Assembly: GCF_030013205.1 (NCBI RefSeq) | Contig: NZ_CP122648.1 | DNA: 64,000 bases | DNA from: Escherichia coli | GTDB taxonomy: Bacteria; Pseudomonadota; Gammaproteobacteria; Enterobacterales; Enterobacteriaceae | Strand: one strand, 5' to 3' | In this document: piece by piece, positions 1 through 64,000 of the stretch | Position numbering within the stretch: position 1 is the stretch's first letter | Layout of the letters: every line of letters begins with the position of its first letter | The notes under the pieces: generated by a model | The model's database searches: none | Seen by the model: the letters and a program-made list of their open reading frames with translations, nothing else | Told to the model about the DNA's origin: nothing | Program-made: the position numbers and the translations under genes

Positions 1-110
1 AAGGTCAATATGCTATTCCGTTTAAAGCAAAATACCTGAAGCTTACAGATAATTCAGTGCAATCAGGTGATGTGTTATCTTCTCTGGTTATGCGTGTGGC
101 GCAGGATTAA
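1..110 (+). CDS. yehD: Fimbrial subunit, C-terminal fragment (gene starts upstream of window)
   Basis: Open frame from window edge ending at TAA 108-110 (…VQSGDVLSSLVMRVAQD*); sits immediately upstream of chaperone-usher genes. Confidence 0.6.
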   Translation, partial: GQYAIPFKAKYLKLTDNSVQSGDVLSSLVMRVAQD

Positions 111-190
111 TAAATAAAATTTCAAGTTTCTCCAGGTAATAAACATGGCCGCTATCCCCATGGCGGCCTTTTAATTTAAGAGGCATTAAG

Positions 191-865
191 ATGAAAGGAT
201 TATTTGCTTTACTCATTTCTTCTATGGTCCTTCCTGCACATGCCGGTATTGTTATCTACGGGACGCGTATTATTTACCCGGCAGAAAATAAAGAAGTGAT
301 GGTGCAGTTGATGAATCAGGGAAACCGTTCTTCGCTGCTGCAGGCGTGGATTGATGATGGCGATACGTCGTTACCACCAGAAAAAATTCAGGTTCCTTTC
401 ATGTTAACGCCACCAGTGGCAAAAATAGGGGCAAATTCCGGGCAGCAAGTAAAAATCAAAATTATGCCGAATAAACTGCCTACTAATAAAGAGAGCATTT
501 TTTATCTGAATGTTCTTGATATTCCACCAAATAGTCCAGAGCAAGAGGGCAAGAATGCACTGAAATTTGCAATGCAAAACAGAATCAAATTGTTTTACCG
601 GCCTGCGGGTATTGCGCCGGTAAATAAAGCGACATTTAAAAAGTTACTGGTAAATCGCAGTGGCAATGGATTGGTGATAAAAAATGACTCAGCAAATTGG
701 GTAACGATTTCGGATGTCAAAGCTAATAATGTCAAAGTCAATTATGAAACTATTATGATTGCCCCCTTAGAAAGTCAGAGTATTAATGTCAAAAGTAATA
801 ATGCGAATAACTGGCATCTGACCATTATCGATGACCATGGCAACTATATTAGTGACAAAATTTAA
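191..865 (+). CDS. yehC: Periplasmic fimbrial chaperone (PapD-like)
   Basis: 224 aa, signal peptide, PapD-like chaperone sequence; followed directly by usher gene. Confidence 0.9.
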   Translation: MKGLFALLISSMVLPAHAGIVIYGTRIIYPAENKEVMVQLMNQGNRSSLLQAWIDDGDTSLPPEKIQVPFMLTPPVAKIGANSGQQVKIKIMPNKLPTNKESIFYLNVLDIPPNSPEQEGKNALKFAMQNRIKLFYRPAGIAPVNKATFKKLLVNRSGNGLVIKNDSANWVTISDVKANNVKVNYETIMIAPLESQSINVKSNNANNWHLTIIDDHGNYISDKI

Positions 866-880
866 TTGCAGGAGCTGCCT

Positions 881-3361
881 ATGTTGAGAATGACCCCACT
901 TGCATCAGCAATCGTAGCGTTATTGCTCGGCATTGAAGCTTATGCAGCTGAAGAAACCTTTGATACCCATTTTATGATAGGTGGAATGAAAGACCAGCAG
1001 GTTGCAAATATTCGTCTTGATGATAATCAACCCTTGCCGGGGCAGTATGACATCGATATTTATGTCAATAAGCAATGGCGCGGGAAATATGAGATTATTG
1101 TTAAAGACAACCCGCAAGAAACATGTTTATCAAGGGAAATTATCAAGCGGTTAGGCGTTAATACCGATAACTTTGCCAGCGGTAAGCAATGTTTAACATT
1201 TGAGCAACTTGTTCAGGGTGGGAGCTATACCTGGGATATCGGAGTTTTTCGTCTCGATTTCAGTGTCCCGCAGGCGTGGGTGGAAGAACTGGAAAGTGGC
1301 TATGTTCCACCGGAAAACTGGGAACGGGGTATTAATGCGTTTTATACCTCTTATTATGTGAGTCAGTATTACAGCGACTATAAAGCGTCGGGTAATAGCA
1401 AGAGTACATATGTACGTTTTAACAGCGGGTTAAACTTACTGGGGTGGCAACTGCATTCTGATGCCAGTTTCAGTAAAACAAATAGCAATCCAGGGGTGTG
1501 GAAAAGCAATACCCTGTATCTGGAACGTGGATTTGCCCAACTTCTCGGCACGCTTCGCGTGGGTGATATGTACACATCAAGCGATATTTTTGATTCTGTT
1601 CGCTTCAGCGGTGTGCGGTTGTTTCGTGATATGCAGATGTTGCCTAACTCGAAACAAAATTTTACGCCACGGGTGCAGGGGATTGCTCAGAGTAACGCGC
1701 TGGTAACTATTGAACAGAATGGTTTTGTCGTTTATCAGAAAGAGGTTCCTCCTGGCCCGTTTGCGATTACAGATTTGCAGTTGGCCGGTGGTGGAGCAGA
1801 TCTTGATGTCAGCGTGAAAGAGGCGGACGGCTCGGTTACCACCTATCTGGTGCCTTATGCAGCAGTGCCGAATATGCTGCAACCCGGAGTGTCGAAATAT
1901 GATTTTGCGGCGGGTCGTAGCCATATTGAAGGGGCGAGCAAACAAAGTGATTTTGTCCAGGCGGGTTATCAGTATGGTTTTAATAACTTATTGACGCTGT
2001 ATGGCGGATCGATGGTCGCGAATAATTATTACGCGTTCACTTTGGGGACTAGCTGGAATACACGCATTGGTGCCATTTCCGTCGATGCCACGAAGTCGCA
2101 TAGTAAACAAGACAACGGCGATGTGTTTGACGGGCAAAGTTATCAAATTGCCTACAACAAATTTGTGAGCCAAACGTCGACGCGTTTTGGTCTGGCGGCC
2201 TGGCGTTATTCGTCGCGTGATTACCGGACATTTAACGATCACGTTTGGGCAAACAATAAAGATAATTATCGCCGTGATGAAAACGATATCTATGACATTG
2301 CCGATTATTACCAGAACGATTTTGGCCGTAAAAATAGCTTTTCTGCCAATATGAGCCAGTCATTGCCAGAAGGCTGGGGTTCTGTGTCCTTAAGTACGTT
2401 ATGGCGAGATTACTGGGGGCGTAGCGGCAGCAGTAAGGATTATCAGTTGAGTTATTCCAACAACCTGCGACGGATAAGCTATACCCTCGCGGCAAGCCAG
2501 GCTTATGACGAGAATCATCATGAAGAGAAACGTTTTAATATTTTTATATCGATTCCCTTTGATTGGGGTGATGACGTTACGACGCCTCGTCGGCAAATAT
2601 ATATGTCTAACTCAACGACGTTTGATGATCAGGGTTTTGCCTCAAATAATACGGGATTATCGGGAACCGTTGGAAACCGGGATCAATTTAACTATGGGGT
2701 CAACCTGAGTCATCAGCATCAGGGAAATGAAACAACAGCTGGAGCGAATTTAACCTGGAACGCGCCGGTGGCAACGGTGAATGGCAGTTATAGTCAGTCG
2801 AGTACTTATCGACAGGCTGGAGCCAGTGTTTCAGGGGGCATTGTCGCCTGGTCGGGTGGCGTTAATCTGGCGAACCGTCTTTCCGAAACGTTTGCAGTGA
2901 TGAATGCGCCAGGAATTAAAGATGCTTATGTCAATGGGCAAAAATATCGCACAACAAACCGTAATGGAGTGGTGGTATACGACGGAATGACACCTTATCG
3001 GGAAAATCACCTGATGCTGGATGTGTCGCAAAGCGATAGCGAAGCAGAATTGCGCGGTAACCGGAAAATTGCCGCACCTTATCGCGGCGCGGTTGTACTG
3101 GTTAATTTTGATACCGATCAGCGCAAGCCCTGGTTTATAAAAGCGTTAAGAACGGATGGGCAACCATTAACGTTTGGTTATGAAGTCAATGATATCCATG
3201 GTCATAATATTGGCGTTGTCGGCCAGGGAAGCCAGTTATTTATTCGCACCAATGAAGTTCCGCCATCGGTTAATGTAGCAATTGATAAGCAACAAGGACT
3301 TTCATGCACAATCACCTTCGGTAAAGAGATTGATGAAAGTAGAAATTATATTTGCCAGTAA
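881..3361 (+). CDS. yehB: Outer-membrane fimbrial usher
   Basis: ~826 aa usher-like protein; ATG at 881 preceded by AGGAG preferred over TTG at 866 used by ORF track. Confidence 0.9.
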   Translation: MLRMTPLASAIVALLLGIEAYAAEETFDTHFMIGGMKDQQVANIRLDDNQPLPGQYDIDIYVNKQWRGKYEIIVKDNPQETCLSREIIKRLGVNTDNFASGKQCLTFEQLVQGGSYTWDIGVFRLDFSVPQAWVEELESGYVPPENWERGINAFYTSYYVSQYYSDYKASGNSKSTYVRFNSGLNLLGWQLHSDASFSKTNSNPGVWKSNTLYLERGFAQLLGTLRVGDMYTSSDIFDSVRFSGVRLFRDMQMLPNSKQNFTPRVQGIAQSNALVTIEQNGFVVYQKEVPPGPFAITDLQLAGGGADLDVSVKEADGSVTTYLVPYAAVPNMLQPGVSKYDFAAGRSHIEGASKQSDFVQAGYQYGFNNLLTLYGGSMVANNYYAFTLGTSWNTRIGAISVDATKSHSKQDNGDVFDGQSYQIAYNKFVSQTSTRFGLAAWRYSSRDYRTFNDHVWANNKDNYRRDENDIYDIADYYQNDFGRKNSFSANMSQSLPEGWGSVSLSTLWRDYWGRSGSSKDYQLSYSNNLRRISYTLAASQAYDENHHEEKRFNIFISIPFDWGDDVTTPRRQIYMSNSTTFDDQGFASNNTGLSGTVGNRDQFNYGVNLSHQHQGNETTAGANLTWNAPVATVNGSYSQSSTYRQAGASVSGGIVAWSGGVNLANRLSETFAVMNAPGIKDAYVNGQKYRTTNRNGVVVYDGMTPYRENHLMLDVSQSDSEAELRGNRKIAAPYRGAVVLVNFDTDQRKPWFIKALRTDGQPLTFGYEVNDIHGHNIGVVGQGSQLFIRTNEVPPSVNVAIDKQQGLSCTITFGKEIDESRNYICQ

Positions 3362-3376
3362 TAGTCAGGTGGTCCT

Positions 3377-4411
3377 ATGAAAATTCGCATAATGCTATTT
3401 ATATTAATGATGATGGTTATGCCTGTGAGCTATGCGGCATGTTATAGTGAGTTATCTGTTCAGCACAATTTGGTTGTTCAGGGGGATTTTGCACTTAGTC
3501 AAACACAAATAGCGACATATGAGCATAATTTTAATTATTCGTCATGCGTGAGTACAAATACTATCACCCCTATGAGCCCGTCGGATATTATTGTTGGACT
3601 TTATAACGATACCATTAAATTAAATTTACATTTTGAATGGACCAATAAAAACAACATCACGCTGTCAAATAATCAGACCAGTTTCACCAGTGGTTATTCG
3701 GTAACGGTGACACCTGCGGCCAGTAATGCAAAAGTGAATGTTTCTGCGGGGGGCGGCGGTTCAGTAATGATTAATGGTGTTGCAACATTATCCAGTGCTT
3801 CATCATCGACACGCGGGAGTGCCGCAGTACAATTTCTACTGTGTTTATTAGGTGGCAAGTCATGGGATGCATGTGTAAATAGCTACAGAAATGCATTGGC
3901 ACAAAATGCAGGTGTCTATTCCTTTAATCTGACCTTGTCATACAACCCGATAACCACAACCTGCAAACCGGACGATTTATTAATTACTTTAGAGAGTATT
4001 CCCGTTTCACAATTACCAGCCACAGGTAACAAAGCAACAATAAATAGTAAAAAAGGGGATGTTATTCTGCGTTGTAAAAATTTATTAGGTCAACAAAATC
4101 AAACATCACGAAAAATGCAGGTGTATTTATCAAGTTCTGACTTGTTAACCAACAGCAACACAATACTGAAAGGTGCGGAAGATAATGGCGTAGGATTTAT
4201 TCTTGAAAGTAATAGTTCGCCAGTCACACTTTTAAATATCACTAACAGCAGTAAAGGATACACAAATTTAAAAGAAATTGCGACAAAGTCAAAACTTACA
4301 GATACAACGGTTTCAATTCCGATAACTGCCAGTTACTACGTCTACGATACAAACAAAGTTAAATCTGGCGCACTGGAGGCAACCGCATTAATCAACGTGA
4401 AATACGACTAA
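3377..4411 (+). CDS. yehA: Fimbrial adhesin-like protein
   Basis: 344 aa, signal peptide, Ser/Thr/Asn-rich, last gene of chaperone-usher operon. Confidence 0.8.
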   Translation: MKIRIMLFILMMMVMPVSYAACYSELSVQHNLVVQGDFALSQTQIATYEHNFNYSSCVSTNTITPMSPSDIIVGLYNDTIKLNLHFEWTNKNNITLSNNQTSFTSGYSVTVTPAASNAKVNVSAGGGGSVMINGVATLSSASSSTRGSAAVQFLLCLLGGKSWDACVNSYRNALAQNAGVYSFNLTLSYNPITTTCKPDDLLITLESIPVSQLPATGNKATINSKKGDVILRCKNLLGQQNQTSRKMQVYLSSSDLLTNSNTILKGAEDNGVGFILESNSSPVTLLNITNSSKGYTNLKEIATKSKLTDTTVSIPITASYYVYDTNKVKSGALEATALINVKYD

Positions 4412-4463
4412 TAACAAGCAAGACGAGCAAGTGGCTAATAATAAAAAATAACAAGGTGTCTGC

Positions 4464-4494
4464 ATTTCCCCCTCATGATGAGGGGGCTTTTTTT
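4464..4494. terminator. Bidirectional rho-independent terminator between yehA and rcnB
   Basis: GC-rich inverted repeat CCCCCTCAT/ATGAGGGGG followed by T-run; abuts rcnB stop codon. Confidence 0.6.
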
Positions 4495-4831
4495 AGCGAT
4501 GATAAAAAATCTCACCGTCGTAGGCTTTAATGATTTTACCGTCGGTGTCGCTGATCAACACGTACGCGCCACCCATATAGGTCCAGTGCGTCCCGGCATC
4601 AGGCGCGGGCAGGTTACGTAACTGCCACTGCTTAATGTTGTACTCATCGGTGCGGTACATCTCTGGGACGGTATCGCCTGGTTTGAAATGCTTAAAGTCA
4701 GCAATGAAACTGCTTAACTCATACTTAGAAATTCCCGAGGTATTGGTCGAACCCGCGGTGGCTGGTGCGGCCCAGGCGGCACTGGTAACCAGCAAAAGCG
4801 CACCCAGCAACATCTTATTTTTAATGGTCAT
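4493..4831 (-). CDS. rcnB: Periplasmic nickel/cobalt homeostasis protein
   Basis: 112 aa from internal ATG (MTIKNKMLLGALLLVTSAAWA…, signal peptide); the 172-aa ORF-track version is an upstream extension. Confidence 0.85.
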   Translation of the reverse strand: MTIKNKMLLGALLLVTSAAWAAPATAGSTNTSGISKYELSSFIADFKHFKPGDTVPEMYRTDEYNIKQWQLRNLPAPDAGTHWTYMGGAYVLISDTDGKIIKAYDGEIFYHR

Positions 4832-5049
4832 AAACTCTCCACTTTGGGGATCTGTAATATCAGTCGCATATCTTTCCTGCCATACAATATAACTGACAAG
4901 CGATATTTTGTTAGTGATCCCATGATTTCGTAAAAAGTGTAAATGAAAGGATGCCCTAAAAGCATCCTTAGCGAGCAGAGAGTCAGCGGAAATAGCTGAT
5001 TTAAGAATCATCCTGGGCTGAAGATAACATGCAAGCCTAAAGGATGGAG

Positions 5050-5874
5050 TTATCGCATTATGCCCATGAAGCCATGTACGCCCATATACACACCAACTAA
5101 GCCAATCAACAGACTGGAAAAATAGGGGGCGCGTTTAGCGAGAGTGTTAAATCCGCTCCAGCGTTTTGCGACCTGCTGAACGCTGATTGCTGCGCCAACG
5201 CCTACGGTGACAAGCGTTAACGCCAGGCCAATGCTGAAACTGACGACCAGTGTTGCGCCCAGTGTCAGGGCTTTCAACTGAATGCATATCAACAGCACGG
5301 TAATTGCTGCCGGGCAGGGGATAAGGCCACCGGTTAAGCCAAATAGCAAAATTTGCCAGTTGGTGACCTCTCTACCATCAAAGCGTCGTTTAATGTCATT
5401 GGCATGGGCTCGTGCATGGGCATCCTGATACTCGCCATGTTCGTGATGGTGATGATGTCCATGGTCGTGGTGATCTTCGTGATCGTGGTGATGATGCTCA
5501 TGATCATGCTCGTGCATATTCTCCAGCCAGTTGCGTTCGCCGCGCCAGGTACGCCAGAACATCCAGAACGCGGTGCCAATAATGATCACTGCGGAAATCA
5601 ACTGGAGCCACGGTTCTGCTGATTGAGCAGTAAAGCGCTTGCTGATCACCATCCCGCCAAAGGCAATCAACCAGACCACTGCGGTATGCGAAATGGTTGC
5701 TGCCAGTCCGAGCATCACCGCCTGTTTAATGGTGCCTTTGATGGCGATGATAAACGCCGCCATCATCGTTTTTGAGTGCCCTGGTTCCAGGCCATGAAGC
5801 GCACCAAGTAAGATGGCGCTGGGGATGAAGAACCAGGCGTTTCCTTGCTGAAGAAGAGTGGTAAATTCGGTCAT
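5050..5874 (-). CDS. rcnA: Nickel/cobalt efflux permease
   Basis: 274 aa membrane protein with His-rich loop (HEHDHEHHHHDHEDHHDHGHHHHHEH). Confidence 0.9.
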   Translation of the reverse strand: MTEFTTLLQQGNAWFFIPSAILLGALHGLEPGHSKTMMAAFIIAIKGTIKQAVMLGLAATISHTAVVWLIAFGGMVISKRFTAQSAEPWLQLISAVIIIGTAFWMFWRTWRGERNWLENMHEHDHEHHHHDHEDHHDHGHHHHHEHGEYQDAHARAHANDIKRRFDGREVTNWQILLFGLTGGLIPCPAAITVLLICIQLKALTLGATLVVSFSIGLALTLVTVGVGAAISVQQVAKRWSGFNTLAKRAPYFSSLLIGLVGVYMGVHGFMGIMR

Positions 5875-5911
5875 GATAATAATTCTTAGTATTAATTCGG
5901 CAATCTTATTC

Positions 5912-5946
5912 TACTCCCCCCCAGTACCTGATACTACCCCCCAGTA
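5912..5946. promoter_or_regulatory. Two tandem RcnR operator sites in rcnA-rcnR divergent intergenic region
   Basis: TACT-C7-AGTA at 5912-5926 and TACT-A-C6-AGTA at 5932-5946; matches the published TACT-G6-N-AGTA RcnR site read on the other strand. Confidence 0.7.
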
Positions 5947-5994
5947 GATTAATAGTGCTATGATTTTTCATATTCTTGTTAACCAGGTGTTGCC

Positions 5995-6267
5995 ATGTCT
6001 CATACCATCCGTGATAAACAGAAACTGAAAGCGCGTGCCAGTAAGATTCAGGGCCAGGTCGTGGCGCTCAAGAAAATGCTCGACGAGCCGCACGAATGCG
6101 CTGCAGTTTTACAACAGATTGCTGCTATCCGTGGCGCGGTAAACGGTCTGATGCGGGAAGTGATTAAAGGTCATCTGACGGAACACATCGTTCACCAGGG
6201 GGATGAGCTAAAACGTGAAGAAGATCTGGATGTCGTTCTGAAGGTGCTGGATTCTTATATCAAATAA
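5995..6267 (+). CDS. rcnR: Ni(II)/Co(II)-responsive transcriptional repressor (CsoR/RcnR family)
   Basis: 90 aa; sequence recognised as RcnR; divergent from rcnA. Confidence 0.9.
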
Positions 6268-6359
6268 TTTATTAACGCGATTGTAAAACTGCGGTTTTTA
6301 CTCGTTTACAACGCGTGCGCTGGACATTACCATCCTCCTCTGCGATTTATCATCGCAAT

Positions 6360-6437
6360 CAAACGACTCGGGGTGCCCTTCTGCGTGAAGGCTGAGAAAT
6401 ACCCGTATCACCTGATCTGGATAATGCCAGCGTAGGG
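6360..6437 (+). repeat. Left copy of 78-bp direct repeat: TPP-riboswitch aptamer segment without downstream expression platform (att-like)
   Basis: Identical base-for-base to 15250-15327; sequence diverges immediately on both sides. Confidence 0.85.
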
Positions 6438-6520
6438 GGCCAAAATAGTCTTGAAAATTATGTGGTTGTATCTCTTTTTGACCATAAATCATGCTGTTAA
6501 GGTACAAAAAGGGGTCGTTT

Positions 6521-7828
6521 ATGAGGTCAAGAACTCTCCCATACACATTTCAGCGAAACGGTAATTACTATCTACAAATCCGGCTTTCGGATGGTCGGAT
6601 ATACAAAAAATCACTTTTTACTGACAGTTATCGCGAAGCATCGGCGTTGATGATTGGCCTTACTCCGCACATTCCTTTCGTTAAATCACTCGCTACTCCG
6701 TTGCCGCAATTTAATAAGTTTGTTTCAAACTTGATCGCTTCGTCACGTAACGTAATGATTCCGTTGCCACTCCCTCAGCAATTGAACAATATTTCTAAAG
6801 AAGTTTTGCAGCTTCAACCACCAGCCAAACCGGAAAAGGTGCTAACACTTGCTGATGCGTGGGCTATGTACAAGGAGGAAAGAGGTCGAAATTGGACAAA
6901 ATCGATCTCAATGGCAAATGAGCGTTATATGGAGGTATTGCTTGTTGTCTTGGGAAAAGAAACAGACGTAACGGCAATCACCAAACAAGATATTAAGCGA
7001 GTAATGGAAACTGTCGAAAACTTACCAAAGCGTGTAGTGCAACCGTATAGGTCAATGACTATTCAGCAACTAATCGAATGTGATGATGTGCTGCCAGAGG
7101 ATTTAGTTGGTGCTGAGGCTGTACATAAGCACCTTAAAATCTACAAATCGTTATTCAAAACATTTCTGACTGAAAACAAAGATATTCTATCTAAGTCTCC
7201 GACTGATGGAATAGTAGCGGCACCATCCAAAGCTAGGTTTGGTGCATACAGTGCAGCAGAAATGAAAAAATTTGTAGGATGGGCACTAAAGCAGCCTGAT
7301 GGATGGCAGAAGTGGATCACTTTGTTGTTGGCGTACACAGGAGCCAGAAGAGGTGAGATTGCTAAACTGGAGAAGTCGCAGATCAAATTTGATGAAGATA
7401 GCCAGCGGCACTATCTTCTGATCGCGGAAAGAAGGCTGGGTAAAACTGAGAATGCTACAAGACAGGTAGTGATTCATCCCAAACTGATTGAGTGGGGGTT
7501 TCTGGATTTTGTTAACCGCCAATGGAAAGAGAAAATCTTTTCGGAAGTCTCAGGTCGAAATATGTCAAAGATAGGTAAAGTTCTTTCAGATGTTCGTGAT
7601 CAGCTTGATATTCCTTATCTTGATGATTATGGGCAGCGGCGCTTGGTGCATAGTTTCCGGCATACTATGATTTCTACTTGTTTAGCTGGTTGGGTGAGTA
7701 ATTTGGCGCATCTGCAACAGGTGGTAGGTCATGAGAAAAGCGGTTTAGGGATTACCAGACGCTATTTGCACTCTTTTCCTTTACGTTCAATTTGTTACGT
7801 GATTGATGGTTTGGACTGGTTAAATTGA
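6521..7828 (+). CDS. Tyrosine site-specific integrase (phage/P4-like integrase family)
   Basis: C-terminal catalytic motifs TGARRGE, HSFRHT (HxxR) and RRYLH (Tyr nucleophile); ATG 6521 with AGGGG RBS preferred over 6491. Confidence 0.85.
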   Translation: MRSRTLPYTFQRNGNYYLQIRLSDGRIYKKSLFTDSYREASALMIGLTPHIPFVKSLATPLPQFNKFVSNLIASSRNVMIPLPLPQQLNNISKEVLQLQPPAKPEKVLTLADAWAMYKEERGRNWTKSISMANERYMEVLLVVLGKETDVTAITKQDIKRVMETVENLPKRVVQPYRSMTIQQLIECDDVLPEDLVGAEAVHKHLKIYKSLFKTFLTENKDILSKSPTDGIVAAPSKARFGAYSAAEMKKFVGWALKQPDGWQKWITLLLAYTGARRGEIAKLEKSQIKFDEDSQRHYLLIAERRLGKTENATRQVVIHPKLIEWGFLDFVNRQWKEKIFSEVSGRNMSKIGKVLSDVRDQLDIPYLDDYGQRRLVHSFRHTMISTCLAGWVSNLAHLQQVVGHEKSGLGITRRYLHSFPLRSICYVIDGLDWLN

Positions 7829-7869
7829 TGTGAGCCTCGTGAGAAAGGGAATAAATAGAGAAAATCAAG

Positions 7870-7897
7870 TTGTTACCTCATTGGCAGGGGATATAAT
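7870..7897 (+). promoter_or_regulatory. Candidate sigma70 promoter for nuclease gene
   Basis: TTGTTA-16 bp-TATAAT, ~30 bp upstream of ATG 7928; followed by near-palindrome TGACCATATTGTCA (possible operator). Confidence 0.45.
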
Positions 7898-7927
7898 GAC
7901 CATATTGTCATCTTGAGGAACAAAAGT

Positions 7928-9499
7928 ATGGTTGCTCGTTCTAACCTTGTAAATTTAGATGCACTGATTAAGCGTGCTGATTTAGGTTTAAAGATCCAAG
8001 ATAACTCTTCATTTGAAACGCTAAACAGTATTCCTGCAAGAGAATTGAAATCAGGAAGTGGAATTGCTGCGCTTCTGAGAAAACCAGATTTCCAGCGTGA
8101 AACAAATCATTGGGGGCCTGAGCAGGTTGTATCGCTTCTCGAATGCTACATCAATGGTGATTTGATACCTTCCGTTATTCTTTGGCGGTCTTCAACCCAT
8201 CTTTTTGTGATCGATGGTGGTCATCGTTTAAGTGCGTTACGTGCTTGGGTTGAAGATGATTATGGCGACGGTCATATATCCCATCAACTTTTTGGGCATG
8301 ATATTCCTCGTGAACAACGCCGCGCTGCAGATAGAACGAGAAAGCTTGTGAAGGAGAGGGTCGGTAGCTGGGAATATTATCAGAAGTTGCTTGCCGATGA
8401 TGCTTCATTGACCGAGGAACAGCAGAGAAGAATCAGCGTATTAACATCTCGTGGAATCTCAGTCCAATGGGTAGTGGGTGATGTAGATAAGGCAGAAACT
8501 TCATTTTTTAACATCAATATGAAGGGAACTCCTCTTGATGCTATCGAAGAGATGCTTCTAAAAAATCGCAAGAAAAGTATTCCGATAGCAACCCGAGCAA
8601 TTATTCGTGCCGGTAGAGGTCATCGCTATTGGTCGGGGTTTGATCAGAGCATTGCCCAGCAACTTGAAGATAAATCTGCAAAGCTGCATCGTTTGCTGTT
8701 CGAACCTGAAGTTGATCGCCCTATTAAAACTCTTGATCTTCCATTAGGCGGTTCTAGGGGGGTCAGGACAGCGATCCAAGTTTTGAAAGATTTCTTACTG
8801 ATCACTGATTGCAACCAGAATGGTGTTTTGAAAAAAATCGAAGCCTACCCTGATGATGCGTCGGGTGCTGATACGTTAAGAATCCTTTCCAAAGCCACAT
8901 CATTAAGCAATAGAATTACAGGCAATGGCGATGGTAGCTTGGGGCTTCATCCAGCGATTTATTTTTATGGTCCGACTGGAATCCACTCAACGCCAATGTT
9001 TCTAGGAACTGTGCTACTGGTGGCAAAACAACTCTCTAACAATAATGGTCAATTCTTTAAAGACTTCACAACAATCAGATCTAGGCTTGAGAGAATAATG
9101 ATCGAATTTAAGGACTTGATCGCAATGATAGTACAAAAACCAGGTAGTAATGTCCGAGTGGCTCGCTACTGTGATTTTTTAAATGCGGTGATCAAATCAC
9201 TCAAGCAGGGAGAGAATATTGATGAGAGTAAGCTTATCGAGCTGGCCGAATTGGAGGGGAGAATACTCTCTGGAGATTTTAAGAGAACATCAGCAAAAAT
9301 CAGCGATGAACAAAAAAGTAAGGTGTTCATTGACGTGGCTCTGCGCAACGCTTTGAAATGTCCGATTTGCCAAGGTTACCTTGATACTGAAAAGTCAGTT
9401 TCTTATGATCATATCGTACGTGTCCGTGAGGGAGGAGATGGTAATTCTGACAATGTACAGTTGACACACCCTTACTGTAACCAGTCAGTGAAGTGTTAA
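7928..9499 (+). CDS. ParB-like (DUF262/DGQHR-type) N-terminal domain fused to C-terminal HNH endonuclease; candidate defence/type IV restriction-like nuclease
   Basis: N-terminal motifs PDFQRETNHW and VIDGGHRLSAL; C-terminal CPICQ…YDHIVRV…NSDNVQLTHPYCN (HNH with Cys ligands); GAGGAA RBS before ATG 7928. Confidence 0.6.
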   Translation: MVARSNLVNLDALIKRADLGLKIQDNSSFETLNSIPARELKSGSGIAALLRKPDFQRETNHWGPEQVVSLLECYINGDLIPSVILWRSSTHLFVIDGGHRLSALRAWVEDDYGDGHISHQLFGHDIPREQRRAADRTRKLVKERVGSWEYYQKLLADDASLTEEQQRRISVLTSRGISVQWVVGDVDKAETSFFNINMKGTPLDAIEEMLLKNRKKSIPIATRAIIRAGRGHRYWSGFDQSIAQQLEDKSAKLHRLLFEPEVDRPIKTLDLPLGGSRGVRTAIQVLKDFLLITDCNQNGVLKKIEAYPDDASGADTLRILSKATSLSNRITGNGDGSLGLHPAIYFYGPTGIHSTPMFLGTVLLVAKQLSNNNGQFFKDFTTIRSRLERIMIEFKDLIAMIVQKPGSNVRVARYCDFLNAVIKSLKQGENIDESKLIELAELEGRILSGDFKRTSAKISDEQKSKVFIDVALRNALKCPICQGYLDTEKSVSYDHIVRVREGGDGNSDNVQLTHPYCNQSVKC

Positions 9500-9887
9500 A
9501 ATCACGTTTCACTTTTCGTTGTCATTTGTATCGAACGTTTTTGAGAAAGGGCAGGATTGCGAGCGAGTTACCAGCGTAAACAGATAAATACTGTTTTCGT
9601 AAGCCCACTGTCGCCGCTTTCCGCTCTGCAATTTTTGCTTGTCGGGGGGCTAATTGTGGCTTTGCTTGCCATAACATTAAAAGTCAGTAATATACTGAAA
9701 ATTAATACAATACTTTTCATATATCCCATTGAATATTCAGTTCATTGCCAAATAGCAAGCGGAGCACTCTCTCTTTAACGTTGTAGTAACTTAGTTGAAC
9801 AATTTTATAATATAATTTGTCTAAGTTGGTTGATGTATCAAAGCCTTTTTCTGAAGAATGAATTGGCGTGATTACTCACGCCAGATT

Positions 9888-10235
9888 TTAAATTTCAGAA
9901 CATAGGCTAAGCGTATAGACAGCAGTTTGCCCATCATTGTTAGTCGGTCTCATAACGAAAACAGGCTGACTCCCATTATCAATGTATGTGACTGCAACCC
10001 CTCCATCAGGTGTGGCATACATTTTTGCGATGCTTTTTTGACCTATAAAATCAAGTCTCCAAGTCTTACCACCAAGATGTATTGTCATTTTTTTATCTTG
10101 TATATCAAAAGTTGAATCTACAGAAACTTTCTGACTTCCCGAGTCAATATGACCTTCCTGTATTGCTTTACAGGAAAAGGTTGTGGCGTGGCCCATCACT
10201 GGAATTAACAAAGCGGCAAATACTAGTTTTTTCAT
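9888..10235 (-). CDS. Small secreted/periplasmic hypothetical protein (115 aa)
   Basis: Internal ATG with GGGAG RBS; signal peptide MKKLVFAALLIPVMGHA; no family recognised. Confidence 0.5.
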   Translation of the reverse strand: MKKLVFAALLIPVMGHATTFSCKAIQEGHIDSGSQKVSVDSTFDIQDKKMTIHLGGKTWRLDFIGQKSIAKMYATPDGGVAVTYIDNGSQPVFVMRPTNNDGQTAVYTLSLCSEI

Positions 10236-10345
10236 TTGTCTCCCTTGATGTGTCAAATGGATGGTGATGCTAATAATACATGATTGATTCAAAATGTCAC
10301 GATTAGTGCGTGGTTAATTGGTGCGTCAAATTGCATCTTTGTGCC

Positions 10346-10810
10346 ATGCGAAAGAATCTGAGATACCTTTTTGGACAACGAGTAAAAGAGTTCCGTATAG
10401 CTATTGGCTTAAGCCAAGAGGCCTTTGCAGATCGGTGTGGTTTTGCTCGTAGTTATATGAGTCGAATTGAGCGTGGTTGCTCTAATGCATCTCTTGATGC
10501 AATTGAGGTTCTGGCTGACGCTTTGCGTATTGAGCCTTGGCAGTTACTAGCTTCTGATTCAAGGAAAACTGATGATCAGGAGGTACTTGTTCCTTATGCT
10601 GCAGATGGGTCGTGTTTTCATCCAGGATTGGCAAGTACTCGCGATGGTTCGTTTAGAGTAGGGGAAAAATCAGCCCAGAAACGTTTCAGTTCGTTCAATG
10701 ACGCTCTCGAATACCTTCGTGGAATGGAAACCGCGAAGTGGCGTAGGCCTAATGCTAGTGGTAATTGGGGAATTGTATCTGCGGTTAAATGGGATCGACT
10801 GAATCAATAA
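10346..10810 (+). CDS. XRE-family (Cro/CI-type) HTH transcriptional regulator with uncharacterised C-terminal domain
   Basis: HTH segment LSQEAFADRCGFARSYMSRIERG; start codon uncertain (GTG 10310 or ATG 10346). Confidence 0.55.
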   Translation: MRKNLRYLFGQRVKEFRIAIGLSQEAFADRCGFARSYMSRIERGCSNASLDAIEVLADALRIEPWQLLASDSRKTDDQEVLVPYAADGSCFHPGLASTRDGSFRVGEKSAQKRFSSFNDALEYLRGMETAKWRRPNASGNWGIVSAVKWDRLNQ

Positions 10811-10976
10811 GATATCAGTAATTTTCGGGCCACTCCACAAGGCAATAAGTGGCTTAGTGGTGATTATCGAAGGGGAATACAAGCGAGCACCTAGGCACCA
10901 TTGCAAGAACCGCTCAACGCTGAGATCAGCAAGCCCCGATTTCTGCCGACCGTCCCTGTCAAATATCAAGGAGGCA

Positions 10977-11516
10977 TTACGCCTCCTCTTCTTCCTTCTT
11001 AATTCGCTGTACCGTCGAAGGAGCAACATTAAAGATCTCGGCGGTTTTACGCACTGACACGCCATCAGAAAGGGCTTTCTTTATACCTTCTCGATCCACT
11101 GCCTTACCTTTACCACGCTTTCTAGGATTGACGGCTTGCGCTTCTCGTTTACGTTCTAACATCAGTTCACGTTCACACGTTGCCACTGCCGACAACATAG
11201 TAAGCATCATTTTTCCCATCGCGCTTGTAATGTCTGCAATGATCCCTTCTTTGTGAAAGCGAACAATTACACCACGATTATTAAGTTGTTCCACTAAGGC
11301 AAGAATGTCTAAGGTGTTACGCCCTAAACGATCAAGAGAGTGGACGTGTAAGGTGTCGCCTTCTCTCAGATAGGCTAAACACGCTTGTAAGCCTGGGCGG
11401 TTAGTGTCTTTACCAGACAGCTTATCTTCAAAGACTTTGTCGAGAGTTAGTCCTGCAAGCTGGCGATCAGTATTTTGATCTACAGTGCTCACACGCTTAT
11501 AGCCGATATTGCTCAT
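10977..11516 (-). CDS. Serine recombinase (resolvase/DNA invertase family)
   Basis: N-terminus MSNIGYKRVSTVDQNTDRQ (catalytic Ser motif), C-terminal HTH; ATG 11516 with AAGGGGA RBS. Confidence 0.8.
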   Translation of the reverse strand: MSNIGYKRVSTVDQNTDRQLAGLTLDKVFEDKLSGKDTNRPGLQACLAYLREGDTLHVHSLDRLGRNTLDILALVEQLNNRGVIVRFHKEGIIADITSAMGKMMLTMLSAVATCERELMLERKREAQAVNPRKRGKGKAVDREGIKKALSDGVSVRKTAEIFNVAPSTVQRIKKEEEEA

Positions 11517-11564
11517 AAAATCCCCTTGATGTATCGATTTGGCACCACTCCAATGCAAATGAGT

Positions 11565-11660
11565 GTGTTGTATTCATTTGGTCTGTTTCAAGCCTTATGG
11601 ATACGGAATATTACACGATTTAGCTGTATTCATTTGGTATGCCTAATGGATACGCAGGGG
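11565..11660. promoter_or_regulatory. res-like recombinase binding sites upstream of the serine recombinase gene
   Basis: Two similar subsites TGTATTCATTTGGT…ATGGATACG with internal imperfect dyad symmetry, directly upstream of recombinase start. Confidence 0.4.
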
Positions 11661-11769
11661 GATAGATTAAATGGTGTTCTGTTTATACAGGTTTATTTGT
11701 TAGATCAACAAGTTGGCATTTCTAAACAGATGTTTGAACGTTGCCAAATGCCTTGACAACACAAGAAAA

Positions 11770-12720
11770 TGGCTTGCTATGAACGCATTACACGAAATAA
11801 GGCTATAAAAACAAAATAAATTTTAAAATTTGCACAAAAACGAGAAAACTCGTTCGACAAATAATAGATTGGTTTTTAATCGACAATTTCTGACAATTTC
11901 TGATGGTGCTCTGTAAACCGCATTACACAAGGCTTTGCGAAAGTGATGTAAAAGTGAAGAAAGTTAACATTGCACTTTGAAGCCATTTTTCATTGGATTT
12001 TTTAGTAGGGAATTACACAGGGAATAGAGAGCATTATTCTATGATTTACACAGGGAATATAGGGGATTATGGCACACACATAGAAAGGCATTACACAGAG
12101 TGAGTGCTATGTGATGATTGGTAGTAACGGTAGGTCACTGTGAGCTACCCCCCACAGAATTCTGTTACCCCTATCAAGTCTAACAGGGGTTTATAAAGAA
12201 TAATAAACCGATGATACCCCTATCAATATTGATACCCCTATTAGCTTTGATATGACTACCCCTATCAAAACTGATACCCGATAAGAATAAGTTAATAAGA
12301 ATAATTAAATAATATTCTTTATATCTATATATATGATCTTTTTGCCTTCCGGCGTTAGCTTCACTCTCTGGCAAGCAGCCTTACTCCGCTATCTTTGGGC
12401 TTCGTGGCTGGCCCGTTCCGCTCACACCGAAAGCAAAGCGTTACTCTTCTTCGTGTAACTATCGTTGGCGGTAACGCCACACGAAGAAATACTATTGCGC
12501 TGTGCGCAGTAAGAGTAATCACCTAACCAATCACCTGATTGCTTACGTGTTAACTCTCTCTAACTCTTAATTACCCTCCTACATTTAATAACTCTATTAT
12601 TCTCTGTAGTTGTGTAATTACTCGAAGAGAGAGCGGCTAAAGCTCAATTACACTCTGCTTTCCTCGTGTAATTTCACTAAGCCTCAATACAATTTCACTT
12701 CCTACATTCTGTAGTCGTGT
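11770..12720. repeat. Iteron-like repeat cluster in 1.9 kb ORF-free AT-rich region (putative origin or regulatory hub)
   Basis: Five direct copies of (C)ATTACACAG at ~11777-12100, four copies of TACCCCTATCAA at ~12163-12270, reverse-orientation GTGTAAT copies at ~12451-12715. Confidence 0.5.
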
Positions 12721-13503
12721 AATAGTTTTCGGTGGGGAAAAGCCAGAGGCGACACCGAAAGAAAATTCTGATCTTATTAATCTTATCTATCTTAGTTAAT
12801 CTTCTTACTTACTTTATCTACTTTATTATTAATAATAGCTTTATAAGCTCTCTGTGTAGCTCTCTGACGCAAGAAACAGCATTCAGGAAGGGAATCACCT
12901 TAGAAAAGTGTTCTTTGCGTCATAATGTGTTTTATGAAGGATTCAGAGGTGTTTCATAACACAAGGTATAGAGGATATTTTAGTTAATTAAAAATAAGGG
13001 GGCTAAATGCTTCTCTAACAGCATTAAGCAGGGTAGAGAATGGAAATGCATTGCCTACGTATATATAAACTCACTACAAGGCTTTACAGAGCGTTTTATA
13101 AAGTAACTAATCTAAGAACTCTCTGTTTTATATCTATCATCATCTTTCCATCATCTAACAAATACAAAATAAGCCCCTTAAATAAGCCTCTGGCGAGCTA
13201 AACAGCCATTACATAAGGGAATGTATTTCTTTTATCAAAACTTCGTTAGAACGCGTTTTAGAGCGTTTTATACAATAAGGAAGAATAGGACCGTCCGCAA
13301 GAGCACGAATTGCTAAGAAAGAATGTAAACGCATGAAAAATATCAGATTTTTTATGAAAATATATTGACAAATGTTTCTTTATATGTAATAATAGGTATT
13401 AGAGAGACAGAAAAACATTCTTCTCTAAATAATCAAAATCAATGCACTTTGAAGCCGTCAGGCTTGCAAGGTGTTTTTCTTTTAACTGAATAAGGAGTTT
13501 TTT

Positions 13504-13692
13504 ATGAAATGGTTTACACCGGAACACGTCGTAGAGGCATTTAAAAAAGGTGAGCTAACACGACATCAAGTAGTAATGAATCGTAATATGGCAAGGAGTC
13601 GAGGTTATCCAGAGCGTGAAAAATGTTTCGATGCAGCACTAAAAATTATTGATAAATTAAGAAAAAATGAAAAAGGATCTGAAACAGAGTAA
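13504..13692 (+). CDS. Hypothetical small protein (62 aa)
   Basis: AAGGAG RBS upstream of ATG; no family recognised. Confidence 0.35.
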   Translation: MKWFTPEHVVEAFKKGELTRHQVVMNRNMARSRGYPEREKCFDAALKIIDKLRKNEKGSETE

Positions 13693-13711
13693 AGAAGAGA
13701 AGGAGAAAACT

Positions 13712-13882
13712 ATGAGCGAAACTACAGAAAAGAAAAGACAACCACGCACTTGCTTTCATATTCCTGATGAAGTATTTCAGGTGTTGTTTAAAGAAGCCAG
13801 AAGTAAACGTATCACTGTTACAGATTACATTCTTGATATGTTGAAAAGAGAGGCTGAAACACTCTCAAATAAAAGCAAGTGA
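13712..13882 (+). CDS. Small ribbon-helix-helix (CopG/Arc-like) DNA-binding protein
   Basis: 56 aa; AAGGAGAAAAC RBS; N-terminal RTCFHIPDEVFQVLFKEA…ITVTDYILDML pattern typical of RHH. Confidence 0.45.
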   Translation: MSETTEKKRQPRTCFHIPDEVFQVLFKEARSKRITVTDYILDMLKREAETLSNKSK

Positions 13883-13936
13883 TTTTTATCACCATAGTAG
13901 CGCCGTAGAGCGTGATTACATCAAGGAGCTTTTTTA

Positions 13937-14599
13937 ATGATTAAACATACAAAACCTTTCTTAGGAATAGATTATGACTTACTAGCAATCACTTCCCTAG
14001 TGATTAACGGCAAAACAAAAGAAGTAAAACTACATCATAAGATCATTTATTCTTATTTGTTAAGTTTATCTGGCACATATCAAAAGGTAACACCATCTTT
14101 GAAAGGTATTGGTGAGCGGTTAGGAGTAGGTACAGATCAGACGGTACGCCGTCATATCAAAGATCTTGTTTCTTTTGGATGGTTGAAGATTGAGGAAAGG
14201 GCAGGTAGCACAAATGCTTATATTGTCCTTCCTTATGAACAAGAAGCCCAGACACAACAAGAAGCTACCGTTAAAGCTGTTCAGGAACAGCTTCCCCCTA
14301 CGGAAGATAATAAAGAGTTTTCTTTTGATGTTCTTGATGATTGGGATGCGCCTTTACCTTGGGAAATGGAAGAAACGCCATCTGATGAAAAGGTAGCTAA
14401 TGATAATGAGGAGGATGTGTTAGAGAATTTTGCCTCTCTTATCATCCAGGAGAAACACACAAGAACAGGAGGGGCATCATTTATAGAATTTGCAACATCG
14501 TTAGCCTGTAAGCACAGGATAAAGCTACCAAATGGTATTGAGGCATATTTTGCTAAGAAACATCCCAAAGTATATGAAGACTTTGATATTCCATTTTAA
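13937..14599 (+). CDS. HTH (winged-helix-like) protein with acidic linker; possible iteron-binding replication or regulatory protein
   Basis: 220 aa; AAGGAG RBS; HTH-like segment LKGIGERLGVGTDQTVRRHIKDLVSFGWL; sits beside iteron region. Confidence 0.45.
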   Translation: MIKHTKPFLGIDYDLLAITSLVINGKTKEVKLHHKIIYSYLLSLSGTYQKVTPSLKGIGERLGVGTDQTVRRHIKDLVSFGWLKIEERAGSTNAYIVLPYEQEAQTQQEATVKAVQEQLPPTEDNKEFSFDVLDDWDAPLPWEMEETPSDEKVANDNEEDVLENFASLIIQEKHTRTGGASFIEFATSLACKHRIKLPNGIEAYFAKKHPKVYEDFDIPF

Positions 14600-14794
14600 T
14601 AAGGAGGGTTATGATTCAATATTTAGTAAAAAATAAAGTAGAATTCATCTATTCCACTCTCTAAAAATCTATCTGTGTAATATAAAATGAAAACATTATG
14701 GTATTAGCTATGTATTGGTTATTGTTCTTTCTGGCCTTAGAAACATATGCAAGTAAGTCTGGAAAACGAAAGTAATATATTGATGATTTGTTTG

Positions 14795-15052
14795 TTATAA
14801 CTTCGTGGTGTCAAGTCCAGCAGTTTTGAGTCGCTCGGTAAGATTTCTCATTTTGCTGAACTCTGTACCAAAGCTGGCTTTAAGTCCTACACCTTCGCAA
14901 AACTCTTTTGCCGTGACGTTTTTCAGATGGTCAACATATTTGGTCATCTGGAGGTGCATTTCCATCGTTTGGCTATTTCGTGATGCGCTGCTAATGGCTT
15001 GCTTAATGTTCTCGTAGATCTGGGTTCTGTCATTGTTTATCCCACCTATCAA
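14795..15052 (-). CDS. Hypothetical protein (weak call; no in-frame ATG at ORF start)
   Basis: 85-aa ORF begins at TTG; first in-frame ATG would give 56 aa; no family recognised. Confidence 0.25.
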   Translation of the reverse strand: MIGGINNDRTQIYENIKQAISSASRNSQTMEMHLQMTKYVDHLKNVTAKEFCEGVGLKASFGTEFSKMRNLTERLKTAGLDTTKL

Positions 15053-15249
15053 ATTTAGAAAAATAATATTAATTAGCTAATTAATATAATCAATGGTTTT
15101 CACCATCTGAATGATAGCCGTTAATTGTTTCTTTTTCATTCCTTCTATGGGGTACAAAATGGGGTACACAGAGAAGAAGCAATTAATGGAGGCGAGCTTG
15201 CATCTGCAAGCCACTTCCCCTAAGCTGGCACAAAATATAGAGATTCAAC

Positions 15250-15327
15250 CAAACGACTCGGGGTGCCCTTCTGCGTGAAGGCTGAGAAATACCCGTATCA
15301 CCTGATCTGGATAATGCCAGCGTAGGG
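15250..15327 (+). repeat. Right copy of 78-bp direct repeat (part of intact thiM riboswitch)
   Basis: Identical to 6360-6437. Confidence 0.85.
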
Positions 15328-15379
15328 AAGTCACGGACCACCAGGTCATTGCTTCTTCACGTTATGGCAGGAGCAAACT
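15250..15379 (+). promoter_or_regulatory. thiM TPP (THI-box) riboswitch: aptamer plus expression platform
   Basis: Sequence CGACUCGGGGUGCCCUUCUGCGUGAAGGCUGAGAAAUACCCGUAUCACCUGAUCUGGAUAAUGCCAGCGUAGGGAAGUC… recognised as thiM riboswitch; directly precedes thiM start. Confidence 0.9.
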
Positions 15380-16168
15380 ATGCAAGTCGACCTGCTGAGT
15401 TCCGCGCAATCTGCGCACGCGTTACACCTTTTTCACCAACATTCCCCTCTTGTGCATTGCATGACCAATGATGTGGTGCAAACTTTTACTGCCAATACCT
15501 TACTGGCGCTCGGTGCATCGCCAGCGATGGTTATCGAAACCGAAGAAGCCAGTCAGTTTGCGGCTATCGCCAGTGCGTTGCTGATTAACGTTGGCACACT
15601 GACGCAGCCACGCGCACAGGCGATGCGTGCCGCCGTTGAACAGGCAAAACGCTCTCAAACACCCTGGACGCTTGATCCAGTAGCGGTTGGTGCACTCGAC
15701 TATCGCCGCCGTTTTTGTCTGGAACTTCTGTCTCATAAGCCAACCGCCATACGTGGTAATGCTTCGGAAATCATGGCATTAGCTGGCATTGCTAATGGCG
15801 GACGGGGAGTGGATACCACTGACGCCGCAGCTAATGCGATACCCGCTGCACAAACACTGGCACGGGAAACTGGCGCAATCGTCGTGGTCACAGGCGAGGT
15901 GGATTATGTTACCGATGGCCATTGCACCGTTGGCATTCACGGTGGCGATCCGCTAATGACCAAAGTGGTAGGAACTGGCTGTGCATTATCGGCGGTTGTC
16001 GCTGCCTGTTGTGCGCTACCAGGCGATATGCTGGAAAATGTCGCATCTGCCTGTCACTGGATGAAACAAGCCGGAGAACGCGCAGTCGCCAGTAGCGAGG
16101 GGCCAGGCAGTTTTGTTCCACATTTCCTTGATGCGCTCTGGCAATTGACGCAGGAGGTGCAAGCGTGA
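15380..16168 (+). CDS. thiM: Hydroxyethylthiazole kinase
   Basis: 262 aa, recognised ThiM sequence; riboswitch upstream. Confidence 0.95.
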
Positions 16169-16965
16169 AACGAATTAACGCTCTGACGATTGCCGGTACT
16201 GATCCGAGTGGTGGTGCGGGGATTCAGGCCGATCTTAAAACCTTCTCGGCACTTGGCGCTTATGGTTGCTCAGTTATTACTGCACTGGTGGCGCAAAATA
16301 CCCGTGGTGTACAGTCGGTGTATCGCATTGAGCCTGATTTTGTCGCCGCCCAGCTCGATTCGGTGTTCAGCGATGTGCGAATCGACACCACTAAAATCGG
16401 TATGTTGGCGGAAACCGATATTGTTGAAGCGGTGGCAGAACGGTTGCAACGTTATCAGATCCAAAACGTGGTACTCGACACCGTTATGCTGGCAAAAAGC
16501 GGCGACCCGCTGCTTTCACCTTCGGCGGTTGCTACGCTGCGCAGTCGATTATTGCCACAGGTTTCATTAATAACGCCAAACTTGCCCGAAGCTGCTGCCT
16601 TGCTCGACGCGCCACACGCGCGCACCGAACAGGAAATGCTGGAACAAGGGCGATCGCTGTTGGCGATGGGCTGTGGCGCAGTGCTAATGAAAGGTGGTCA
16701 TCTGGATGATGAGCAAAGCCCTGACTGGCTGTTTACTCGTGAGGGGGAACAACGATTTACTGCACCGCGCATTATGACCCAAAACACCCACGGCACTGGT
16801 TGTACGCTCTCTGCGGCGTTGGCTGCACTACGCCCGCGCCATACAAACTGGGCTGACACCGTACAGGAGGCAAAAAGCTGGCTTTCATCGGCGTTAGCCC
16901 AGGCCGACACGCTGGAAGTTGGTCACGGTATTGGTCCGGTTCACCACTTCCACGCCTGGTGGTGA
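16165..16965 (+). CDS. thiD: Hydroxymethylpyrimidine/phosphomethylpyrimidine kinase
   Basis: 266 aa; GTG start overlapping thiM stop (translational coupling). Confidence 0.95.
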
Positions 16966-17020
16966 GCACCGTACTATAGCTGCTTTGGTTATTGTCAGCC
17001 TTTGGCACTGACATTCAGGG

Positions 17021-17848
17021 ATGAAACCAATGCAGCTAAGAATCACCAGTCGAAAAAAACTCACCGCTTTATTATGCGCTCTTGGGCTAATTTCCATCGT
17101 TGCGATTTATCCGCGTCAGACGGTGAATTTTTTCTATTCGACAGCAATTCAGATTAAAGACTACATCCACTTCTACGGTTATCGCCCGGTTAAATCTTTC
17201 GCTATTCGCATTCCTGCCAATTACACCATTCATGGTATTGATGTTTCACGCTGGCAGGAGCGAATCGACTGGCAGCGGGTGGCAAAAATGCGCGATAACG
17301 GTATTCGCTTGCAATTTGCCTTTATCAAGGCTACGGAAGGCGAAAAGCTGGTGGACCCCTATTTTTCGCGTAACTGGCAACTAAGCCGCGAAAATGGCCT
17401 GCTGCGCGGGGCGTATCATTATTTCTCCCCGTCGGTATCCGCTTCAGTTCAGGCGCGATTATTTCTGCAAACGGTGGATTTTGCCCACGGCGATCTCCCT
17501 GCCGTGCTGGACGTAGAAGAACGGGGAAAATTATCGGCAAAAGAATTACGCAAGCGGGTAAGTCAGTGGCTAAAAATGGTCGAAAAAAGTACGGGGAAAA
17601 AGCCGATTATTTACTCAGGAGCCGTTTTTTATCACACGAATCTGGCGGGCTATTTCAATGAATATCCGTGGTGGGTGGCTCACTATTATCAACGTCGTCC
17701 GGACAATGACGGCATGGCCTGGCGCTTCTGGCAGCATTCCGACCGTGGACAGGTAGATGGCATTAATGGTCCGGTGGATTTTAATGTGTTTAATGGCACG
17801 GTGGAGGAGTTGCAGGTATTCGTTGATGGGATTAAAGAAACGCCTTAA
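17021..17848 (+). CDS. yegX: Glycoside hydrolase family 25 (lysozyme-like) protein
   Basis: 275 aa; GH25-like sequence with N-terminal hydrophobic segment. Confidence 0.8.
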   Translation: MKPMQLRITSRKKLTALLCALGLISIVAIYPRQTVNFFYSTAIQIKDYIHFYGYRPVKSFAIRIPANYTIHGIDVSRWQERIDWQRVAKMRDNGIRLQFAFIKATEGEKLVDPYFSRNWQLSRENGLLRGAYHYFSPSVSASVQARLFLQTVDFAHGDLPAVLDVEERGKLSAKELRKRVSQWLKMVEKSTGKKPIIYSGAVFYHTNLAGYFNEYPWWVAHYYQRRPDNDGMAWRFWQHSDRGQVDGINGPVDFNVFNGTVEELQVFVDGIKETP

Positions 17849-17899
17849 ATAAGAAGCAGTGATATACTCCCACCAGACTCCCTGGCAGGAAAAAGACAA

Positions 17900-18646
17900 A
17901 TGGAACAAGCGCATACCCAGCTGATTGCCCAACTGAACGAACGTATTTTAGCGGCGGATAACACGCCGCTTTATATTAAGTTTGCCGAAACGGTAAAAAA
18001 TGCCGTGCGCAGCGGGGTGCTGGAGCATGGCAATATTTTGCCCGGTGAGCGTGATTTAAGTCAGTTAACCGGCGTTTCGCGCATTACGGTGCGCAAGGCG
18101 ATGCAGGCGCTGGAAGAAGAGGGCGTGGTGACGCGTTCGCGTGGTTACGGTACGCAGATCAACAACATCTTCGAATACTCGTTGAAAGAAGCGCGAGGTT
18201 TTTCTCAGCAGGTGGTATTGCGCGGGAAAAAGCCCGATACGCTATGGGTTAACAAGCGTGTCGTGAAATGTCCCGAAGAAGTCGCGCAGCAGCTGGCGGT
18301 CGAAGCGGGAAGTGATGTCTTTTTGCTTAAGCGTATTCGCTATGTCGATGAAGAAGCGGTATCGATTGAGGAATCGTGGGTTCCGGCGCATTTAATTCAT
18401 GATGTTGATGCCATCGGGATTTCTCTTTATGACTATTTCCGCAGCCAGCACATTTACCCACAACGTACGCGTTCCCGCGTTAGCGCCCGGATGCCGGATG
18501 CCGAGTTTCAGTCACATATTCAGTTAGATAGCAAAATACCGGTGCTGGTGATCAAGCAAGTGGCGCTTGACCAACAGCAACGGCCTATTGAGTACAGCAT
18601 CAGCCACTGTCGCAGCGATCTATACGTTTTTGTGTGCGAGGAGTAG
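17900..18646 (+). CDS. yegW: GntR/HutC-family transcriptional regulator
   Basis: 248 aa; N-terminal GntR-type HTH (GERDLSQLTGVSRITVRKA). Confidence 0.85.
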   Translation: MEQAHTQLIAQLNERILAADNTPLYIKFAETVKNAVRSGVLEHGNILPGERDLSQLTGVSRITVRKAMQALEEEGVVTRSRGYGTQINNIFEYSLKEARGFSQQVVLRGKKPDTLWVNKRVVKCPEEVAQQLAVEAGSDVFLLKRIRYVDEEAVSIEESWVPAHLIHDVDAIGISLYDYFRSQHIYPQRTRSRVSARMPDAEFQSHIQLDSKIPVLVIKQVALDQQQRPIEYSISHCRSDLYVFVCEE

Positions 18647-19585
18647 TTCCTCGCGCGTTGGCGCACAATCACCGCCCCGATGCCCGACAACCCACGACGC
18701 CACTGCATTGCCCAGTAATACAGCATCCGCCAGTGGCAGACCAGAGGCCAGCCCGGCAAGTACGCCACCTGCATGACTGTCGCCCGCCCCAATGGTGTCT
18801 ACAACTTGCGTTGGATATGCCGGAATGCAGCCAGAAGCGTCGTTGCTGAAATACCATGCGCCTTCTTTATCGAGACGAACGATCAACGGCGCGGCAAATT
18901 TCTCCTGCCATTGCTTGCCAAGTGTTGTTATCTCTGCGGATAAAGCAAAACGTTCGGCGGCAATCTCAGCCTCCTGACGATTGAGTGACACTAAAGGTCG
19001 ACAGGCCATGATCCGCGCCAGTAATGCGTCCGGGATATCGCCAATACGTGGGCCAAAATCGATAAACGGCGTCACGTCTTGCAGCTCTTCCAGCCATTCC
19101 ACTAACAATTCGCCGCAGGGCGAGGCCAGTTGATAACCGGAAAAATAGAGCAGGCTGCCAGGCGCAACGGTTAATCGCGCCAGCCACTGGCGATTCCATT
19201 GATTTTCCACACCGCTGAATGACATAAAAGTGCGTTCGCCATCCGGCTCAACCAGCGCCAGACACCAGCCGTTATCGCCTTCGGCGTTATCGATCAGGCT
19301 GATTAACCCCTCTTTCGCCATCCGGTTGCGAATAATCTCCGCCCACACGCCCTGACCGAGCGGCAAGGCATTACCCGCTTCGATGCCGAGGCGCTTTAAC
19401 GCCACGGCAATATTCAGTGCGCAGCCGCCAACGTTAACGCTCTGCTGTTTCAGTTCGATATCGCACCCGCGCCAGGGGAGGGCATAAGCGTCGGCGATCA
19501 CATCAATGACCGCCGCGCCGACGACCATCACCGGCTGACGCGTGGCTAATTCAGGCAGCAGCGTGTGTAATCGAGCGCCGCTCAT
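18620..19585 (-). CDS. yegV: PfkB-family sugar/nucleoside kinase
   Basis: 321 aa; ribokinase-like motifs (DTIGAGDSHAGG). Confidence 0.85.
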   Translation of the reverse strand: MSGARLHTLLPELATRQPVMVVGAAVIDVIADAYALPWRGCDIELKQQSVNVGGCALNIAVALKRLGIEAGNALPLGQGVWAEIIRNRMAKEGLISLIDNAEGDNGWCLALVEPDGERTFMSFSGVENQWNRQWLARLTVAPGSLLYFSGYQLASPCGELLVEWLEELQDVTPFIDFGPRIGDIPDALLARIMACRPLVSLNRQEAEIAAERFALSAEITTLGKQWQEKFAAPLIVRLDKEGAWYFSNDASGCIPAYPTQVVDTIGAGDSHAGGVLAGLASGLPLADAVLLGNAVASWVVGHRGGDCAPTREELLLAHKNV

Positions 19586-20586
19586 ATCGCCTCCCGTTGT
19601 TGGCGATACTTCGCCAGCGCCGTGGCATAGCGGTTGAAATCAAGCTGATTTACCGCATCCAGTTCCGCCTTTAACGCAGGATCGATAGCGTTAATGCCAT
19701 GCAACGCGCCGCAGATTGCCGTCGCCATAGCACCGATGGTGTCTGTATCGCCGCCAAGGTTAGCGCAGAGGACGGCGCAACGGTTCGGATCGGTTTGTGC
19801 CAGTTCAACCAGCGCAATGGCGCACGGAACGGACTCAATAGTGCTGGTACCTGCGCCAACGACCTGGTAAAGCTGTTCGCTGGCGGATTCGATGCCGTCG
19901 GCATTGCGCACAATTTTCAGCGCAATCTCCAGACGTGCTGCCAGTGAGGCGCTGAAGGTAGTGATGCGTTTTTGTTGAGCATGTCGCGCAATTGAAGGCA
20001 GTGGATCAACAATTGCTGACCAGCTTTCTCCGTCAATGGCACGAGAAATCGCCCATGCGATGACTACCGCCCCCGCAACCGCCAGATCGGATTTATGTGT
20101 CGGGCTGGAGGCCAGCGCCACATCATCAATAAAGGAATCAACATCACGCGCCGGAAGCAAACAACCTAATGGCGAGACGCGCATCGCTGCGCCGTTGGTC
20201 ACGCCGTTATTTTCCAGTTCAGCAACGGGTTTACCGTCGCGAATGGCGTTAAGCGCAATCTTCGAGGTCGGACCTAGTACGTTTTTGTTAAAGGCGTCGA
20301 AACGCAGCGCCCAGTCGAGAATATTACGCCCAATCAGATCCGGATCGATCTTGCCTTCACGTTCCAGTAACGCATCCGCCAGACACAGCGCCATCGAGGT
20401 ATCGTCGGTGAATTCGGCGCGGTTAAAATAACAGGCTGCGTTATTCTCCTTTGGCCCAGGCAGAAAACGGTCAATCCAGCCAAAGTGCGCTTTGACGCGA
20501 CTGCGCGGCCAAAGCTCGGAGGGCATCCCCATCGCATCCCCTAACGCCTGCCCATAAAGAGCACCGAGAATACGTTCTGTTTTCAT
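19582..20586 (-). CDS. yegU: ADP-ribosylglycohydrolase family protein
   Basis: 334 aa; overlaps yegV and yegT ends (operon). Confidence 0.8.
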   Translation of the reverse strand: MKTERILGALYGQALGDAMGMPSELWPRSRVKAHFGWIDRFLPGPKENNAACYFNRAEFTDDTSMALCLADALLEREGKIDPDLIGRNILDWALRFDAFNKNVLGPTSKIALNAIRDGKPVAELENNGVTNGAAMRVSPLGCLLPARDVDSFIDDVALASSPTHKSDLAVAGAVVIAWAISRAIDGESWSAIVDPLPSIARHAQQKRITTFSASLAARLEIALKIVRNADGIESASEQLYQVVGAGTSTIESVPCAIALVELAQTDPNRCAVLCANLGGDTDTIGAMATAICGALHGINAIDPALKAELDAVNQLDFNRYATALAKYRQQREAI

Positions 20587-21860
20587 TTAACTTCCCCTTG
20601 TGTCAACGCAATATCGCGATCATCGACCTTGATAGCCGTAATTTCGTTGTCGGATTCGCGGAAAAAAATCATGAACAGCACGGCGATAATGGCAATCATC
20701 ACCGCGCCGAAAGTCCACATCCCGGACCAGTTGAAAGTCAGTCCGTTTACCGGTTCCTGATAAGCGAACATCTTTTCCATCATCACACCGCCAAGACGAT
20801 AGCCGAGCAAACTGCCGAAGCCCTGGCAGCAGAGCGTGATCAGCCCCTGCGCGGCGGTACGCATATGCACGGGGGCTTTTTTATCGACATAGATGTAAGC
20901 GGTAACGTAGTAAAAATCGTAACTTACGCCGTGCAGCAAAATGCCGAGGAACAGTAACGCGTAGGTGAAATATTCATCCGCACTACCGTAAATAAAGAAG
21001 CCATAGCGGATCGCAGCGGTGACCAGACCAAGTAATAATACCTTTTTGATACCAAAGCGTTTGGTGAAAAACGGCAATGCCAGCATAAAGACGATTTCAG
21101 AGAACTGGCCGAGCGTCATCCAGCCAGTGGCGTTTTTCATACCGACTTCGGTCAGATAACCGTTGGCAAAGATGTAATAGAACGCCAGTGGCATCGCAAA
21201 CAGGAATGAACAGAAGAAAAAGACGAGGAAGTTTTTATCGCGCAGCAGGATCAGCGCATCCAGGCCGAGCATGACTTTAATGTCCATTTTGCCGGTGCTT
21301 TTTGGCGGCGTGTCGGGCAGGAAAAACGCAAACACACCGAGCAGAGCAGAACTTCCGGCGGTAATCAGCAGCGGGATGTTAGTCGGAGAAATATCGGCAT
21401 AACCCAGCATTTGCGGCAAAAATCCACATGCCAGACCGGAGGCAATCCAGCCGATAGTGCCCATCACACGAATGCGTGGGAAATCACGCTCCACATCCGG
21501 CACGTTGGCAAAAGCGATACTGTTAGTCAGCGCAATGGTCGGCATATAGGTTAGCGAGTAGGCCAGCAGTAACGGGAAGAACCCGGCAAAAGTGGTCTGT
21601 TGCGCAGCGAAATACATCAGCGCCGCACCAGCGAACATCAATACCGCCAGCACTTTCTGCGCCGAGAAAAAGCGGTCAGTGATGGAGCCAACCAGAATTG
21701 GCGACAGGATCGCCGCAATGGCGGTACAGGCATACGACCAGCCAATTTCTCCGGCACTAAAACCGCTTTTACTTAACCACAACCACAATGGCACAAACCA
21801 CGCGCCCCAGATAAACCATTCAACAAACATCATGAACGACAGCTTTGCTGTTGTTTTCAT
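20583..21860 (-). CDS. yegT: MFS nucleoside transporter (NHS family)
   Basis: 425 aa polytopic membrane protein. Confidence 0.85.
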   Translation of the reverse strand: MKTTAKLSFMMFVEWFIWGAWFVPLWLWLSKSGFSAGEIGWSYACTAIAAILSPILVGSITDRFFSAQKVLAVLMFAGAALMYFAAQQTTFAGFFPLLLAYSLTYMPTIALTNSIAFANVPDVERDFPRIRVMGTIGWIASGLACGFLPQMLGYADISPTNIPLLITAGSSALLGVFAFFLPDTPPKSTGKMDIKVMLGLDALILLRDKNFLVFFFCSFLFAMPLAFYYIFANGYLTEVGMKNATGWMTLGQFSEIVFMLALPFFTKRFGIKKVLLLGLVTAAIRYGFFIYGSADEYFTYALLFLGILLHGVSYDFYYVTAYIYVDKKAPVHMRTAAQGLITLCCQGFGSLLGYRLGGVMMEKMFAYQEPVNGLTFNWSGMWTFGAVMIAIIAVLFMIFFRESDNEITAIKVDDRDIALTQGEVK

Positions 21861-22116
21861 CTTTTAATTCCTTCATGACAGGTAATGTAAGGTACGCGAT
21901 GACAATACCATTTAATAATACCTTTTAAATACCTTTGCGGTGAAAACTTGACCGCGGTAACATTTTTTCTGATGAATCGAGCCAACAGAAAACGCTGAAA
22001 AAACATCCAAAAGATGGAAAAACTCGCCTGTAACGACCAGGATTATGATTGCCCGCAAAAGGCGGGCCAGGACAATCCATAGCCGATATCCAATCGGAAT
22101 TTACGGGAGCATAGTA

Positions 22117-23169
22117 ATGACAGATATTGCGCAGTTGCTTGGCAAAGACGCCGACAACCTTTTACAGCACCGTTGTATGACTATTCCTTCTGACCAGCTT
22201 TATCTCCCCGGACATGACTACGTAGACCGCGTGATGATTGACAATAATCGCCCGCCAGCGGTGTTACGTAATATGCAGACGTTGTACAACACTGGGCGTC
22301 TGGCTGGCACAGGATATCTTTCTATTCTGCCCGTTGACCAGGGCGTTGAGCACTCTGCCGGAGCTTCATTTGCCGCTAACCCGCTCTACTTTGACCCGAA
22401 AAACATTGTTGAACTGGCGATCGAAGCGGGCTGTAACTGTGTGGCGTCAACTTACGGCGTGCTGGCGTCGGTATCGCGGCGTTACGCGCATCGCATTCCA
22501 TTCCTCGTCAAACTTAATCACAACGAGACGCTAAGTTACCCGAATACCTACGATCAAACGCTGTATGCCAGCGTGGAGCAGGCGTTCAACATGGGCGCGG
22601 TGGCGGTTGGTGCGACTATCTATTTTGGCTCGGAAGAGTCACGTCGCCAGATTGAAGAAATTTCTGCGGCTTTTGAACGTGCGCACGAGCTGGGCATGGT
22701 GACAGTGCTGTGGGCCTATTTGCGTAACTCCGCCTTTAAGAAAGATGGCGTTGATTACCATGTTTCCGCCGACCTGACTGGTCAGGCGAACCATCTGGCG
22801 GCAACCATAGGTGCAGATATCGTCAAACAAAAAATGGCTGAAAATAACGGCGGCTATAAAGCGATTAATTACGGTTATACCGACGATCGCGTGTACAGCA
22901 AGTTGACCAGCGAAAACCCGATTGATCTGGTGCGTTATCAGTTAGCTAACTGCTATATGGGCCGCGCAGGGTTGATAAACTCCGGCGGTGCTGCAGGCGG
23001 TGAAACTGACCTCAGCGATGCAGTGCGTACTGCGATTATCAACAAACGCGCTGGCGGAATGGGGCTGATTCTTGGACGTAAGGCGTTCAAGAAATCGATG
23101 GCTGACGGCGTGAAACTGATTAACGCCGTGCAGGACGTTTATCTCGATAGCAAAATTACTATCGCCTGA
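22117..23169 (+). CDS. fbaB: Fructose-bisphosphate aldolase class I
   Basis: 350 aa from ATG 22117 ([10 protein letters not shown]…) with GGGAG RBS; ORF-track 374 aa is an upstream extension. Confidence 0.85.
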
Positions 23170-23253
23170 TACGCCTTATACGAACAGCACTACCCCGTAT
23201 GACGGAAAAGGCGTTTACGTCGCATCCGGCATAAAAACACGCGCACTTTGCTA

Positions 23254-23282
23254 CGGCTTCCCTATCGGGAGGCCGTTTTTTT
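23254..23282 (+). terminator. Rho-independent terminator after fbaB
   Basis: Hairpin CGGCTTCCC-TATC-GGGAGGCCG followed by T7 run. Confidence 0.6.
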
Positions 23283-23342
23283 GCCTGTCATTCTGATTAA
23301 TTTTCGAATTGTCGTTTTTGTGATCGTTATCTCGACATTTAA

Positions 23343-25542
<2,200 letters not shown>

Positions 25543-25551
25543 GGACGGTAT

Positions 25552-26004
25552 ATGACTAACCTGTTTGTTCGTAGCGGAATTTCTTTTGTCGATCGTAGCG
25601 AAGTTTTAACCCATATCGGTAATGAGATGCTCGCGAAAGGTGTGGTTCATGATACATGGCCACAGGCATTAATTGCCAGAGAAGCAGAATTCCCTACCGG
25701 GATAATGCTTGAGCAGCACGCCATTGCAATACCGCATTGTGAGGCGATTCATGCTAAGTCGTCAGCCATTTATCTGTTAAGGCCAACAAATAAAGTTCAT
25801 TTTCAGCAAGCGGATGATGATAACGACGTGGCGGTATCGTTGGTTATTGCGTTAATTGTGGAAAATCCGCAGCAGCAATTGAAACTTTTACGCTGTTTAT
25901 TTGGCAAGTTACAACAGCCCGAGATCGTCGAGACACTAATCACTCTTCCTGAAACCCAGTTAAAGGAATACTTCACAAAGTATGTTTTAGATTCAGACGA
26001 ATAA
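25552..26004 (+). CDS. gatA: Galactitol PTS EIIA component
   Basis: 150 aa. Confidence 0.9.
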   Translation: MTNLFVRSGISFVDRSEVLTHIGNEMLAKGVVHDTWPQALIAREAEFPTGIMLEQHAIAIPHCEAIHAKSSAIYLLRPTNKVHFQQADDDNDVAVSLVIALIVENPQQQLKLLRCLFGKLQQPEIVETLITLPETQLKEYFTKYVLDSDE

Positions 26005-26034
26005 ATCCCTCTGTAACAATAAAAAGGACTATTT

Positions 26035-26319
26035 ATGAAACGCAAGATTATTGTCGCTTGCGGAGGCGCGGTTGCGACCTCTACGATGGCGGCGGAAGAA
26101 ATTAAAGAGTTGTGTCAGAGTCATAATATTCCTGTTGAATTAATCCAGTGTCGGGTTAATGAAATAGAAACCTATATGGATGGCGTGCATTTGATATGCA
26201 CCACTGCCAGGGTGGATCGAAGTTTTGGCGATATTCCGTTAGTTCACGGCATGCCTTTTGTTTCTGGTGTCGGTATCGAAGCATTACAAAATAAAATTCT
26301 GACTATCTTACAGGGGTGA
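26035..26319 (+). CDS. gatB: Galactitol PTS EIIB component
   Basis: 94 aa. Confidence 0.9.
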
Positions 26320-26322
26320 CCT

Positions 26323-27336
26323 ATGTTTTCAGAAGTCATGCGTTATATTCTCGACCTCGGCCCTACGGTGATGCTGCCAATTGTCATCATTATTTTTTCT
26401 AAAATATTAGGCATGAAGGCAGGCGATTGCTTTAAAGCGGGTCTGCATATCGGGATTGGCTTTGTTGGCATTGGCCTTGTGATTGGCTTAATGCTGGATT
26501 CCATTGGCCCGGCGGCGAAAGCGATGGCGGAAAATTTCGACCTGAATCTGCATGTGGTCGATGTCGGTTGGCCGGGCTCTTCACCAATGACCTGGGCGTC
26601 GCAAATTGCGCTGGTGGCGATTCCGATTGCGATTCTGGTTAACGTGGCGATGCTACTGACCCGTATGACGCGGGTGGTAAATGTTGATATCTGGAATATC
26701 TGGCATATGACCTTCACCGGCGCATTGCTGCATCTGGCAACCGGTTCATGGATGATAGGGATGGCGGGTGTGGTAATTCACGCGGCGTTTGTTTATAAGC
26801 TCGGCGACTGGTTTGCCCGCGATACCCGAAATTTCTTTGAGCTGGAAGGCATTGCTATTCCGCACGGTACGTCGGCGTATCTGGGGCATACGGCGGTGGT
26901 ATCGGCAAGCCTGATTTTTATCCCGCTCACCATTTTAATTGCTGTTTGTGTGCCGGGTAATCAGGTGCTGCCGTTTGGCGATCTTGCAACTATCGGCTTC
27001 TTTGTGGCGATGGCAGTTGCCGTGCATCGTGGAAATCTGTTCCGCACCTTAATCTCGGGTGTCATCATTATGAGCATCACCCTGTGGATCGCGACGCAAA
27101 CTATTGGTTTGCACACCCAACTGGCGGCTAATGCTGGGGCGTTAAAAGCCGGGGGTATGGTGGCTTCAATGGATCAGGGCGGTTCTCCCATTACCTGGTT
27201 ACTGATTCAGGTTTTCTCCCCGCAAAATATTCCCGGTTTCATTATTATCGGCGCAATTTATCTGACCGGTATTTTCATGACCTGGCGTAGAGCGCGTGGT
27301 TTTATTAAACAAGAGAAAGCCGTTCTCGCAGAATAA
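26323..27336 (+). CDS. gatC: Galactitol PTS EIIC component (appears shortened, 337 aa)
   Basis: Recognised GatC N- and C-terminal sequence, but ~114 aa shorter than the ~451 aa I recall for K-12; junction near …GTSAY|LGHTAVV…. Confidence 0.75.
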   Translation: MFSEVMRYILDLGPTVMLPIVIIIFSKILGMKAGDCFKAGLHIGIGFVGIGLVIGLMLDSIGPAAKAMAENFDLNLHVVDVGWPGSSPMTWASQIALVAIPIAILVNVAMLLTRMTRVVNVDIWNIWHMTFTGALLHLATGSWMIGMAGVVIHAAFVYKLGDWFARDTRNFFELEGIAIPHGTSAYLGHTAVVSASLIFIPLTILIAVCVPGNQVLPFGDLATIGFFVAMAVAVHRGNLFRTLISGVIIMSITLWIATQTIGLHTQLAANAGALKAGGMVASMDQGGSPITWLLIQVFSPQNIPGFIIIGAIYLTGIFMTWRRARGFIKQEKAVLAE

Positions 27337-27383
27337 TTTTTACCTGAGGGGGAGGTAATCCCCCTTAACAATCAGGAGTTTTT

Positions 27384-28424
27384 ATGAAATCAGTGGTGAA
27401 TGATACTGATGGTATCGTGCGCATTGCAGAAAGCGTCATTCCTGAAATTAAACATCAGGATGAGGTACGGGTAAAAATTGCCAGCTCGGGCTTATGTGGT
27501 TCCGATTTACCCAGGATATTTAAAAATGGTGCACATTATTATCCAATAACGTTAGGCCATGAATTTAGCGGCTATATTGATGCGGTGGGATCCGGTGTTG
27601 ATGATTTACACCCTGGCGATGCGGTTGCCTGTGTGCCGTTATTACCCTGTTTTACTTGTCCAGAGTGTTTGAAAGGGTTTTATTCCCAGTGCGCAAAATA
27701 TGATTTTATTGGCTCGCGGCGTGATGGTGGATTTGCTGAATATATTGTCGTTAAGCGAAAAAATGTCTTTGCTCTACCCACGGATATGTCTATTGAGGAT
27801 GGGGCTTTTATTGAGCCGATTACCGTTGGCCTGCATGCTTTTCATTTAGCGCAAGGTTGTGAGAATAAAAACGTTATTATTATTGGTGCCGGAACCATTG
27901 GCCTGCTGGCTATTCAGTGCGCTGTCGCGCTGGGAGCAAAGAGTGTGACGGCTATCGACATTAGCTCAGAAAAACTGGCACTGGCAAAATCTTTCGGTGC
28001 GATGCAAACATTTAACAGCCTTGAAATGAGCGCGCCGCAAATGCAGGGCGTTTTACGCGAGCTGCGCTTTAATCAGCTTATCCTCGAGACGGCTGGCGTC
28101 CCGCAAACCGTCGAACTGGCGGTAGAGATTGCCGGGCCTCATGCCCAGCTGGCGCTGGTGGGCACGTTGCATCAGGATCTGCATTTAACATCGACAACGT
28201 TTGGCAAAATATTACGTAAAGAGCTGACGGTTATCGGCAGCTGGATGAACTACTCCAGCCCTTGGCCGGGGCAGGAGTGGGAAACGGCGAGCCGGTTGCT
28301 GACAGAACGTAAGTTAAGCCTGGAGCCATTAATCGCTCACCGTGGAAGCTTTGAAAGCTTCACCCAGGCGGTGCGTGACATCGCTCGTAATGCTATGCCG
28401 GGCAAAGTGTTGCTCATTCCTTGA
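27384..28424 (+). CDS. gatD: Galactitol-1-phosphate 5-dehydrogenase (zinc-dependent ADH family)
   Basis: 346 aa. Confidence 0.9.
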   Translation: MKSVVNDTDGIVRIAESVIPEIKHQDEVRVKIASSGLCGSDLPRIFKNGAHYYPITLGHEFSGYIDAVGSGVDDLHPGDAVACVPLLPCFTCPECLKGFYSQCAKYDFIGSRRDGGFAEYIVVKRKNVFALPTDMSIEDGAFIEPITVGLHAFHLAQGCENKNVIIIGAGTIGLLAIQCAVALGAKSVTAIDISSEKLALAKSFGAMQTFNSLEMSAPQMQGVLRELRFNQLILETAGVPQTVELAVEIAGPHAQLALVGTLHQDLHLTSTTFGKILRKELTVIGSWMNYSSPWPGQEWETASRLLTERKLSLEPLIAHRGSFESFTQAVRDIARNAMPGKVLLIP

Positions 28425-28429
28425 AACCG

Positions 28430-28460
28430 CGGGCCAGCGTGATGCTGGCCCGGTATTGTG
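28430..28460 (+). terminator. Candidate terminator after gatD
   Basis: Hairpin CGGGCCAGC-GTGAT-GCTGGCCCG followed by weakly T-rich tract. Confidence 0.45.
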
Positions 28461-28523
28461 CAAAACAGATCATTCACCAATGGTCCCCCTTCGTTTACAC
28501 TAACCACAATTGAATATGGGTAA

Positions 28524-29303
28524 ATGACGATGAATTCATTCGAGCGAAGGAATAAGATCATCCAATTAGTGAATGAACAGGGAACCGTGCTTGTTCAGGA
28601 TCTGGCGGGAGTATTTGCTGCATCGGAAGCGACAATCCGTGCCGATTTGCGCTTTCTCGAACAAAAAGGCGTGGTTACGCGCTTTCATGGCGGTGCGGCG
28701 AAAATAATGTCCGGTAATAGTGAAACCGAGACCCAGGAAGTCGGGTTTAAAGCGCGATTTCAGCTCGCCAGCGCGCCAAAAAACAGAATAGCGCAGGCGG
28801 CAGTCAAAATGATCCACGAAGGGATGACCGTTATTCTCGACAGCGGAAGTACGACAATGCTTATCGCCGAAGGATTAATGACCGCCAAAAATATCACGGT
28901 GATTACCAACAGTCTCCCGGCAGCGTTTGCCCTTTCCGAAAATAAAGACATTACTCTGGTTGTCTGTGGTGGCACGGTCCGCCATAAAACGCGCTCGATG
29001 CATGGTTCCATTGCCGAGCGTTCATTACAGGATATTAATGCCGATTTAATGTTTGTCGGTGCTGATGGTATTGATGCGGTTAATGGTATTACGACCTTTA
29101 ATGAAGGTTATTCGATTAGCGGGGCGATGGTCACAGCCGCAAATAAAGTGATTGCCGTTCTCGATTCATCGAAATTTAATCGTCGCGGTTTTAATCAGGT
29201 ACTGCCAATCGAAAAAATTGACATTATTATTACCGACGATGCCGTGTCAGAGGTGGATAAACTGGCATTGCAGAAGACACGGGTAAAATTAATTACGGTG
29301 TAG
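28524..29303 (+). CDS. gatR: DeoR-family repressor of the gat operon (uninterrupted)
   Basis: 259 aa continuous ORF with N-terminal DeoR-type HTH and sugar-binding C-domain. Confidence 0.85.
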   Translation: MTMNSFERRNKIIQLVNEQGTVLVQDLAGVFAASEATIRADLRFLEQKGVVTRFHGGAAKIMSGNSETETQEVGFKARFQLASAPKNRIAQAAVKMIHEGMTVILDSGSTTMLIAEGLMTAKNITVITNSLPAAFALSENKDITLVVCGGTVRHKTRSMHGSIAERSLQDINADLMFVGADGIDAVNGITTFNEGYSISGAMVTAANKVIAVLDSSKFNRRGFNQVLPIEKIDIIITDDAVSEVDKLALQKTRVKLITV

Positions 29304-29312
29304 TATTGTTCT

Positions 29313-29352
29313 GTATGCCGGATAAGGTGTTTACACCGCATCCGGCATTACG
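29313..29352. repeat. REP (repetitive extragenic palindromic) element
   Basis: GCCGGATAAGG…GCATCCGGCA palindromic unit typical of E. coli REP. Confidence 0.55.
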
Positions 29353-29384
29353 GATTCTCCCTGGTTCAAGAGAGAATAGTTTGA

Positions 29385-30284
29385 TTAACGCAATAATGGA
29401 CAATCTGGTGGTAATCGACAACGTAACGCCGCCGGAAGTATTTCAATATGGAAGTTTTGCCCACTCAACGGTTCGCCATCAAGATTAAAAGTGATTTCGT
29501 GTGGGGCTTGTATATCAAACCACGACGAAGCGCCTTCGATAATATTCGGGTTATCTTCGTCAGATTTTAAGGTTGATACGAGAGCTGGAAGAATTTCATC
29601 GCCGGTAAAAATGCGCAGTTGCAGCAGGCCATCGTTAATTAACGCGTTCGGGCACAATTGCTGACCGCCACCGGCCTGACGCCCGTTACCAATACCAATG
29701 ACCAGGGCGTCACCTTGCCAGTGAAAGTTTTCACCGCGGATCTCACAACGGTCCGGTTGCAGAGTATCCATGCGCATTAAGCCATGAATGATGTAAGAGA
29801 CGCCACCCAGCGCGGCTTTTAATTTTTCCGGCGTTTCTGTGGTAATACGCGTCCCAAACCCGCCTGTCGCCATATTAATAAAACAGGTTTGTTTGTTGAC
29901 CTGCGCCATATCTATCGCAATGGCGTTACCGGCAATTGCCAGTTTCAGCGCCTTATCCAGAGCCTCAGGAATCCCTACACTAGTGGCAAAATCATTGGCG
30001 GTTCCTAATGGTAAAATTCCCAGCGCGGGTATGTCATCCCCCTCACACTGAATCAACGCCGTAGAAACTTCATTAATGGTGCCATCGCCACCACCGGCAA
30101 TCACCGTTGCGACGCCCAACTTCCGTGCCTCCTCTACATATCGTGCGGCATCGCCTTTCTCCCAGGTGACCCGCACATGGATCGTCATTCCTTCCTCACG
30201 CAACAGCATAATTGCTTCGCGCAAGGGTAGATTGTCAGTACTTTTGCCATTAAGAATCAGTAAGCTGGCGGGAAATTCTGCCAT
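29385..30284 (-). CDS. yegS: Lipid kinase (DAGK-catalytic-domain family)
   Basis: 299 aa with GGDGT motif. Confidence 0.85.
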
Positions 30285-30698
30285 GATCGTATGTGCCTTT
30301 ATGATTGGTCTGTAGATAGTGTAGAGCAGAAAAGAAAAGGTGGAGTCAGAACAGGATGAAAGTCTGAGGATAAAAAGTCAGTTCAAGTATGGAGGATTCA
30401 GTGGTTACCACCAGGAGCTTGCAATGGGGACAGTGAATGTTAACGGTAGCCATAGGTAAATTTCAAAAAAGAGCATATACCTAATATTCAACTAAACAGT
30501 GGCATCTTCAATATACTATTCAAAATATATTTAAGCCACCCATAGGGTTACCCGGAAGGGCCTCCGTGTCTGTAATTCCTACTTATGTAGGAAATGTTGT
30601 ACAAAACATTTATTATAATCCTATTCAAATATAATAATCAGCCATTATTATATTTGAACACTAGAGAGTGTCGTTGGTATTTAATGGGGGAAGGTGAG

Positions 30699-31016
30699 AT
30701 GAAAAAGATAGCTGCTATATCATTAATTAGTATTTTTCTTATGTCTGGGTGTGCTGTGCATAATGATGAGACAAGTATCGGTAAATTTGGCCTTGCATAT
30801 AAAAGTAATATTCAGCGTAAACTCGATAACCAATACTACACCGAAGCCGAAGCTTCTTTAGCCAGGGGCAGAATTTCTGGTGCAGAAAATATAGTAAAAA
30901 ATGATGCAGCTCATTTCTGTGTTACTCAGGGCAAAAAAATGCAGATAGTTGACCTGAAGACAGAAGGTGCAGGATTACATGGCGTCGCTCGTCTGACATT
31001 CAAATGTGGAGAGTGA
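30699..31016 (+). CDS. yegR: Small lipoprotein
   Basis: 105 aa from ATG 30699 (MKKIAAISLISIFLMSGC, lipobox) with GGGGAAGG RBS; ORF-track start is an upstream extension. Confidence 0.7.
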   Translation: MKKIAAISLISIFLMSGCAVHNDETSIGKFGLAYKSNIQRKLDNQYYTEAEASLARGRISGAENIVKNDAAHFCVTQGKKMQIVDLKTEGAGLHGVARLTFKCGE

Positions 31017-31174
31017 GAATATTTTTTGGTAAGCGTCAAACATGCGCGTTCTGGTTGTGCGTAGCCGGAACCTGTGCGAGCACGATGCCGTTACGTGAAA
31101 GGCATCGTGCTATGAAGGGGGATTCTATCGATTTGGTCAATGGAAGACGGGGACCAGGGATAGGGCTTATGCAT

Positions 31175-31261
31175 AAAAAATAAGCCCGTGTAAGGGAGAT
31201 TACACAGGCTAAGGAGGTGGTTCCTGGTACAGCTAGCATTTTATGGGTTATGTTTTTCAGC
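31175..31261 (-). ncRNA. cyaR: CyaR (RyeE) Hfq-dependent sRNA
   Basis: Minus-strand sequence GCUGAAAAACAUAACCCAUAAAAUGCUAGCUGUACCAGGAACCACCUCCUUAGCCUGUGUAAUCUCCCUUACACGGGCUUAUUUUUU matches CyaR including terminator hairpin. Confidence 0.85.
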
Positions 31262-31345
31262 GAAACGGATGATAACCTTAATAAATGCAGCTGTATGTGA
31301 TCGGTTTCTAAGAATTTTCCATCCGGGAAAAATAATCGAAATTAA

Positions 31346-32707
31346 TCACTTACCGTGGGGGTTACGCGTGGTTTCCCCGGAGAAATTACGCATCAGCAGC
31401 GCGTAATTTAGCTCAAGATCCTGCGGGACCGGGATCCACACAGTATAACCATCGCCCGGTGCGACCGGCATTGCTTCGCCTTTGGCGTTTTCCATATGCT
31501 CAAGGGTAAAGTTAATGTTCCCTTGCGGCGTCATCAGCTCAAGGCTGTCGCCAACGGAGAATTTATTTTTCACCGCTACCGCCGCGAGGTCGCCCTTGCG
31601 CTCACCGGTAAACTCACCAACAAACTGCTGGCGGTCAGAAACTGAATAACCGTATTCGTAGTTCTGATAATCGTCGTGAGTATGACGACGCAGGAAACCT
31701 TCGGTATAGCCACGATGCGCCAGACCTTCCAGAGTTTCCAGCAGGCTGGTATCGAACGGTTTGCCCGCAGCGGCGTCATCGATAGCTTTACGATAAACCT
31801 GTGCGGTGCGTGCGCAATAGTAGAAAGATTTGGTACGGCCTTCGATTTTCAGCGAATGCACGCCCATTTTGGTCAGGCGTTCTACATGGGCGATGGCGCG
31901 CAGATCTTTCGAGTTCATGATGTAAGTGCCGTGCTCATCTTCAAACGCGGTCATATACTCGCCCGGACGCTGGGCTTCTTCGATCATAAACACTTTGTCA
32001 GTTGGTGCGCCGATACCCAGCGTCGGCTCAACATTTTGCACCGGAATCGGCTCGTACTTGTGTACGATGTTGCCAACGTCATCTTCTTTCCCTTCCTGGA
32101 CGTTGTACTCCCAGCGGCAGGCGTTGGTGCAGGTGCCCTGGTTCGGGTCGCGCTTGTTGATATAGCCAGAGAGCAGGCAGCGACCGGAGTAGGCCATGCA
32201 CAGCGCGCCGTGAACGAAGATCTCGATCTCCATATCCGGCACCTGATTACGGATCTCTTCAATCTCTTCCAGCGACAGCTCGCGAGAGAGGATCACGCGG
32301 GTCAGTCCCATTTGCTGCCAGAATTTCACCGTCGCCCAGTTCACGGCGTTAGCCTGCACCGAGAGGTGGATCGGCATTTCAGGGAAGTGCTCGCGCACCA
32401 GCATAATCAGCCCTGGATCGGACATAATCAGCGCATCCGGCCCCATTTCCACCAGCGGTTTCAGGTCACGGATAAAGGTTTTCAGCTTGGCGTTGTGCGG
32501 TGCAATGTTGACCACGACATAAAACTTTTTCCCCAGCGCATGGGCTTCATTAATGCCGAGCTGAAGATTTTCGTGGTTGAATTCGTTGTTGCGCACACGC
32601 AGGGAGTAACGTGGCTGGCCCGCATAAACAGCATCTGCGCCATAAGCGAAAGCGTAACGCATATTTTTCAGCGTTCCCGCCGGGGAAAGGAGTTCCGGTT
32701 TAAACAT
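31346..32707 (-). CDS. yegQ: Peptidase U32-family protein
   Basis: 453 aa. Confidence 0.9.
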   Translation of the reverse strand: MFKPELLSPAGTLKNMRYAFAYGADAVYAGQPRYSLRVRNNEFNHENLQLGINEAHALGKKFYVVVNIAPHNAKLKTFIRDLKPLVEMGPDALIMSDPGLIMLVREHFPEMPIHLSVQANAVNWATVKFWQQMGLTRVILSRELSLEEIEEIRNQVPDMEIEIFVHGALCMAYSGRCLLSGYINKRDPNQGTCTNACRWEYNVQEGKEDDVGNIVHKYEPIPVQNVEPTLGIGAPTDKVFMIEEAQRPGEYMTAFEDEHGTYIMNSKDLRAIAHVERLTKMGVHSLKIEGRTKSFYYCARTAQVYRKAIDDAAAGKPFDTSLLETLEGLAHRGYTEGFLRRHTHDDYQNYEYGYSVSDRQQFVGEFTGERKGDLAAVAVKNKFSVGDSLELMTPQGNINFTLEHMENAKGEAMPVAPGDGYTVWIPVPQDLELNYALLMRNFSGETTRNPHGK

Positions 32708-32853
32708 AATTCTCTCGTTCTGATGACAGGTCAGATCCGCTTCACCTGATGAAGCGGCCAGGGGAGTGCCCCCACTTTAAGGGCGGGCATTGTAGCGCTG
32801 TAGGGGGGGCTGGTAAAGCGCCAGACGCCAACAACACGCGCCCGGCATCGTAA

Positions 32854-33186
32854 TTACGTATTGTCTTTCACCGTCTGGCTTGTGCCATTGGCTTTAACGG
32901 AGGCAATTCCGGTTTCACGAGATTGCGCGGTGGCGTACATCTGGCTGGAGCCGATAATTTGATGATTGGCGGCTTTCAGATTGAAATAGAATTTGCCGTT
33001 GCTTGCCGTTTTTTTCTCATAGCGTTCTTCTTGCGGGCTGTTGCTACGCACCGACGCGATACCCTTTTCCGCAGAGGCTTTTGAGGTATATAGCTCGCTG
33101 GTGAGGATAGTCTCACCATTGCCCGCTTTTAGCACAAACCGGAACTGATTATCACTGCTCTTACTGAGTTCAAACCAACCAGCCAT
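32854..33186 (-). CDS. yegP: UPF0339-family protein with two tandem repeats
   Basis: 110 aa from ATG 33186 (AAGGAG RBS); internal duplicated motif. Confidence 0.8.
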   Translation of the reverse strand: MAGWFELSKSSDNQFRFVLKAGNGETILTSELYTSKASAEKGIASVRSNSPQEERYEKKTASNGKFYFNLKAANHQIIGSSQMYATAQSRETGIASVKANGTSQTVKDNT

Positions 33187-33365
33187 AATGACTCCTTGAT
33201 TGAAATTGCGTATCGAAAACAGCATCTAAAAGGACTGTTTACCGATTAAAGTATGAGCGATTTTCAGGCGGTTGCCAGGGCGAAGAGATAATGTCAGATA
33301 GCCGACAATGCATGGGATAATGTTGCCGGATGCGGCGTGAATGCCTTCTCCGGCAGGTAAAAATG

Positions 33366-34088
33366 TTAAACGATGCGGCAGGCGTCGGCTTCCCAGCGGT
33401 AACCGACGCCGTAAACGGCACGGATAAAGGACTGTTCGGCGTCGAGAGATTCCAGCTTGCGGCGCAGGTTTTTAATGTGGCTATCGATGGTGCGGTCGGT
33501 TACTACGCGGTAGTCGTCATAAAGATGATTGAGCAATTGCTCGCGGGAGAACACTTTTCCTGGTTCATGAGAGAGCGTTTTCAGCAGACGAAATTCCGCA
33601 GGCGTCAGGTCAAGCATTTTTCCGCGCCATGAAGCCTGAAAACGACCTTCGTCGATAATCAACGGGCTTTCAGCATCCTGTTGCTGCAACTCACGCTGCG
33701 GTTTGCAACGGCGCAAAATGGTTTTGACGCGCGCTACCACTTCCCGTGGGCTGTACGGCTTGCAGATATAATCATCTGCGCCAATTTCCAGCCCCAGCAG
33801 GCGGTCGATCTCTTCGATTTTTGCTGTCACCATCACGATCGGAATGTCAGAAAAACGACGAATTTCCCGACACAGCGTCAGGCCATCGGTGCCAGGGAGC
33901 ATCAGATCCAGCAGGATCAGATCCGGTGGTGTCTGGCGCACATACGGCAGTACCTGATCGCCGTGGCTAATCAACGTTGGCGCATAGCTCGCAGCACGCA
34001 GATAATCAATGAGTAACTGCCCCAGCTTCGGTTCATCTTCCACGATCAAAATACGCGGTGTGTTTTCGTCGATTGGTAACTCGGTCAT
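33366..34088 (-). CDS. baeR: Envelope-stress response regulator (OmpR family)
   Basis: 240 aa; receiver plus winged-helix domains. Confidence 0.95.
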
Positions 34089-35488
34089 ACTTCTCTCTGT
34101 AAATCCCGTTCCAGCGGTAACTCTACTGTAATGCTTACCCCGCCAAAAGGCGAATGGGCAGCAATAATGCGGCCATTATGTGCTTCAACAATGTTCAGGC
34201 AAATCGCCAGCCCCAGCCCGGAACCGCCGCTGGCACGGTTGCGGGAGCCTTCGGTGCGATAAAAACGTTCAAACAATTTTTGTAGTTGATCGTCACTGAC
34301 ACCCGGCGCACTGTCGGCAAAGGTCAGGCGCACCGTTTTGTCGTGCTGCCCGGCAGAGATTTTCAGGCTGCCGCCGCTGTCAGTGTAGCGCAGGCTGTTT
34401 TCAAGTAAGTTATTGAATAACTGCATTAAACGGTCGCGATCGCCAAATACAGTAATACTGTCTGGCAGGGAAAATTGCAGTTTCAGGCCACGGCTGGCGA
34501 ATCGTTCGCGAAATGCGCCGCCCGCCACTTCCAGCAGTGGGATCAAATCTACCGGTGCTTTTTGATAGGCGAGAGCGCCTTCATCAGACATCGACAACTG
34601 ATGAAGATCGTCAACCAGTTTGGTCAGTGTACCGACCTCCGCCTGTAAAGACGCCACCGTCTCCGGCGTGAATTTACGCACGCCATCCTGAATGGCTTCC
34701 AGTTCACCGCGCAGCACCGCTAATGGCGTACGCAGTTCGTGAGAAATATCGGCCATAAAATCGCGCCGCATTTGCTGGTTTTTCTCCAGCGTGCTGGCAA
34801 GCTGGTTGAAGTCTTGCGCCAGTTTGCCCAGTTCATCTTCACTGGTGGGCGTTACGCGGGTAGTGAAATCGCCCGCCGCCAGTTTGTGCGTGCCGTCCAC
34901 CAGCCGTTTTACCGGTGCCAGCAAACCACGCGCCAGCAGAAAGGTAGCGAGTGCCGCGAGTAACGTTGCCAGAGCGACAATCAGCCAGCTGGTTTGCCGC
35001 TGTTGTTTATCGAAATTGATATCAGTATTGCGGGTCAGTCGCTCAACAGGGGAGGCAATCACCGCGCCCACTTCCGCACCGTTGACCAGAATGGGGCGCC
35101 GTGTACCGTCAGGTGGAATCGGCGCTCGCGGACCAACCAGCACTTTGTTGTTTTGATCAACCACCCAGAACTGGGTACGCCAGCCGTGCGGTGGCATACC
35201 CGGGCCGGGTTTATCTTCCGAATTATCGTGTTCAAATGAACGCAGGATCTGAAAGACAAAGCGATCATTGTTGCGCAGGAAGCGCCAGTTGCCATGCTGC
35301 GCATACTGCTCGCCAAGCGCATCACTTAACAGTTGTAATCGCTGTTCATTACCATGCTTGATGTAATCAATAAAGCCACGCTCAAAACTGATACGCACCG
35401 CCCAGTGCATACTGATCAGCAAGACAATGCAGGTGGCGAAAATCGCCAGAAACAGTTTGCCGGTAATACCGGGTCGCCAGAACTTCAT
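34085..35488 (-). CDS. baeS: Envelope-stress sensor histidine kinase
   Basis: 467 aa; HAMP, HisKA (H-box SHELRTP), HATPase; 4-bp overlap with baeR. Confidence 0.95.
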
Positions 35489-36900
35489 TGCGCGCTCCTT
35501 TTTCGCCGCGAAATAGCTACATTTTGATGCGTATCGTTCGGCACTCTGGCAAAGATGAACGCCGTAAGGGCAATGATAAACGCCATGCTAAGCCAGGTGT
35601 ACATAAAGACGGTTTGTGTGGTGCCGCTGTCGACGCTGACATGCTGCGAACCAAAAAGTCCCAGCAACAGCCCGGCGATGGTGACGCCGATACTCATCGA
35701 CAATTGCATAATCATCGACAGCAGGCTGTTTCCGCTGCTCGCCAGATTGTCCGGGAGATCTTTCAGCGTCAGGGTGTTCATGGAGGAGAAACGCGTCGAG
35801 TTGACCATCCCTTGTAAAAACAGGACGAACGGCAAAACGTAGTACCAGCCCAGCAGGGCGGTAGTCATAAACAACAGGGTGACCAGCGACAGACCCAGCG
35901 TGGTCGCCACCAGTACCCGACGATAACCAAAGCGATTCACCACCTGTACCACAATTCGCTTCATCCCCATGCTGCCAAGCACCATCGGGATCATCATCAG
36001 TCCGGCATGAAACGGCGAGAAGCCAAGGCCAATTTGCAGGAAAACCGGCGTCATAAAGGGCAACATGCCGCTACCGATACGTCCGGCAAAACTCCCCGCC
36101 AGGCCCAGCGAAAAGGTACGAGTACGGAACAGTTTCAGACTGAACAGGGCGCGGTTGTTATTTCTGGCGTGCAGCAAATAAAGCACCAGTGCTACCACGC
36201 CAACTGCGACCAGGCCAGCAATCGCCAGCGGCGATAAACCTGTACCTTTACTGCCGTCCAGCGCCAGGGTTAATACCGCCATACCAACCGCCAGCAATAA
36301 AAAGCCGGAGAGATCGAAGCGCCGCGTCTGCATGGTGTAGTTCGGCATTAACATCAGCGTGGCGATCGCGCCAATAATCCCCACCGGAATGTTGATTAAA
36401 AAGATCCAATGCCAGGAGGCGTACTCCACCAGCAGGCCGCCGAGCGCCGGACCGAGCAGCGGACCGACCTGACCGGGTAACGTGACAAAGGTCATCGCCG
36501 CCATATATTGCTCGCGCGGTACGATTTTCATCACCGTCAACCTGCCGACCGGCACCATCATCGCACCGCCAACGCCCTGTAACGCGCGTGCCAGCAACAG
36601 TTCGTTCAGCGTGCCGGAAAGCGCGCAAAACAGTGAACCGAGAGTAAACAGCACGATGGCGGTAAAGAAAATATTGCGCACGCCGACTTTGTCCGCCAGC
36701 CAGCCGCTGGCAGGCAACATCACCGCCACGGTCAGCACATAAGAGACAATGACCATGTGCATATGCAACGGACTTTCCCCGAGGCTTTGCGCCATTGAGG
36801 GAAGGGCGGTGTTAACGATGGTGGTGTCCAGCGACTGCATAAAGAAGCCGAAAGCCACAATCCACAATTGCCAGCGGGTGCTGTCGGGAAGATCTGTCAT
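35485..36900 (-). CDS. mdtD: MFS efflux transporter
   Basis: 471 aa, polytopic membrane protein; overlaps baeS start. Confidence 0.95.
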
Positions 36901-39900
36901 TTACTCGGTTACCGTTTGTTTAGGTTTACGCGAAAAACGCAGCCGCAGACGGTCGAAAAAGAGATACACCACCGGCGTGGTATACAGCGTCAGAAGCTGG
37001 CTCATTACCAGACCGCCGACAATGGTGATCCCCAGGGGTTGGCGCAGCTCCGAGCCGTCACCGCCCGACAACACCAGCGGCAGCGCACCAAACAGCGCCG
37101 CCAGGGTAGTCATCATAATCGGGCGAAAACGCAGCAGACAGGCCTGGAAAATAGCTTCCTGCGGCGTCAGGTTACCGTGCCGTTGGGCTTCAAGCGCAAA
37201 ATCGACCATCATAATGGCGTTTTTCTTCACGATGCCGATTAATAGCATGATCCCTATCAGGGCGATTAGGCTGAACGGGGCATTGAACAGCTCCAGCGCC
37301 AGCAGCGCTCCAACGCCCGCCGAGGGCAGGGTGGAGAGAATCGTCAGCGGATGTACGTAACTCTCGTAAAGGATACCCAGCACGATATACACCGTGGCGA
37401 TGGCGGCGATAATCAGAATCACCTGCGAGTTCATCGTCTCCTGGAACACCTGCGCCGTGCCGGCAAAACTACCGCGTACCGTCGAAGGCACACCAAGCTG
37501 GGTCATTGCGCGATCGATCGCCGCACTGGCGTCCGAGAGCGATTTCCCGGTCGGCAGGTTAAACGAAATGGTCGAGGCTGCCGATAATCCCTGATGATTC
37601 ACCGACAGCGGAGCATTCGCCGGTTGCCATTTAGCGAAATACGACAGCGGGATCGCTTTTCCTTCGTTATTGATAACGAACATTTTTTCCAGCGCACTGA
37701 TGTCCTGGGTATAGCGCGGATCCACTTCCATCACCACTTTATACTGGTTCATCGGCTGGTAAATGGTCGAGATCTGCCGCTGACCGAAGGCGTTATTTAA
37801 CAGGCTGTTGGCGGCCTGTACATCGATTCCCAGCCGTGCCATGGTGTCGCGGTCGTAAACCAGATTCATCTCCGCGCCGTTATCCTGCTGATCGGAGTTC
37901 ACGTCCGCCAGTTCCGGCAACGTCGCCAGTTTTTTGCGGATTTTCGGCTCCCATTCGCGCAGTGCCGCCAGGTCGTCGGATAACAACGTGTACTGGTAGC
38001 TGGCGTTCGACTGACGCCCACCAACGCGAATATCCTGTACCGCCATCAGGAACAGATTCGCCCCCGGTTCTTTCGCCAGTTTTACGCGCAGACGGTCGAT
38101 AATTTGCTGCGCCGTTTCGCTGCGTTCGTCGCGTGGCTTGAGGGTGATAAACATCATCCCACTGTTCACCCGCGAACCGCCGGTAAAGCCGGTGACATTA
38201 TCCACCGCCGGATCGTCACGGATAATTTTCATAAAATCCTGCAACTTACCGCGCATCGCCTGAAACGAAATACTCTGATCCGCCTGTATCCCGCCCATCA
38301 ACACGCCGGTGTCCTGCTCCGGGAAGAAGGTTTTCGGGATCGAGATATACAGCCAGATATTCAGCGCAATGGTGCCAAGCAGCACCACGCCCACCAGACG
38401 GGTATGATTGAGCACCCATTTCAGCGACTTGCCATAGCCTTGTTGCAGGGCTACCAACATTCGACCAAAACCACGCAGTCGCTTTTGCTCGCGCGGCTTG
38501 CTGGCTTTCAGCATCCAGCCACACATCATTGGCGTTAGCGTCAGGGAAACCAGCAACGAAATACCAATGGCGACAGAAAGCGTCACGGCAAACTCGCGTA
38601 ACAGTCGGCCCGGCAATCCGCCCATCAACAGCAGCGGCAGGAACACCGCCACCAGTGACAGACTCATCGACAGCACCGTAAAACCGACTTCGCGAGTACC
38701 TTGCAGTGCGGCCTGTAGTGGTTTCATCCCCGCTTCCAGGTGACGGGCAATGTTTTCCAGCACCACGATGGCGTCATCCACCACGAAACCAGTAGCGATG
38801 GTGAGTGCCATTAACGACAGGTTATTGAGACTGAATCCGCACAGGTACATCGCCGCAAACGTACCAATCAGCGAAACCGGCACCGCAACGGCGGGAATAA
38901 TAGTGGCGCGACCCGAGCGCAGGAATAAAAACACCACCAGAATCACCAGCGCCACCGAGATAATCAGCGTTTGCTCGACTTCTTCCAGCGAGGCGCGAAT
39001 GGTGGGGGAGCGATCCTGGGCAATTTGCAGATCAATCGCCGCCGGAATGGTCTCCTGCAACTCCGGTAATTTTGCCCGGATGCTGTCAACCGTCTGGATA
39101 ATATTGGCTTCCGGCAGCTTGCGGATCATCAGCAAAATAGCCGGTTTGGCATTGGTCATCCCGGCGTTGCGCACATCCTGCACTGAGTCGGTCACCGTCG
39201 CTACATCGCCCAGACGAACCGCGCCGCCGTTGTTGTAATGAATAATCAGCGGCTGATATTCAGCGGCGGTTTTCAGTTCATCGTTAGTCTGGATCTGCCA
39301 GCGGTGAGTGCCATCTTCCAGCGCCCCTTGCGGTTTACGCACGTTGGCATTGCTGATGGCAGTGCGTACGTCGTCCAGTGACACGCCCTGATTAAACAGC
39401 GCCTGCGGGTTCAGCCCGACGCGCACCGCAGGTAGCGAGCTGCCGCCAACATCGACATCACCGACACCGTCGATTTGCGAAATCGTCGGAGCCAGCTGCG
39501 TCGAGGCAAAATCGTACAGTTCACCTTGCGAATAAGTATCGGATGTTAGCGTCAGGATCATAATTGGCGCATCCGACGGGTTTGCTTTGCGATAGGTCGG
39601 ACGGCTGGGCATCCCGCTGGGCAGCAAACTTTGTGCGGCGTTGATGGCCGCCTGCACATCACGCGCCGCGCCGTTGATATCCCGGTTAAAATCAAACTGC
39701 AAAATAATGCGCGTGCTGCCGAGCGAACTGCTGGAGGTCATTTCACTGACTCCGGCAATGCGCCCAAGTGAGCGCTCCAGCGGCGTGGCAACGGAAGACG
39801 CCATTGTTTCTGGTGACGCACCGGGCAGCGAGGCACTGACCATAATCACCGGAAAATCGACCTGCGGCAGCGGGGCGACCGGCAGCATACGGAAACCCAG

Positions 39901-39978
39901 TATGCCGCACAGGGTAATGGCGACCGACAGTAAAATCGTCGCCACCGGGCGGTAAATGAAGAGGGCAAAAAACTTCAC
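36901..39978 (-). CDS. mdtC: RND multidrug efflux pump subunit
   Basis: 1025 aa RND transporter. Confidence 0.95.
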
Positions 39979-42900
39979 TTACGCCTCCTCTTCATGGCGA
40001 GCAAAGCGACTTTTGGTCCACAATGCCAGGCGGTCGAATAGCAGATAAATCACCGGCGTGGTGAACAGCGTCAGCACCTGGCTGACAATCAGACCGCCGA
40101 CCATGCCGATACCTAACGGACGACGCAGTTCCGCGCCGACCCCGGTACTCAACATCAGCGGCAGCGCGCCAAGCAGAGCCGCCAGGGTGGTCATCAGGAT
40201 CGGACGAAAACGCAACAGACAAGCCTGGTAGATTGCATCGCGTGGCGACATGCCTTGCTCGCGCTCAGCAGCCAGCGCGAAGTCGATCATCATGATGGCG
40301 TTCTTCTTCACGATACCGATCAGCAAAATAATGCCGATAATTGCAATCACATCCAGTTCGCTACCGGCAATCATTAACGCCAGCAGTGCGCCAACACCTG
40401 CCGTGGGTAGCGTCGAGAGAATGGTGATCGGGTGAATAAAGCTCTCGTACAGAATGCCGAGCACGATATACATCGCCACCACCGCCGCGACAATCAGCCA
40501 GACAGTGCTGCCCAGCGCCGACTGGAAAGCGAGGGTGCTGCCCTGGAACTGCGTGGTGATATCCACCGGCAGATTCAGCGTCTTTTCGGTGTCCATAATC
40601 GCCTGCACCGCATCGCCCAGCGAATAGTTATCCGGCACGTTAAAGGAGATGGTCGTTACCGGGAACTGATCCAGATGGTTGATGGAAAGCGGCGCAAAAC
40701 GCTGCTCAATTTTGGCAATTGAGCTTAACGGCACCACTCCACCGTCGCTGCTGGTCAGGCGAATGGTATCCAGCGCCGCGAGGCCTGGGGTATTTTCGGT
40801 GTTGTGTTCCAGCACCACGCGATACTGGTTAGCCTGAGTATAAATAGTGGAAATCAGCCGCTGACCAAACGCGTTGTACAGGGCGTTATCGACATCCGCC
40901 ATGCTGATCCCCAGACGGCTGGCGCTGTCGCGATCAACATTGACATACGCCACCAGCCCTTTGTCCTGCCAGTCGCTGGAGACATCAGAAAGCTGTGGCA
41001 GTTGCTGGAGTTTTTCCATCAACTGTGGCACCCAGGTACTGAGCGCATCCAGTGACGTGGCCTGCAAGGTAAACTGGTACTGGGTGCGGCTGACCTGAGT
41101 ATCGATGGTCAGGTCCTGCGTTGGTTGCAAGAAGAGATCGACGCCCGGCACTTTATCCACCGCCGTTTGCAGACGGGCGATGACTTTTTGCACCCGATCA
41201 TCACGTTCATCCAACGGTTTGAGGTTGATCTGCAAACGCGCACTGTTCAGCGACGGGTTAGTGCCATCAACGCCAACAAACGAGGTCAGGCTTTGCACTG
41301 CCGGATCCTGCAAAATCACATCCGCGACCTGGCGTTGCCGCTGGGCCATATTGGCAAAGGAGCTGGATTGCGGTGCCTGCAAAGTGCCCTGAATAATGCC
41401 GTTGTCCTGTACCGGGAAGAAACCTTTCGGAATGAATACCCACAAGAGAACACTAAGCAGCAGCGTGCTGAGTGCCACGCTTAAGGTCAGCCACGGATGA
41501 TTCAGCACTTTCGCCAGTCCACGACCATAGGCGGCGATTATCCTGTCGAACATTTTCTCCGAGGCTCGGGAGAAGCGATTCTGTTTACGCAGCGACTCCT
41601 GGCTGAGCATCCGCGCGCACATCATCGGCGTCAGAGTCAGCGACACCACGGCTGAGATCAAAATCGCGACTGCCAGAGTAATAGCAAATTCGCGGAACAG
41701 TCGCCCGACGATATCGCCCATAAATAGCAGTGGGATCAACACTGCAATCAGTGAGAAGGTCAGCGAGATAATGGTAAAGCCGATTTCACCCGCGCCTTTG
41801 AGCGCCGCCGCCAACGGTTTTTCGCCTTTTTCGATATAGCGGGAAATGTTTTCGATCACCACGATGGCGTCATCGACCACAAATCCGGTGGCGATAGTTA
41901 ACGCCATCAGCGTCAGGTTATTGATTGAAAAATCGAGAAACACCATGACCGCGAAGGTGCCGATTAACGACAGCGGCACTGCGACGCCGGGAATGATGGT
42001 CGCCGGAATATTACGCAAAAACAGGTAGATAATCATGACTACCAGCGCGATAGCCATCATCAATTCAAACTGAGTATCATCGACGGATGCGCGAATATTG
42101 GTGGTACGGTCAGAAAGTACCGTCACTTTTACCGATTTCGGCAAACTCTCGGTGAGTTGTGGCAGCATCTGCCGGATGCTGTCGGCGGTGGAGATAATGT
42201 TAGCACCGGGCTGGCGCTGAACATTCATCACAATGGCCTGTTCTTTGTTCGCCCACGCGCCGAGCCAGCTGTTTTCTGCTCCTTGCTCTACGGTTGCGAC
42301 ATCGCCCAGACGAATCGGCGCGCCGTTCTGGTAGGCGATGATCAGCTGGCGATACTCTTCGGCGGATTGCATCTGGTCGTTCGCGGAAAGTGTGACCGCA
42401 CGGGAAGGGCCGTCGAGGCTACCTTTTGCCGAGTTAACGTTAGCGCCGGTAATAGCGGTGCGCACGGTTTCGCTGGTCAGGCCGAGGGCGGCAATCGCCT
42501 GGGCGTTAAGTTTGACACGAACAGCCGGACGCTGGCCGCCGGAAAGCGTCACCAGGCCGACACCGGAAATCTGCGAGATTTTCTGCGCGACGCGGGTTTC
42601 CACCATATCTTCCACTTGCGTCATTGGCATGGCGGTTGAGGTGACGGCGAGCGTCATGATTGGTGGATCTGCCGGGTTCACTTTGCTGTAAACCGGCGGG
42701 TTAGGCAGATCGCTCGGCAACAAGTTGGTCGCAGCGTTAATCGCGGCCTGCACTTCCTGCTCGGCGACATCGAGCGGTAATGTTAGCTGGAACTGTAAGG
42801 TGATAACTGACGCACCGCCGGAACTTTGCGACGACATCTGTTTCAGGCCAGACATCTGCCCAAACTGGCGTTCAAGCGGCGCGGTAACGGCAGAGGTCAT

Positions 42901-43101
42901 GACATCCGGGCTCGCACCTGGGTAGAGCGTGACTACCTGAATGGTTGGATAGTCCACTTCCGGCAGCGCCGAAACGGGCAGGGCGCGATAACCGATAATC
43001 CCGGCGAGTAAGATCGCCACCATCAGCAGCGTGGTGGCGACAGGACGCATAATAAACAGGCGCGACGGGCCGCCTGTGCTGCTCGAGGGTAACACCTGCA
43101 T
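39979..43101 (-). CDS. mdtB: RND multidrug efflux pump subunit
   Basis: 1040 aa RND transporter. Confidence 0.95.
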
Positions 43102-44348
43102 CAGGAGCGTGCTCCTTTTTTCGCGTATTCGCGGCTGGTGGCTTTCTCTTCCGAAGTGGTGGCGCTTTGAGCTTCAACCACTTCCACTTTCGCCCCTTCG
43201 GTCAGGCGATCAATTCCGTCCGTCACTACGCGGTCGCCCGCAGAAATACCTGCGCGGATCACCACTTTCTGACTGTCCTGAATGCCTGGCGTCACCAGAT
43301 GTTTGCTGACCTTGTTTTCGCTATTCAGCACCCAGACAAAATGGCCTTCATTGCCCATTTGCAGGGCGGCTGTTGGGATCACTACGGCGTTTTGTTCGGT
43401 GTCGACTAACATGCGCGCGTTAACAAACTGATTGGGAAACAGCGCATCATCCTGATTATTAAAGCGTGCTTTCACTTTAATCGTACCGGTTGTGGCATCG
43501 ATTTGGTTATCGAGGCTTAACAGCGTGCCTTCACTTAATTTCTTCGAGTTGGTGCGATCCCAGGCTTCTACCACCAGCGGTTTTCCGGCTTTTTGCGCCT
43601 GCACTACGGTAGCGATATCGCTTTCCGGCAGGGTAAAGAGCAAATCGATAGGATGCGTCTGGGTGATCACCACGATCCCGGTGGTATCACCACTGGAGAT
43701 TTGGTTACCAACATCAACCTGCTTGAGACCAACGCGACCATCGACTGGTGCGGTAATACGGCTCCAGTCGAGTTGCAGCTGTGCGCTGGCGACGCTTGCT
43801 TCATCTGCCTTAATGGTGCCTTCGGTTTCACTGACCAGCGCTTGTTGGGCATCCAGTTCCTGACGAGATACGAGATTGGTTTTTGCCAGTTGCTGATAAC
43901 GCGCCAGGTCACGGCGGGCGTTGGCAAGCGTGGCTTTATCTTTTGCCAGTTGGCCCTGGGCTTGTGCTAATGCAACTTTGAACTGGCTGGGGTCAATTTC
44001 TGCCAGTAAATCGCCTGCTTTGACCTGCTGGCCTTCCTGGAAATGTAACGCCATCAGTTGACCGTCCACGCGGCTGCGCACCGTAACGGTATTAGCGGCG
44101 GTAATGGTGCCAAGCCCGGTGAGATAACGTGGCACAGCTTGTTCTACGGCAGTCGCCGCCTGAACCGGGGCTAATGGGCCGGAACGCATACCACGGCGAC
44201 CACCCGCTGGCGATTGCTGCGCTTGTTTCGTCGCCCCTGGGGCTGCACTCCGGGAGTCATTGCGGCCTTGCCAGAACCAGAATGCGGCGATGGCGGCGAT
44301 AACCACCACGATTACGATTACCCAACGGGATTTATAACTGCCTTTCAT
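43101..44348 (-). CDS. mdtA: RND efflux membrane fusion (periplasmic adaptor) protein
   Basis: 415 aa from ATG 44348 ([16 protein letters not shown]…); ORF-track 464 aa is an upstream extension. Confidence 0.9.
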
Positions 44349-44401
44349 CGTTAAGAGTTTCTCTTCCTGAAACGTTTCGCGGAATGATACTAGTGTAGCC
44401 A

Positions 44402-44419
44402 GCCAATAAGGGAGAAAAA
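44402..44419 (-). promoter_or_regulatory. BaeR-binding box in mdtA promoter
   Basis: Minus strand reads TTTTTCTCCCTTATTGGC, close to published BaeR consensus TTTTTCTCCATDATTGGC. Confidence 0.6.
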
Positions 44420-44577
44420 TGGAGGAATTATGAAACACTATCGGGAATCGTCTGAATGGCGGGCACATTTGCGAGCACGCATCCAGTAATAACACATGAA
44501 ACTATTTTATCTACGCGTTAGCGATAGACTACGTGCATGGCGAAAGGAGGTAAGCCGATGATTTCAGCGGGACGCTG

Positions 44578-44717
44578 AAACGGGAAAGCCCCTCCCGAGG
44601 AAGGGGCCATAAATAAGGAAAGGGTCATGATGAAGCTACTCATCATCGTGGTGCTCTTAGTCATTAGCTGGCCAGCTTACTAAGACTACCAGGGCGGGGG
44701 AAACCCCGCTCTACCCT
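44578..44717 (-). ncRNA. sibB: Sib antisense sRNA (antitoxin) over ibs unit 1; boundaries approximate
   Basis: Minus-strand TTGACA-17-TACTTT promoter downstream of ibs stop; hairpin plus U-rich tract upstream of ibs start. Confidence 0.5.
44627..44683 (+). CDS. ibsB: Type I toxin Ibs (18 aa, MMKLLIIVVLLVISWPAY)
   Basis: Exact small hydrophobic ORF with tandem ATG. Confidence 0.8.
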   Translation: MMKLLIIVVLLVISWPAY

Positions 44718-44905
44718 CACTCCTGAAAGTATGCCTTCACGATAAGATTGTCAATCTGCAGGCTTTGCAGTCTGCGATCCTGCCAGCAAATATTCTTTGC
44801 GAGACGTTACGCAATAATCACACTGGAAACTATTTTATCCGCAAGTCAGCGATAGACTGCATTCAGGGCGAAAGGAGGTAAGCCGACGATTTCAGCGGGA
44901 CGCTG

Positions 44906-45045
44906 AAACGGGAAAGCCCCTCCCGAGGAAGGGGCCTTAAATAAGGAAAGGGTCATGATGAAGATACTCATCATCGTGGTGCTCTTAGTGATTAGCTACC
45001 CAGCATACTAAGACTACCAGGGCGGGGGAAACCCCGCTCTACCCT
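44906..45045 (-). ncRNA. Sib antisense sRNA over ibs unit 2; boundaries approximate
   Basis: Minus-strand TTGACA-17-TAATTT promoter; same architecture as unit 1. Confidence 0.5.
44955..45011 (+). CDS. Type I toxin Ibs variant (18 aa, MMKILIIVVLLVISYPAY)
   Basis: Middle repeat unit; differs from flanking Ibs peptides at L4I and W15Y. Confidence 0.75.
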   Translation: MMKILIIVVLLVISYPAY

Positions 45046-45234
45046 CACTCCTGAAATTATGCCTTCACGATAAGATTGTCAATCTGCAGGCTTTGCAGTC
45101 TGCGATCCCGCCAGCAAATATTCTTTGCGAGTCGTTACGCAATAATCACAGAGGAAACTATTTTGTTCACGCGTTAGCGATAGACTGCATTCAGGGCGAA
45201 AGGAGGTAAGCCGACGATTTCAGCGGGACGCTGA

Positions 45235-45374
45235 AACGGGAAACCCTCTCCCGGAGAAGAGGGCTTTTAATAAGGAAAGGGTTATGATGAAGCACGTCAT
45301 CATACTGGTGATACTCTTAGTGATTAGCTTCCAGGCTTACTAAGAACACCAGGGGGAGGGGGAAACCTCTCCCT
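45235..45374 (-). ncRNA. sibA: Sib antisense sRNA over ibs unit 3; boundaries approximate
   Basis: Minus-strand TTGACA-17-TAATTT promoter downstream of ibs stop. Confidence 0.5.
45284..45343 (+). CDS. ibsA: Type I toxin Ibs (19 aa, MMKHVIILVILLVISFQAY)
   Basis: Exact small hydrophobic ORF. Confidence 0.8.
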   Translation: MMKHVIILVILLVISFQAY

Positions 45375-45563
45375 AACCCTCACTCCTGAAATTATGTCAC
45401 TCCGCCCTTAGTGTCAATCGACGGCTCTTCGTTCTTGCGAGGCGAATAGCAAAATTTTCTGCGCCGCCGGGCCTAATTCTGAAAGTTTCTTCGTTTGCTC
45501 TTATTTCATTATTGCAATCGGTATGATACCGGACCTCAATAATTCTCTAAGAAAGGATTTCTT

Positions 45564-46223
45564 ATGAGCGAACAAATCACGTTTGCCACCAGCGATTTTG
45601 CCAGTAACCCGGAACCACGTTGCCCCTGCATTTTGTTGCTGGATGTTTCTGGCTCGATGAGCGGAAGACCTATTAATGAACTTAATGCCGGATTGGTTAC
45701 CTTTCGCGATGAGCTGCTTGCCGACCCGCTGGCCTTAAAAAGAGTGGAACTCGGCATTGTGACGTTCGGCCCGGTGCATGTGGAACAACCCTTTACCAGC
45801 GCCGCTAATTTTTTCCCGCCCATCCTGTTTGCCCAAGGCGATACACCAATGGGCGCTGCCATTACCAAAGCCCTGGATATGGTAGAGGAGCGCAAACGTG
45901 AGTATCGTGCAAATGGTATTTCGTATTATCGCCCGTGGATTTTCCTGATCACCGATGGCGCTCCAACCGATGAGTGGCAGGCTGCCGCCAACAAAGTGTT
46001 TCAGGGGGAAGAAGATAAGAAGTTTGCCTTCTTTTCCATCGGTGTTCAGGGGGCGGATATGAATACTTTGGCACAAATCAGCGTTCGTCAGCCTTTGCCA
46101 CTGCAGGGATTACAATTCCGTGAACTGTTTAGCTGGTTATCCAGTTCGCTGCGTTCGGTTTCCCGCTCCACGCCGGGAACGGAAGTTGTGCTGGAAGCGC
46201 CAAAAGGCTGGACGTCAGTGTGA
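45564..46223 (+). CDS. yegL: von Willebrand factor A (vWA) domain protein
   Basis: 219 aa; MIDAS-like DVSGSMSG motif. Confidence 0.85.
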
Positions 46224-46981
46224 GCTGGCGTCTGGTCTATGCATCAACCGTTGGAACGTCGCACATCAGCGCGGACTTGCCTTGCCAGGATGCCTGCCAG
46301 ATGCAGGTTGCCTGGTTAAATGACCAGCAGCCATTATTGTCGGTATTTGTCGCTGATGGCGCAGGCAGTGTCTCGCAGGGTGGCGAAGGCGCGATGCTCG
46401 CCGTCAATGAAGCGATGGCTTATATGTCGCAAAAAGTGCAGGGCGGGGAATTGGGGCTTAATGATGTCCTCGCCACGGATATTGTGCTGACCATTCGTCA
46501 GCGACTTTTTGCCGAGGCGGAAGCCAAAGAATTAGCGGTTCGCGATTTTGCCTGCACATTTCTGGGACTGATTTCATCGCCTGACGGCACCTTGATTATG
46601 CAGATTGGCGATGGCGGCGTGGTGGTAGATTTGGGGCACGGTCTGCAACTGCCGCTCACGCCGATGGTGGGTGAATATGCCAATATGACGCATTTCATTA
46701 GCGATAAAGATGCTGTTTCCAGACTGGAAACTTTCACCAGCACTGAGCGTGCGCATAAAGTTGCAGCATTTACGGATGGTATTCAGCGACTGGCGTTAAA
46801 TATGCTGGATAATTCTCCGCATGTGCCTTTCTTTACCCCGTTTTTCAATGGACTGGCGGCAGCAACGCAGGAACAACTCGATTTATTACCTGAATTGTTA
46901 AAGCAGTTTTTGTCCAGCCCGGCGGTAAACGAGCGTACCGATGATGATAAAACGTTGGCACTGGCGCTGTGGTTACCATGA
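46220..46981 (+). CDS. yegK: PP2C-family Ser/Thr protein phosphatase
   Basis: 253 aa; overlaps yegL stop and yegI start. Confidence 0.85.
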
Positions 46982-48918
46982 AACCCACTTTATATACTGC
47001 TACTGGTGAGTGCGTTACGCCAGGCCGTGAACTGGGCAAAGGTGGCGAAGGCGCGGTTTATGATATCGAGGAGTTTGCCGATAGCGTCGCCAAGATTTAT
47101 CACACGCCGCCACCCGCCTTAAAACAGGACAAACTTGCCTTTATGGCTGCGACAGCTGACGCACAGTTGCTGAATTATGTCGCCTGGCCGCAGGCAACGC
47201 TTCACGGTGGACGAGGCGGAAAAGTTATTGGTTTTATGATGCCAAAAGTTTCTGGTAAAGAACCGATTCATATGATCTATAGCCCGGCACATCGTCGTCA
47301 ACGTTACCCTCATTGTGCGTGGGATTTTCTACTCTATGTTGCGCGCAATATTGCTTCATCTTTTGCTACGGTTCACGAGCACGGGCATGTCGTGGGTGAC
47401 GTAAACCAGAACAGCTTTATGGTAGGCCGTGACAGCAAAGTGGTGTTGATTGATAGCGACTCCTTTCAGATTAACGCCAATGGCACGCTGCATTTATGCG
47501 AAGTCGGCGTGTCGCATTTTACGCCGCCAGAGCTGCAAACATTGCCATCATTTGTCGGTTTTGAACGTACCGCGAATCACGATAATTTTGGCCTTGCGTT
47601 GCTGATTTTTCACGTCTTGTTTGGTGGGCGGCATCCTTATTCCGGTGTACCGCTTATCTCTGATGCGGGTAATGCGCTGGAGACGGATATTGCCCATTTC
47701 CGTTATGCCTACGCGTCAGATAATCAGCGACGTGGTTTAAAACCGCCGCCACGATCGATTCCGCTGTCGATGTTACCGGGCGATGTTGAAGCCATGTTTC
47801 AGCAGGCATTCACGGAAAGTGGCGTGGCAACCGGGCGTCCGACGGCAAAAGCGTGGGTAGCGGCACTTGATTTACTACGCCAACAGTTAAAGAAATGTAC
47901 CGTTTCGGCAATGCATGTTTACCCCGCTCATTTGACTGACTGCCCGTGGTGTGCGCTGGATAATCAAGGCGTTATCTATTTTATTGATCTCGGCGAAGAG
48001 GTCATTACCACCGGCGGGAATTTTGTGCTGGCGAAAGTCTGGGCGATGGTGATGGCGTCAGTAGCACCGCCAGCATTGCAATTGCCATTACCCGATCATT
48101 TCCAGGCTGCTGGCAGGCCGCTTCCTTTAGGCCTGTTACGGCGCGAATACATCATTCTGATTGAGATCGCACTGTCAGCGTTATCGCTGTTGCTTTGCGG
48201 CCTTCAGGCAGAACCGCGTTATATCATTTTGGTTCCCATGCTGGCGGCTATCTGGATTATTGGCAGCCTGACAAGCAAAGCGTACAAAGCAGAAATCCAG
48301 CAACGCCGTGAGGCATTTAATCGCGCGAAAATGGACTATGACCATTTAGTCAGCCAGATCCAACAGTTGGGCGGGCTGGAAGGTTTTATCGCCAAACGGA
48401 CGATGCTCGAAAAAATGAAGGACGAAATTCTTGGGTTACCGGAAGAAGAAAAACGTGCTCTGGCAGCACTTCAGGACACCGCAAGGGAACGGCAGAAGCA
48501 GAAGTTTCTGGAGGGATTTTTTATTGATGTTGCCTCTATTCCCGGCGTTGGCCCTGCGCGTAAAGCTGCGTTACGGTCCTTTGGTATTGAAACGGCGGCA
48601 GACGTTACCCGACGGAGCGTTAAGCAAGTGAAAGGTTTTGGTGATCATCTGACCCAGGCGGTTATCGACTGGAAAGCGAGTTGCGAACGCCGTTTTGTTT
48701 TCAGGCCGAACGAAGCGGTAACGCCTGCAGACAGACAAGCGGTAATGGCAAAAATGGCCGCCAAACGACATCGGCTGGAATCGGCGCTGACTGTCGGTGC
48801 GACAGAGTTGCAGCGATTCCGCCTTCATGCTCCAGCACGGACCATGCCGTTGATGGAACCGTTACGTCAGGCGGCAGAAAAACTGGCTCAGGCGCAGGCT
48901 GATTTAAGCCGCTGCTGA
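46969..48918 (+). CDS. yegI: Ser/Thr protein kinase-like protein with C-terminal membrane/helical region
   Basis: 649 aa; kinase-like N-domain, hydrophobic segment, C-terminal helix-hairpin-helix-like region. Confidence 0.85.
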   Translation: MVTMKPTLYTATGECVTPGRELGKGGEGAVYDIEEFADSVAKIYHTPPPALKQDKLAFMAATADAQLLNYVAWPQATLHGGRGGKVIGFMMPKVSGKEPIHMIYSPAHRRQRYPHCAWDFLLYVARNIASSFATVHEHGHVVGDVNQNSFMVGRDSKVVLIDSDSFQINANGTLHLCEVGVSHFTPPELQTLPSFVGFERTANHDNFGLALLIFHVLFGGRHPYSGVPLISDAGNALETDIAHFRYAYASDNQRRGLKPPPRSIPLSMLPGDVEAMFQQAFTESGVATGRPTAKAWVAALDLLRQQLKKCTVSAMHVYPAHLTDCPWCALDNQGVIYFIDLGEEVITTGGNFVLAKVWAMVMASVAPPALQLPLPDHFQAAGRPLPLGLLRREYIILIEIALSALSLLLCGLQAEPRYIILVPMLAAIWIIGSLTSKAYKAEIQQRREAFNRAKMDYDHLVSQIQQLGGLEGFIAKRTMLEKMKDEILGLPEEEKRALAALQDTARERQKQKFLEGFFIDVASIPGVGPARKAALRSFGIETAADVTRRSVKQVKGFGDHLTQAVIDWKASCERRFVFRPNEAVTPADRQAVMAKMAAKRHRLESALTVGATELQRFRLHAPARTMPLMEPLRQAAEKLAQAQADLSRC

Positions 48919-48930
48919 GCCATTTTTCAA

Positions 48931-50283
48931 TTAACGAAACACCACTTCCGCCCAGCGTGCCAGCCCGGCGGTGACGGAGCCAAAGTCATCGCCGCCTGCA
49001 ATCGGAATGCCCGGCAACTGTTCTGCCAGCGCTTTTTTAATCAGCGGCGAACGGGCGCTACCGCCGGTCAGGTAGATGACATCCGGTTTTTCCTGGGCGT
49101 TATCCAGGGCCAGTTGCACCTGTTCCAGAATCCGCATCAGTGGCTGGTTGAGGGCGCTTTCCAGCCCTTGCTGGCTAATCAGCGTAGCCAGTTCATCGCT
49201 GATAAACGGCAGTGAGGCGCGGGTTTCCGCTACGCTTGAAAGCGCAATTTTGCTCTCTTCTGCGCTACGTACCAGGCGATAGCTTAAACGCTGACGCCAG
49301 ACTTTCTGTAACAGGGCCACTTTTTCCGGTTCGCGGGCATCGCGTACCAGATCGTTAAGCAGACGACCGTTGGCACTACTGTAGAAATCACTTTGCGCAG
49401 GTACGTCGTTGATGGCAACCGCATTCCACCACGGCAGAATCGGCAGGGCGATGCCTTTTTCGGTTTCGCCCCCCATGCCCAGTAACGGCATCAGGTTTTT
49501 AAACGCCAGTGCGATATCCAGATCGTTACCGCCAATACGGCAACCACTGTGACCCAGCAGGCTGGCTTCACGATCGAGACGCGAACGCCACTGCGGCCCC
49601 ATCAGCAGCAATGAACAGTCAGTCGTACCACCGCCGATATCCACCACCAGCACCCGTTTTTCTTCCTGCAAAGTCGCTTCGTAATCCAGCCCTGCCGCTA
49701 CCGGCTCGTACTGGAATACCACATCCTTAAACCCGGCACGCTTCGCCGCGCGTTCCAGAATCCCCTGCGCCTGGGTGTTTGCTTCATCGCCGCCAAGCCC
49801 CTGGAAGTTGATCGGGCGACCAATCACTGCCTGAGTAATTGCCTCCGGCAGTTGAGCCTGCGCCTGCTGGCGAATGTGCAACATCATTGCGCAGACCAGA
49901 TCCTCAAACAGCGCTACCTGCTGCGGTTTTAAGCCGCTGGCACCGAGGAACGATTTTGGTGATTTCACAAACCACACTTCTTCTGGATCATCAATGTACT
50001 GTGCCAGTGAGGAAAGACCGAACTGCACGCTTTTCGCCGTAACATCGATATCTTCTTCGCGGTTATAACGAATCGCCCGACGCAACAGCGCCTGCGTTTC
50101 ATCGTCGTCTGCCGGAACATCATGATGGCGGTACAGCCATTCGCTTACCGCTTCACGCGTTGGCGCGCAAAGCATTGAAGGCAGCAGCGTGCTGTCGTTT
50201 TCCATTTTCAGTAATTGCGGCTTACCGTCGCGCATGACCGCCACTGAACAGTTTGCTGTACCGTAATCAAAACCAATAAACAC
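48931..50283 (-). CDS. yegD: Hsp70-family (actin-like ATPase) chaperone-like protein
   Basis: 450 aa from GTG 50283 (VFIGFDYGTANCSVAV…); ORF-track version is an upstream extension. Confidence 0.85.
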   Translation of the reverse strand: MFIGFDYGTANCSVAVMRDGKPQLLKMENDSTLLPSMLCAPTREAVSEWLYRHHDVPADDDETQALLRRAIRYNREEDIDVTAKSVQFGLSSLAQYIDDPEEVWFVKSPKSFLGASGLKPQQVALFEDLVCAMMLHIRQQAQAQLPEAITQAVIGRPINFQGLGGDEANTQAQGILERAAKRAGFKDVVFQYEPVAAGLDYEATLQEEKRVLVVDIGGGTTDCSLLLMGPQWRSRLDREASLLGHSGCRIGGNDLDIALAFKNLMPLLGMGGETEKGIALPILPWWNAVAINDVPAQSDFYSSANGRLLNDLVRDAREPEKVALLQKVWRQRLSYRLVRSAEESKIALSSVAETRASLPFISDELATLISQQGLESALNQPLMRILEQVQLALDNAQEKPDVIYLTGGSARSPLIKKALAEQLPGIPIAGGDDFGSVTAGLARWAEVVFR

Positions 50284-50416
50284 GAAATAATCCCCATGCC
50301 GGTGAAGAAGGGGCGTGACTTTAGCGAAATGTTGCCGTCGCGACAACCGGAATATGAAAGCAAAGCGTAGCGTCTGAATAACGTTTATGCTGAAAGCGGA
50401 TTAACAAGGAGATGCG

Positions 50417-51274
50417 ATGTATACCTTGAACTGGCAGCCGCCGTATGACTGGTCGTGGATGTTGGGATTTCTCGCCGCCCGTGCGGTGAACGGTGTGGAA
50501 ACGGTCGCTGACGATTATTATGCCCGTAGTCTGGCGGTGGGCGAATATCGTGGCGTGGTGACTGCTATTCCGGATATAGCCAGCCATACTCTGCACATAA
50601 ATTTAAGAGCAGGTTTAGAACCCGTTGCCGCTGAGTGTCTGGCGAAAATGAGCCGCCTGTTTGATCTGCAATGTAACCCGCAGATTGTTAACGGTGCGTT
50701 GGGCAAGTTAGGCGCGGCACGGCCCGGATTGCGTTTACCCGGTTGTGTTGATGCTTTTGAGCAGGGCGTGCGGGCGATTTTAGGCCAGCTGGTGAGCGTG
50801 GCGATGGCGGCAAAATTGACCGCCAGAGTGGCACAGCTTTATGGCGAACGGCTGGATGATTTTCCGGATTATGTCTGCTTCCCCACGCCTCAGCGGCTAG
50901 CTGCAGCCGACCCGCAGGCATTAAAAGCGTTAGGTATGCCGTTGAAACGGGCAGAGGCACTGATTCATCTGGCAAATGCGGCGCTGGAGGGCACCTTACC
51001 AATGACAATACCGAGCGATGTGGAGCAGGCGATGAAAACGCTGCAAACTTTTCCGGGTATCGGGCGCTGGACGGCGAATTATTTCGCCTTACGTGGCTGG
51101 CAGGCGAAAGATGTTTTCCTGCCGGATGATTATCTGATTAAACAGCGATTTCCGGGAATGACACCGGCACAAATCCGCCGTTATGCCGAACGCTGGAAGC
51201 CCTGGCGTTCTTATGCGCTGTTGCATATCTGGTATACGGAAGGCTGGCAACCAGACGGAACGGACGAATTGTAG
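50417..51274 (+). CDS. alkA: 3-methyladenine DNA glycosylase II
   Basis: 285 aa; HhH-GPD glycosylase. Confidence 0.9.
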   Translation: MYTLNWQPPYDWSWMLGFLAARAVNGVETVADDYYARSLAVGEYRGVVTAIPDIASHTLHINLRAGLEPVAAECLAKMSRLFDLQCNPQIVNGALGKLGAARPGLRLPGCVDAFEQGVRAILGQLVSVAMAAKLTARVAQLYGERLDDFPDYVCFPTPQRLAAADPQALKALGMPLKRAEALIHLANAALEGTLPMTIPSDVEQAMKTLQTFPGIGRWTANYFALRGWQAKDVFLPDDYLIKQRFPGMTPAQIRRYAERWKPWRSYALLHIWYTEGWQPDGTDEL

Positions 51275-51311
51275 GCCTGATACGCCGCATCAGGCGATGG
51301 GGAAGCACGCC

Positions 51312-54300
51312 TTAGTTAATCGCGAAATAACTGCTATTCACCAGCAAATCCAGCGGTTGGGCATCGGCAATCACATCGCCATAAATCAGATCGACGCCGA
51401 TGCCAGAAAGCGTATCCATCACCAGGGGTAAAACTACTGGCCCGGCGATGGTCTTCATCCCGAGCCGCTGAGCGTGCCCCTGAATGATCGTAATCAGCAT
51501 CTCATCCATCAAATTTCCCTGCACGTTGGCGCATAACTCACCATCAAGTAGCAGGTAATCTGCCATATTCGCTTTCAGCGAGTTGAAGATTTGCAGATCG
51601 CGGCCCACCTGACTGAATACGATCCGACATCCCGCCAGCCGCAGTTTTTGCACGCTTTCTGCGTGATCTAAAATCGCGTCTGCCGGAATAATCAGATGTA
51701 ATAACCGTGGTGGTAGAGGGCTATTTTCCAGCTGCTCAATTAGTTCATTCACCAGCGTGGCGCTACTCAAACCGGCAACGGAAAGGGGGAGGGCGATACT
51801 TAAGCCTTTACTGGCAATCGCTTTTGCGGCCTGCTGGAAAAAATCGTGGAATACCCGTCGGTCAAGAGCATGGCTAAGTGCCGGATCGCTGAAACTACGA
51901 CGAAATGTTTGTTCATCAATAATCTCGCCTTCGCAACTCCAGAGCTTAAGTGAAATCAGCCACAAATTACGCGCTTCCGGGATCCGCGGCGAAGCGACAC
52001 CGTGGGCGATCATCATCAACTGATTCTCTTTAATCATCCGCCACTGTTCATCAAGCGATATCGCCGCCCGTTCGCTATGTGCGGCAGCTTGCTGCGGTTC
52101 GTAAACCGTCACCCGGCCCCGTCCACCATTTTTGGAGGCATAACAGGCGATATCAGCCTGTGACATCACTTCAGCCGCCTGATGATTGTTGTCATCAATT
52201 AAGGTAATCCCGGCACTGGCACCTACCCGATGTACACGTCCTTCCCAGATAAAGTGATAGTCATTCACGGCGCTGATAATGCGTGTAGCGATAAAACGCG
52301 CACTTTCGACATTACAATCTGGCAGCAGCAGACCAAATTCATCGCCACCGAGTCGCGCCAGCACGTCGCTGGAGCGCAGCATACTCAGCATCAACGACGC
52401 CAGTTCGCGCAGCAAAGCGTCGCCAGCGGCGTGCCCGGCGCTGTCATTCACCGCTTTAAAGCGATCAAGATCGATAAACACCAGTGCATGTCGCTGATGT
52501 GTACTGTTTACCGTTTGCAGCAGGATGCGTAGTTGCTTCTCAAAACTGGCGCGATTGGCGAGATGCGTCAGTGCATCATGGGAGGCGCTGTAGCTCAGCT
52601 GGCGCAGCATTTTGCGTGATTCGGTGACGTCCTGAATCACCAGAACCGAGCCTATATTGCTGCCGTCCAGAGTACTTAACGGCGTAATACTGTAATGCAC
52701 GTCGTAGCTGCCGCCGCTCCGACAGTGCAACACCACATCTTGTTCAATCGCGGAACGTGAGGTGTCGGCACTGTAAATGTTCTCCATTAATGGTCCGTTG
52801 TCGCCAAAAGTAATATGCAACACCGTCAGGAGCGGAACACCTAATGCTTCTTCCTGCGTCCAGCCGCTCATCTTCTCCGCCACCGGATTCATAAAGGTAA
52901 TTTTCATCGCCATATCAATACAGACCACGGCTTCGCCGATGGAATCCAGCGTAATGTGCAGGCGCTCTTTTTCCTGAAACAATGCCTCGTTAAGCTGTTT
53001 CACTTCGGTCATATCCATATTAATGCCGAGCAGGCGTTCGACTTCGCCTTCTTTATTCAGTACCCGGTTAGCGAGGGCGCGGATATGGCGAATGCCGTGT
53101 TTCACGGTAATGCGAAATTCCAGTTTAAAGGGAGAGCGTGATTGCAATGAATCGCGAATCACTTTTTCGGCGTGCTGGCGATCTTCCGGCAGCACGCACT
53201 CGTACCACACCTGCCAGTTCGGTTTGATATGCGGAGGAATTTCATACAGCTCGAACATCCGCTTATCCCAGCTAAAAATATTCGGCTTTAGCTCCCACTC
53301 CCAGATGCCAATCCCGCCCGCTTCGTTAGCCAGCGTGATGCGCTCCATCAGTTGCTGGTTCACCTGTTCGGTGCGTTTTAGCTCGTTAATGTCTTCAATC
53401 TGAGCGATAAAATAGAGCGGCGTACCATCGGTGTGGCGCACCAGTGAGACGGCAAGCAACGCCCAGACAACATCGCCATTGCGGTTGTAGTAGCGTTTTT
53501 CCATTGAATAGGTGTTTATTTCACCGCTGATCAGCTTTTCAACCTGTTGCAGATCTTTATTGAGATCCTCCGGCCAGGTCAGTTGCTGAAAGGTGAGTCC
53601 GCGCAGTTCTTCCTGACTGTAACCGAGAAACTGGCAGAGTGCTTTGTTGGATTGCAGCCATTGTCCCTCGGTGCCCACTAATGCCATGCCGATGGCGGAA
53701 TATTCCATGGCATTACGAAAACGGGTTTCGCTTTCGGAAATGTGTTTGCGTTCCGCACGAAAGGCATACATCACCATGGTCATGATGTTGGCGGGCAGCA
53801 GGATCAGCAAAAACGGTAGCCACGGCATATGGCTCATCAGATATGTACGCGGCGTAGCAAGCAGGGAGGGATCTGCGGCCATCATCAGCGACACCATCAT
53901 CACCGTGGTAAGGAAGATCAAAAAGGCTTCCATTCGTGGCAGGCGCACGGCGCTCCACATCAACAGCACAATAATGAAAGTAAAAGGCCACGGCAGATAC
54001 AGCATCGAAAGCCAGCTTAACGTCAGTGTGATGGCTAACGTGAGCAGCGACTCAAAAAGCAACCGTGGGTTGCGATGGCGCAGCAGATAGTGTGGTTTAA
54101 ATAACAATCCCAGCGGCACTAGTGCCAGTGCGCCGATGGATTCTGAAAGTACCCATATCAAAAATGCCCTGAGAGGATCGTCTCCGGGCGTCAGCAGGAC
54201 AACCAGAACACCCCCCAACAGAGGCGGAACAATGGCGCTGCCGAGTGCCAGACGCAGCCAGTCAGCCAGATTTTGCAATGGGTTATACCACGGCAGCAAT

Positions 54301-54629
54301 TTACGCAGTAGCACTGCCCCGACCACGGCTTCAACAATATTGATGGTCGTCCAGGTCATGTTCAGCGAGCTGGTGGAAAAAAGCAGGATGGATGCGGCGA
54401 TATTTCCCAGCGAGCAGCTCAGCGCAATTCCCGGCCACATGCGCCCGGCATGGCGATAAAACGCCACCATCATGATGGACGTCGGGAACCACAATGGGGC
54501 GAGTTGGGTGCCAAACTGCGAAAGCTCAAGCGAGAAAAGGGTAAAGATAAACGAGACTAAACCTAAACTGACCAGGTGAAGCAGCGGGTGGGGCAGGGCA
54601 ATTAATACATGCTGTGATTGTTTGCTCAT
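51312..54629 (-). CDS. dgcE: Diguanylate cyclase with MASE1 membrane, PAS, GGDEF and degenerate EAL domains
   Basis: 1105 aa; GGDEF motif present. Confidence 0.9.
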   Translation of the reverse strand: MSKQSQHVLIALPHPLLHLVSLGLVSFIFTLFSLELSQFGTQLAPLWFPTSIMMVAFYRHAGRMWPGIALSCSLGNIAASILLFSTSSLNMTWTTINIVEAVVGAVLLRKLLPWYNPLQNLADWLRLALGSAIVPPLLGGVLVVLLTPGDDPLRAFLIWVLSESIGALALVPLGLLFKPHYLLRHRNPRLLFESLLTLAITLTLSWLSMLYLPWPFTFIIVLLMWSAVRLPRMEAFLIFLTTVMMVSLMMAADPSLLATPRTYLMSHMPWLPFLLILLPANIMTMVMYAFRAERKHISESETRFRNAMEYSAIGMALVGTEGQWLQSNKALCQFLGYSQEELRGLTFQQLTWPEDLNKDLQQVEKLISGEINTYSMEKRYYNRNGDVVWALLAVSLVRHTDGTPLYFIAQIEDINELKRTEQVNQQLMERITLANEAGGIGIWEWELKPNIFSWDKRMFELYEIPPHIKPNWQVWYECVLPEDRQHAEKVIRDSLQSRSPFKLEFRITVKHGIRHIRALANRVLNKEGEVERLLGINMDMTEVKQLNEALFQEKERLHITLDSIGEAVVCIDMAMKITFMNPVAEKMSGWTQEEALGVPLLTVLHITFGDNGPLMENIYSADTSRSAIEQDVVLHCRSGGSYDVHYSITPLSTLDGSNIGSVLVIQDVTESRKMLRQLSYSASHDALTHLANRASFEKQLRILLQTVNSTHQRHALVFIDLDRFKAVNDSAGHAAGDALLRELASLMLSMLRSSDVLARLGGDEFGLLLPDCNVESARFIATRIISAVNDYHFIWEGRVHRVGASAGITLIDDNNHQAAEVMSQADIACYASKNGGRGRVTVYEPQQAAAHSERAAISLDEQWRMIKENQLMMIAHGVASPRIPEARNLWLISLKLWSCEGEIIDEQTFRRSFSDPALSHALDRRVFHDFFQQAAKAIASKGLSIALPLSVAGLSSATLVNELIEQLENSPLPPRLLHLIIPADAILDHAESVQKLRLAGCRIVFSQVGRDLQIFNSLKANMADYLLLDGELCANVQGNLMDEMLITIIQGHAQRLGMKTIAGPVVLPLVMDTLSGIGVDLIYGDVIADAQPLDLLVNSSYFAIN

Positions 54630-54946
54630 TACCGCTTTATCCGCAAGACCAGGTCGCCAGTATTCGTTTCTGTGTTTATGCTAGTACAAAAGTTTTACAT
54701 TTTATATGCGAATTGCTCATAAAGTGACGTAAAGGCGGATAATTTGCGCAACTTCGTATAACAATTTTTACCTTGCATTAAAACTGAACAACGTAATTTG
54801 CCACCGGGAATTATTCGTCAACAATTACTCTGAGCGCGCGGCAACGCTATTCGACTGGTATCAGGCGGATGAAATCCCTATAATTGCCGCGTTTGGCGCT
54901 TCGTCGCCCCCTTCCTAACATCCAGGTTAATCAGGTCGCTAAATAT

Positions 54947-55588
54947 ATGACTGATCAGTCTCATCAGTGCGTCATTATCGGTATCGCTGGCGCATCGGCT
55001 TCCGGCAAGAGTCTTATTGCCAGTACCCTTTATCGTGAATTACGTGAGCAAGTCGGTGATGAACACATCGGCGTAATTCCCGAAGACTGCTATTACAAAG
55101 ATCAAAGCCATCTGTCGATGGAAGAACGCGTTAAGACCAACTACGACCATCCTAGCGCGATGGATCACAGCCTGCTGCTTGAGCATTTACAAGCATTGAA
55201 ACGCGGCTCGGCCATTGACCTGCCGGTTTACAGCTATGTTGAACATACGCGTATGAAAGAAACGGTGACGGTTGAGCCGAAGAAAGTCATCATTCTCGAA
55301 GGCATTTTGCTGCTGACGGATGCGCGTTTGCGTGATGAACTTAACTTCTCAATTTTCGTTGATACCCCGCTGGATATCTGCCTGATGCGCCGCATCAAGC
55401 GTGACGTTAACGAGCGTGGGCGTTCAATGGATTCAGTGATGGCGCAATATCAAAAAACCGTGCGTCCGATGTTCCTGCAATTCATTGAGCCTTCTAAACA
55501 ATATGCGGACATTATCGTGCCGCGCGGCGGGAAAAACCGCATCGCCATCGATATATTGAAAGCGAAAATAAGTCAGTTCTTTGAATAA
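54947..55588 (+). CDS. udk: Uridine/cytidine kinase
   Basis: 213 aa from ATG 54947 (P-loop [11 protein letters not shown]); ORF-track start is an upstream extension. Confidence 0.9.
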
Positions 55589-55679
55589 GCTTGATAAATT
55601 GTGTACCGTTCAGTGATAACCTGGTATGCCCTTGACGTAATTGGCGTTAAGGGAGTGATGCGCGAAAGGAGAAAATGCC

Positions 55680-56261
55680 ATGCGTCTGTGTGACCGAGAT
55701 ATTGAAGCCTGGCTTGATGAAGGCCGTTTGTCGATCAACCCACGTCCGCCAGTGGAGCGTATTAACGGCGCGACGGTGGATGTACGCCTGGGCAATAAAT
55801 TTCGTACCTTCCGTGGTCACACGGCAGCGTTTATCGATCTGAGCGGTCCCAAAGATGAAGTGAGCGCCGCGCTTGACCGCGTGATGAGCGATGAGATCGT
55901 TCTCGATGAAAGCGAGGCGTTCTATCTTCACCCAGGAGAGCTGGCGCTGGCGGTGACGCTGGAGTCGGTGACGCTGCCAGCCGATCTGGTGGGCTGGCTG
56001 GACGGGCGTTCCTCATTGGCGCGTCTGGGGCTGATGGTGCACGTCACCGCGCACCGCATCGATCCGGGCTGGTCTGGCTGCATTGTGCTGGAGTTCTACA
56101 ACTCCGGTAAGCTGCCGCTGGCGCTGCGTCCGGGCATGTTAATTGGTGCGCTGAGCTTTGAGCCGCTTTCCGGCCCGGCGGCGCGACCATACAACCGCCG
56201 CGAAGATGCGAAATATCGCAACCAGCAGGGCGCGGTAGCCAGCCGAATCGATAAAGACTAA
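55680..56261 (+). CDS. dcd: dCTP deaminase
   Basis: 193 aa. Confidence 0.95.
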
Positions 56262-56282
56262 TTCAGGCCCATTGAGGATACC

Positions 56283-58136
56283 ATGAGACGATTTCTGACG
56301 ACGCTGATGATACTCCTGGTCGTGCTGGTGGCCGGGTTATCTGCGTTAGTGTTGCTGGTGAATCCGAATGATTTCCGCGACTATATGGTCAAGCAAGTTG
56401 CTGCACGTAGCGGTTATCAATTGCAGCTCGACGGGCCACTGCGTTGGCACGTCTGGCCGCAGCTTAGTATCCTCTCCGGGCGAATGTCTCTCACCGCCCA
56501 GGGCGCGAGCCAGCCACTGGTTCGCGCCGACAACATGCGTCTGGACGTGGCGCTTTTACCACTACTGAGTCATCAACTGAGCGTTAAGCAGGTGATGCTA
56601 AAAGGGGCAGTGATCCAACTGACGCCGCAGACGGAAGCGGTGCGCAGTGAAGACGCTCCGGTTGCACCGCGCGACAATACCTTGCCGGATCTGTCAGACG
56701 ATCGCGGATGGTCGTTTGATATATCCAGTCTTAAGGTGGCGGACAGCGTGCTGGTGTTCCAGCATGAAGATGACGAGCAGGTGACAATCCGCAATATCCG
56801 TCTGCAAATGGAACAAGATCCCCAACATCGTGGCTCATTTGAGTTCTCCGGGCGGGTTAATCGCGATCAGCGCGATCTCACGATATCCCTTAACGGTACG
56901 GTAGATGCTTCTGATTATCCGCATGATTTAACGGCGGCTATTGAACAAATTAACTGGCAGTTGCAGGGTGCAGATTTACCAAAACAAGGTATTCAGGGGC
57001 AGGGGAGTTTCCAGGCCCAGTGGCAGGAGTCACATAAACGCCTTTCATTTAACCAAATCAGCTTGACCGCCAATGACAGTACGCTGAGCGGGCAAGCACA
57101 GGTCACACTGACAGAGAAACCGGAATGGCAGCTGAGGCTGCAATTCCCGCAACTGAATCTTGACAACCTCATCCCCCTTAATGAAACAGCGAACGGTGAG
57201 AACGGTGCCGCGCAGCAAGGGCAGAGCCAATCAACGTTGCCGCGCCCGGTCATTTCTTCGCGTATTGATGAACCGGCCTATCAGGGACTGCAAGGCTTTA
57301 CGGCTGATATTTTGTTGCAGGCCAGTAACGTGCGCTGGCGCGGAATGAATTTTACAGATGTTGCCACGCAAATGACCAACAAGTCGGGTTTACTGGAAAT
57401 TACTCAACTGCAGGGCAAACTTAACGGTGGACAGGTTTCGCTGCCGGGCACGCTGGACGCGACATCAATAAATCCGCGGATAAACTTCCAGCCACGGCTG
57501 GAAAACGTTGAGATTGGTACCATTCTGAAGGCGTTTAACTATCCGATTTCGTTGACCGGAAAAATGTCACTGGCTGGTGATTTCTCCGGTGCTGACATAG
57601 ATGCCGACGCATTCCGCCACAACTGGCAAGGACAGGCACATGTCGAAATGACCGACACGCGCATGGAAGGGATGAACTTCCAGCAGATGATTCAGCAAGC
57701 GGTAGAACGTAATGGTGGTGATGTGAAGGCCGCTGAAAACTTCGATAACGTAACGCGTCTTGACCGCTTTACCACCGATTTGACGTTGAAGGATGGCGTC
57801 GTGACGTTAAACGACATGCAAGGTCAATCGCCTGTGCTGGCGCTTACAGGGGAAGGTATGTTGAATCTGGCAGATCAAACCTGCGACACCCAGTTTGATA
57901 TTCGGGTCGTGGGTGGCTGGAACGGGGAAAGCAAACTGATTGATTTCCTCAAAGAAACGCCAGTACCGCTGCGGGTTTATGGCAACTGGCAGCAACTCAA
58001 TTACAGTCTGCAAGTGGATCAGTTACTGCGCAAACATCTACAGGACGAAGCGAAACGTCGCCTGAATGACTGGGCCGAGCGGAATAAAGATTCCCGCAAT
58101 GGCAAAGATGTGAAGAAGTTGCTGGAGAAGATGTAG
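56283..58136 (+). CDS. asmA: AsmA outer-membrane assembly protein
   Basis: 617 aa with N-terminal membrane anchor. Confidence 0.9.
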   Translation: MRRFLTTLMILLVVLVAGLSALVLLVNPNDFRDYMVKQVAARSGYQLQLDGPLRWHVWPQLSILSGRMSLTAQGASQPLVRADNMRLDVALLPLLSHQLSVKQVMLKGAVIQLTPQTEAVRSEDAPVAPRDNTLPDLSDDRGWSFDISSLKVADSVLVFQHEDDEQVTIRNIRLQMEQDPQHRGSFEFSGRVNRDQRDLTISLNGTVDASDYPHDLTAAIEQINWQLQGADLPKQGIQGQGSFQAQWQESHKRLSFNQISLTANDSTLSGQAQVTLTEKPEWQLRLQFPQLNLDNLIPLNETANGENGAAQQGQSQSTLPRPVISSRIDEPAYQGLQGFTADILLQASNVRWRGMNFTDVATQMTNKSGLLEITQLQGKLNGGQVSLPGTLDATSINPRINFQPRLENVEIGTILKAFNYPISLTGKMSLAGDFSGADIDADAFRHNWQGQAHVEMTDTRMEGMNFQQMIQQAVERNGGDVKAAENFDNVTRLDRFTTDLTLKDGVVTLNDMQGQSPVLALTGEGMLNLADQTCDTQFDIRVVGGWNGESKLIDFLKETPVPLRVYGNWQQLNYSLQVDQLLRKHLQDEAKRRLNDWAERNKDSRNGKDVKKLLEKM

Positions 58137-58149
58137 GTTACCAGGTGAC

Positions 58150-58200
58150 CTGTCCTGTAGGCCTGATAAGACGCGTAAAGCGTCGCATCAGGCGTTCGTG
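58150..58200. repeat. REP element after asmA
   Basis: TGTAGGCCTGATAAGACGCG…GCGTCGCATCAGGC palindromic unit. Confidence 0.55.
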
Positions 58201-58428
58201 GCGGCACCATTATATTCTGAATATGTAAGATCGAAGGCTGTTCCGTTCACTTGATGTTCCTCGCTACTATGGAACGCTCAAGCCGGTGAACGTGCCAGGG
58301 TGGCTCAATCTCCACCACCCTGGCAACCCGGACCCACACCCCCGCTGTGATGTCCATGTACCACAGACAACGCTTCATTGCTGAAGTTATAAGGCGTTAC
58401 GCAGCATTGGGTAAAATGGCCGATACCA

Positions 58429-60012
58429 TCACACCTCGTACTCCATCTCGCCATCCTTACGCAGCGGTATAATCTGCACCTTCTGCACGCGATGGCTTTC
58501 CACCTGCAACGTTTTAAGCAAATAATCCCCCACCTGAACTTCTTCGCCAGGTTTTGGAATACGCTGCAAATATTCCATCAGCAGCCCGGCAATGGTGTGA
58601 TATTCGCGTTTCTCATCCAGCGGTAGCGGCACATATTGCACCAGATCTTCCAGTGGCATATGACCATTCGCCGTCCAGGAACCGTCGGCGTTTTTCTGAA
58701 TATCATGGCGGGCGTCGATCTCTTCCACTTCGTTCGGCAAGTTACCGGCAATAGTTTCCGTGACGTCACTTAATGTCACAATCCCTTCCACCGAGCCAAA
58801 CTCATCCACTACAAAAGCAAAGTGCGTGCGGGCATTACGGAACTGCTCCAGGGCAGGTAACAACGGCAAGGTTTCCGGGAACACCAGCGGCTGGCGAATC
58901 AACACCCGCAGGTTGAGCGGTTCGCCGCGCAGAGACTGTTGTAGCAGGTCGATAACGTGAACAACACCGAGCAAATCTTCTGCGTCATCACCGTCGGTAA
59001 CCACCAGCCGCGTATGCTGATTTCGCTCCAGCAACTGGCGGATTTCTTCTTCCGGCGCGTTGAGATCGATATGCTCAATATCGTGGCGCGACGTCATAAT
59101 GCTGCTGACGGTACGCTGGTTAAGATTAAGTACCCGCTCAATCATCCGCCGTTCCTGCGGATTAAAGATTTGCTGGTTACCATGATCCACCAGCATGGAC
59201 GCGGTTTCGGCGTCCAGTTCCGCATCTTCTTTTTGCCCGCTAAGCAGGCGCATTACCGCTTCGGTAGTCCGCTGGCGCAGCGTCTGGTTAGCGGAAAGAA
59301 AACGTCGCCGGTTAAAGATAGCCAACTGATTGAGCGCCTCGATCATCACCGAGAAACCAATAGCAGCGTACAGGTAGCCTTTCGGAATGACGAAGCCGAA
59401 ACCTTCTGCCACCAGGCTAAAGCCAATCATCAACAGGAAGCTTAAGCAGAGAATAACGATCGTCGGGTGACTGTTAACAAATTGCGTTAACGGCTTGCTG
59501 GCCATCAACATCAGGCTAATAGCGATAACGACGGCGGCCATCATGACCAGTAAATGGTCGACCATCCCGACGGCGGTAATCACCGAGTCGAGTGAGAAGA
59601 TGGCGTCCAGTACCACAATTTGTGTCACCACCCCCCAGAACTTCGCACCTTTGCGTTGCGTGGGGTTATTGCTGTCTTTCCCTTCCAGCCGTTCGTTCAG
59701 CTCCATCGTGGCTTTGAACAGCAGGAAGAAACCACCAAACAGCATGATTAAGTCGCGGGCGCTAAAGGTAAACGAGCGGAAGCTGAATAGCGGTTGTGTC
59801 AGGGTGACCAGCCAGGAGATTGACGCCAGCAGTAACAGGCGCATTAACATCGCCAGCAGCAGCCCGGTAACCCGTGCGCGGTCGCGCTGCTTCGGCGGTA
59901 GTTTTTCGGCGAGGATGGCAATAAAGACCAGGTTATCAATGCCGAGGACCAGTTCGATCACAATCAGCGTGATTAACCCGGCCCAGATAGACGGATCGGC
60001 AATCCATTCCAT
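58429..60012 (-). CDS. yegH: TerC-family membrane protein with CBS pair and CorC/HlyC C-terminal domain
   Basis: 527 aa from ATG 60012 ([10 protein letters not shown]…). Confidence 0.85.
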
Positions 60013-60480
60013 AGTAAGTACAAAACCTATTCGTTGTATGACAAATGTCACAATTCGATCATGGATAAATCGGGGCAAAAATGCAATGTTGCAGCACTAT
60101 TTATCTCATATTATTTGAGGTTTATAACCTCACATTATCCCTTAATTAAAAGTGGTAATAATAAAACATTATTTAAGAAATATCGCATGTGGAGACACTA
60201 TATTAAATATTGTCAATCTAAAGAAACTCCTAAAAACCATATTGAATGACACTTAATATAATTCTTAAAAATAGCCAATTGCCGAATTGTTACCTTGCCT
60301 GCTATTCCGTTAGCTGTAACACTTCCTCCTGCATTATTGGAGAGCCAATATTCAATTACCATAATGTCACCTTATATTCGGAAGTTAATTTTCGCAATAA
60401 CCCTTTCTCATCAACGACTGTATGTTGAGAGGGTTTTAAAAATTAAGCTAAATCAGTGTATTGGTAGCTAAAAAGCCAGG

Positions 60481-60492
60481 GGCGGTAGCGTG
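60481..60492 (+). promoter_or_regulatory. ops element (RfaH recruitment site, JUMPstart) in colanic-acid operon leader
   Basis: Exact GGCGGTAGCGTG ~180 bp upstream of wza. Confidence 0.7.
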
Positions 60493-60670
60493 TCTGGATG
60501 CCTGAAAGACCAGTCTGAATTATTCTGTCAATAGCCTGCGGATGAAATCAATTTTTTTAGGACTGATGCCAGTTAAATTTTTATTCAATTAACTGCAAGG
60601 TAAATGTGCATGGCGACATTGCTATTAATAGTGCACAGGATAATTACTCTGCCAAAGTGATAAATAAACA

Positions 60671-61810
60671 ATGATGAAATCCAAAATGAAATTGATGCCA
60701 TTATTGGTGTCAGTAACCTTGATAAGCGGTTGCACAGTACTTCCGGGCAGCAATATGTCGACGATGGGCAAAGACGTCATCAAACAGCAGGACGCTGATT
60801 TCGATCTCGACAAAATGGTGAATGTTTATCCGTTGACCCCGCGCCTGATTGACCAATTACGTCCACGACCCAACGTAGCGCGCCCCAATATGACGCTGGA
60901 AAGTGAGATCGCGAATTACCAGTATCGCGTCGGGCCGGGGGACGTTCTTAATGTCACCGTCTGGGATCACCCGGAACTCACCACGCCAGCCGGTCAGTAC
61001 CGTAGCTCCAGCGACACCGGCAACTGGGTACAGCCTGACGGCACCATGTTCTACCCGTATATCGGCAAAGTTCACGTGGTGGGGAAAACGCTCGCTGAAA
61101 TCCGCAGTGATATTACCGGGCGCTTAGCGACGTACATCGCTGACCCGCAGGTGGACGTTAATATCGCCGCCTTCCGCTCGCAAAAAGCGTATATCTCAGG
61201 TCAGGTGAATAAATCCGGTCAACAGGCCATCACCAACGTACCACTGACCATTCTCGATGCCATCAACGCCGCAGGTGGCCTGACCGACACCGCTGACTGG
61301 CGCAACGTGGTGCTAACACACAATGGTCGTGAAGAACGCATTTCTTTGCAGGCGCTGATGCAAAACGGCGACCTCAATCAGAACCGACTGCTTTATCCCG
61401 GCGATATTCTCTACGTGCCGCGTAATGATGATCTGAAAGTATTTGTGATGGGTGAAGTGAAAAAACAGAGCACCCTGAAAATGGACTTTAGCGGCATGAC
61501 CCTGACTGAAGCCCTGGGCAATGCTGAAGGCATCGACATGACCACCTCCAACGCCAGCGGCATCTTTGTCATTCGTCCGCTGAAAGGCGAGGGCGGGCGT
61601 AACGGCAAGATTGCCAATATCTATCAGCTGGATATGTCCGATGCCACGTCGCTGGTGATGGCGACAGAATTCCGCCTGCAACCTTATGACGTGGTGTATG
61701 TCACCACCGCACCGGTTTCCCGCTGGAACCGTCTGATCAATCAGTTGCTGCCAACTATTAGCGGTGTCCGTTACATGACGGATACAGCCAGCGACATTCA
61801 TAACTGGTAA
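60671..61810 (+). CDS. wza: Outer-membrane polysaccharide export lipoprotein
   Basis: 379 aa, lipobox LISGC. Confidence 0.95.
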
Positions 61811-61815
61811 TCGTC

Positions 61816-62259
61816 ATGTTTAACAACATCTTAGTTGTCTGCGTCGGCAATATTTGCCGTTCCCCGACGGCGGAACGCTTACTGCAACGTTATCACCCGG
61901 AGCTAAAAGTGGAGTCCGCTGGACTCGGCGCGCTGGTCGGTAAGGGCGCTGACCCTACCGCTATCAGCATCGCCGCAGAACATCAACTGTCTCTGGAAGG
62001 TCACTGTGCCCGTCAAATCAGCCGCAGCCTGTGTCGCAACTACGACCTGATTTTGACCATGGAAAAGCGCCATATCGAACGCTTATGCGAGATGGCACCT
62101 GAGATGCGCGGCAAAGTGATGCTGTTTGGTCACTGGGATAACGAATGTGAAATCCCCGATCCATATCGCAAAAGCCGGGAAACGTTTGCAGCGGTGTACA
62201 CATTACTTGAACGGTCTGCCCGCCAGTGGGCGCAGGCATTGAACGCAGAGCAGGTATAA
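61816..62259 (+). CDS. wzb: Low-molecular-weight protein-tyrosine phosphatase
   Basis: 147 aa; CX5R motif (CVGNICRS). Confidence 0.95.
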   Translation: MFNNILVVCVGNICRSPTAERLLQRYHPELKVESAGLGALVGKGADPTAISIAAEHQLSLEGHCARQISRSLCRNYDLILTMEKRHIERLCEMAPEMRGKVMLFGHWDNECEIPDPYRKSRETFAAVYTLLERSARQWAQALNAEQV

Positions 62260-62261
62260 GA

Positions 62262-64000
62262 ATGACAGAAAAAGTAAAACAACATGCCGCTCCGGTAACG
62301 GGCAGTGATGAAATCGATATTGGTCGCCTGGTCGGCACCGTCATTGAAGCGCGCTGGTGGGTGATTGGCATCACCGCCGTATTTGCCCTCTGTGCCGTGG
62401 TTTACACCTTCTTCGCCACGCCGATTTATAGTGCCGACGCACTGGTACAAATCGAGCAAAACAGCGGCAATTCGTTAGTGCAGGACATTGGTTCGGCATT
62501 AGCCAACAAACCGCCAGCATCGGACGCCGAGATCCAGTTGATTCGTTCGCGTCTGGTGCTTGGTAAAACGGTGGACGATCTCGACCTCGATATTGCGGTG
62601 AGCAAAAACACGTTCCCGATTTTCGGTGCGGGCTGGGATCGCCTGATGGGACGCCAGAACGAGACGGTAAAAGTGACCACCTTTAACCGCCCGAAAGAGA
62701 TGGCGGAACAGGTGTTTACGCTTAATGTGCTGGACGATAAAAACTACACTCTGAGCAGCGATGGCGGCTTTAGCGCCCGTGGGCAAGCGGGCCAGATGCT
62801 GAAAAAAGAAGGCGTCACGCTGATGGTTGAAGCCATTCACGCCCGCCCGGGTAGTGAGTTTACCGTCACCAAATACTCCACGCTGGGGATGATCAATCAA
62901 CTACAAAACAGCCTGACGGTAACGGAGAACGGCAAAGACGCAGGCGTACTGAGCCTGACTTATACCGGTGAAGATCGCGAACAGATCCGCGACATTCTTA
63001 ACAGCATCGCTCGTAACTATCAGGAACAAAATATTGAGCGCAAATCGGCGGAAGCGTCGAAAAGCCTCGCTTTCCTCGCGCAACAGTTACCGGAAGTACG
63101 TAGCCGCCTTGATGTTGCCGAAAACAAACTGAATGCCTTCCGTCAGGATAAAGATTCTGTTGATCTGCCGCTGGAAGCGAAAGCGGTGCTCGATTCGATG
63201 GTGAACATCGACGCGCAGTTGAACGAACTGACCTTTAAAGAAGCGGAAATCTCCAAGCTATACACCAAAGTTCACCCGGCGTATCGCACGCTGCTGGAGA
63301 AACGGCAGGCGCTGGAAGAAGAGAAAGCCAAACTTAACGGTCGCGTAACGGCGATGCCGAGAACTCAGCAGGAAATTGTCCGTCTGACCCGCGATGTCGA
63401 GTCTGGGCAGCAGGTCTATATGCAGCTGCTGAATAAAGAGCAGGAGCTGAAAATCACCGAAGCCAGCACCGTCGGCGATGTGCGCATTGTTGACCCGGCA
63501 ATCACCCAGCCAGGTGTGCTGAAACCGAAGAAAGGGCTGATTATCCTCGGTGCGATTATCCTTGGCCTGATGCTCTCTATCGTGGGTGTACTGCTGCGCT
63601 CGTTGTTTAATCGCGGCATCGAAAGCCCGCAAGTGCTGGAAGAACACGGTATCAGCGTATATGCCAGCATCCCGCTGTCGGAGTGGCAAAAAGCGCGCGA
63701 TAGCGTCAAAACCATCAAAGGGGTTAAACGCTATAAACAGAGCCAGCTACTGGCGGTGGGGAATCCAACCGATCTGGCGATTGAAGCCATCCGCAGTCTG
63801 CGTACCAGTCTGCACTTCGCGATGATGCAGGCGCAGAACAATGTGTTGATGATGACCGGGGTTAGCCCGTCAATCGGTAAAACCTTTGTCTGCGCCAACC
63901 TGGCGGCGGTGATCAGCCAGACCAATAAACGGGTGTTGTTGATCGACTGCGATATGCGCAAAGGCTACACCCACGAGCTGTTGGGCACTAATAACGTTAA
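62262..64000 (+). CDS. wzc: Tyrosine autokinase / polysaccharide co-polymerase, 5' portion (continues past window end)
   Basis: Starts MTEKVKQHAAPVTGSDEIDIGRL…; open to window end. Confidence 0.9.
   Translation, partial: MTEKVKQHAAPVTGSDEIDIGRLVGTVIEARWWVIGITAVFALCAVVYTFFATPIYSADALVQIEQNSGNSLVQDIGSALANKPPASDAEIQLIRSRLVLGKTVDDLDLDIAVSKNTFPIFGAGWDRLMGRQNETVKVTTFNRPKEMAEQVFTLNVLDDKNYTLSSDGGFSARGQAGQMLKKEGVTLMVEAIHARPGSEFTVTKYSTLGMINQLQNSLTVTENGKDAGVLSLTYTGEDREQIRDILNSIARNYQEQNIERKSAEASKSLAFLAQQLPEVRSRLDVAENKLNAFRQDKDSVDLPLEAKAVLDSMVNIDAQLNELTFKEAEISKLYTKVHPAYRTLLEKRQALEEEKAKLNGRVTAMPRTQQEIVRLTRDVESGQQVYMQLLNKEQELKITEASTVGDVRIVDPAITQPGVLKPKKGLIILGAIILGLMLSIVGVLLRSLFNRGIESPQVLEEHGISVYASIPLSEWQKARDSVKTIKGVKRYKQSQLLAVGNPTDLAIEAIRSLRTSLHFAMMQAQNNVLMMTGVSPSIGKTFVCANLAAVISQTNKRVLLIDCDMRKGYTHELLGTNNV

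Follow-up and report, generated by a model that had tools for sequence, protein, structure and literature searches.

A probable Tn3-like res–resolvase cassette on an integrative island at the thiM riboswitch of Escherichia coli

Tn3-type res sites share a common plan. They occupy approximately 120 bp upstream of the resolvase gene and consist of three dyad subsites, with box III at the start codon, box I distal, and the promoter lying over the accessory sites, as in Tn3, gamma-delta, and SGI1 (PMC12217951). Sites I and II are whole helical turns apart, usually five, strands are exchanged at the central 2 bp of site I, and the synaptosome limits the reaction to direct repeats on one molecule (PMC12217951); structural details of the Tn3-type res synaptosome have been reported (PMC9943657). 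The shortest subsite of Tn3 is site III, which site I exceeds by 3 bp and site II by 9 bp; the R interface of the gamma-delta resolvase involves R2, R32, K54, and E56, and site II of Sin is composed of half-sites in direct repeat (PMC9943657). The SGI1 resolvase was experimentally shown to remove tandem multimers of this integrative island (PMC12217951). Among plasmid systems, ParA-MRS of RK2/RP4 and CinH-RS2 of Acinetobacter plasmids are serine recombinases for plasmid multimer resolution (PMC5698047).

The locus described here lies in a stretch of 64,000 nucleotides of an E. coli chromosome (hereafter the window), whose positions 10800 to 12200 are 100% identical in sequence to strain K_EC180 and to many porcine ETEC genomes. 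It is carried by an island of approximately 8.9 kb with a G+C content of approximately 40%, whereas that of the flanks exceeds 50%. An exact 78-bp direct repeat marks both ends of the island, which is inserted at the thiM TPP riboswitch, between rcnR and thiM (Table 1). An Rfam scan of positions 6000 to 16000 gave no match besides the two TPP riboswitches, and no other similarity was found between the island and the remainder of the 64 kb. In PADLOC, the recombinase was not part of any catalogued defence system. A literature search turned up no report on an island inserted at the thiM riboswitch, nor any on the capsid-encoding relatives discussed below.

Table 1. Features of the island and of the recombinase–res cassette in the window. 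Dyad scores are for the two half-sites of each subsite.
Feature	Position	Strand	Basis or remark
Left 78-bp direct repeat (att core), thiM TPP riboswitch aptamer	6360..6437	+	Exact repeat; Rfam RF00059 at 6359-6454; alignment
Island tyrosine integrase	6521..7828	+	PHROG 1 integrase, 1.6e-26; PGAP: tyrosine-type recombinase/integrase
GmrSD-type nuclease	ends 9499		Island gene after the integrase
Hypothetical gene			Between the GmrSD-type nuclease and the XRE/C-protein-like regulator
XRE/C-protein-like regulator	10346-10810		
Terminator-like G+C-rich hairpin over the stop codon	10969..10987	.	Terminator prediction; conserved left cassette end
Small serine recombinase (resolvase-type), 179 aa, MSNIGYKRVSTVDQ...	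10977..11516	-	N-terminal catalytic domain with Ser10, C-terminal HTH
Ribosome-binding site AAGGGG	11522..11527	-	Read from the sequence; 5 nt before ATG 11516
Probable res site III, 38 bp (13+12+13)	11530..11567	.	PWM dyad 16.6 + 12.0 bits; same position in seven loci
Recombinase promoter	11562..11591	-	-35 TTGAAA at 11586-11591, 18-nt gap, -10 at 11562-11567; conserved columns in alignment A3
res site II, 37-bp dyad (13+11+13), TGTATTCATTTGG...CCTTATGGATACG	11569..11605	.	PWM dyad 19.1 + 16.8 bits
res site I, presumed crossover site, gene-distal, 30-bp dyad (14+AT+14)	11625..11654	.	PWM dyad 19.1 + 18.6 bits
Gene-free stretch, approximately 2 kb (no annotated genes)	11660-13503		Starts right after site I
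Four TACCCCTATCAA copies, iteron-like (possible origin)	12163..12268		Repeat search, families D2/D3; in the gene-free stretch
Two tiny ORFs			Between the gene-free stretch and the Rep-like gene
Rep-like winged-HTH protein	13937..14599	+	PHROG 270/428/391 'replication initiation protein', 1e-10 to 1e-9
Small HTH-like gene			Listed after the Rep-like gene
Right 78-bp direct repeat, before thiM	15250..15327	+	Rfam RF00059 at 15249-15345; TPP riboswitch in the K_EC180 annotation

A mechanical list of open reading frames places the recombinase gene at 10977 to 11558 on the minus strand, with a TTG start. The PGAP annotation of K_EC180, the ribosome-binding site, and the alignment of homologues instead identify the ATG at 11516 as the true start, and a purine-rich block is present at the position of the ribosome-binding site in every homologue (alignment A3). 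The protein matched the Pfam families Resolvase (PF00239, 5.9e-34) and HTH_7 (PF02796, 9e-5), and its matches in the PDB were gamma-delta resolvase (4e-28), Gin (2e-27), Tn3 resolvase (2e-27), and Sin (4e-17). It has 38.8% sequence identity to gamma-delta resolvase and keeps the equivalents of Y6, R8, S10, Q14, Q19, D36, S39, R45, D67, R68, R71, E118, R119, E124, and R125. By these matches and residues, the protein is a small serine recombinase of the resolvase/invertase superfamily, as an earlier reading made from the letters of the window (the sequence-only reading) had proposed; Ser10 and the catalytic set are retained. The open reading frame is intact in the window copy. Comparison with three E. 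coli relatives gave dS values of 0.18 to 0.31 and dN/dS ratios of 0.04 to 0.09; judged from these ratios, the gene is under purifying selection. A scan of genome contigs with the recombinase protein found two near-identical copies and otherwise generic serine recombinases of 60% identity or lower. An Enterobacter homologue (P0010) abuts an ABC-transporter gene, without the upstream region.

The res-like region is 125 bp long and lies 13 bp from the ATG of the recombinase gene. From the ATG outward, the ribosome-binding site is followed by site III, a 1-bp gap, site II, a 19-bp linker, and site I; site III is 13 bp and site I 109 bp away from the ATG, and positions 11639 to 11640 form the central AT of site I. 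Two dyad subsites had been recognized in the sequence-only reading, and both hold as sites I and II, but the third dyad, site III, had been missed. Site III has a strong gene-proximal half-site, TGTATCGATTTGG, and a distal half that overlaps the -10 element. The 64 kb contain exactly two copies of the 13-mer TGTATTCATTTGG, and both are in the res region. In the window, a PWM dyad scan returned the three res dyads and a single weak match at 52884, 41 kb away, with a mean of 1.9 such matches in mononucleotide shuffles of the window; the PWM was trained on these same sites, so the scan is a test for extra copies and not for significance.

The centre-to-centre distance between sites I and II is 52.5 bp (11639.5 to 11587) and that between sites II and III is 38.5 bp. 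The former corresponds to approximately five helical turns and agrees with the whole-turn rule of Tn3-type res. The layout is Tn3-like in that three dyads with unequal spacers, of which site III is only probable, lie upstream of the gene, with site I distal, site III by the start codon, and accessory subsites that overlap the promoter. Site III is the weakest of the three dyads: the distal half, TATACTCATTTGC, also serves as the -10 element and does not vary among the loci, and no symmetric co-variation is seen in it, which counts against a role of the region in resolution. We also considered a 25-bp, Tn3-like parse of site III and rejected it; no second half-site fits at the spacing this would require, and the intervening bases vary among the loci.

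We then compared the upstream regions of seven loci, namely, the window, NC101 (97% recombinase identity), the metagenomic contigs L092 and L093 (81 to 83%), and L095 to L097 (65 to 68%). The layout and spacing recurred upstream of relatives down to 64% protein identity. The res regions align without gaps over their whole length, and all three dyads (30, 37, and 38 bp, with gaps of 19 and 1 bp) are therefore identically spaced in the seven loci. Beyond the outer edge of site I, the sequences of the metagenomic loci L092 to L097 are unrelated. The half-sites fell into classes by locus: [TC]GTAT[CT]CAT in the window and NC101, TGT[AG]G[CT][CG]AT in L092 and L093, [CT]T[TC]ATTCAA in L095 and L097, and TGTGTTCA in L096. 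Half-site likeness was 0.73 within a locus and 0.61 between loci, and a value as high as that observed came up in 0 of 5000 label permutations. The start of the predicted recognition helix tracks the half-site class, with AP, ST, or GK/GR before STVQRIK.

Symmetry within the subsites was assessed in the same seven loci. In the dyad register, 67% of the symmetric positions pair, compared with 25 to 34% when the register is slid by one to three columns. The proportions were 72% for site I, 69% for site II, and 59% for site III, and the pairs changed on both sides, seven in total, were all in sites I (four) and II (three). The central dinucleotide of site I was AT in six loci and AC in one. Site I is also the best conserved subsite among the E. 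coli copies. Over the 125 bp, the window and NC101 differ at approximately eight positions (a count from the alignment), and the synonymous divergence of the gene is 0.28; on this comparison, res is evolving several-fold more slowly than the synonymous sites of the gene. This comparative evidence fits a res–resolvase module, and in this respect the earlier proposal of a res-tnpR arrangement for multimer resolution is supported.

The predicted promoter of the recombinase gene has its -35 element in the spacer of site II and its -10 element in the distal half of site III, and its columns are invariant or nearly so in alignment A3. In NC101, a sigma-70-type promoter was called on the strand of the gene (TTGAAA-18-TATACT, 10/12 matches). 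Because putative binding at sites II and III would cover the gene's own promoter, the gene is probably self-repressed through these sites. In the window, the -10 element is CACACT, whereas it is TATACT in all six other loci of the alignment; owing to this altered -10, the promoter scan makes no call in the window, an observation that also weighs against resolution. The lost promoter call raises the question of whether the cassette is a silent or decaying passenger here, expressed little if at all and playing no part at present, and the absence of the cassette from most related elements, with 383 bp of unrelated DNA in its place in O26-type elements, points in the same direction. By contrast, the window copy retains an intact gene with the low dN/dS ratios given above and all six half-sites intact, its site I differs from that of its relatives at the last base only, and a sibling island at the same thiM site keeps a different, intact recombinase at the same position. 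We regard the passenger explanation as unlikely.

Several database matches would suit a DNA invertase of the Hin/Gin/Pin type, with the neighbouring repeat-rich stretch of 2 kb, or some other segment, as the DNA that it inverts. Among the PHROG families, the top match carries the name 'DNA invertase' (phrog_125, 5e-56), Gin scored about equally to gamma-delta resolvase in the PDB search, and many relatives bear the database name 'DNA invertase Pin-like'. DNA invertases act on two simple sites in inverted repeat, together with a Fis-bound enhancer, and their sites have no accessory subsites. At this locus, accessory subsites are present, and the PWM scan found one res cluster apiece in the 64-kb window and the complete NC101 element; another dyad resembling site I was found in neither of them, nor in the island. 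The 36-mer of site I was present in 155 of 5426 complete E. coli genomes, and 155 was also the number of genomes with a match covering at least 80% of 11250 to 11800, a query that spans the 5' end of the gene, res, and adjacent DNA. The 36-mer was single copy in 150 of the 155 genomes, including once in the source genome, and five genomes had two copies. Both orientations of the segment were sought among E. coli isolates and no inverted copy was found; all 142 matches covering at least 80% of 10977 to 13950 were colinear on one strand. A single res, the co-occurrence of site I with the gene, and the lack of any inverted copy effectively exclude inversion at the level of sequence. With one composite site, no partner, and no inversion, an identity as an invertase was ruled out, and we consider this explanation extremely improbable. 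The sequence-only reading had likewise ranked inversion as the less likely alternative, and the single res per element and the 142 colinear matches bear it out.

The recombinase gene and res form a compact unit of approximately 0.7 kb. Its right boundary is at site I, and its left boundary lies 20 to 80 bp past the stop codon; the hairpin over the stop codon does not vary among cassette copies whose sequences further left are unrelated (alignment A4). Besides the island, the cassette is found in elements of approximately 12 kb at tRNA-Gly and tRNA-Thr, where it adjoins a gene-free stretch of 2 to 3 kb, tiny ORFs, and a Rep-like gene, as in the island. The proteins encoded by these elements include a tyrosine integrase, a major capsid protein with remote phage relatives only, a baseplate/tail-fibre-like protein, and one of 612 aa that matches a 'tape measure' PHROG. 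The sibling thiM island has an HNH nuclease instead of GmrSD and carries an intact 'type 2' recombinase of 62% identity, whose first codons, res, and next approximately 190 bp show no detectable similarity to the window. The type 2 protein has STQ and a GTAGTGAT motif, and the type 2 unit is also found on an IncF plasmid, within an embedded copy of the module. The nearest relatives beyond the E. coli islands are on enterobacterial plasmids of 2 to 6 kb (55 to 56% identity) and on Acinetobacter plasmids. The small-plasmid relatives have their own repeated dyad motif upstream of each gene, and in the 2-kb plasmids the recombinase is the sole annotated gene; Rfam gave no matches on three of the small plasmids (L008, L009, and L011).

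Most related elements, which are present in approximately 730 E. coli genomes, lack the cassette. Approximately 370 genomes match the window only from 11644 to 11647 rightwards. In O26-type elements, the gene and res give way to 383 bp of unrelated sequence, which starts immediately 3' of the stop codon and reaches to within 4 to 9 bp of the centre of site I; these elements, which lack the gene, keep approximately 59 bp that directly follow the stop codon on its 3' side. The cassette is dispensable, as it is absent from most related elements, and this counts against the resolution reading, as does the finding that the relatives are almost always chromosomal. The position of the boundary suggests a further possibility, that, besides or instead of resolution, crossover at site I serves to join or exchange modules of related elements or small plasmids, and that recombination at this site brought the cassette into elements or removed it from them. 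The homology between elements with and without the cassette begins 4 to 9 bp from the site I centre, in the more distant loci similarity also stops at the outer edge of site I, and cointegrates are possible under special circumstances (PMC12217951). However, the cassette-less elements have no full site I, with approximately 7 of 13 positions matching one half-site in the alignment count; no half-site is found at the other cassette boundary; and the boundary of the type 2 cassette lies approximately 190 bp beyond res. Moreover, the comparison covered one class of presence/absence polymorphism, so the coincidence with site I could be due to chance. Module exchange at site I appears improbable.

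As the layout is that of tnpR-res, and some plasmid homologues of approximately 47% identity are annotated as tnpR, the cassette could also be the relic of a Tn3-family transposon, a tnpR-res left after the loss of tnpA. No transposase gene or remnant was found beside the cassette in the window, NC101, PSJ-22, E15, L092 to L097, or L098, and the closest relatives are on small plasmids and small contigs and not beside tnpA. Since tnpA adjoins the cassette in no context, the relic explanation was rejected and seems to us scarcely credible. The label 'tnpR' in the sequence-only reading was a misnomer for the same reason, with neither a transposase nor transposon ends in any context seen.

Taken together, these results make it likely that the gene and res are a self-contained, Tn3-like resolution cassette for multimers of the 8.9-kb island. 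From the sequence, we infer that the protein binds res, cleaves it at site I, regulates its own gene, and has island multimers as its natural substrates. In the proposed mechanism, resolvase dimers would bind the three subsites, and two directly repeated res on one supercoiled molecule would synapse via accessory sites II and III. Such a two-res situation could arise in a dimer of an excised, Rep-replicated circle or in a tandem array formed by integration of a dimer. Strand exchange would take place at the central AT of site I and restore single island copies, and a single integrated copy would have no partner site and would undergo no reaction. The presence of one res per element and of relatives on 2- to 6-kb plasmids with their own upstream motifs speaks in favour of resolution. 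The finding that tandem junctions were absent from all of the approximately 276 E. coli genomes with an island at thiM also fits this explanation.

An episomal phase, which the sequence-only reading took to be supported by the cassette, has only indirect evidence in its favour. The Rep-like gene, the iteron-like repeats, the integrase, and the 78-bp att repeats form a context favouring a replicating excised form, and the island probably replicates when excised. The other part of the evidence is negative: with a junction query consisting of the right island end, the 78-bp repeat, and the left island end, no excised-circle or tandem junction was matched in IMG/VR or the JGI metagenomes, which tells against resolution, and no match covering at least 80% of the query was found in the 5426 E. 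coli genomes, approximately 276 of which carry an island at thiM, although such a search is uninformative for transient circles. Tandem arrays in the chromosome, such as those of SGI1 (PMC12217951), are an equally good candidate for the multimers.

A broader interpretation, which we offer tentatively and judge to be doubtful, is that the cassette is an adaptation of an undescribed family of small E. coli integrative elements, in which it would serve to maintain the excised genomes, replicated by Rep, as monomers for packaging or for integration in single copy, with at least two orthogonal specificity types and with site I as a point of module exchange. In that interpretation, the two types (type 1 in the window and type 2, with 62% identity and an unrelated res) would be orthogonal, such that co-resident relatives would not be fused. 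The family so conceived comprises elements of 9 to 12 kb at thiM, tRNA-Gly, or tRNA-Thr, many of which encode their own major capsid protein. All its members share a stretch of 2 to 3 kb without annotated genes. The resolvase/res pair matters little in itself; what it adds is one more well-defined pair whose three subsites are clearly mapped, along with specificity variants found in nature. The pairing of AP, ST, and GK/GR helix starts with distinct half-sites could be of use for orthogonal recombination tools or provide a small data set on the evolution of resolvase DNA specificity. The host element family and its gene-free stretch of 2 to 3 kb are more interesting than the cassette itself. 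The cassette also lends support to the idea that Tn3-like resolution is a means by which integrative islands control their copy number or multimer state, as was recently shown for SGI1.

Among known systems, the Hin, Gin, Cin, and Pin invertases share the superfamily and protein size with the window recombinase, and the Gin structure was matched with 2e-27; unlike their sites, the window has one composite site with accessory subsites, its partner is absent, and no inversion is seen among genomes. A res of the Sin/beta type has two subsites, site I and one accessory site built from direct-repeat half-sites, together with a gap to which an architectural protein (HU/IHF) binds. This type was ruled out, given three dyads in which all half-sites are inverted and a Sin score in the PDB search of 4e-17, compared with 4e-28 for gamma-delta. 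The ParA-MRS and CinH-RS2 systems resemble the window cassette in being a stand-alone resolvase and res on a non-transposon replicon for the upkeep of monomers; they are on plasmids, whereas the window cassette is on an integrated island.

The Tn3 and gamma-delta (Tn1000) systems have the same domain order, catalytic residues, and three dyads as the window, and a central AT in a gene-distal crossover site. The linker between sites I and II is 22 bp in Tn3 and 19 bp in the window, both approximately 20 bp. By contrast, the window cassette has neither a transposase nor transposon ends, and the half-site sequence of Tn3/gamma-delta is unrelated to that of the window. Two further differences count against resolution of the Tn3 kind: site III, the shortest in Tn3, is as long as site II in the window, and R2, R32, K54, and E56 of gamma-delta are replaced by S2, K27, Y49, and R51. 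The lack of a transposase, the subsite lengths of 30/37/38, and the replaced R-interface residues place the window system outside the Tn3/gamma-delta subgroup proper.

SGI1, with its resolvase gene S027 and restored res, has a similar setting. It is a chromosomal island with a tyrosine integrase and a small serine resolvase and can replicate when excised (PMC12217951), and it likewise has three subsites upstream of the gene, with box III by the start codon, box I distal, and the promoter over the accessory sites. The distance between the centres of sites I and II is 51 bp in SGI1 and 52.5 bp in the window, approximately five turns in both. The subsites of SGI1 are 28/30/25 bp with gaps of 22 and 2 bp, whereas those of the window are 30/37/38 bp with gaps of 19 and 1 bp, and the central dinucleotide is AC in SGI1 and AT in the window. 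The hosts also differ, in that SGI1 is conjugatively mobilised, whereas the window island is small, bears a Rep-like gene, and is related to capsid-encoding elements. Activity was shown for the SGI1 system, to which the window system is likened by layout. Because the SGI1 system removes island multimers and the layout of the window matches it, we take the window cassette as a likely resolution system for island multimers.

The island (about 6360-15327) is inserted within the TPP riboswitch of thiM, and its ends carry copies of the riboswitch aptamer. Because this duplication is exact, a full riboswitch is retained before thiM, and the second aptamer copy lies upstream of the integrase gene. 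The repeat is present twice in approximately 276 of 5426 complete E. coli genomes, and a literature search found no description of integration at the thiM TPP riboswitch.

The sibling island occupies the same thiM site but encodes an HNH endonuclease at the position where the window has a GmrSD-type nuclease; its recombinase is 62% identical to that of the window, and its res is unrelated. These differences indicate two swappable slots, one for the nuclease and one for recombinase specificity, on a shared backbone. The XRE-family protein matched the PADLOC 'Control_protein' models (5e-17) and is thus C-protein-like; it may control the adjacent nuclease gene.

The -10 element of the recombinase gene (11562-11567) is CACACT in the window, whereas TATACT was found in all six other loci compared; the substitution suggests that expression from the window copy would be reduced. 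A serine recombinase with 56% identity is the sole annotated gene on circular plasmids of approximately 2 kb, which also carry repeated TGAGTAACCC motifs and gave no RNA I/II-type match in Rfam.

Locations of the island features and of the related plasmids and elements
Feature	Location	Remark
78-bp aptamer direct repeats, exact	6360-6437 and 15250-15327	island ends
XRE-family protein	10346-10810	between nuclease region and recombinase
Imperfect inverted repeat, 24 nt, 71% complementary, 5-nt gap	11678-11730	directly past site I
Perfect TTGACA	11754-11759	after the inverted repeat
TACCCCTATCAA repeats, n=4	12163-12268	within the gene-free stretch
~2-kb circular plasmids, E. coli and Salmonella	L008 (pDETEC86, 1985 bp), NZ_AP027492.1, NZ_CP130129.1	
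Sibling island, E. coli WP2-W18-ESBL-08	L098 4896-12250	compared with window 6521-15040
~12-kb related elements	L005 (NC101) 6438-16552; L007 18445-23701; also L002, L003, L004, L006	

Beyond res site I, the outer edge of the recombinase cassette, 11660-13503 forms a stretch of approximately 2 kb without annotated genes, in which the longest ORFs are ≤75 aa. The inverted repeat at its start, possibly a regulatory or binding site, is fully kept whether or not an element has the cassette. The stretch is kept at 80-95% across approximately 730 E. coli genomes, measures 2-3 kb in related elements, and contains numerous ATTACACAG(G) copies in both orientations. An Rfam search of this region gave no match. 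Candidate explanations for the stretch are an origin or iteron field, a packaging region, and a long non-coding RNA.

The replication module is common to the window island and to elements of approximately 12 kb at tRNA-Gly (glyU) and tRNA-Thr (thrW). The gene set of these larger elements includes a tyrosine integrase, a major capsid protein of 342 aa whose phage relatives are all remote (about 25% identity), and two further proteins, one 'tape-measure-like' (612 aa) and the other baseplate/tail-fibre/endolysin-like (237 aa). Their annotation shows neither a terminase nor a portal. They look like a family of the phage-satellite type whose gene content did not appear to match that of P4-like elements, PICI, cf-PICI, or PLE.

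Follow-up and report, generated by a model that had tools for sequence, protein, structure and literature searches.

An iteron-type replication origin probably lies in the non-coding control region of a phage-satellite-like integrative element of Escherichia coli

The PLE, a satellite of Vibrio cholerae, contains a leftward gene cluster, an ORF-free gap of ~2–3 kb with four repeat families, one of which represents iterons, and rightward gene clusters (PMC7145576, PMC7567579). Odn, the nuclease with which ICP1 attacks the PLE origin, combines a copy of the DNA-binding domain of the satellite initiator with a T5orf172/GIY-YIG-type nuclease related to homing endonucleases; this domain is 42% identical to the satellite initiator, and its specificity follows the replicon type of the satellite (PMC8263062). 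The 8.9 kb island investigated here has a PLE-like layout, with a leftward cluster, a repeat-rich ORF-free gap, a rightward cluster and one set of semi-palindromic direct repeats that we read as iterons. Like the PLE, an island of ~10–18 kb that exploits a virulent myovirus, it is integrative and a proposed parasite of a virulent phage, with gene exchange between phage and island and common tail genes as indirect signs. Replication modules are exchanged between family members in both cases, and the island initiator resembles PLE RepA in having an N-terminal winged-helix domain and a C-terminal domain, with no helicase or primase. In contrast, no sequence homology to the PLE was seen, the comparison being a fold search, and the island initiator matches Pfam HTH_36 and possibly does not belong to RepA_N. 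The integrase of the island is a tyrosine recombinase (phrog_1); the island itself is inserted in the thiM TPP riboswitch, and the integration sites across the family are the thiM riboswitch or thrW, whereas the PLE uses a large serine recombinase to insert into VCR repeats. The serine recombinase of the island is small (179 aa). Further differences are the distance of 1.7 kb between the iterons and the initiator gene, the five interchangeable specificities, and the capsid, tape-measure-like and Dit-like genes that full-length members carry themselves.

The island was analyzed within a 64 kb stretch of E. coli DNA (contig NZ_CP122648.1, hereafter the window), in which its non-coding centre is the 1.9 kb segment at positions 11560–13500. 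This segment is probably the control region, with an iteron origin, of a small phage-satellite-like integrative element that phage chimeras would target. The conclusion was reached by computation, from repeat enrichment, co-variation, deep co-conservation, phage chimeras and the sharing of tail genes. From these we infer the steps of binding, unwinding, replisome recruitment, phage induction and cleavage that are described below. As judged from the sequence, replication of the element following excision is plausible. Markers of known satellites were searched with PHROG, NCBIfam and Pfam in the island and in its full-length relatives, and none were found for PICI (alpA with a primase-helicase initiator), cfPICI (portal, protease, terminase) or P4 (psu, sid, delta, alpha). 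A helicase, primase or loader gene was not found in the island. The literature gave no description of the island, its proteins, thiM/thrW satellites or Stephanstirmvirinae satellites. The thrW region of O157 Sakai, considered as a known home of the family, was rejected because it contains different prophages, Sp1 and Sp2.

The segment had been described in a sequence-only reading as ORF-free, AT-rich and equipped with three families of short motifs, and all three descriptions held. No ORF was conserved across 37 related gaps: the longest frames have 75, 64 and 63 codons, neither their length nor their position is kept, and single-base indels between these gaps are frequent. RefSeq features within the segment are absent from all 60 listed E. 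coli genomes that carry it. Two tracts are particularly poor in G+C (9% at 12290–12334 and 24% at 12761–12860), and the motif copies could be placed with small corrections; they include a one-mismatch TTTACAC at 12045 and a GTGTAAC at 12453. When the gap was compared with plasmid records by blastn, matches were limited to two E. coli records carrying the same element, while no phage record matched at E ≤ 1e-5 and those that appeared at E ≤ 10 were short and at chance level; thus, no common cos, pac or oriT-like sequence was found.

These data bear on the possibility that the gap is a decayed remnant, i.e., a scar of dead genes, an IS or a prophage in which the repeats arose by chance. Full-length relatives encode a capsid protein (Phage_cap_E) and tape-measure-like and Dit-like proteins, and the window's own island has no capsid and tail genes, so that it could be such a remnant; moreover, an HTH-like gene remnant is located at its right end. 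However, of 5,426 complete E. coli genomes, 686 carry DNA related to the island, with related gaps, and more than one insertion site is used. The E. coli copies number roughly 770, and the island in ATCC 8739 is 98.8% identical. The gap modules are 86–99% identical between related loci with no conserved ORF remnant, the repeats co-vary with a protein domain, and the gap has no similarity to plasmid or phage records beyond the element itself. We therefore give decay almost no credence, and the proviso of the sequence-only reading that the repeats might prove to be IS or prophage remnants by homology did not come true. If the satellite assignment holds, roughly every eighth sequenced E. coli strain carries relatives of a satellite family for which no description was found.

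The repeats with the best claim to be iterons lie near the middle of the segment. All four copies of TACCCCTAT in the 64 kb window fall within 11560–13500. The exact sequence TACCCCTATCAA occurs three times, at 12166, 12215 and 12257, accompanied by the variant TACCCCTATTAG at 12233 and the half unit TGATACCC at 12272. In their full form, TG(A/T)TACCCCTATCAA, these type-a units start at 12163, 12212, 12230 and 12254 on the plus strand. Each is a dyad, TGATA-CCCC-TATCA, and with four units plus the half unit at 12163–12279 the set has the three or more direct repeats of 15–22 bp that are expected of an iteron origin; the units are the proposed initiator sites. They adjoin a 45-bp stretch (12290–12334; 9% G+C) that is the proposed DNA-unwinding element. 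The core at ~12163–12334 would constitute an iteron-type replication origin, in which binding of the initiator would lead to opening of the neighboring AT-rich stretch.

The same part of the gap is conserved most deeply. Relatives in other genera of Enterobacteriaceae carry four to five copies of TACCCCTATCA(A) with a spacing of 18, 24 and 24, compared to 18 and 24 in the window, and the genes flanking their gaps include an initiator that is 45% identical overall to that of the window. The iterons and the AT-rich stretch are the only gap parts common to the window and these relatives (74–82% identity) and by far the best match between the gaps. In distant relatives, the iterons are still accompanied by the tract 3′ of the last iteron (12280–12330, GATAAGAATAAGTTAATAA..GATCTTT). 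The gaps of the other-genera relatives contain neither ATTACAC nor the conserved 21-mer nor the sequence of the leader hairpin.

In SaPI and PICI, the initiator is a primase-helicase fusion and the origin lies directly 3′ of the rep gene. The Rep_3 initiators of plasmids contain a pair of winged-helix domains and in most cases depend on DnaA boxes, which are common in plasmid origins but not universal. With SaPI/PICI and theta-plasmid iterons (P1, F, R6K, pSC101) the locus shares direct repeats, a cognate initiator, an AT-rich unwinding region, co-varying specificity and a neighboring recombinase. It differs from them in its short initiator with an SSB-like tail and in the lack of a DnaA box; no match to TTATCCACA with up to one mismatch was found between 11560 and 13500. 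The TACCCCTATCAA repeats are best read as the iterons of a replication origin. Among the three motif families, this reading is well supported for this one alone.

The candidate initiator (Rep, 220 aa; 13937–14599, plus strand) consists of a type A winged-helix domain, an acidic linker and a C-terminal domain that ends with EDFDIPF, which resembles the SSB tail. The protein matches the PHROG replication-initiation, O-like and DnaD-like families (E = 1e-10 to 1e-7) and Pfam HTH_36, and is predicted to be an O-like initiator. Across 33 loci, five types of the N-terminal winged-helix domain (A–E) were compared with five families of semi-palindromic repeats (a–e). At least three copies of the cognate repeat family were present in 26 of the 33 loci by a strict pattern and in ~31 by eye, including all eight loci with a type A initiator, which have 3–5 type-a copies. 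In label permutations, none of 20,000 reached the observed pairing, also after redundant loci were removed. The pairing holds across 1.7 kb of independently assorting sequence that separates the repeats from the domain, and initiator types C, D and E were each found with both alleles of the intervening module. It is broken at two loci: in one (L017) the initiator is type B but the iterons are type a, and in the other (L023) a type D initiator is accompanied by just two b units. Two or three repeat families coexist in several loci. The window itself contains single non-cognate units on the plus strand, a b-type GGTAGGTCACTGTGAGCTA at 12129–12147 and a d-type CCCCCCACAGAATTCTGTTA at 12148–12167, and these are multiplied to 3–5 copies in loci with a type B or D initiator. 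The 220-aa HTH protein, which the sequence-only reading had named as the candidate binder, co-varies through its DNA-binding domain with TACCCCTATCAA.

Dimers of the N-terminal winged-helix domain would bind the four to five dyad-symmetric TGATACCCCTATCAA units, 1.7 kb upstream of the initiator gene. Since the protein has no helicase or primase domain, recruitment of a replisome, from the host or a phage, would fall to its conserved C-terminal domain with the SSB-like DFDIPF tail. Alternatively, the repeats could be operators of a transcription regulator or immunity factor, with the gap as a regulatory hub and the phage chimeras as a means to destroy or silence regulator sites. HTH_36 and winged-helix folds are common among repressors and other plain transcription factors. 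Fold searches with the protein returned only generic winged-helix matches, with MarR, ArsR and centromere-binding proteins as the best, and do not separate it from such factors. In addition, a helicase, a primase and a DnaA box are all lacking from the island, and thrW-type relatives have no obvious cI-like repressor. Nevertheless, the repeats are located 1.1–1.2 kb upstream of the sole strong promoter and next to the stretch with 9% G+C, and the best sequence-family matches of the protein are replication initiators. The conserved acidic linker and the SSB-tail-like C-terminus are suited to a recruiting protein, and the recombinase with res-like sites beside the gap is suited to a replicon. 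We consider the operator explanation improbable.

Copies of the initiator DNA-binding domains were found in only four virulent Stephanstirmvirinae phages (muut, inny, Mt1B1_P17 and BI-EHEC) of 50,697 phage records. At one syntenic locus, each of them encodes a chimera of two such domains, 85–98% identical to those of island initiators, and a T5orf172-like nuclease. In muut_154, a type A domain (98% over 120 aa) is followed by type C (91% over 93 aa); in inny_184, type E (93%) is combined with type C (91%), and in Mt1B1_P17 and BI-EHEC, type D (93–96%) with type C (85–90%). The C-terminal domain matches phrog_681 ‘endonuclease’ (E = 2e-18), Pfam MUG113 (E = 4.6e-4) and T5orf172 (E = 0.11), and by tblastn it is related to proteins of T5-like and other phages that bear the annotation of homing or GIY-YIG endonuclease. 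At the DNA level, island and phage are 94.7–97.3% identical over 261–626 bp at the chimera. The high identity of the domains points to a very recent exchange. Type-a iterons are absent from the muut genome, in keeping with a cleavage of the satellite origin that would depend on them. Five GGAA(A/G)TGGTTTCC hairpins are located in muut just 3′ of early promoters, and one of them reproduces a 13-mer from a type-c iteron variant exactly; these early leader hairpins carry GGAAATGGTTTCC. The constant type C domain of the chimeras may therefore have targets in the phage itself, which speaks against the model. The tape-measure-like protein of the full-length relatives is similar to muut_231 (28.5% over 305 aa) and the Dit-like protein to muut_230 (49.7% over 185 aa), which are adjacent tail genes in the phage. 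Together, the phage links suggest that the element replicates during infection by a virulent helper rather than being maintained like a plasmid. Replication would most likely occur during infection by Stephanstirmvirinae (phAPEC8/phi92-like) phages, some of which would answer with the chimeric nuclease, where the copied initiator domains find the iterons and the nuclease cuts, in the manner of Odn at the PLE origin.

The chimera resembles Odn in joining an initiator-type DNA-binding domain to a nuclease of the T5orf172/GIY-YIG type, the activity of which is predicted, and in a specificity that would go with the replicon type of the satellite. It differs from Odn, with its 42% identity, in the much closer similarity to the island initiators (85–98%) and in having two tandem DNA-binding domains, one variable (A, D or E) and one constant (C). 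Two other differences are a homologue of the RHH-like island protein upstream of the nuclease gene in at least muut and inny, and the hairpins in the early leaders of muut that resemble the core of the type-c iteron. We propose tentatively, with slightly less than even confidence, that the family is the first PLE counterpart in E. coli and Enterobacteriaceae. It would comprise satellites of jumbo-like Stephanstirmvirinae myoviruses with at least five swappable origin/initiator cassettes, opposed by a two-headed phage nuclease with a swapped first domain, and with a hairpin module and ATTACAC motifs as new RNA or ssDNA cis elements that capture the replication or packaging machinery of the phage. 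If this is true, an arms race of the PLE–ICP1 type, with origin switching against an origin-directed nuclease, is not confined to one Vibrio system but also takes place in E. coli and related bacteria, which are genetically tractable. Phages of the Stephanstirmvirinae are under development for therapy and biocontrol, and such an arms race may account for some of the resistance and host-range patterns seen with phAPEC8/phi92-like phages. The five predicted pairs of a domain and its 15-bp target would also be useful for studying the evolution of winged-helix specificity and the ways in which phages re-target nucleases.

On the left, the gap is flanked by a gene for a small serine recombinase (179 aa; 10977–11516, minus strand), annotated in RefSeq as ‘recombinase family protein’ and matching PHROG 125 ‘DNA invertase’ (E = 5e-56). 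Two res-like dyad sites are located just upstream of this gene, at 11565–11661. They have the form TGTATTCAT-N19-ATGGATACG and TGTATTCAT-N12-ATGGATACG (direct repeats D10 and D20) and reach a conservation of 92–93% only where a locus has the same recombinase, whose sites they would be. Many plasmids carry a multimer-resolution recombinase beside the origin, and the enzyme of the island probably resolves multimers, with the res-like sites enabling it to do so. Next to them, an imperfect palindrome (11678–11749; inverted repeat I3) has TTGGCA and TGCCAA arms around ~23 bases. In one locus (L002) these ~23 enclosed bases are present as the reverse complement, the sole minus-strand match among 60 loci.

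The invertase match, together with forward and reverse motif copies on each side of the iterons, would also agree with an invertible switch, in which the serine recombinase acts on opposed ATTACAC and GTGTAAT crossover sites. Yet no inverted segment was seen in the 60 related loci, the one exception being a 37-bp palindromic stretch that is flipped, and the sites by the recombinase gene are direct dyad repeats with unequal spacers, as in res. Moreover, relatives without this recombinase keep the gap, as do distant relatives with a small tyrosine recombinase in the same position (186–192 aa, Pfam Phage_integrase). The chance that the gap is such a switch is very remote.

The ATTACAC motifs themselves form a dispersed direct array on the plus strand (11787–12098) with five copies of (C)ATTACAC(A/G)(A/G)G at 11787, 11922, 12012, 12045 and 12090, of which the copy at 12045 is TTTACAC. 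Other forward ATTACAC copies are present at 11610 and 12647. Reverse GTGTAAT copies were located at 12612, 12666 and 12717, and GTGTAAC at 12453. Counted on both strands, 9 of the 14 ATTACAC copies of the window fall in the segment, which makes up 3% of the window, while ~0.16 would be expected from the rate outside. The copies at 11922 and 12012 are kept in every E. coli-type locus examined. They belong to a conserved block (11900–12104) with 69–92% identity across both E. coli lineages, as determined from alignment A1 and the module identity table. Neither ATTACAC nor GTGTAAT tracks the type of the initiator. A second allele of the region lacks the reverse copies, and distant relatives lack the motif in either orientation; both families were therefore rejected as iterons. 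Of the suggestion in the sequence-only reading that the repeats form an iteron-type origin or binding hub, the part concerning TACCCCTATCAA stands, with co-variation, the adjoining AT-rich stretch and deep conservation, and the part concerning ATTACAC and GTGTAAT does not. ATTACAC was also rejected as a phage promoter or protein site, with 19 and 11 copies in muut compared to ~15 per strand expected from base composition. The P4 ori/crr has a motif in both orientations and two clusters several hundred bp apart, as here. Further likenesses to P4 and to the RNA immunity of P4/P1 are a terminator in the leader that precedes the early operon and, in many members, the lack of a protein repressor. 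The island differs from these in lacking the alpha primase-helicase, psu, sid and delta and any Rfam match to P4 or C4 RNAs, and its ATTACAC arrays do not track the initiator type.

Between the AT-rich stretch of the origin and the right side of the gap lies a hairpin-rich module of 430 bp (12335–12760; 45% G+C) with ~8 different stem-loops, which contains the reverse GTGTAAT copies and the forward copy at 12647. Its fold z-score is -5.7 on the plus strand and -7.2 on the minus strand, and the second allele found in this position is unrelated, yet rich in hairpins as well (z = -4.5 and -4.6). Among lineage-1 loci, the module is 90–96% identical, equal to the neighboring genes. This pattern is consistent with the module encoding one or more structured non-coding RNAs as the main product of the gap, which would control immunity or the use of the helper in the way of P4 CI RNA, P1 C4 RNA or the PLE transcripts, with the DNA repeats in a secondary role; such RNAs could coexist with an origin. 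The protein repressor is missing in many relatives, and PLEs express abundant non-coding RNAs (PMC7567579). On the other hand, the covariance models of Rfam 15 gave no match at E ≤ 1 in positions 10500–14500, and at the gathering score only two TPP riboswitches were found in the whole island. No promoter-like or convincing terminator-like sites bracketing the module were seen. The two strands have nearly equal z-scores, as DNA palindromes would give, and distant relatives have the iterons but lack the module. Allele 1 has too few substitutions to reveal covariation, and allele 2 is not reliably alignable to it. We regard RNA as the main product as possible but unlikely. The structured-RNA alternative raised in the sequence-only reading thus keeps some probability for 12335–12760, where hairpins are abundant but no known RNA family and no clear promoter or terminator were found.

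Alternatively, the module and the ATTACAC motifs may be cis sites for a helper or for ssDNA, complementing the origin as a pac- or cos-like signal, a primosome-assembly or single-strand initiation site, or a landing site for phage proteins. With no terminase in the island, packaging would need a recognition sequence. The alleles of the module assort independently of the initiator type and go with different versions of the capsid gene, the latter in few annotated loci; the structure is equal on both strands, and the SSB-like tail of the initiator may indicate a PriA-type pathway. Against such sites, phage records show no similarity to the gap beyond the chance-level matches given above, and ATTACAC is not enriched in muut. 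Outside the initiator-gene region, this phage and the island share only a 23-bp match at the start of the RHH gene and one weak 48-bp match elsewhere. We consider cis sites of this kind rather unlikely. Whatever their role, the hairpin-rich module and the ATTACAC arrays stand out as two conserved non-coding elements.

The right side of the gap begins with an AT- and pyrimidine-rich tract (12761–12860; 24% G+C) composed of ATCTTATTA-like units in variable copy number, so that its length differs among relatives. It is followed on the plus strand by AGAGCGTTTTA repeats (D5) and the block GGCGAGCTAAAC..TCGTTAGAACGCGTTTTAGAG (13075–13300). This block is present in all E. coli-type loci, invariant in A1 and 80–89% identical between lineages. 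Lying upstream of the early promoter, these repeats are candidate operators, and the region may serve as the operator region. A strong sigma-70-type promoter of the rightward operon is located at 13365–13393 (plus strand; TTGACA, 17-base spacer, AATAAT, with TG before the second hexamer); it matches the consensus at 11 of 12 positions, and TTGACA is invariant in A1. Between this promoter and the first ORF, a leader hairpin (13444–13484, plus strand) with a 13-bp stem followed by UUUUUCUUUU has the features of a terminator or attenuator. The fold of 13400–13490 has -24.2 kcal/mol and a z-score of -3.1, and in A1 the loop varies while the stem does not. This hairpin behind the strong promoter would keep the initiator operon off until a signal arrives. 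A 17-mer, CA(T/A)TGCACTTTGAAGCC, present at 11968 and in the leader stem at 13440, was considered as an antiterminator pair and rejected because the upstream copy diverges in relatives, whereas the leader copy does not. Downstream of the leader, two small ORFs on the plus strand encode a 62-aa protein (13504–13692) and a 56-aa ribbon-helix-helix-like protein (13712–13882), the latter assigned by reading of its sequence. A homologue with 44% identity to this 56-aa protein is encoded directly upstream of the chimeric nuclease gene in muut and inny.

The gap (11560-13500) is 100% identical to that of strain K_EC180, and the window is E. coli chromosome. The island of ~8.9 kb that encloses the gap is inserted in the thiM leader, with a full TPP riboswitch at both ends (6359-6454 and 15249-15345; Rfam 61.9 and 71.2 bits, respectively), upstream of thiM. 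The presence of a riboswitch at both ends indicates that the element brings or rebuilds one. One copy precedes thiM and the other precedes the island integrase gene, so the integrase may be under thiamine control through the TPP riboswitch. The island genes are, in order, a tyrosine integrase, a GmrSD-type restriction enzyme (7913-9499), a 115-aa protein, a cI-like HTH protein, a small leftward serine recombinase, then the 1.9 kb gap, a 62-aa ORF, a 56-aa ribbon-helix-helix-like (RHH-like) ORF, the 220-aa HTH protein (the initiator) and a remnant gene. In a second thiM island, the position beside the integrase, occupied here by the GmrSD-type (type IV) enzyme, is filled by a type IV methyl-directed restriction enzyme with an HNH domain type (L004:4332-5057; PADLOC mREase_IV, E=1e-23). 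This position looks like a variable slot for defence genes against modified phage DNA. Among 5,426 complete E. coli genomes, 686 contained DNA related to the gap, and 340 of these 686 carried at least 80% of the segment.

The three families of short motifs described in the sequence-only reading are real and strongly enriched, as 9 of the 14 ATTACAC copies and all four TACCCCTAT copies of the window fall in the gap. The absence of genes was also confirmed: the longest ORFs have 63-75 codons, none was retained in 37 related gaps, and the relatives differ by many 1-bp indels. Among the matches listed, none of 60 genomes has a RefSeq annotation within the gap, and an Rfam search of the gap gave no family match. 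Seven related gaps were aligned, and 54 further loci were gathered via an invariant 21-mer. By this comparison, the gap can be divided as follows. Res-like dyads adjoin the recombinase gene, and after them come a small palindrome and an AT-rich part holding the first ATTACAC copy. A core kept in both lineages spans 11900-12104, the repeat block, which is hypervariable, spans 12105-12289, and the 45 bp at 12290-12334 have 9% G+C. Next is a hairpin-rich module of 430 bp with two unrelated alleles (12335-12760). Beyond it lie a tract rich in A+T and in pyrimidines, a candidate operator region that includes an invariant block (13185-13300), and, at 13365-13393, a sigma-70 promoter close to the consensus. 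A leader hairpin followed by a U-tract (13444-13484) stands directly before the first ORF. At the palindrome (11712-11748), strain NT1N31 (L002) carries the reverse complement of the ~23 bases between TTGGCA and TGCCAA. It is the sole minus-strand match among 60 loci, and a sign that this palindrome extrudes as a hairpin.

The repeat block contains five semi-palindromic families, which parallel the five initiator types: a, TGATACCCCTATCAA; b, GGGGGTAGGTCAyTGTGAgCTA; c, ACCTAGGAArTGrkTTCC; d, CCCmCAGAAnnnTGTTA; and e, GTAACGAnnnGTTACA. At least three copies of the cognate family were present in 26 of 33 loci by a strict pattern and in ~31 of 33 by eye, and none of 20,000 label permutations matched the observed pairing. 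The pairing persists across the 1.7 kb that separates the repeats from the initiator domain, and the hairpin module lying between them assorts independently, with types C, D, and E each found with both alleles. Two metagenome loci break the pairing, one with a type B initiator and four type-a iterons (L017) and the other with a type D initiator and just two b units (L023); these may be recent recombinants, or defective. Single type-b and type-d copies lie at 12129-12167, immediately left of the multiplied type-a units. Such single non-cognate units recur in most E. coli-type loci and are absent from those of type E. In some cases two or three multiplied families share one locus (e.g., a2, b4, and c4 in L003).

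The strongest test of the iteron reading is the comparison with other Enterobacteriaceae, where the initiator is 45% identical overall. The gaps of these relatives contain no ATTACAC, 21-mer, or leader-hairpin sequence. Their TACCCCTATCA(A) repeats number 4-5, at a spacing similar to that of the window (18, 24, and 24, against 18 and 24), and are followed by the same AT-rich sequence; elsewhere the alignment with the window gap is limited to a few short stretches that are much weaker. Because the distant relatives keep both the repeats and the AT-rich sequence, the predicted origin core is placed at ~12163-12334. The proposal of an iteron-type origin thus stands for the TACCCCTATCAA family, which tracks the initiator type and is kept in other genera, and whose members are probably the iterons of the downstream initiator. 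In contrast, it does not stand for the ATTACAC/GTGTAAT arrays, which we rejected as iterons, since they do not follow the initiator type and the motif is absent from the distant relatives. No DnaA box was found in the gap, and the island has neither a helicase nor a primase gene. In the other genera (L071-L074, ~2589-3753), the leftward gene flanking the gap encodes a small tyrosine recombinase of 186-192 aa instead of the serine recombinase; such an exchange between non-homologous enzymes in one position is in keeping with a role in multimer resolution.

The reverse GTGTAAT copies are confined to allele 1 of the hairpin module. On either strand, this module has far more predicted structure than shuffled sequence (z of -5.7 and -7.2), as does the unrelated allele 2 (-4.5 and -4.6), and the conservation of the module equals that of the genes beside it. 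Candidate explanations are an RNA, a single-stranded DNA element, or protein-binding dyads.

The PHROG families matched by the initiator are phage replication-initiation, O-like, and DnaD-like ones (E=1e-10 to 1e-7); in Pfam it matches HTH_36, and its structure model has an N-terminal winged helix. Its relatives share an acidic linker and a C-terminal domain ending in (D/E)DFDIPF, and carry five unrelated N-terminal types (A to E). The C-terminus of the window protein (14579-14599) is EDFDIPF, close to the SSB C-terminal tail, DDDIPF; variants among the relatives are DSLPF, FSLPF, STIPF, and FGIPF. By its likeness to SSB, the tail suggests that the initiator recruits partner proteins of SSB, for instance PriA, and it is from this tail that we infer replisome recruitment by the initiator.

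When the initiator was compared by tblastn with 50,697 phage records, one phage matched: muut, a Justusliebigvirus of 146 kb. Its protein muut_154 (muut 81258-82256; L064:4001-4999) starts with a type A domain (98% identity across 120 aa), continues with a type C domain (91% over 93 aa), and ends with an endonuclease domain (phrog_681, E=2e-18; Pfam MUG113; weakly T5orf172). In three further Stephanstirmvirinae phages (L065, L066, and L067), this gene occupies the corresponding locus and begins with another domain type, E in inny and D in Mt1B1_P17 and BI-EHEC. Four virulent phages encode tandem initiator DNA-binding domains joined to a T5orf172-like nuclease, with the first domain swapped (A/D/E) and the type C domain constant across all chimeras. 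More D+C chimeras occur on ~150 kb metagenomic phage contigs. At the DNA level, island and phage share 94.7-97.3% identity over 261-626 bp, and the other relatives of the nuclease domain (<60% identity) are homing endonucleases of T5-like and other phages. The muut genome contains no type-a iteron and shows no ATTACAC enrichment. Directly upstream of the chimera gene, muut and inny encode a 44% identical homologue of the island 56-aa RHH-like protein.

Five intergenic hairpins, ggcgGGAA(A/G)TGGTTTCCcgcc, each with GGAA(A/G)TGGTTTCC, lie ~10 nt downstream of sigma-70-like early promoters on the muut minus strand (L069), at 66512, 67371, 69380, 71689, and 72268. Their core is that of the island type-c iteron, and one of them matches a type-c variant exactly over 13 bases; ~0.04 such matches are expected in the muut genome under random base composition. 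The likeness could be a coincidence between palindromes, or type C could be of phage origin.

Judged from these comparisons, the gap is most probably, in functional terms, an iteron origin within a satellite-like island. Its nearest known counterpart is the non-coding region of the Vibrio satellite PLE with RepA and the nuclease Odn of phage ICP1. The layout of the gap parallels the PLE region (PMC7145576, PMC7567579). The N-terminal domain of Odn copies the RepA DNA-binding domain, and Odn cleaves the origin of PLE at the iterons (PMC8263062); the muut-type chimeras match this design, with cutting predicted here. In an incomplete literature collection, we found no published description of any Stephanstirmvirinae satellite, of the island family, or of the proteins that this family encodes.

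Full-length island relatives of ~12-13 kb, located at thrW and other sites, encode Phage_cap_E capsid, tape-measure-like (613-624 aa), and Dit-like (225 aa) proteins (L008:19663-23648; L071-L074, ~9000-12600); no portal or terminase was detected in them. The tape-measure-like protein is homologous to muut_231 (28.5% identity) and the Dit-like protein to the adjacent muut_230 (49.7%), which adds a putative helper link for the island family. A second ORF-free gap of ~1 kb separates the early genes of these relatives from the capsid cluster (L008:24248-25230). A 48-bp match (81% identity, E=1e-5) joins the spacer downstream of the window recombinase gene (10926-10973) to a 1.7 kb gene-free region of muut (64.0-65.8 kb; match at 64326-64373).

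Follow-up and report, generated by a model that had tools for sequence, protein, structure and literature searches.

The DNA analysed here, hereafter the window, is a 64-kb stretch of an Escherichia coli genome that carries the galactitol (gat) operon in the order gatYZABCDR, with gatC following gatA and gatB and preceding gatD. As the initial annotation had described, gatC is an uninterrupted open reading frame of 337 amino acids with no internal stop codon. Its product is held in RefSeq as WP_192297611.1, where it is named only 'PTS transporter subunit IIC', and PGAP annotates the gene without a pseudogene flag. The gene occupies the same operon position as EIIC-Gat of the UniProt P69831 type, between gatB and gatD. 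Unlike that protein, the product in the window lacks residues 189-302 and its match to the family profile falls into two pieces. The genes of the operon and the parts of the gatC allele are listed in Table 1.

Table 1. Genes of the gat operon and segments of the gatC deletion allele in the 64-kb window. Lg, Leminorella grimontii; HP, re-entrant hairpin; TM, transmembrane helix.
Feature	Position	Strand	Basis
gatY, intact	23397..24251	+	Co-linear ETEC4067 annotation; 0 SNPs vs ETEC4068
gatZ, intact	24280..25542	+	ORF, ETEC4067 annotation, ETEC4068 comparison
gatA (EIIA-Gat), intact	25552..26004	+	ORF, ETEC4067 annotation
gatB (EIIB-Gat), intact	26035..26319	+	ORF, ETEC4067 annotation
gatC deletion allele, 337 aa	26323..27336	+	ORF, annotation, PF03611 and TIGR00827 matches
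GatC N-terminal part, parent residues 1-186: V motif 1, HP1, TM3-TM5, HP2 first arm including G182-T183-S184	26323..26880	+	Identical prefix; LgGatC residue anchors, 81%-identity alignment
Deletion junction: single kept CTGGGGC copy, encoding L-G plus 1 nt	26881..26887	+	Comparison with parent
GatC C-terminal part, parent residues 303-451: distal HP3, TM8-TM10, HP4, TM11, native stop	26888..27336	+	Identical suffix
gatD (galactitol-1-phosphate 5-dehydrogenase), intact, start and upstream spacer unchanged	27384..28424	+	ORF, ETEC4067 annotation, ETEC4068 comparison
gatR (DeoR-type repressor), intact	28530..29303	+	ORF, ETEC4067 annotation

The other six genes of the operon, gatY, gatZ, gatA, gatB, gatD and gatR, are identical to those of sister strains that carry an intact gatC. 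The earlier statement that gatD and gatR are left in frame is thus confirmed, both genes being intact. The gatC stop codon and the spacer between gatC and gatD are unchanged, so that no polarity on gatD is expected. Unlike E. coli K-12, in which gatR is interrupted by an IS, the strain in the window has an intact gatR. Upstream of the operon, a run of A residues at 23341-23345 lies 52 bp before the gatY ATG, between a CRP-like site (TGTGATCGTTATCTCGACA) and a probable -10 element. The run is A5 in the window and in most strains, among them ETEC4068, CFSAN018748 and an unrelated dog strain, and A6 is private to W13-16 and ETEC6333. We considered this difference as a second gat promoter mutation and rejected it, given that A5 is shared by ETEC4068 and CFSAN018748, sisters with intact gatC, and is unlinked to the gatC deletion. 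The A6 form in W13-16 and ETEC6333 could reflect a genuine change of spacing in the gat promoter, or else an error in sequencing the homopolymer.

Elsewhere in the window, an island of about 8.8 kb (6356-15327) lies between rcnR and thiM and is flanked by 82-bp direct repeats, 98.8% identical to each other (6356-6437 and 15246-15327), which are copies of the thiM TPP riboswitch. The island encodes a tyrosine integrase (6521-7828), a GmrSD-type restriction endonuclease (7928-9499), a recombinase-family gene and HTH proteins. From its content and borders it looks like an integrative defence island, inserted at the thiM leader with regeneration of the riboswitch. Between mdtA and yegL, three tandem genes for Ibs-family type I toxins of 19-20 codons each are present at 44628-45344 (co-linear ETEC4067 annotation), which is the usual ibs/sib repeat region.

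In the near-identical strains W13-16 and ETEC4068, full-length gatC is annotated as 1356 bp encoding 451 amino acids. The cluster of 451-aa GatC proteins has 4875 members, and orthologs in other Enterobacteriaceae are 451-457 aa long, so the length of about 451 aa given in the initial annotation was correct. A base-by-base comparison of the window gatC with that of E. coli O139:H1 W13-16 gave an identical prefix of 565 bases and an identical suffix of 456 bases, overlapping by 7, and showed that exactly 342 bp, or 114 codons, are missing in frame. The earlier proposal, an in-frame loss of about 114 codons from inside the gene, is borne out, and the deletion is now placed at residues 189-302 (equivalently 187-300). 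The N- and C-terminal portions, which had been called normal, are the identical prefix and suffix, ending at the same stop codon. Over the remainder of the gene, identity to the 451-aa gatC of the sister strains is 100%, and the 337 kept residues are identical to the product of that allele, WP_000490663.1. Aligned with full-length alleles, the short protein is not colinear. No copy of the lost 342 bp is found elsewhere within the window.

In the parent gene, the sequence CTGGGGC occurs at gene nucleotides 559 and 901, a spacing of 342 bp. Both copies encode Leu-Gly (...SAY-LG-PIAV... and ...ALL-LG-HTAV...), which explains the junction ...GTSAYLGHTAVV... that had been read earlier and that the open reading frame indeed contains. 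The hallmarks of a deletion between short direct repeats are all present: identical repeats at the borders in the parent, a single copy in the product, and microhomology above chance. Among the 752,241 deletions of 50-1000 bp that could be made in the parent gatC, a fraction of only 8e-4 have microhomology of at least 7 bp, and the repeat continues as an imperfect match (14/18). The junction holds no extra bases, filler or mobile-element remnant, prefix and suffix together covering every base of the short allele. These borders point to a short-direct-repeat event, by either slippage or microhomology.

Replication slippage is the classical mechanism for deletions between short direct repeats, and work by Farabaugh, Albertini and Miller reportedly described RecA-independent deletions of this kind, by slipped mispairing, in E. 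coli lacI. As in lacI, perfect short repeats flank the lost gatC segment, one copy is kept and imperfect homology extends beyond it. Unlike the lacI deletions, the gatC event is known from its product alone, in which slippage and microhomology-mediated end joining are indistinguishable. We propose that the ancestor belonged to a swine O139:H1/ST1-like lineage of E. coli with a normal 451-aa gatC, and that a single spontaneous deletion would have joined the two repeats, removing one copy and the 335 bp between them. Slipped-strand mispairing during replication would be the most likely route; repair of a break by microhomology-mediated end joining would leave the identical product. Two other sequence features were considered and set aside. 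The deleted DNA contains a perfect inverted repeat of 9 bp whose arms are separated by 196 nt, too weak to support a role. A Chi site (GCTGGTGG) lies at gene nucleotide 576, 10 nt inside the left border, but gatC has two Chi sites and such proximity has a chance of about 10%.

Other natural variants of gatC are present in public E. coli data. In-frame deletion forms of 433, 421, 414 and 411 aa (18, 30, 37 and 40 aa lost) were found, the 421-aa form on 9 contigs. There is also a 481-aa form in which 30 aa are duplicated in tandem, and 20 contigs carry a 547-aa fusion of GatB with GatC. Outside these changes, every variant matches the normal gene at 99-100% identity, and the deletions and the duplication, like the allele in the window, are independent in-frame indels in a near-identical gatC. 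The natural 90-bp (30-aa) deletion also has microhomology at its borders, of 6 bp (TGCTGC). The other deletions differ from that in the window in having other borders and in being smaller (18-40 aa); the window deletion is the largest, and among these variants the sole one that takes out a whole structural subdomain. The breakpoint regions of the independent deletions cluster at gene nucleotides 559-583 and 896-907. A 120-bp deletion has its end at nucleotide 570, which is 5 nt away from the left copy of the repeat and 5 nt before the Chi site, and the 90-bp deletion begins at nucleotide 896, adjoining the right repeat copy at nucleotide 901. This post hoc observation suggests that there may be local deletion hotspots in the G-rich, Chi-like sequence of gatC.

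To follow the allele through sequenced genomes, we used a 47-mer spanning the junction (CGCACGGTACGTCGGCGTATCTGGGGCATACGGCGGTGGTATCGGCA), whose design leaves the intact allele unable to seed a match. Of 5426 complete E. coli genomes, exactly 7 match the probe, and all of them come from swine: K_EC180 (Korea) and ETEC1748, ETEC4067, ETEC4069, ETEC4070, ETEC4071 and ETEC4079, of which ETEC4067 is recorded as originating in Belgium and the other five are grouped with it by accession series (CP1226xx-CP1227xx). Over an independent 25 kb of the window downstream, the same seven genomes score highest, as identical matches. Just below them in the 25-kb score are swine strains with intact gatC, namely ETEC4068, ETEC4075, ETEC6333, ETEC6334, W13-16 and P15-25, the last two being O139:H1 ST1 strains (PMC8798679). 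By these matches, the carriers are a tight subclade of an O139:H1/ST1-like lineage whose sisters retain an intact gatC, and the deletion allele would have spread clonally (Belgium, Korea).

Apart from the deletion, ETEC4068 shows 0 SNPs relative to the window over 5.9 kb of the gat operon. K_EC180 differs from the window by 1 nt, at 24060 in gatY (C instead of A), and its GatY has a private accession (WP_192297609.1), whereas the window has the common gatY. ETEC4067 differs by 2 SNPs and one indel in 50 kb. Judged by this near-identity, the strain in the window is clearly part of the carrier clone despite its small differences from K_EC180 and ETEC4067. The two SNPs relative to ETEC4067 lie at 2244 and 3662, in the yehB/yehA region. 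At 32803-32810, between yegQ and yegP, the window reads GGGGGGG then C and ETEC4067 reads GGGGGG then AG, which may be either a homopolymer-associated indel or an assembly difference. A literature search found no paper on the present gatC allele or on dulcitol fermentation in the carrier lineage; searches for the ETEC4067 strain series, and for dulcitol with O139 and porcine, returned nothing relevant, and the O139:H1 wild-boar paper makes no mention of gat.

The consequence for the protein can be read against the solved GatC of Leminorella grimontii (LgGatC; PDB 9u82/9u84/9u8e/9u8h; bioRxiv 10.1101/2025.04.02.646771), to which E. coli GatC is 81% identical and colinear to about residue 390. 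LgGatC has 11 transmembrane helices, four re-entrant hairpins and two amphipathic helices; its fold is built from two inverted repeats and a terminal helix. Repeat I consists of V motif 1 (AH1-TM1-TM2) and core 1, repeat II of V motif 2 (AH2-TM6-TM7) and core 2, and TM11 is C-terminal (bioRxiv 10.1101/2025.04.02.646771). The residues G182, T183 and S184 are placed in HP2, the conserved pivot G270 in TM7, D296 and P297 in HP3, F340 in TM9 and D399 in HP4; an elevator mechanism is proposed in which the core moves against a static V-motif domain, and D296 is proposed to hydrogen-bond the substrate (bioRxiv 10.1101/2025.04.02.646771). Residues 189-302 span the HP2 tip to the HP3 tip. By the LgGatC anchors, with helix limits that are approximate, the deletion therefore takes the second arm of HP2, AH2, TM6 and TM7 (that is, all of V motif 2, including G270) and the tip of HP3 with D296 and P297. 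The anchors F340 (TM9) and D398 (equivalent to Lg D399, in HP4) are kept in the C-terminal part. Hydropathy and a rough AlphaFold helix map agree with this layout; the AlphaFold2 model of the 451-aa parent, built from a 13-sequence alignment, had a pLDDT of 42 and gives rough helix limits only. The complete EIIC-Gat fold, with two inverted repeats of a V motif and a core each followed by TM11, is not present in the 337-aa form.

Conservation and family profiles are consistent with this picture. Among 13 orthologs of 69% to 91% identity, 53 of the 114 lost positions are invariant, and the block 253-302 is nearly all invariant. Against TIGR00827 the parent scores 709.8 bits in one stretch (1-407/407), whereas the 337-aa form scores 480.6 bits in two stretches, below the cut-off of 542.2, which is presumably why PGAP gives it only the general name. 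The short form passes PF03611 (EIIC-GAT), with a score of 202.1 against a gathering threshold of 24.2, also in two stretches; the first stretch covers residues 8-186 (profile positions 1-185 of 394). By these scores the 337-aa form is gatC by descent and not a complete member of the TIGR00827 family. Taken together, the structure mapping, the conservation and the sub-threshold family score indicate that galactitol transport is very likely lost. With half of the scaffold domain and part of the binding cavity gone, neither transport of galactitol nor its presentation for phosphorylation would be expected, and carriers would be galactitol (dulcitol) negative. We consider it highly probable that the allele as a whole is explained by a single repeat-mediated deletion of 342 bp in gatC, loss of galactitol transport and clonal spread.

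Why such an allele should persist is a separate matter. [quoted passage not shown] The strain in these experiments was K-12, whose gatR is disrupted and whose gat operon is constitutive (PMC5094792, PMC10878103). The evolved alleles (Barroso-Batista 2014, Lourenco 2016, 2024 mSystems study) affect the same gene as the allele in the window and have the same predicted phenotype, no galactitol uptake. They are, however, a 1-bp insertion in gatC and IS insertions rather than a 342-bp in-frame deletion between 7-bp repeats, and they arose in laboratory evolution in the mouse gut with gatR disrupted, whereas the window allele comes from a natural swine isolate with gatR intact. Given the intact gatR, the selective argument from K-12 may not transfer.

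There is about an even chance that the same deletion, with the same loss of function, reached fixation in a clonal pathogen lineage through drift or hitch-hiking and not through selection against galactitol uptake. The cost of constitutive expression in K-12 need not apply where gatR is intact, the allele occurs in just 7 of 5426 genomes, all of one tight clone, and the gat operon shows no other decay. On the other hand, gat-negative mutants repeatedly sweep in the mouse gut (PMC5094792, PMC10878103), and natural E. coli harbor further gatC alleles of independent origin, several with in-frame deletions and one with a duplication. Drift and selection are equally good explanations for the persistence of the allele, and the choice between them bears on why it persists, not on what it is. 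That the 114-codon deletion is a positively selected gat-negative allele marking an internationally spread swine O139:H1/ST1-like subclone is, on our reading, unlikely. If true, the gat-loss sweeps seen in mice would have a parallel in nature, in a strain whose gatR is intact.

It is considerably less probable that the 337-aa protein is functional, whether through some remaining or changed transport activity or through a dominant or regulatory role (for example, titrating phospho-GatB), and that its in-frame state has been kept for that reason. The reading frame is preserved to the native stop, and, by element order and rough secondary structure, the excised cassette runs from cytoplasm to cytoplasm with two full membrane crossings, so that the remaining helices could keep their orientation. 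The remnant could insert in the membrane with correct topology in such a model, since the two joined hairpins both enter from the cytoplasmic side. Of the 12 substrate-cavity residues, 10 are kept (W83, S87, N125, W127, H128, G182, T183, S184, F340 and D399 in Lg numbering, the last being D398 in E. coli). The two cavity residues that are deleted are D296, the proposed hydrogen-bonder of the substrate, and P297. The deletion also strikes the static scaffold, the V-motif domain, and removes the conserved pivot G270 of TM7, and the TIGR00827 score falls under the cut-off. Preservation of the frame says nothing about function: one in three random deletions is in frame, and 80 of the 125 pairs of 7-mer direct repeats in gatC are spaced in frame, so the in-frame outcome carries no information. 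Finally, the allele is rare and young and shows no further sequence change since the deletion, and hence no sign of maintenance. We therefore favor loss of function over a retained role for the short protein.

An assembly or sequencing artefact, in which the genome itself has the 342 bp and the assembly collapsed them, is very improbable. Six of the seven complete carrier genomes do come from one project series (CP1226xx-CP1227xx). However, the same junction is found in K_EC180 from Korea, an independent project, and the sisters ETEC4068, ETEC4075 and ETEC6333 of the same series assemble a full gatC. A 7-bp repeat is also much too short to cause assembly collapse. The exact 337-aa protein occurs on 41 contigs, and 61 index blocks of the contig collection list it. 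Several accessions from NCBI drafts, TPA and Logan carry it, and its presence under several independent accessions excludes an assembly artefact. The reverse polarity, in which the short gatC is original and the 451-aa form carries an insertion, is the least credible reading and is already refuted by outgroup comparison: 5083 complete E. coli genomes have the flanking gat DNA, and 5068 of them contain the 342-bp segment, as do all orthologs examined (including those of Salmonella, Cronobacter, Kluyvera, Kosakonia, Klebsiella and Gilliamella, with the 53 invariant positions); the segment is covered by the Pfam and TIGRFAM profiles and belongs to the solved fold, all of which makes the short form the derived one.

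The gatC allele in the window is thus a recent, clone-specific, in-frame short-repeat deletion, a fresh example of a well-known kind of event, and its 337-aa sequence is already in RefSeq (WP_192297611.1). Inactivation of the gat operon in gut E. coli is well studied; the allele contributes a further case from nature and opens no new question. The 47-nt junction provides a specific marker for one porcine E. coli subclone of the edema-disease/ETEC type, and the allele predicts a dulcitol/galactitol-negative biotype. Automatic annotation keeps the deleted gatC as an ordinary CDS, so that metabolic reconstructions would credit carriers with galactitol use in error.

Follow-up and report, generated by a model that had tools for sequence, protein, structure and literature searches.

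An uninterrupted gatR gene and an empty P2 attachment site beside cyaR in a porcine clone of Escherichia coli

The interval from gatR to cyaR raises the question of which arrangement of these genes is the original one in Escherichia coli, that of the K-12 reference strain MG1655 or the one found here in a 64,000-nucleotide stretch of contig NZ_CP122648.1 (the whole of which is referred to as the window). A preliminary description of positions 28524–31345 had proposed that the window departs from K-12 at two points, one within gatR and the other beside cyaR, and had suggested alignment to MG1655 and other references as a check, which for a claim on structure is the appropriate test, in place of a calculation of chance. 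The alignment revealed a different organization at both points; thus, identical organization is excluded. Exactly two breaks occur inside the interval, one at the insertion element IS3E and the other at the cryptic prophage PR-X, and the remaining differences consist of 78 SNPs together with two indels in the spacer between yegS and yegR, an insertion of 10 bp and a deletion of 1 bp. With a probability of roughly 0.97, a porcine, non-K-12 clone of the ETEC/O139:H1 type keeps the ancestral gatD-gatR-yegS-yegR-cyaR-yegQ order, and both of the K-12 features are derived and private to the K-12 laboratory lineage.

The gene order was taken from the list of open reading frames for positions 26000–34000 and from the annotation of the public genome that matched best. 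Both sources place gatD at 27384–28424 on the plus strand and, at the other end, the flanking core gene yegQ (trhP; tRNA U34 hydroxylation) at 31346–32707 on the minus strand. Between gatR and cyaR are found yegS (29385–30284, minus strand) and yegR (30699–31016, plus strand, from the public annotation). The YegS lipid kinase is 299 aa in length and is composed of a diacylglycerol-kinase catalytic domain and a YegS_C domain, while a Pfam search of the 105-aa YegR protein identified no domain. The 10-bp insertion in the spacer that separates these two genes has the sequence TCAAAATATA and is located at approximately position 30520.

The gatR gene encodes the DeoR-family repressor of the galactitol (gat) operon. 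As had been described, it is a continuous open reading frame of 259 aa in the window, running without interruption from 28524 to 29303 on the plus strand. This length is counted from the first ATG; the NCBI PGAP annotation of the swine strain K_EC180 begins two codons later (28530) and yields a protein of 257 aa. The DeoR-type HTH (PF08220 HTH_DeoR, residues 8–60, 1.3e-16) and the DeoRC sensor domain (PF00455, residues 85–238, 2.6e-51) are both present in one unbroken polypeptide. Orthology with K-12 gatR is evident from the position directly downstream of gatD and from the near-identity of the proteins. When the two MG1655 fragments are joined to give a protein of 257 aa, 256 of the 257 positions are identical to GatR from the window, and the sole difference from the rebuilt K-12 protein is A versus E in the segment FKARF/FKERF.

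The statement that the K-12 gene is split by an insertion element agrees with the annotation of MG1655, where gatR is a two-piece pseudogene divided by IS3E (insE5/insF5, 1,258 bp). This break in MG1655 has been described previously (bioRxiv 10.64898/2026.01.05.697630). The first of the two alignment breaks falls at window positions 28826–28828, where the blocks overlap by 3 bp (GAC). In MG1655, one junction consists of GGGATGAC followed by IS3E and the other of IS3E followed by GACCGTTATT, compared to an uninterrupted GGGATGACCGTTATT in the window. From the block overlap and the junction sequences, GAC can be identified as the IS3 target-site duplication, and positions 28826–28828 represent the K-12 insertion point in an unoccupied state. 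The event on the K-12 lineage would have been a transposition of IS3E into gatR approximately 100 codons into the gene, with duplication of GAC.

The higher expression of the gat operon in MG1655 has been attributed to the disruption of gatR (PMC3045373). With a complete GatR, the gatYZABCD genes of the window would be repressed until galactitol is present, as opposed to the elevated expression of the operon in MG1655. From the protein family and the literature, we infer that the GatR protein of the window is active and that its gat operon is inducible and not constitutive.

The gatC gene of the same operon is shortened. It extends from 26323 to 27336 and encodes 337 aa versus 451 aa. An in-frame deletion of 342 bp between 7-bp direct repeats (CTGGGGC, junction at 26881–26887) takes out residues 189–302, or 114 codons, of the galactitol EIIC domain. 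When a 60-bp query was used with E <= 1e-14, this junction was identified in 7 of 5,426 complete E. coli genomes, all of which belong to the porcine clone; sister isolates possess the full-length gene. A longer query of 201 bp across the deletion was dropped, as it joined pieces that lie 342 bp apart and did not separate the deleted alleles from the full ones. The shortened transporter is probably inactive and the operon under GatR control is probably non-functional for uptake. With the deletion, galactitol uptake was probably lost recently, while the adjacent repressor gene remained intact. That this recent loss was selected by the host, in a natural strain with an intact repressor, is a tentative suggestion and rather unlikely. 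If it were true, there would be a parallel to the gat-negative sweeps that are seen when gatR-defective K-12 colonizes the mouse gut, where gat loss is an adaptive route (PMC3945185). A further observation near the operon concerns the fbaB-gatY spacer (approximately 23213–23231), where a segment of approximately 78 bp, bounded by a 19-bp repeat, is present only in K-12.

The second point of difference is found between yegR and yegQ. The cyaR gene (ryeE) encodes a CRP-activated, Hfq-dependent small RNA and is located at 31178–31263 on the minus strand, where it scores 100.7 bits against the Rfam model RF00112 (gathering score 47) and covers model positions 1–85 of 85. Together with the spacer to the yegQ stop codon (31178–31345), it is identical to MG1655 at 168 of 168 positions. 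The preliminary description had placed yegR directly next to cyaR and yegQ, and this is the case: 161 bp separate yegR from cyaR, with no prophage genes between them. It had also stated that a P2-like remnant (ogrK/yegZ) separates yegR from cyaR in K-12 but not in the window, and both parts are correct. The remnant is annotated in MG1655 as 'cryptic prophage PR-X' (2167183–2167811; 629 bp with ogrK and the pseudogene yegZ) and has no counterpart in the window. Searches of the full 64 kb identified no similarity to OgrK or YegZ (tblastn), to IS3E or PR-X (blastn), or to gpD.

The second alignment break is located at window positions 31167–31192, with a 26-bp overlap between the blocks. At 31175–31201 lies the 27-nt attachment core, AAAAAATAAGCCCGTGTAAGGGAGATT, which was found by a regular-expression search to have one copy in the 64-kb window and is unoccupied. 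This core is the cyaR terminator hairpin and U-tract read on the opposite strand. Positions 31174–31201 match the annotated attP of phage P2 (AF063097/NC_001895, 24355–24382) at 28 of 28 nucleotides. Around PR-X in MG1655, a full copy of the core is present beside cyaR, and a truncated copy (…AATAAGCCCGTGTA) is present beside yegR, fused to a gpD fragment.

The preferred attachment site of phage P2 in E. coli C is named locI. A P2-like remnant at the K-12 equivalent of the preferred P2 site was reportedly described by Barreiro and Haggard-Ljungquist in J Bacteriol in 1992. Occupation of the site by P2-like elements can also be seen in Z1002 and O157:H7 F7386, where a complete P2-like late-gene set (tape measure, tail protein, D, ogr) abuts cyaR and yegQ. 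In an earlier comparison (PMC3032704, Table 2), 'cyaR RNA' is listed as an insertion site for mobile elements; the occupant is 'ogr-D'' in K-12, P2*B in strain B, and a P2 prophage in E. coli W, and the Crooks strain has none. The ryeE gene (= cyaR) of E. coli was also already known as a phage target (PMC3603311).

With respect to the K-12 lineage, it is proposed that a P2-like phage integrated at the 27-nt core of the cyaR terminator by tyrosine-integrase recombination, and that its prophage was later deleted down to the 629-bp ogr-D' stub that constitutes PR-X. In the window strain, positions 31175–31201 are predicted to be usable as attB by a P2-type integrase. A phage of this type could lysogenize there, with its own identical core regenerating the 3' end of cyaR.

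The background of the window is shown independently of these differences at gatR and cyaR. Across collinear blocks, the identity to MG1655 is 95.8–98.1%, which is sufficient by itself to assign a non-K-12 background. A 5-kb query (27500–32500) matched 13 complete pig-associated E. coli genomes at 100.0% identity and full coverage, a set that includes K_EC180, a series of ETEC strains, and the O139:H1 strains P15-25 and W13-16. A fourteenth genome, CFSAN018748, followed at 99.9%; the next-best genome was at 98.6% and most others were at 95–99%. Over approximately 52 kb, the window and K_EC180 are 99.98–99.99% identical and differ by a few SNPs and indels. Neither of the markers of the K-12 lineage, namely the IS3E::gatR junction and the PR-X ogr-D' deletion junction, is present in the window. 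The suggestion of a non-K-12 background is thereby upheld by a nucleotide divergence of 2–4% from MG1655 and by near-identity to the porcine clone. The two additional signs that had been put forward in its favor, an island and an ibs expansion, are both present as an 8.8-kb rcnR/thiM island and as three Sib/Ibs modules compared to two in K-12.

These and other features of the window may be described in their own right. The 8.8-kb island (6438–15245) lies between rcnR and thiM and is bordered by an 82-bp direct repeat (6356–6437 and 15246–15327) whose sequence is the 5' portion of the TPP riboswitch of thiM. Both copies were recognized by Rfam as TPP aptamers, at 61.9 and 71.2 bits. On the left, the repeat has kept its native rcnR-side upstream sequence, and a tyrosine integrase gene (6521–7828) is found 66 nt further on. 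The cargo includes a GmrSD-type nuclease (GmrSD_N+HNH), HTH proteins, and a serine resolvase. The riboswitch may possibly serve as an attachment site, and the integrase may be placed behind a TPP aptamer. This junction between riboswitch and integrase was identified in 181 of the 5,426 genomes, and a literature search on a TPP-riboswitch integration site returned nothing relevant. The three Sib antitoxin RNA / Ibs toxin modules are arranged in tandem between mdtA and yegL (44612–45417) and score 140–150 bits each with Rfam SIB_RNA; the two modules of MG1655 are sibA/ibsA and sibB/ibsB. The yegJ gene is missing between pphC and yegI, such that MG1655 positions 2150935–2151719 correspond to approximately 50 bp in the window (46973–47022). 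At 60454–60492 on the plus strand, Rfam RF01707 identifies a JUMPstart element with 57.3 bits, which would presumably act as the leader for a cluster of polysaccharide (colanic acid) genes.

To decide which state is derived, the 5,426 complete E. coli genomes were searched by megablast. The gatR gene is contiguous in 4,756 of them and without any match in 317, and yegR and cyaR are contiguous, with an empty site, in 4,149; these counts, like those of the junctions below, are approximate, as they rest on megablast coverage thresholds and as laboratory K-12 is over-represented in the collection. The cyaR site is interrupted in some other manner in about 900 further genomes, and the two that were inspected, Z1002 and O157:H7 F7386, contain P2-like prophage genes. 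With 60-bp queries, 341 genomes were found to carry the exact IS3E::gatR junction, and 356 to carry the deletion junction of PR-X in its exact form. Among the examples listed, the carriers of the K-12 junctions were all K-12 laboratory strains or derivatives (MG1655, W3110, DH5alpha, BW25113, and similar). The whole PR-X sequence had matched 1,982 genomes; this figure was rejected as a count of the remnant since P2-like prophages retain ogr and D wherever they are integrated, and the junction-specific query was used instead. With a majority of genomes intact and empty, and with junctions that are specific to K-12 among the sampled carriers, the window represents the ancestral state and the K-12 insertions are derived and private to that lineage.

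The reverse polarity would require that a K-12-like ancestor of the window strain carried both the IS3 element and the P2 remnant and later lost each of them precisely. Precise excision of insertion sequences and integrase-mediated excision of prophages do occur in principle, and an empty site is indistinguishable by sequence from one that has been cleanly excised. However, PR-X is without int and cox and its left core is truncated; as a result, its site-specific excision is impossible. Secondary loss is also at odds with the distribution of the K-12 junctions, which are limited to those 341 and 356 genomes with sampled carriers that are all laboratory derivatives, with the intact and empty state being that of the species majority, and with the 2–4% divergence of the window from K-12. 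Such a history is considered highly improbable.

It is scarcely credible that the insertion sequence and the remnant are missing because repeats were collapsed during assembly. While IS elements are a classic source of assembly collapse, the same 5 kb was recovered at 100.0% identity from 13 independent complete genomes originating from several countries, and at 99.9% from the fourteenth, and thousands of further complete genomes are contiguous at the gatR and cyaR points. Furthermore, the reading frame of gatR is seamless, and a collapse of repeats would not remove the unique sequence of PR-X. The retention of the ancestral gene order by the porcine clone, accompanied by two changes in the K-12 laboratory lineage, is therefore the preferred reading.

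In terms of meaning, both observations are ordinary and already documented, and there is nothing novel inside 28524–31345. It is K-12 that is atypical at gatR and cyaR, with the window carrying the majority state. Thus, annotation derived from MG1655 of a gatR pseudogene, ogrK, and yegZ is not to be expected in natural isolates. The gat operon of such isolates is probably under repressor control and not at the elevated level of MG1655, as is already known. Strains like that of the window would offer a free P2 attachment site within the cyaR terminator, which is also known.

Compared to the MG1655 locus, gatR::IS3E-yegS-yegR-yegZ/ogrK (PR-X)-cyaR-trhP (NC_000913.3, 2167029–2171833), the window has the shared genes arranged and oriented identically. 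The encoded proteins differ by one residue in GatR, four in YegS, and four in YegR, and the nucleotide divergence across the block is approximately 3.6%. The porcine clone (K_EC180 / ETEC / O139:H1; e.g., NZ_CP062203.1, NZ_CP122719.1, and NZ_CP080233.1) matches the window in gene content and annotation and differs in that only seven of its members have the gatC deletion of the window. With respect to the P2 attachment site, the core in the window matches attP and is unoccupied, whereas in other E. coli it has been taken by P2-like prophages.

Follow-up and report, generated by a model that had tools for sequence, protein, structure and literature searches.

Three tandem Ibs/Sib type I toxin-antitoxin units between mdtA and yegL of Escherichia coli, an allele of an array that varies in copy number

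Between mdtA and yegL, the 64-kb stretch of Escherichia coli DNA analysed here (the window) carries three head-to-tail Ibs/Sib type I toxin-antitoxin units. We hold with high confidence (a probability of about 0.9) that this locus is one common allele of a tandem Ibs/Sib array whose copy number is polymorphic. The module, its tandem duplication and its variation in copy number have been published (Fozo et al. 2010; Han et al. 2010), and the three-unit layout is already annotated by RefSeq in many genomes, including that of O157:H7 EDL933. As a known and annotated array of this kind the locus carries little weight as a discovery. What the comparison with other genomes adds is a view of how the units seem to have recombined and of where their natural alleles differ.

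Results

Layout of the array

The array fills the gap between mdtA (43101..44348, minus strand, with its ATG at 44348) and yegL (45564..46223, plus strand). Tandem Repeats Finder reported a single tandem array at 44487-45396 (period 328, 2.8 copies, 89% matches, score 1429), and a repeat search gave in-register copy starts at 44468, 44796 and 45124, a spacing of 328. Both searches bear out an earlier reading of the window, made from the sequence only, which had placed three repeats of ~328 bp between these same two flanking genes. All three 328 bp units are intact. Unit 1 (44468..44795), proximal to mdtA, is of a type that we call B, whereas unit 3 (45124..45417), proximal to yegL, is of A-type and is the counterpart of the K-12 sibA/ibsA unit. 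Informative sites, compared with units 1 and 3, mark the middle unit 2 (44796..45123) as a hybrid: its 5' part, up to nt ~95-120, is A-type and all that follows is B-type.

The identity of the units was established from both strands. On the minus strand, Rfam returned three full-length matches to SIB_RNA (RF00113) at 44612-44754, 44940-45082 and 45269-45417, each covering the full model (1-147), with scores of 140.2, 142.2 and 149.5 bits against a gathering score of 56; beyond these three, no Sib match was found by Rfam within the 64-kb window. On the plus strand, the RefSeq annotation of the identical locus lists two Ibs-family toxins plus IbsA and so covers all three open reading frames, the RefSeq name of the identical proteins being 'type I toxin-antitoxin system Ibs family toxin'. 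The assignment to the Ibs/Sib type I family made in the sequence-only reading is therefore secure, and the three-unit observation is confirmed, far beyond chance.

Since short reads can lead to mis-assembly of tandem repeats of ~330 bp, the extra repeat might have been an artefact in which the repeat was mis-expanded, a possibility raised with the original observation. We give this next to no credence, because 1301 bases of the region are 100% identical to the finished genome NZ_CP062203.1 and three units in this layout recur in many independent complete assemblies, over record spans of 1300-1302 bp. The units are also individually resolvable in an assembly, because they are 9-28% different from one another over the unit.

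Toxins, antisense RNAs and promoters

Direct reading gave plus-strand ibs open reading frames of 18-19 codons, each with the Shine-Dalgarno sequence AAGGAAAGGG placed 2 nt upstream of the ATG. The unit 1 frame (44627-44683) encodes MMKLLIIVVLLVISWPAY (RefSeq WP_100249772.1), the unit 2 frame (44955-45011) encodes MMKILIIVVLLVISYPAY (WP_012767742.1) and the unit 3 ibsA frame (45284-45343) encodes MMKHVIILVILLVISFQAY (WP_010723109.1). The outer units had been taken to encode IbsB and IbsA. This was exact for unit 3, which is identical to K-12 IbsA, but not for unit 1: K-12 IbsB is MMKLLIIVVLLVISFPAY (…ISFPAY) and the unit 1 peptide has tryptophan at residue 15 (…ISWPAY), a single F15W difference in 18 residues. 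The unit 2 peptide differs from IbsB at 2 of 18 residues (L4I and F15Y). Hence, both B-type units vary relative to K-12, and the middle unit is not the sole variant that it was thought to be. Nor is its peptide unusual, as it is the common RefSeq protein WP_012767742.1, present also in EDL933 and APEC O1. A full-text literature search for four peptide strings found no paper; the cataloguing of the peptide rests on the RefSeq accessions.

The ends of the Sib RNAs were placed by aligning the annotated MG1655 sibA and sibB genes to the window. This gave minus-strand RNAs of 136 nt for unit 1 (44583..44718, SibB-type, with ends taken from the MG1655 sibB annotation), 136 nt for unit 2 (44911..45046, SibB-type) and 144 nt for unit 3 (45238..45381, SibA). 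The unit 1 RNA matches K-12 SibB at 132 of 136 nt and is antisense to the whole of its ibs frame plus the Shine-Dalgarno sequence, and the unit 3 RNA matches K-12 SibA at 143 of 144 nt. All three ibs frames lie wholly inside their antisense Sib RNAs, as is the rule in the Ibs/Sib family.

Each Sib RNA has a minus-strand promoter in which TTGACA is separated by 17 nt from a -10 hexamer that reads TACTTT in unit 1 (44726..44754) and TAATTT in unit 2 (45054..45082) and in the sibA promoter of unit 3 (45389..45417). This is the TTGACA-17-TA(A/C)TTT pattern that had been read from the letters at the outset. Transcription would start at 44718, 45046 and 45381, respectively; in each unit the -10 hexamer lies 7 nt from the G that aligns with the annotated K-12 SibA and SibB 5' ends, and the unit 1 promoter is homologous to the sequence at the K-12 sibB 5' end. 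A generic promoter and terminator scan passed over these promoters, since their -10 hexamers agree with TATAAT at just three of six positions; they were found by direct reading and homology. At the 3' end of the Sib RNA a GC hairpin followed by UUUCC makes an intrinsic terminator, such that both the promoter, of constitutive type, and the terminator are conserved with K-12. The same predicted fold architecture and terminator hairpin are present in all three Sib RNAs.

Copy number among complete genomes

Of 5,426 complete E. coli genomes, 5,419 gave a match in a megablast search with window positions 44300-45600. For the census, the 5,422 matching records were ranked and sampled at 60 evenly spaced rows, with identity bands considered alongside. 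Twenty-four rows had a record span of 1300-1302 bp in a single piece with three Ibs genes annotated, another 24 spanned 966-979 bp and have two units (the K-12 type), seven fit four units (two of these verified directly) and one, with a span of 643 bp, has one unit. Representatives of the one-, two-, three- and four-unit classes were each confirmed from their sequence records. Among the 60 sampled rows we estimate that ~40% have three units, ~40% two, ~12% four and ~2% one; a sample of this size (n=60) carries an uncertainty of about ±12 percentage points, and laboratory and clinical lineages are over-represented among RefSeq complete genomes. The best match was at least 95% identical in 2,479 records, the range that held the sampled three-unit rows as well as three of the four-unit rows. 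Thus, the three-unit layout is ordinary, being common to ~40% to about half of sequenced E. coli, O157:H7 included.

The sequence-only reading had seen three units as a notable expansion beyond the normal state and had proposed comparison with other genomes, granting that three units in reference strains would make this the common state. The comparison came out in just that way, as EDL933, the reference strain of O157:H7, carries three units in its mdtA-yegL gap. What is uncommon is the exact allele combination of the window: the whole 1301 nt were matched at 99% identity or better in only 54 records. In contrast to the full combination, a unit at least 99% identical to the middle 136-nt Sib/ibs segment was found in 2,010 of 5,344 matching records, and the protein it encodes, WP_012767742.1, is encoded by the first unit in EDL933, by the first of two in APEC O1 and by the third in four-unit strains.

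These counts can be set beside the published gene numbers. MG1655 carries five Ibs copies (Wen & Fozo 2014), and an earlier survey counted six Ibs genes in EDL933 and seven in each of Sakai, Shigella boydii and E. fergusonii, noted that Ibs number varies from strain to strain and discussed how the locus has been duplicated in tandem (Fozo et al. 2010, PMC2887945). Three side observations were made during the census. A 136-nt B-type Sib/ibs query matched at one place in K-12 genomes and at three to five places in many others; as EDL933 has five such places and only two B-type units at mdtA-yegL, further B-type units lie elsewhere in some strains. The two-unit strains APEC O1 and AR_0104 (NZ_CP020116.1) have no IbsA-type toxin at mdtA-yegL. 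In NZ_CP141791.1 the IbsA allele of the third unit (WP_071528451.1) starts MRK… rather than MMK…, its second Met codon having been lost.

The closest known relatives are the K-12 sibB/ibsB and sibA/ibsA pairs (the SIB or QUAD1a,b repeats), which have the same locus, flanking genes and unit architecture as the window. K-12 has two units and the window three, and neither B-type peptide of the window equals K-12 IbsB. EDL933 resembles the window more fully in having three units, the same MMKILIIVVLLVISYPAY protein and the same IbsA, but the two differ in allele order and content. Writing A for the IbsA allele and giving the other alleles short numbers (772 for the …ISWPAY peptide, 742 for WP_012767742.1 and 741 for MMKWIIIVVLLVISFPAY), EDL933 is [742][741][A], whereas the window is [772][742][A]. 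Tandem duplicates in one intergenic region with strain-variable copy number are likewise known for ldr/rdl and for zorO-orzO/zorP-orzP (Fozo et al. 2010); however, those are unrelated toxin and RNA families, in which the antisense RNAs do not span the whole open reading frame (T1TAdb paper).

Recombination between units

The hybrid nature of unit 2 was assessed at sites where units 1 and 3 differ, with unit 2 scored for the neighbour that it matched. At these informative sites unit 2 tracks unit 3 over the first ~95-120 nt and unit 1 thereafter, the B-type remainder spanning the Sib terminator, the ibs frame, the Sib promoter and the inter-unit spacer. Such an A-5'/B-3' hybrid is what unequal crossing over between [B][A] arrays should produce. 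The A unit of one array would pair with a B unit in a second array, and exchange within the conserved core (…GGCGAAAGGAGGTAAGCCGAYGATTTCAGCGGGACGCTGAAACGGGAAA…) would join A-type 5' sequence to B-type 3' sequence. Given the A-type 5' part of unit 2, a putative promoter in ibsA-type upstream sequence may drive transcription of its ibs mRNA.

The middle unit of EDL933 has the same hybrid pattern as unit 2 of the window. The single unit of strain WCHEC035123 is the reciprocal B-5'/A-3' hybrid: of the initial 19 informative sites 18 are B-type, the one exception being the A-type site at the very start, and beyond alignment column ~126 the unit is A-type. The hybrid in the window and its reciprocal in the one-unit strain both argue for unequal recombination as the source of copy number, and on this point the sequence-only reading holds. 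In AR_0104, a B2-type strain with two units, the last, yegL-proximal unit has a core that is largely B-type between a 5' part and a 3' flank that are both A-type, a mosaic that suggests gene conversion. The array would have arisen by unequal homologous recombination together with gene conversion between units.

The same comparison bears on the state of K-12. Its B unit agrees with unit 2 of the three-unit strain 2011C-3911 at 28 of 28 informative sites after the switch, and upstream of the switch point it matches unit 1 of that strain. The K-12 two-unit array is most simply read as a three-unit array minus one repeat length. Its two units are probably a contracted state and not the baseline, the direction being drawn from the mosaic patterns.

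Two observations speak to the age of these events. The B-type parts of units 1 and 2 of the window have already diverged, with ~8-9 differences in ~235 nt, and the same alleles occur in different orders: in addition to the orders in the window and EDL933 given above, APEC O1 is [742][772] and four-unit strains are [901][741][742][A]. For these two reasons we judge the recombination events to be old and common to many strains, not private to the strain of the window.

The alternative, put forward in the sequence-only reading, is a recent expansion specific to this strain from a K-12-like two-unit state. It would account for the two units of K-12, for a middle unit with the structure of an unequal-crossover product and for the small number of records that share the exact allele combination. 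We nevertheless regard it as highly improbable, since three units and even four are so frequent in the sampled genomes, EDL933 among the three-unit ones, and since the divergence between the B-type parts of units 1 and 2 is unfit for a recent duplication. It also sits poorly with a middle-unit allele that is present in 2,010 records at array positions that vary between strains, and with a K-12 B unit that resembles the deletion product of a three-unit array. We retain the reading of the window as one common allele of a polymorphic array.

Outgroups were searched with an exact 24-mer scan of one genome per species, which returned 25 loci. A single A-type unit lies beside mdtA in most Citrobacter species and in S. 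enterica diarizonae, and two lie there in Pseudocitrobacter faecalis. In cryptic Escherichia the mdtA-yegL gap holds one B-type unit in E. whittamii and in MOD1-EC7003 and two in E1V33. The E. fergusonii and E. albertii loci were not recovered by the exact 24-mer scan, and the polarity picture is to that extent incomplete. Given units at mdtA in the outgroups, the locus is old. The distribution of types suggests that the B type is an Escherichia development, and copy number appears to have moved both ways.

Recognition loops

Published work on the K-12 paralogues provides the frame for comparing the units. Sib overlaps the entire ibs frame and its ribosome-binding site, and once the two RNAs pair, translation is blocked and RNase III-dependent decay follows (Wen & Fozo 2014). 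SibC carries a pair of target recognition domains: TRD1 (+46..+68, the P5 loop), with its target inside the open reading frame, and TRD2 (+99..+115), which targets the translation start with the assistance of the P6 loop. The two are independent and either suffices; to retarget SibC to ibsD it was enough to engineer contiguous helices of 22-25 bp; the TRDs fall in variable regions of the five K-12 Sib RNAs; and the ends of the ibs mRNAs are poorly defined (Han et al. 2010, PMC2943612). Toxicity upon overproduction and repression by the cognate Sib have been demonstrated only for K-12 paralogues. In a 2025 preprint, Salmonella IbsA was found to bind the a and b subunits of Fo and to lower ATP.

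By analogy with the K-12 paralogues, each unit of the window would produce an ibs mRNA encoding a hydrophobic membrane toxin of 18-19 residues and, from the opposite strand, a Sib RNA of ~136-144 nt that covers the full frame and the ribosome-binding site. Sib would pair first via its loops, TRD1 within the frame and TRD2, assisted by the P6 loop, at the translation start, and pairing would then spread such that translation is blocked and mRNA decay is triggered.

When aligned to SibC, the Sib RNAs of units 1 and 2 differ at six of 136 nt, and all six fall in the equivalents of TRD1, the P6 loop or TRD2: four are in TRD1, one is in the P6 loop region (codon 4) and one is at the distal edge of TRD2. 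The TRD1 differences fall within 44655-44677 in unit 1 and 44983-45005 in unit 2. Units 1 and 2 share 26 contiguous identical nt across the Shine-Dalgarno sequence and start codon, whereas SibA has at most 14-16 contiguous nt in common with either B-type unit. Given this pattern of differences and the 26 shared nt, we predict that units 1 and 2 probably cross-repress via TRD2 and are discriminated at the four positions of TRD1. The SibC/ibsC model (PMC2943612) was tested only on K-12 SibC and SibD pairs, and its extension to the window alleles is by inference.

A wider comparison of B-type units, aligned with MAFFT, drew 19 distinct 136-nt alleles from the window, from ten E. coli genomes and from three lineages of cryptic Escherichia, 14 sequences in all. 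Variation within the open reading frame is confined to codons 4-5 and 12-17, which occur in many combinations, and codons 6-11 are invariant. Codons 4-5 encode LL, IL, WI or LV; codons 12-17 have synonymous changes in V, I, P and A, and codon 15 encodes F, Y, W or L. No frameshift or nonsense change was found among the 19 alleles. This pattern of loop variation extends to natural B-type alleles the remark of Han et al. that the TRDs lie in variable regions.

The same alleles bear on whether one or both B-type units might be decaying, non-functional copies kept by linkage only. Relaxed selection has been raised as a possible reason for the persistence of duplications (Fozo et al. 2010, PMC2887945), but every unit of the window retains its ATG, Shine-Dalgarno sequence, stop codon, Sib promoter, terminator and full covariance-model score, and the reading frames of the 19 alleles are uninterrupted, with changes limited to the codons listed above. 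Decay of the B-type units is very unlikely on this evidence.

Elsewhere in the window

Several features outside the array were also recorded. An 82-nt direct repeat is present at 6356-6437 and 15246-15327 (99% identical, spacing 8890), and both copies lie inside matches to the TPP riboswitch (RF00059, 61.9 and 71.2 bits). The second copy is just upstream of two open reading frames (15380-16965) that we take to be thiM and thiD from their position and size only. The repeats bracket a segment of ~8.9 kb (about 6440-15245) that encodes a 445-residue protein with a weak tyrosine-recombinase match (6491-7828), a helix-turn-helix RstR-like repressor (10310-10810) and, on the minus strand, a serine recombinase/invertase-like protein (10977-11558); two open reading frames of the segment gave no family match. 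The segment resembles an integrative element whose attachment site was the riboswitch, the presumed thiM leader, which became duplicated. The window also has a CyaR/RyeE small RNA (31178-31263, minus strand, 100.7 bits) and a JUMPstart element (60454-60492, plus strand, 57.3 bits).

Discussion

The three units between mdtA and yegL are best regarded as a frequent state of a known array, and the patterns of hybrid units point to exchange between its members. Beyond this, a more ambitious proposal can be made in which the array is a recombination-driven cassette system where unequal crossover and gene conversion reshuffle, between units and between strains, a limited set of recognition-loop variants, namely those at codons 4-5 (the Sib P6 loop), those at codons 12-17 (TRD1) and the one TRD2-edge base, with selection at the RNA level keeping co-resident pairs partly orthogonal. 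The confinement of open reading frame variation to the loops, much of it synonymous, fits such a system, as do the many combinations and array orders in which the loop variants are found. However, relaxed constraint on loops together with constrained stems accounts for the same pattern. The loop variation could reflect either selection for orthogonality or loops that are free to vary between constrained stems, and we consider the cassette system rather unlikely. If it were true, loop diversity would be adaptive and not neutral.

The reading of the locus as one common allele of a polymorphic array has consequences that do not depend on the cassette system. K-12 is not typical at mdtA-yegL, where two units are one of several common alleles. 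The hybrids show where units recombine, and differences among the natural alleles are almost confined to the recognition loops that experiments have defined. Together, hybrids and alleles make up a ready-made panel for tests of cross-talk between Sib RNAs, which could be of use for work on antisense specificity.
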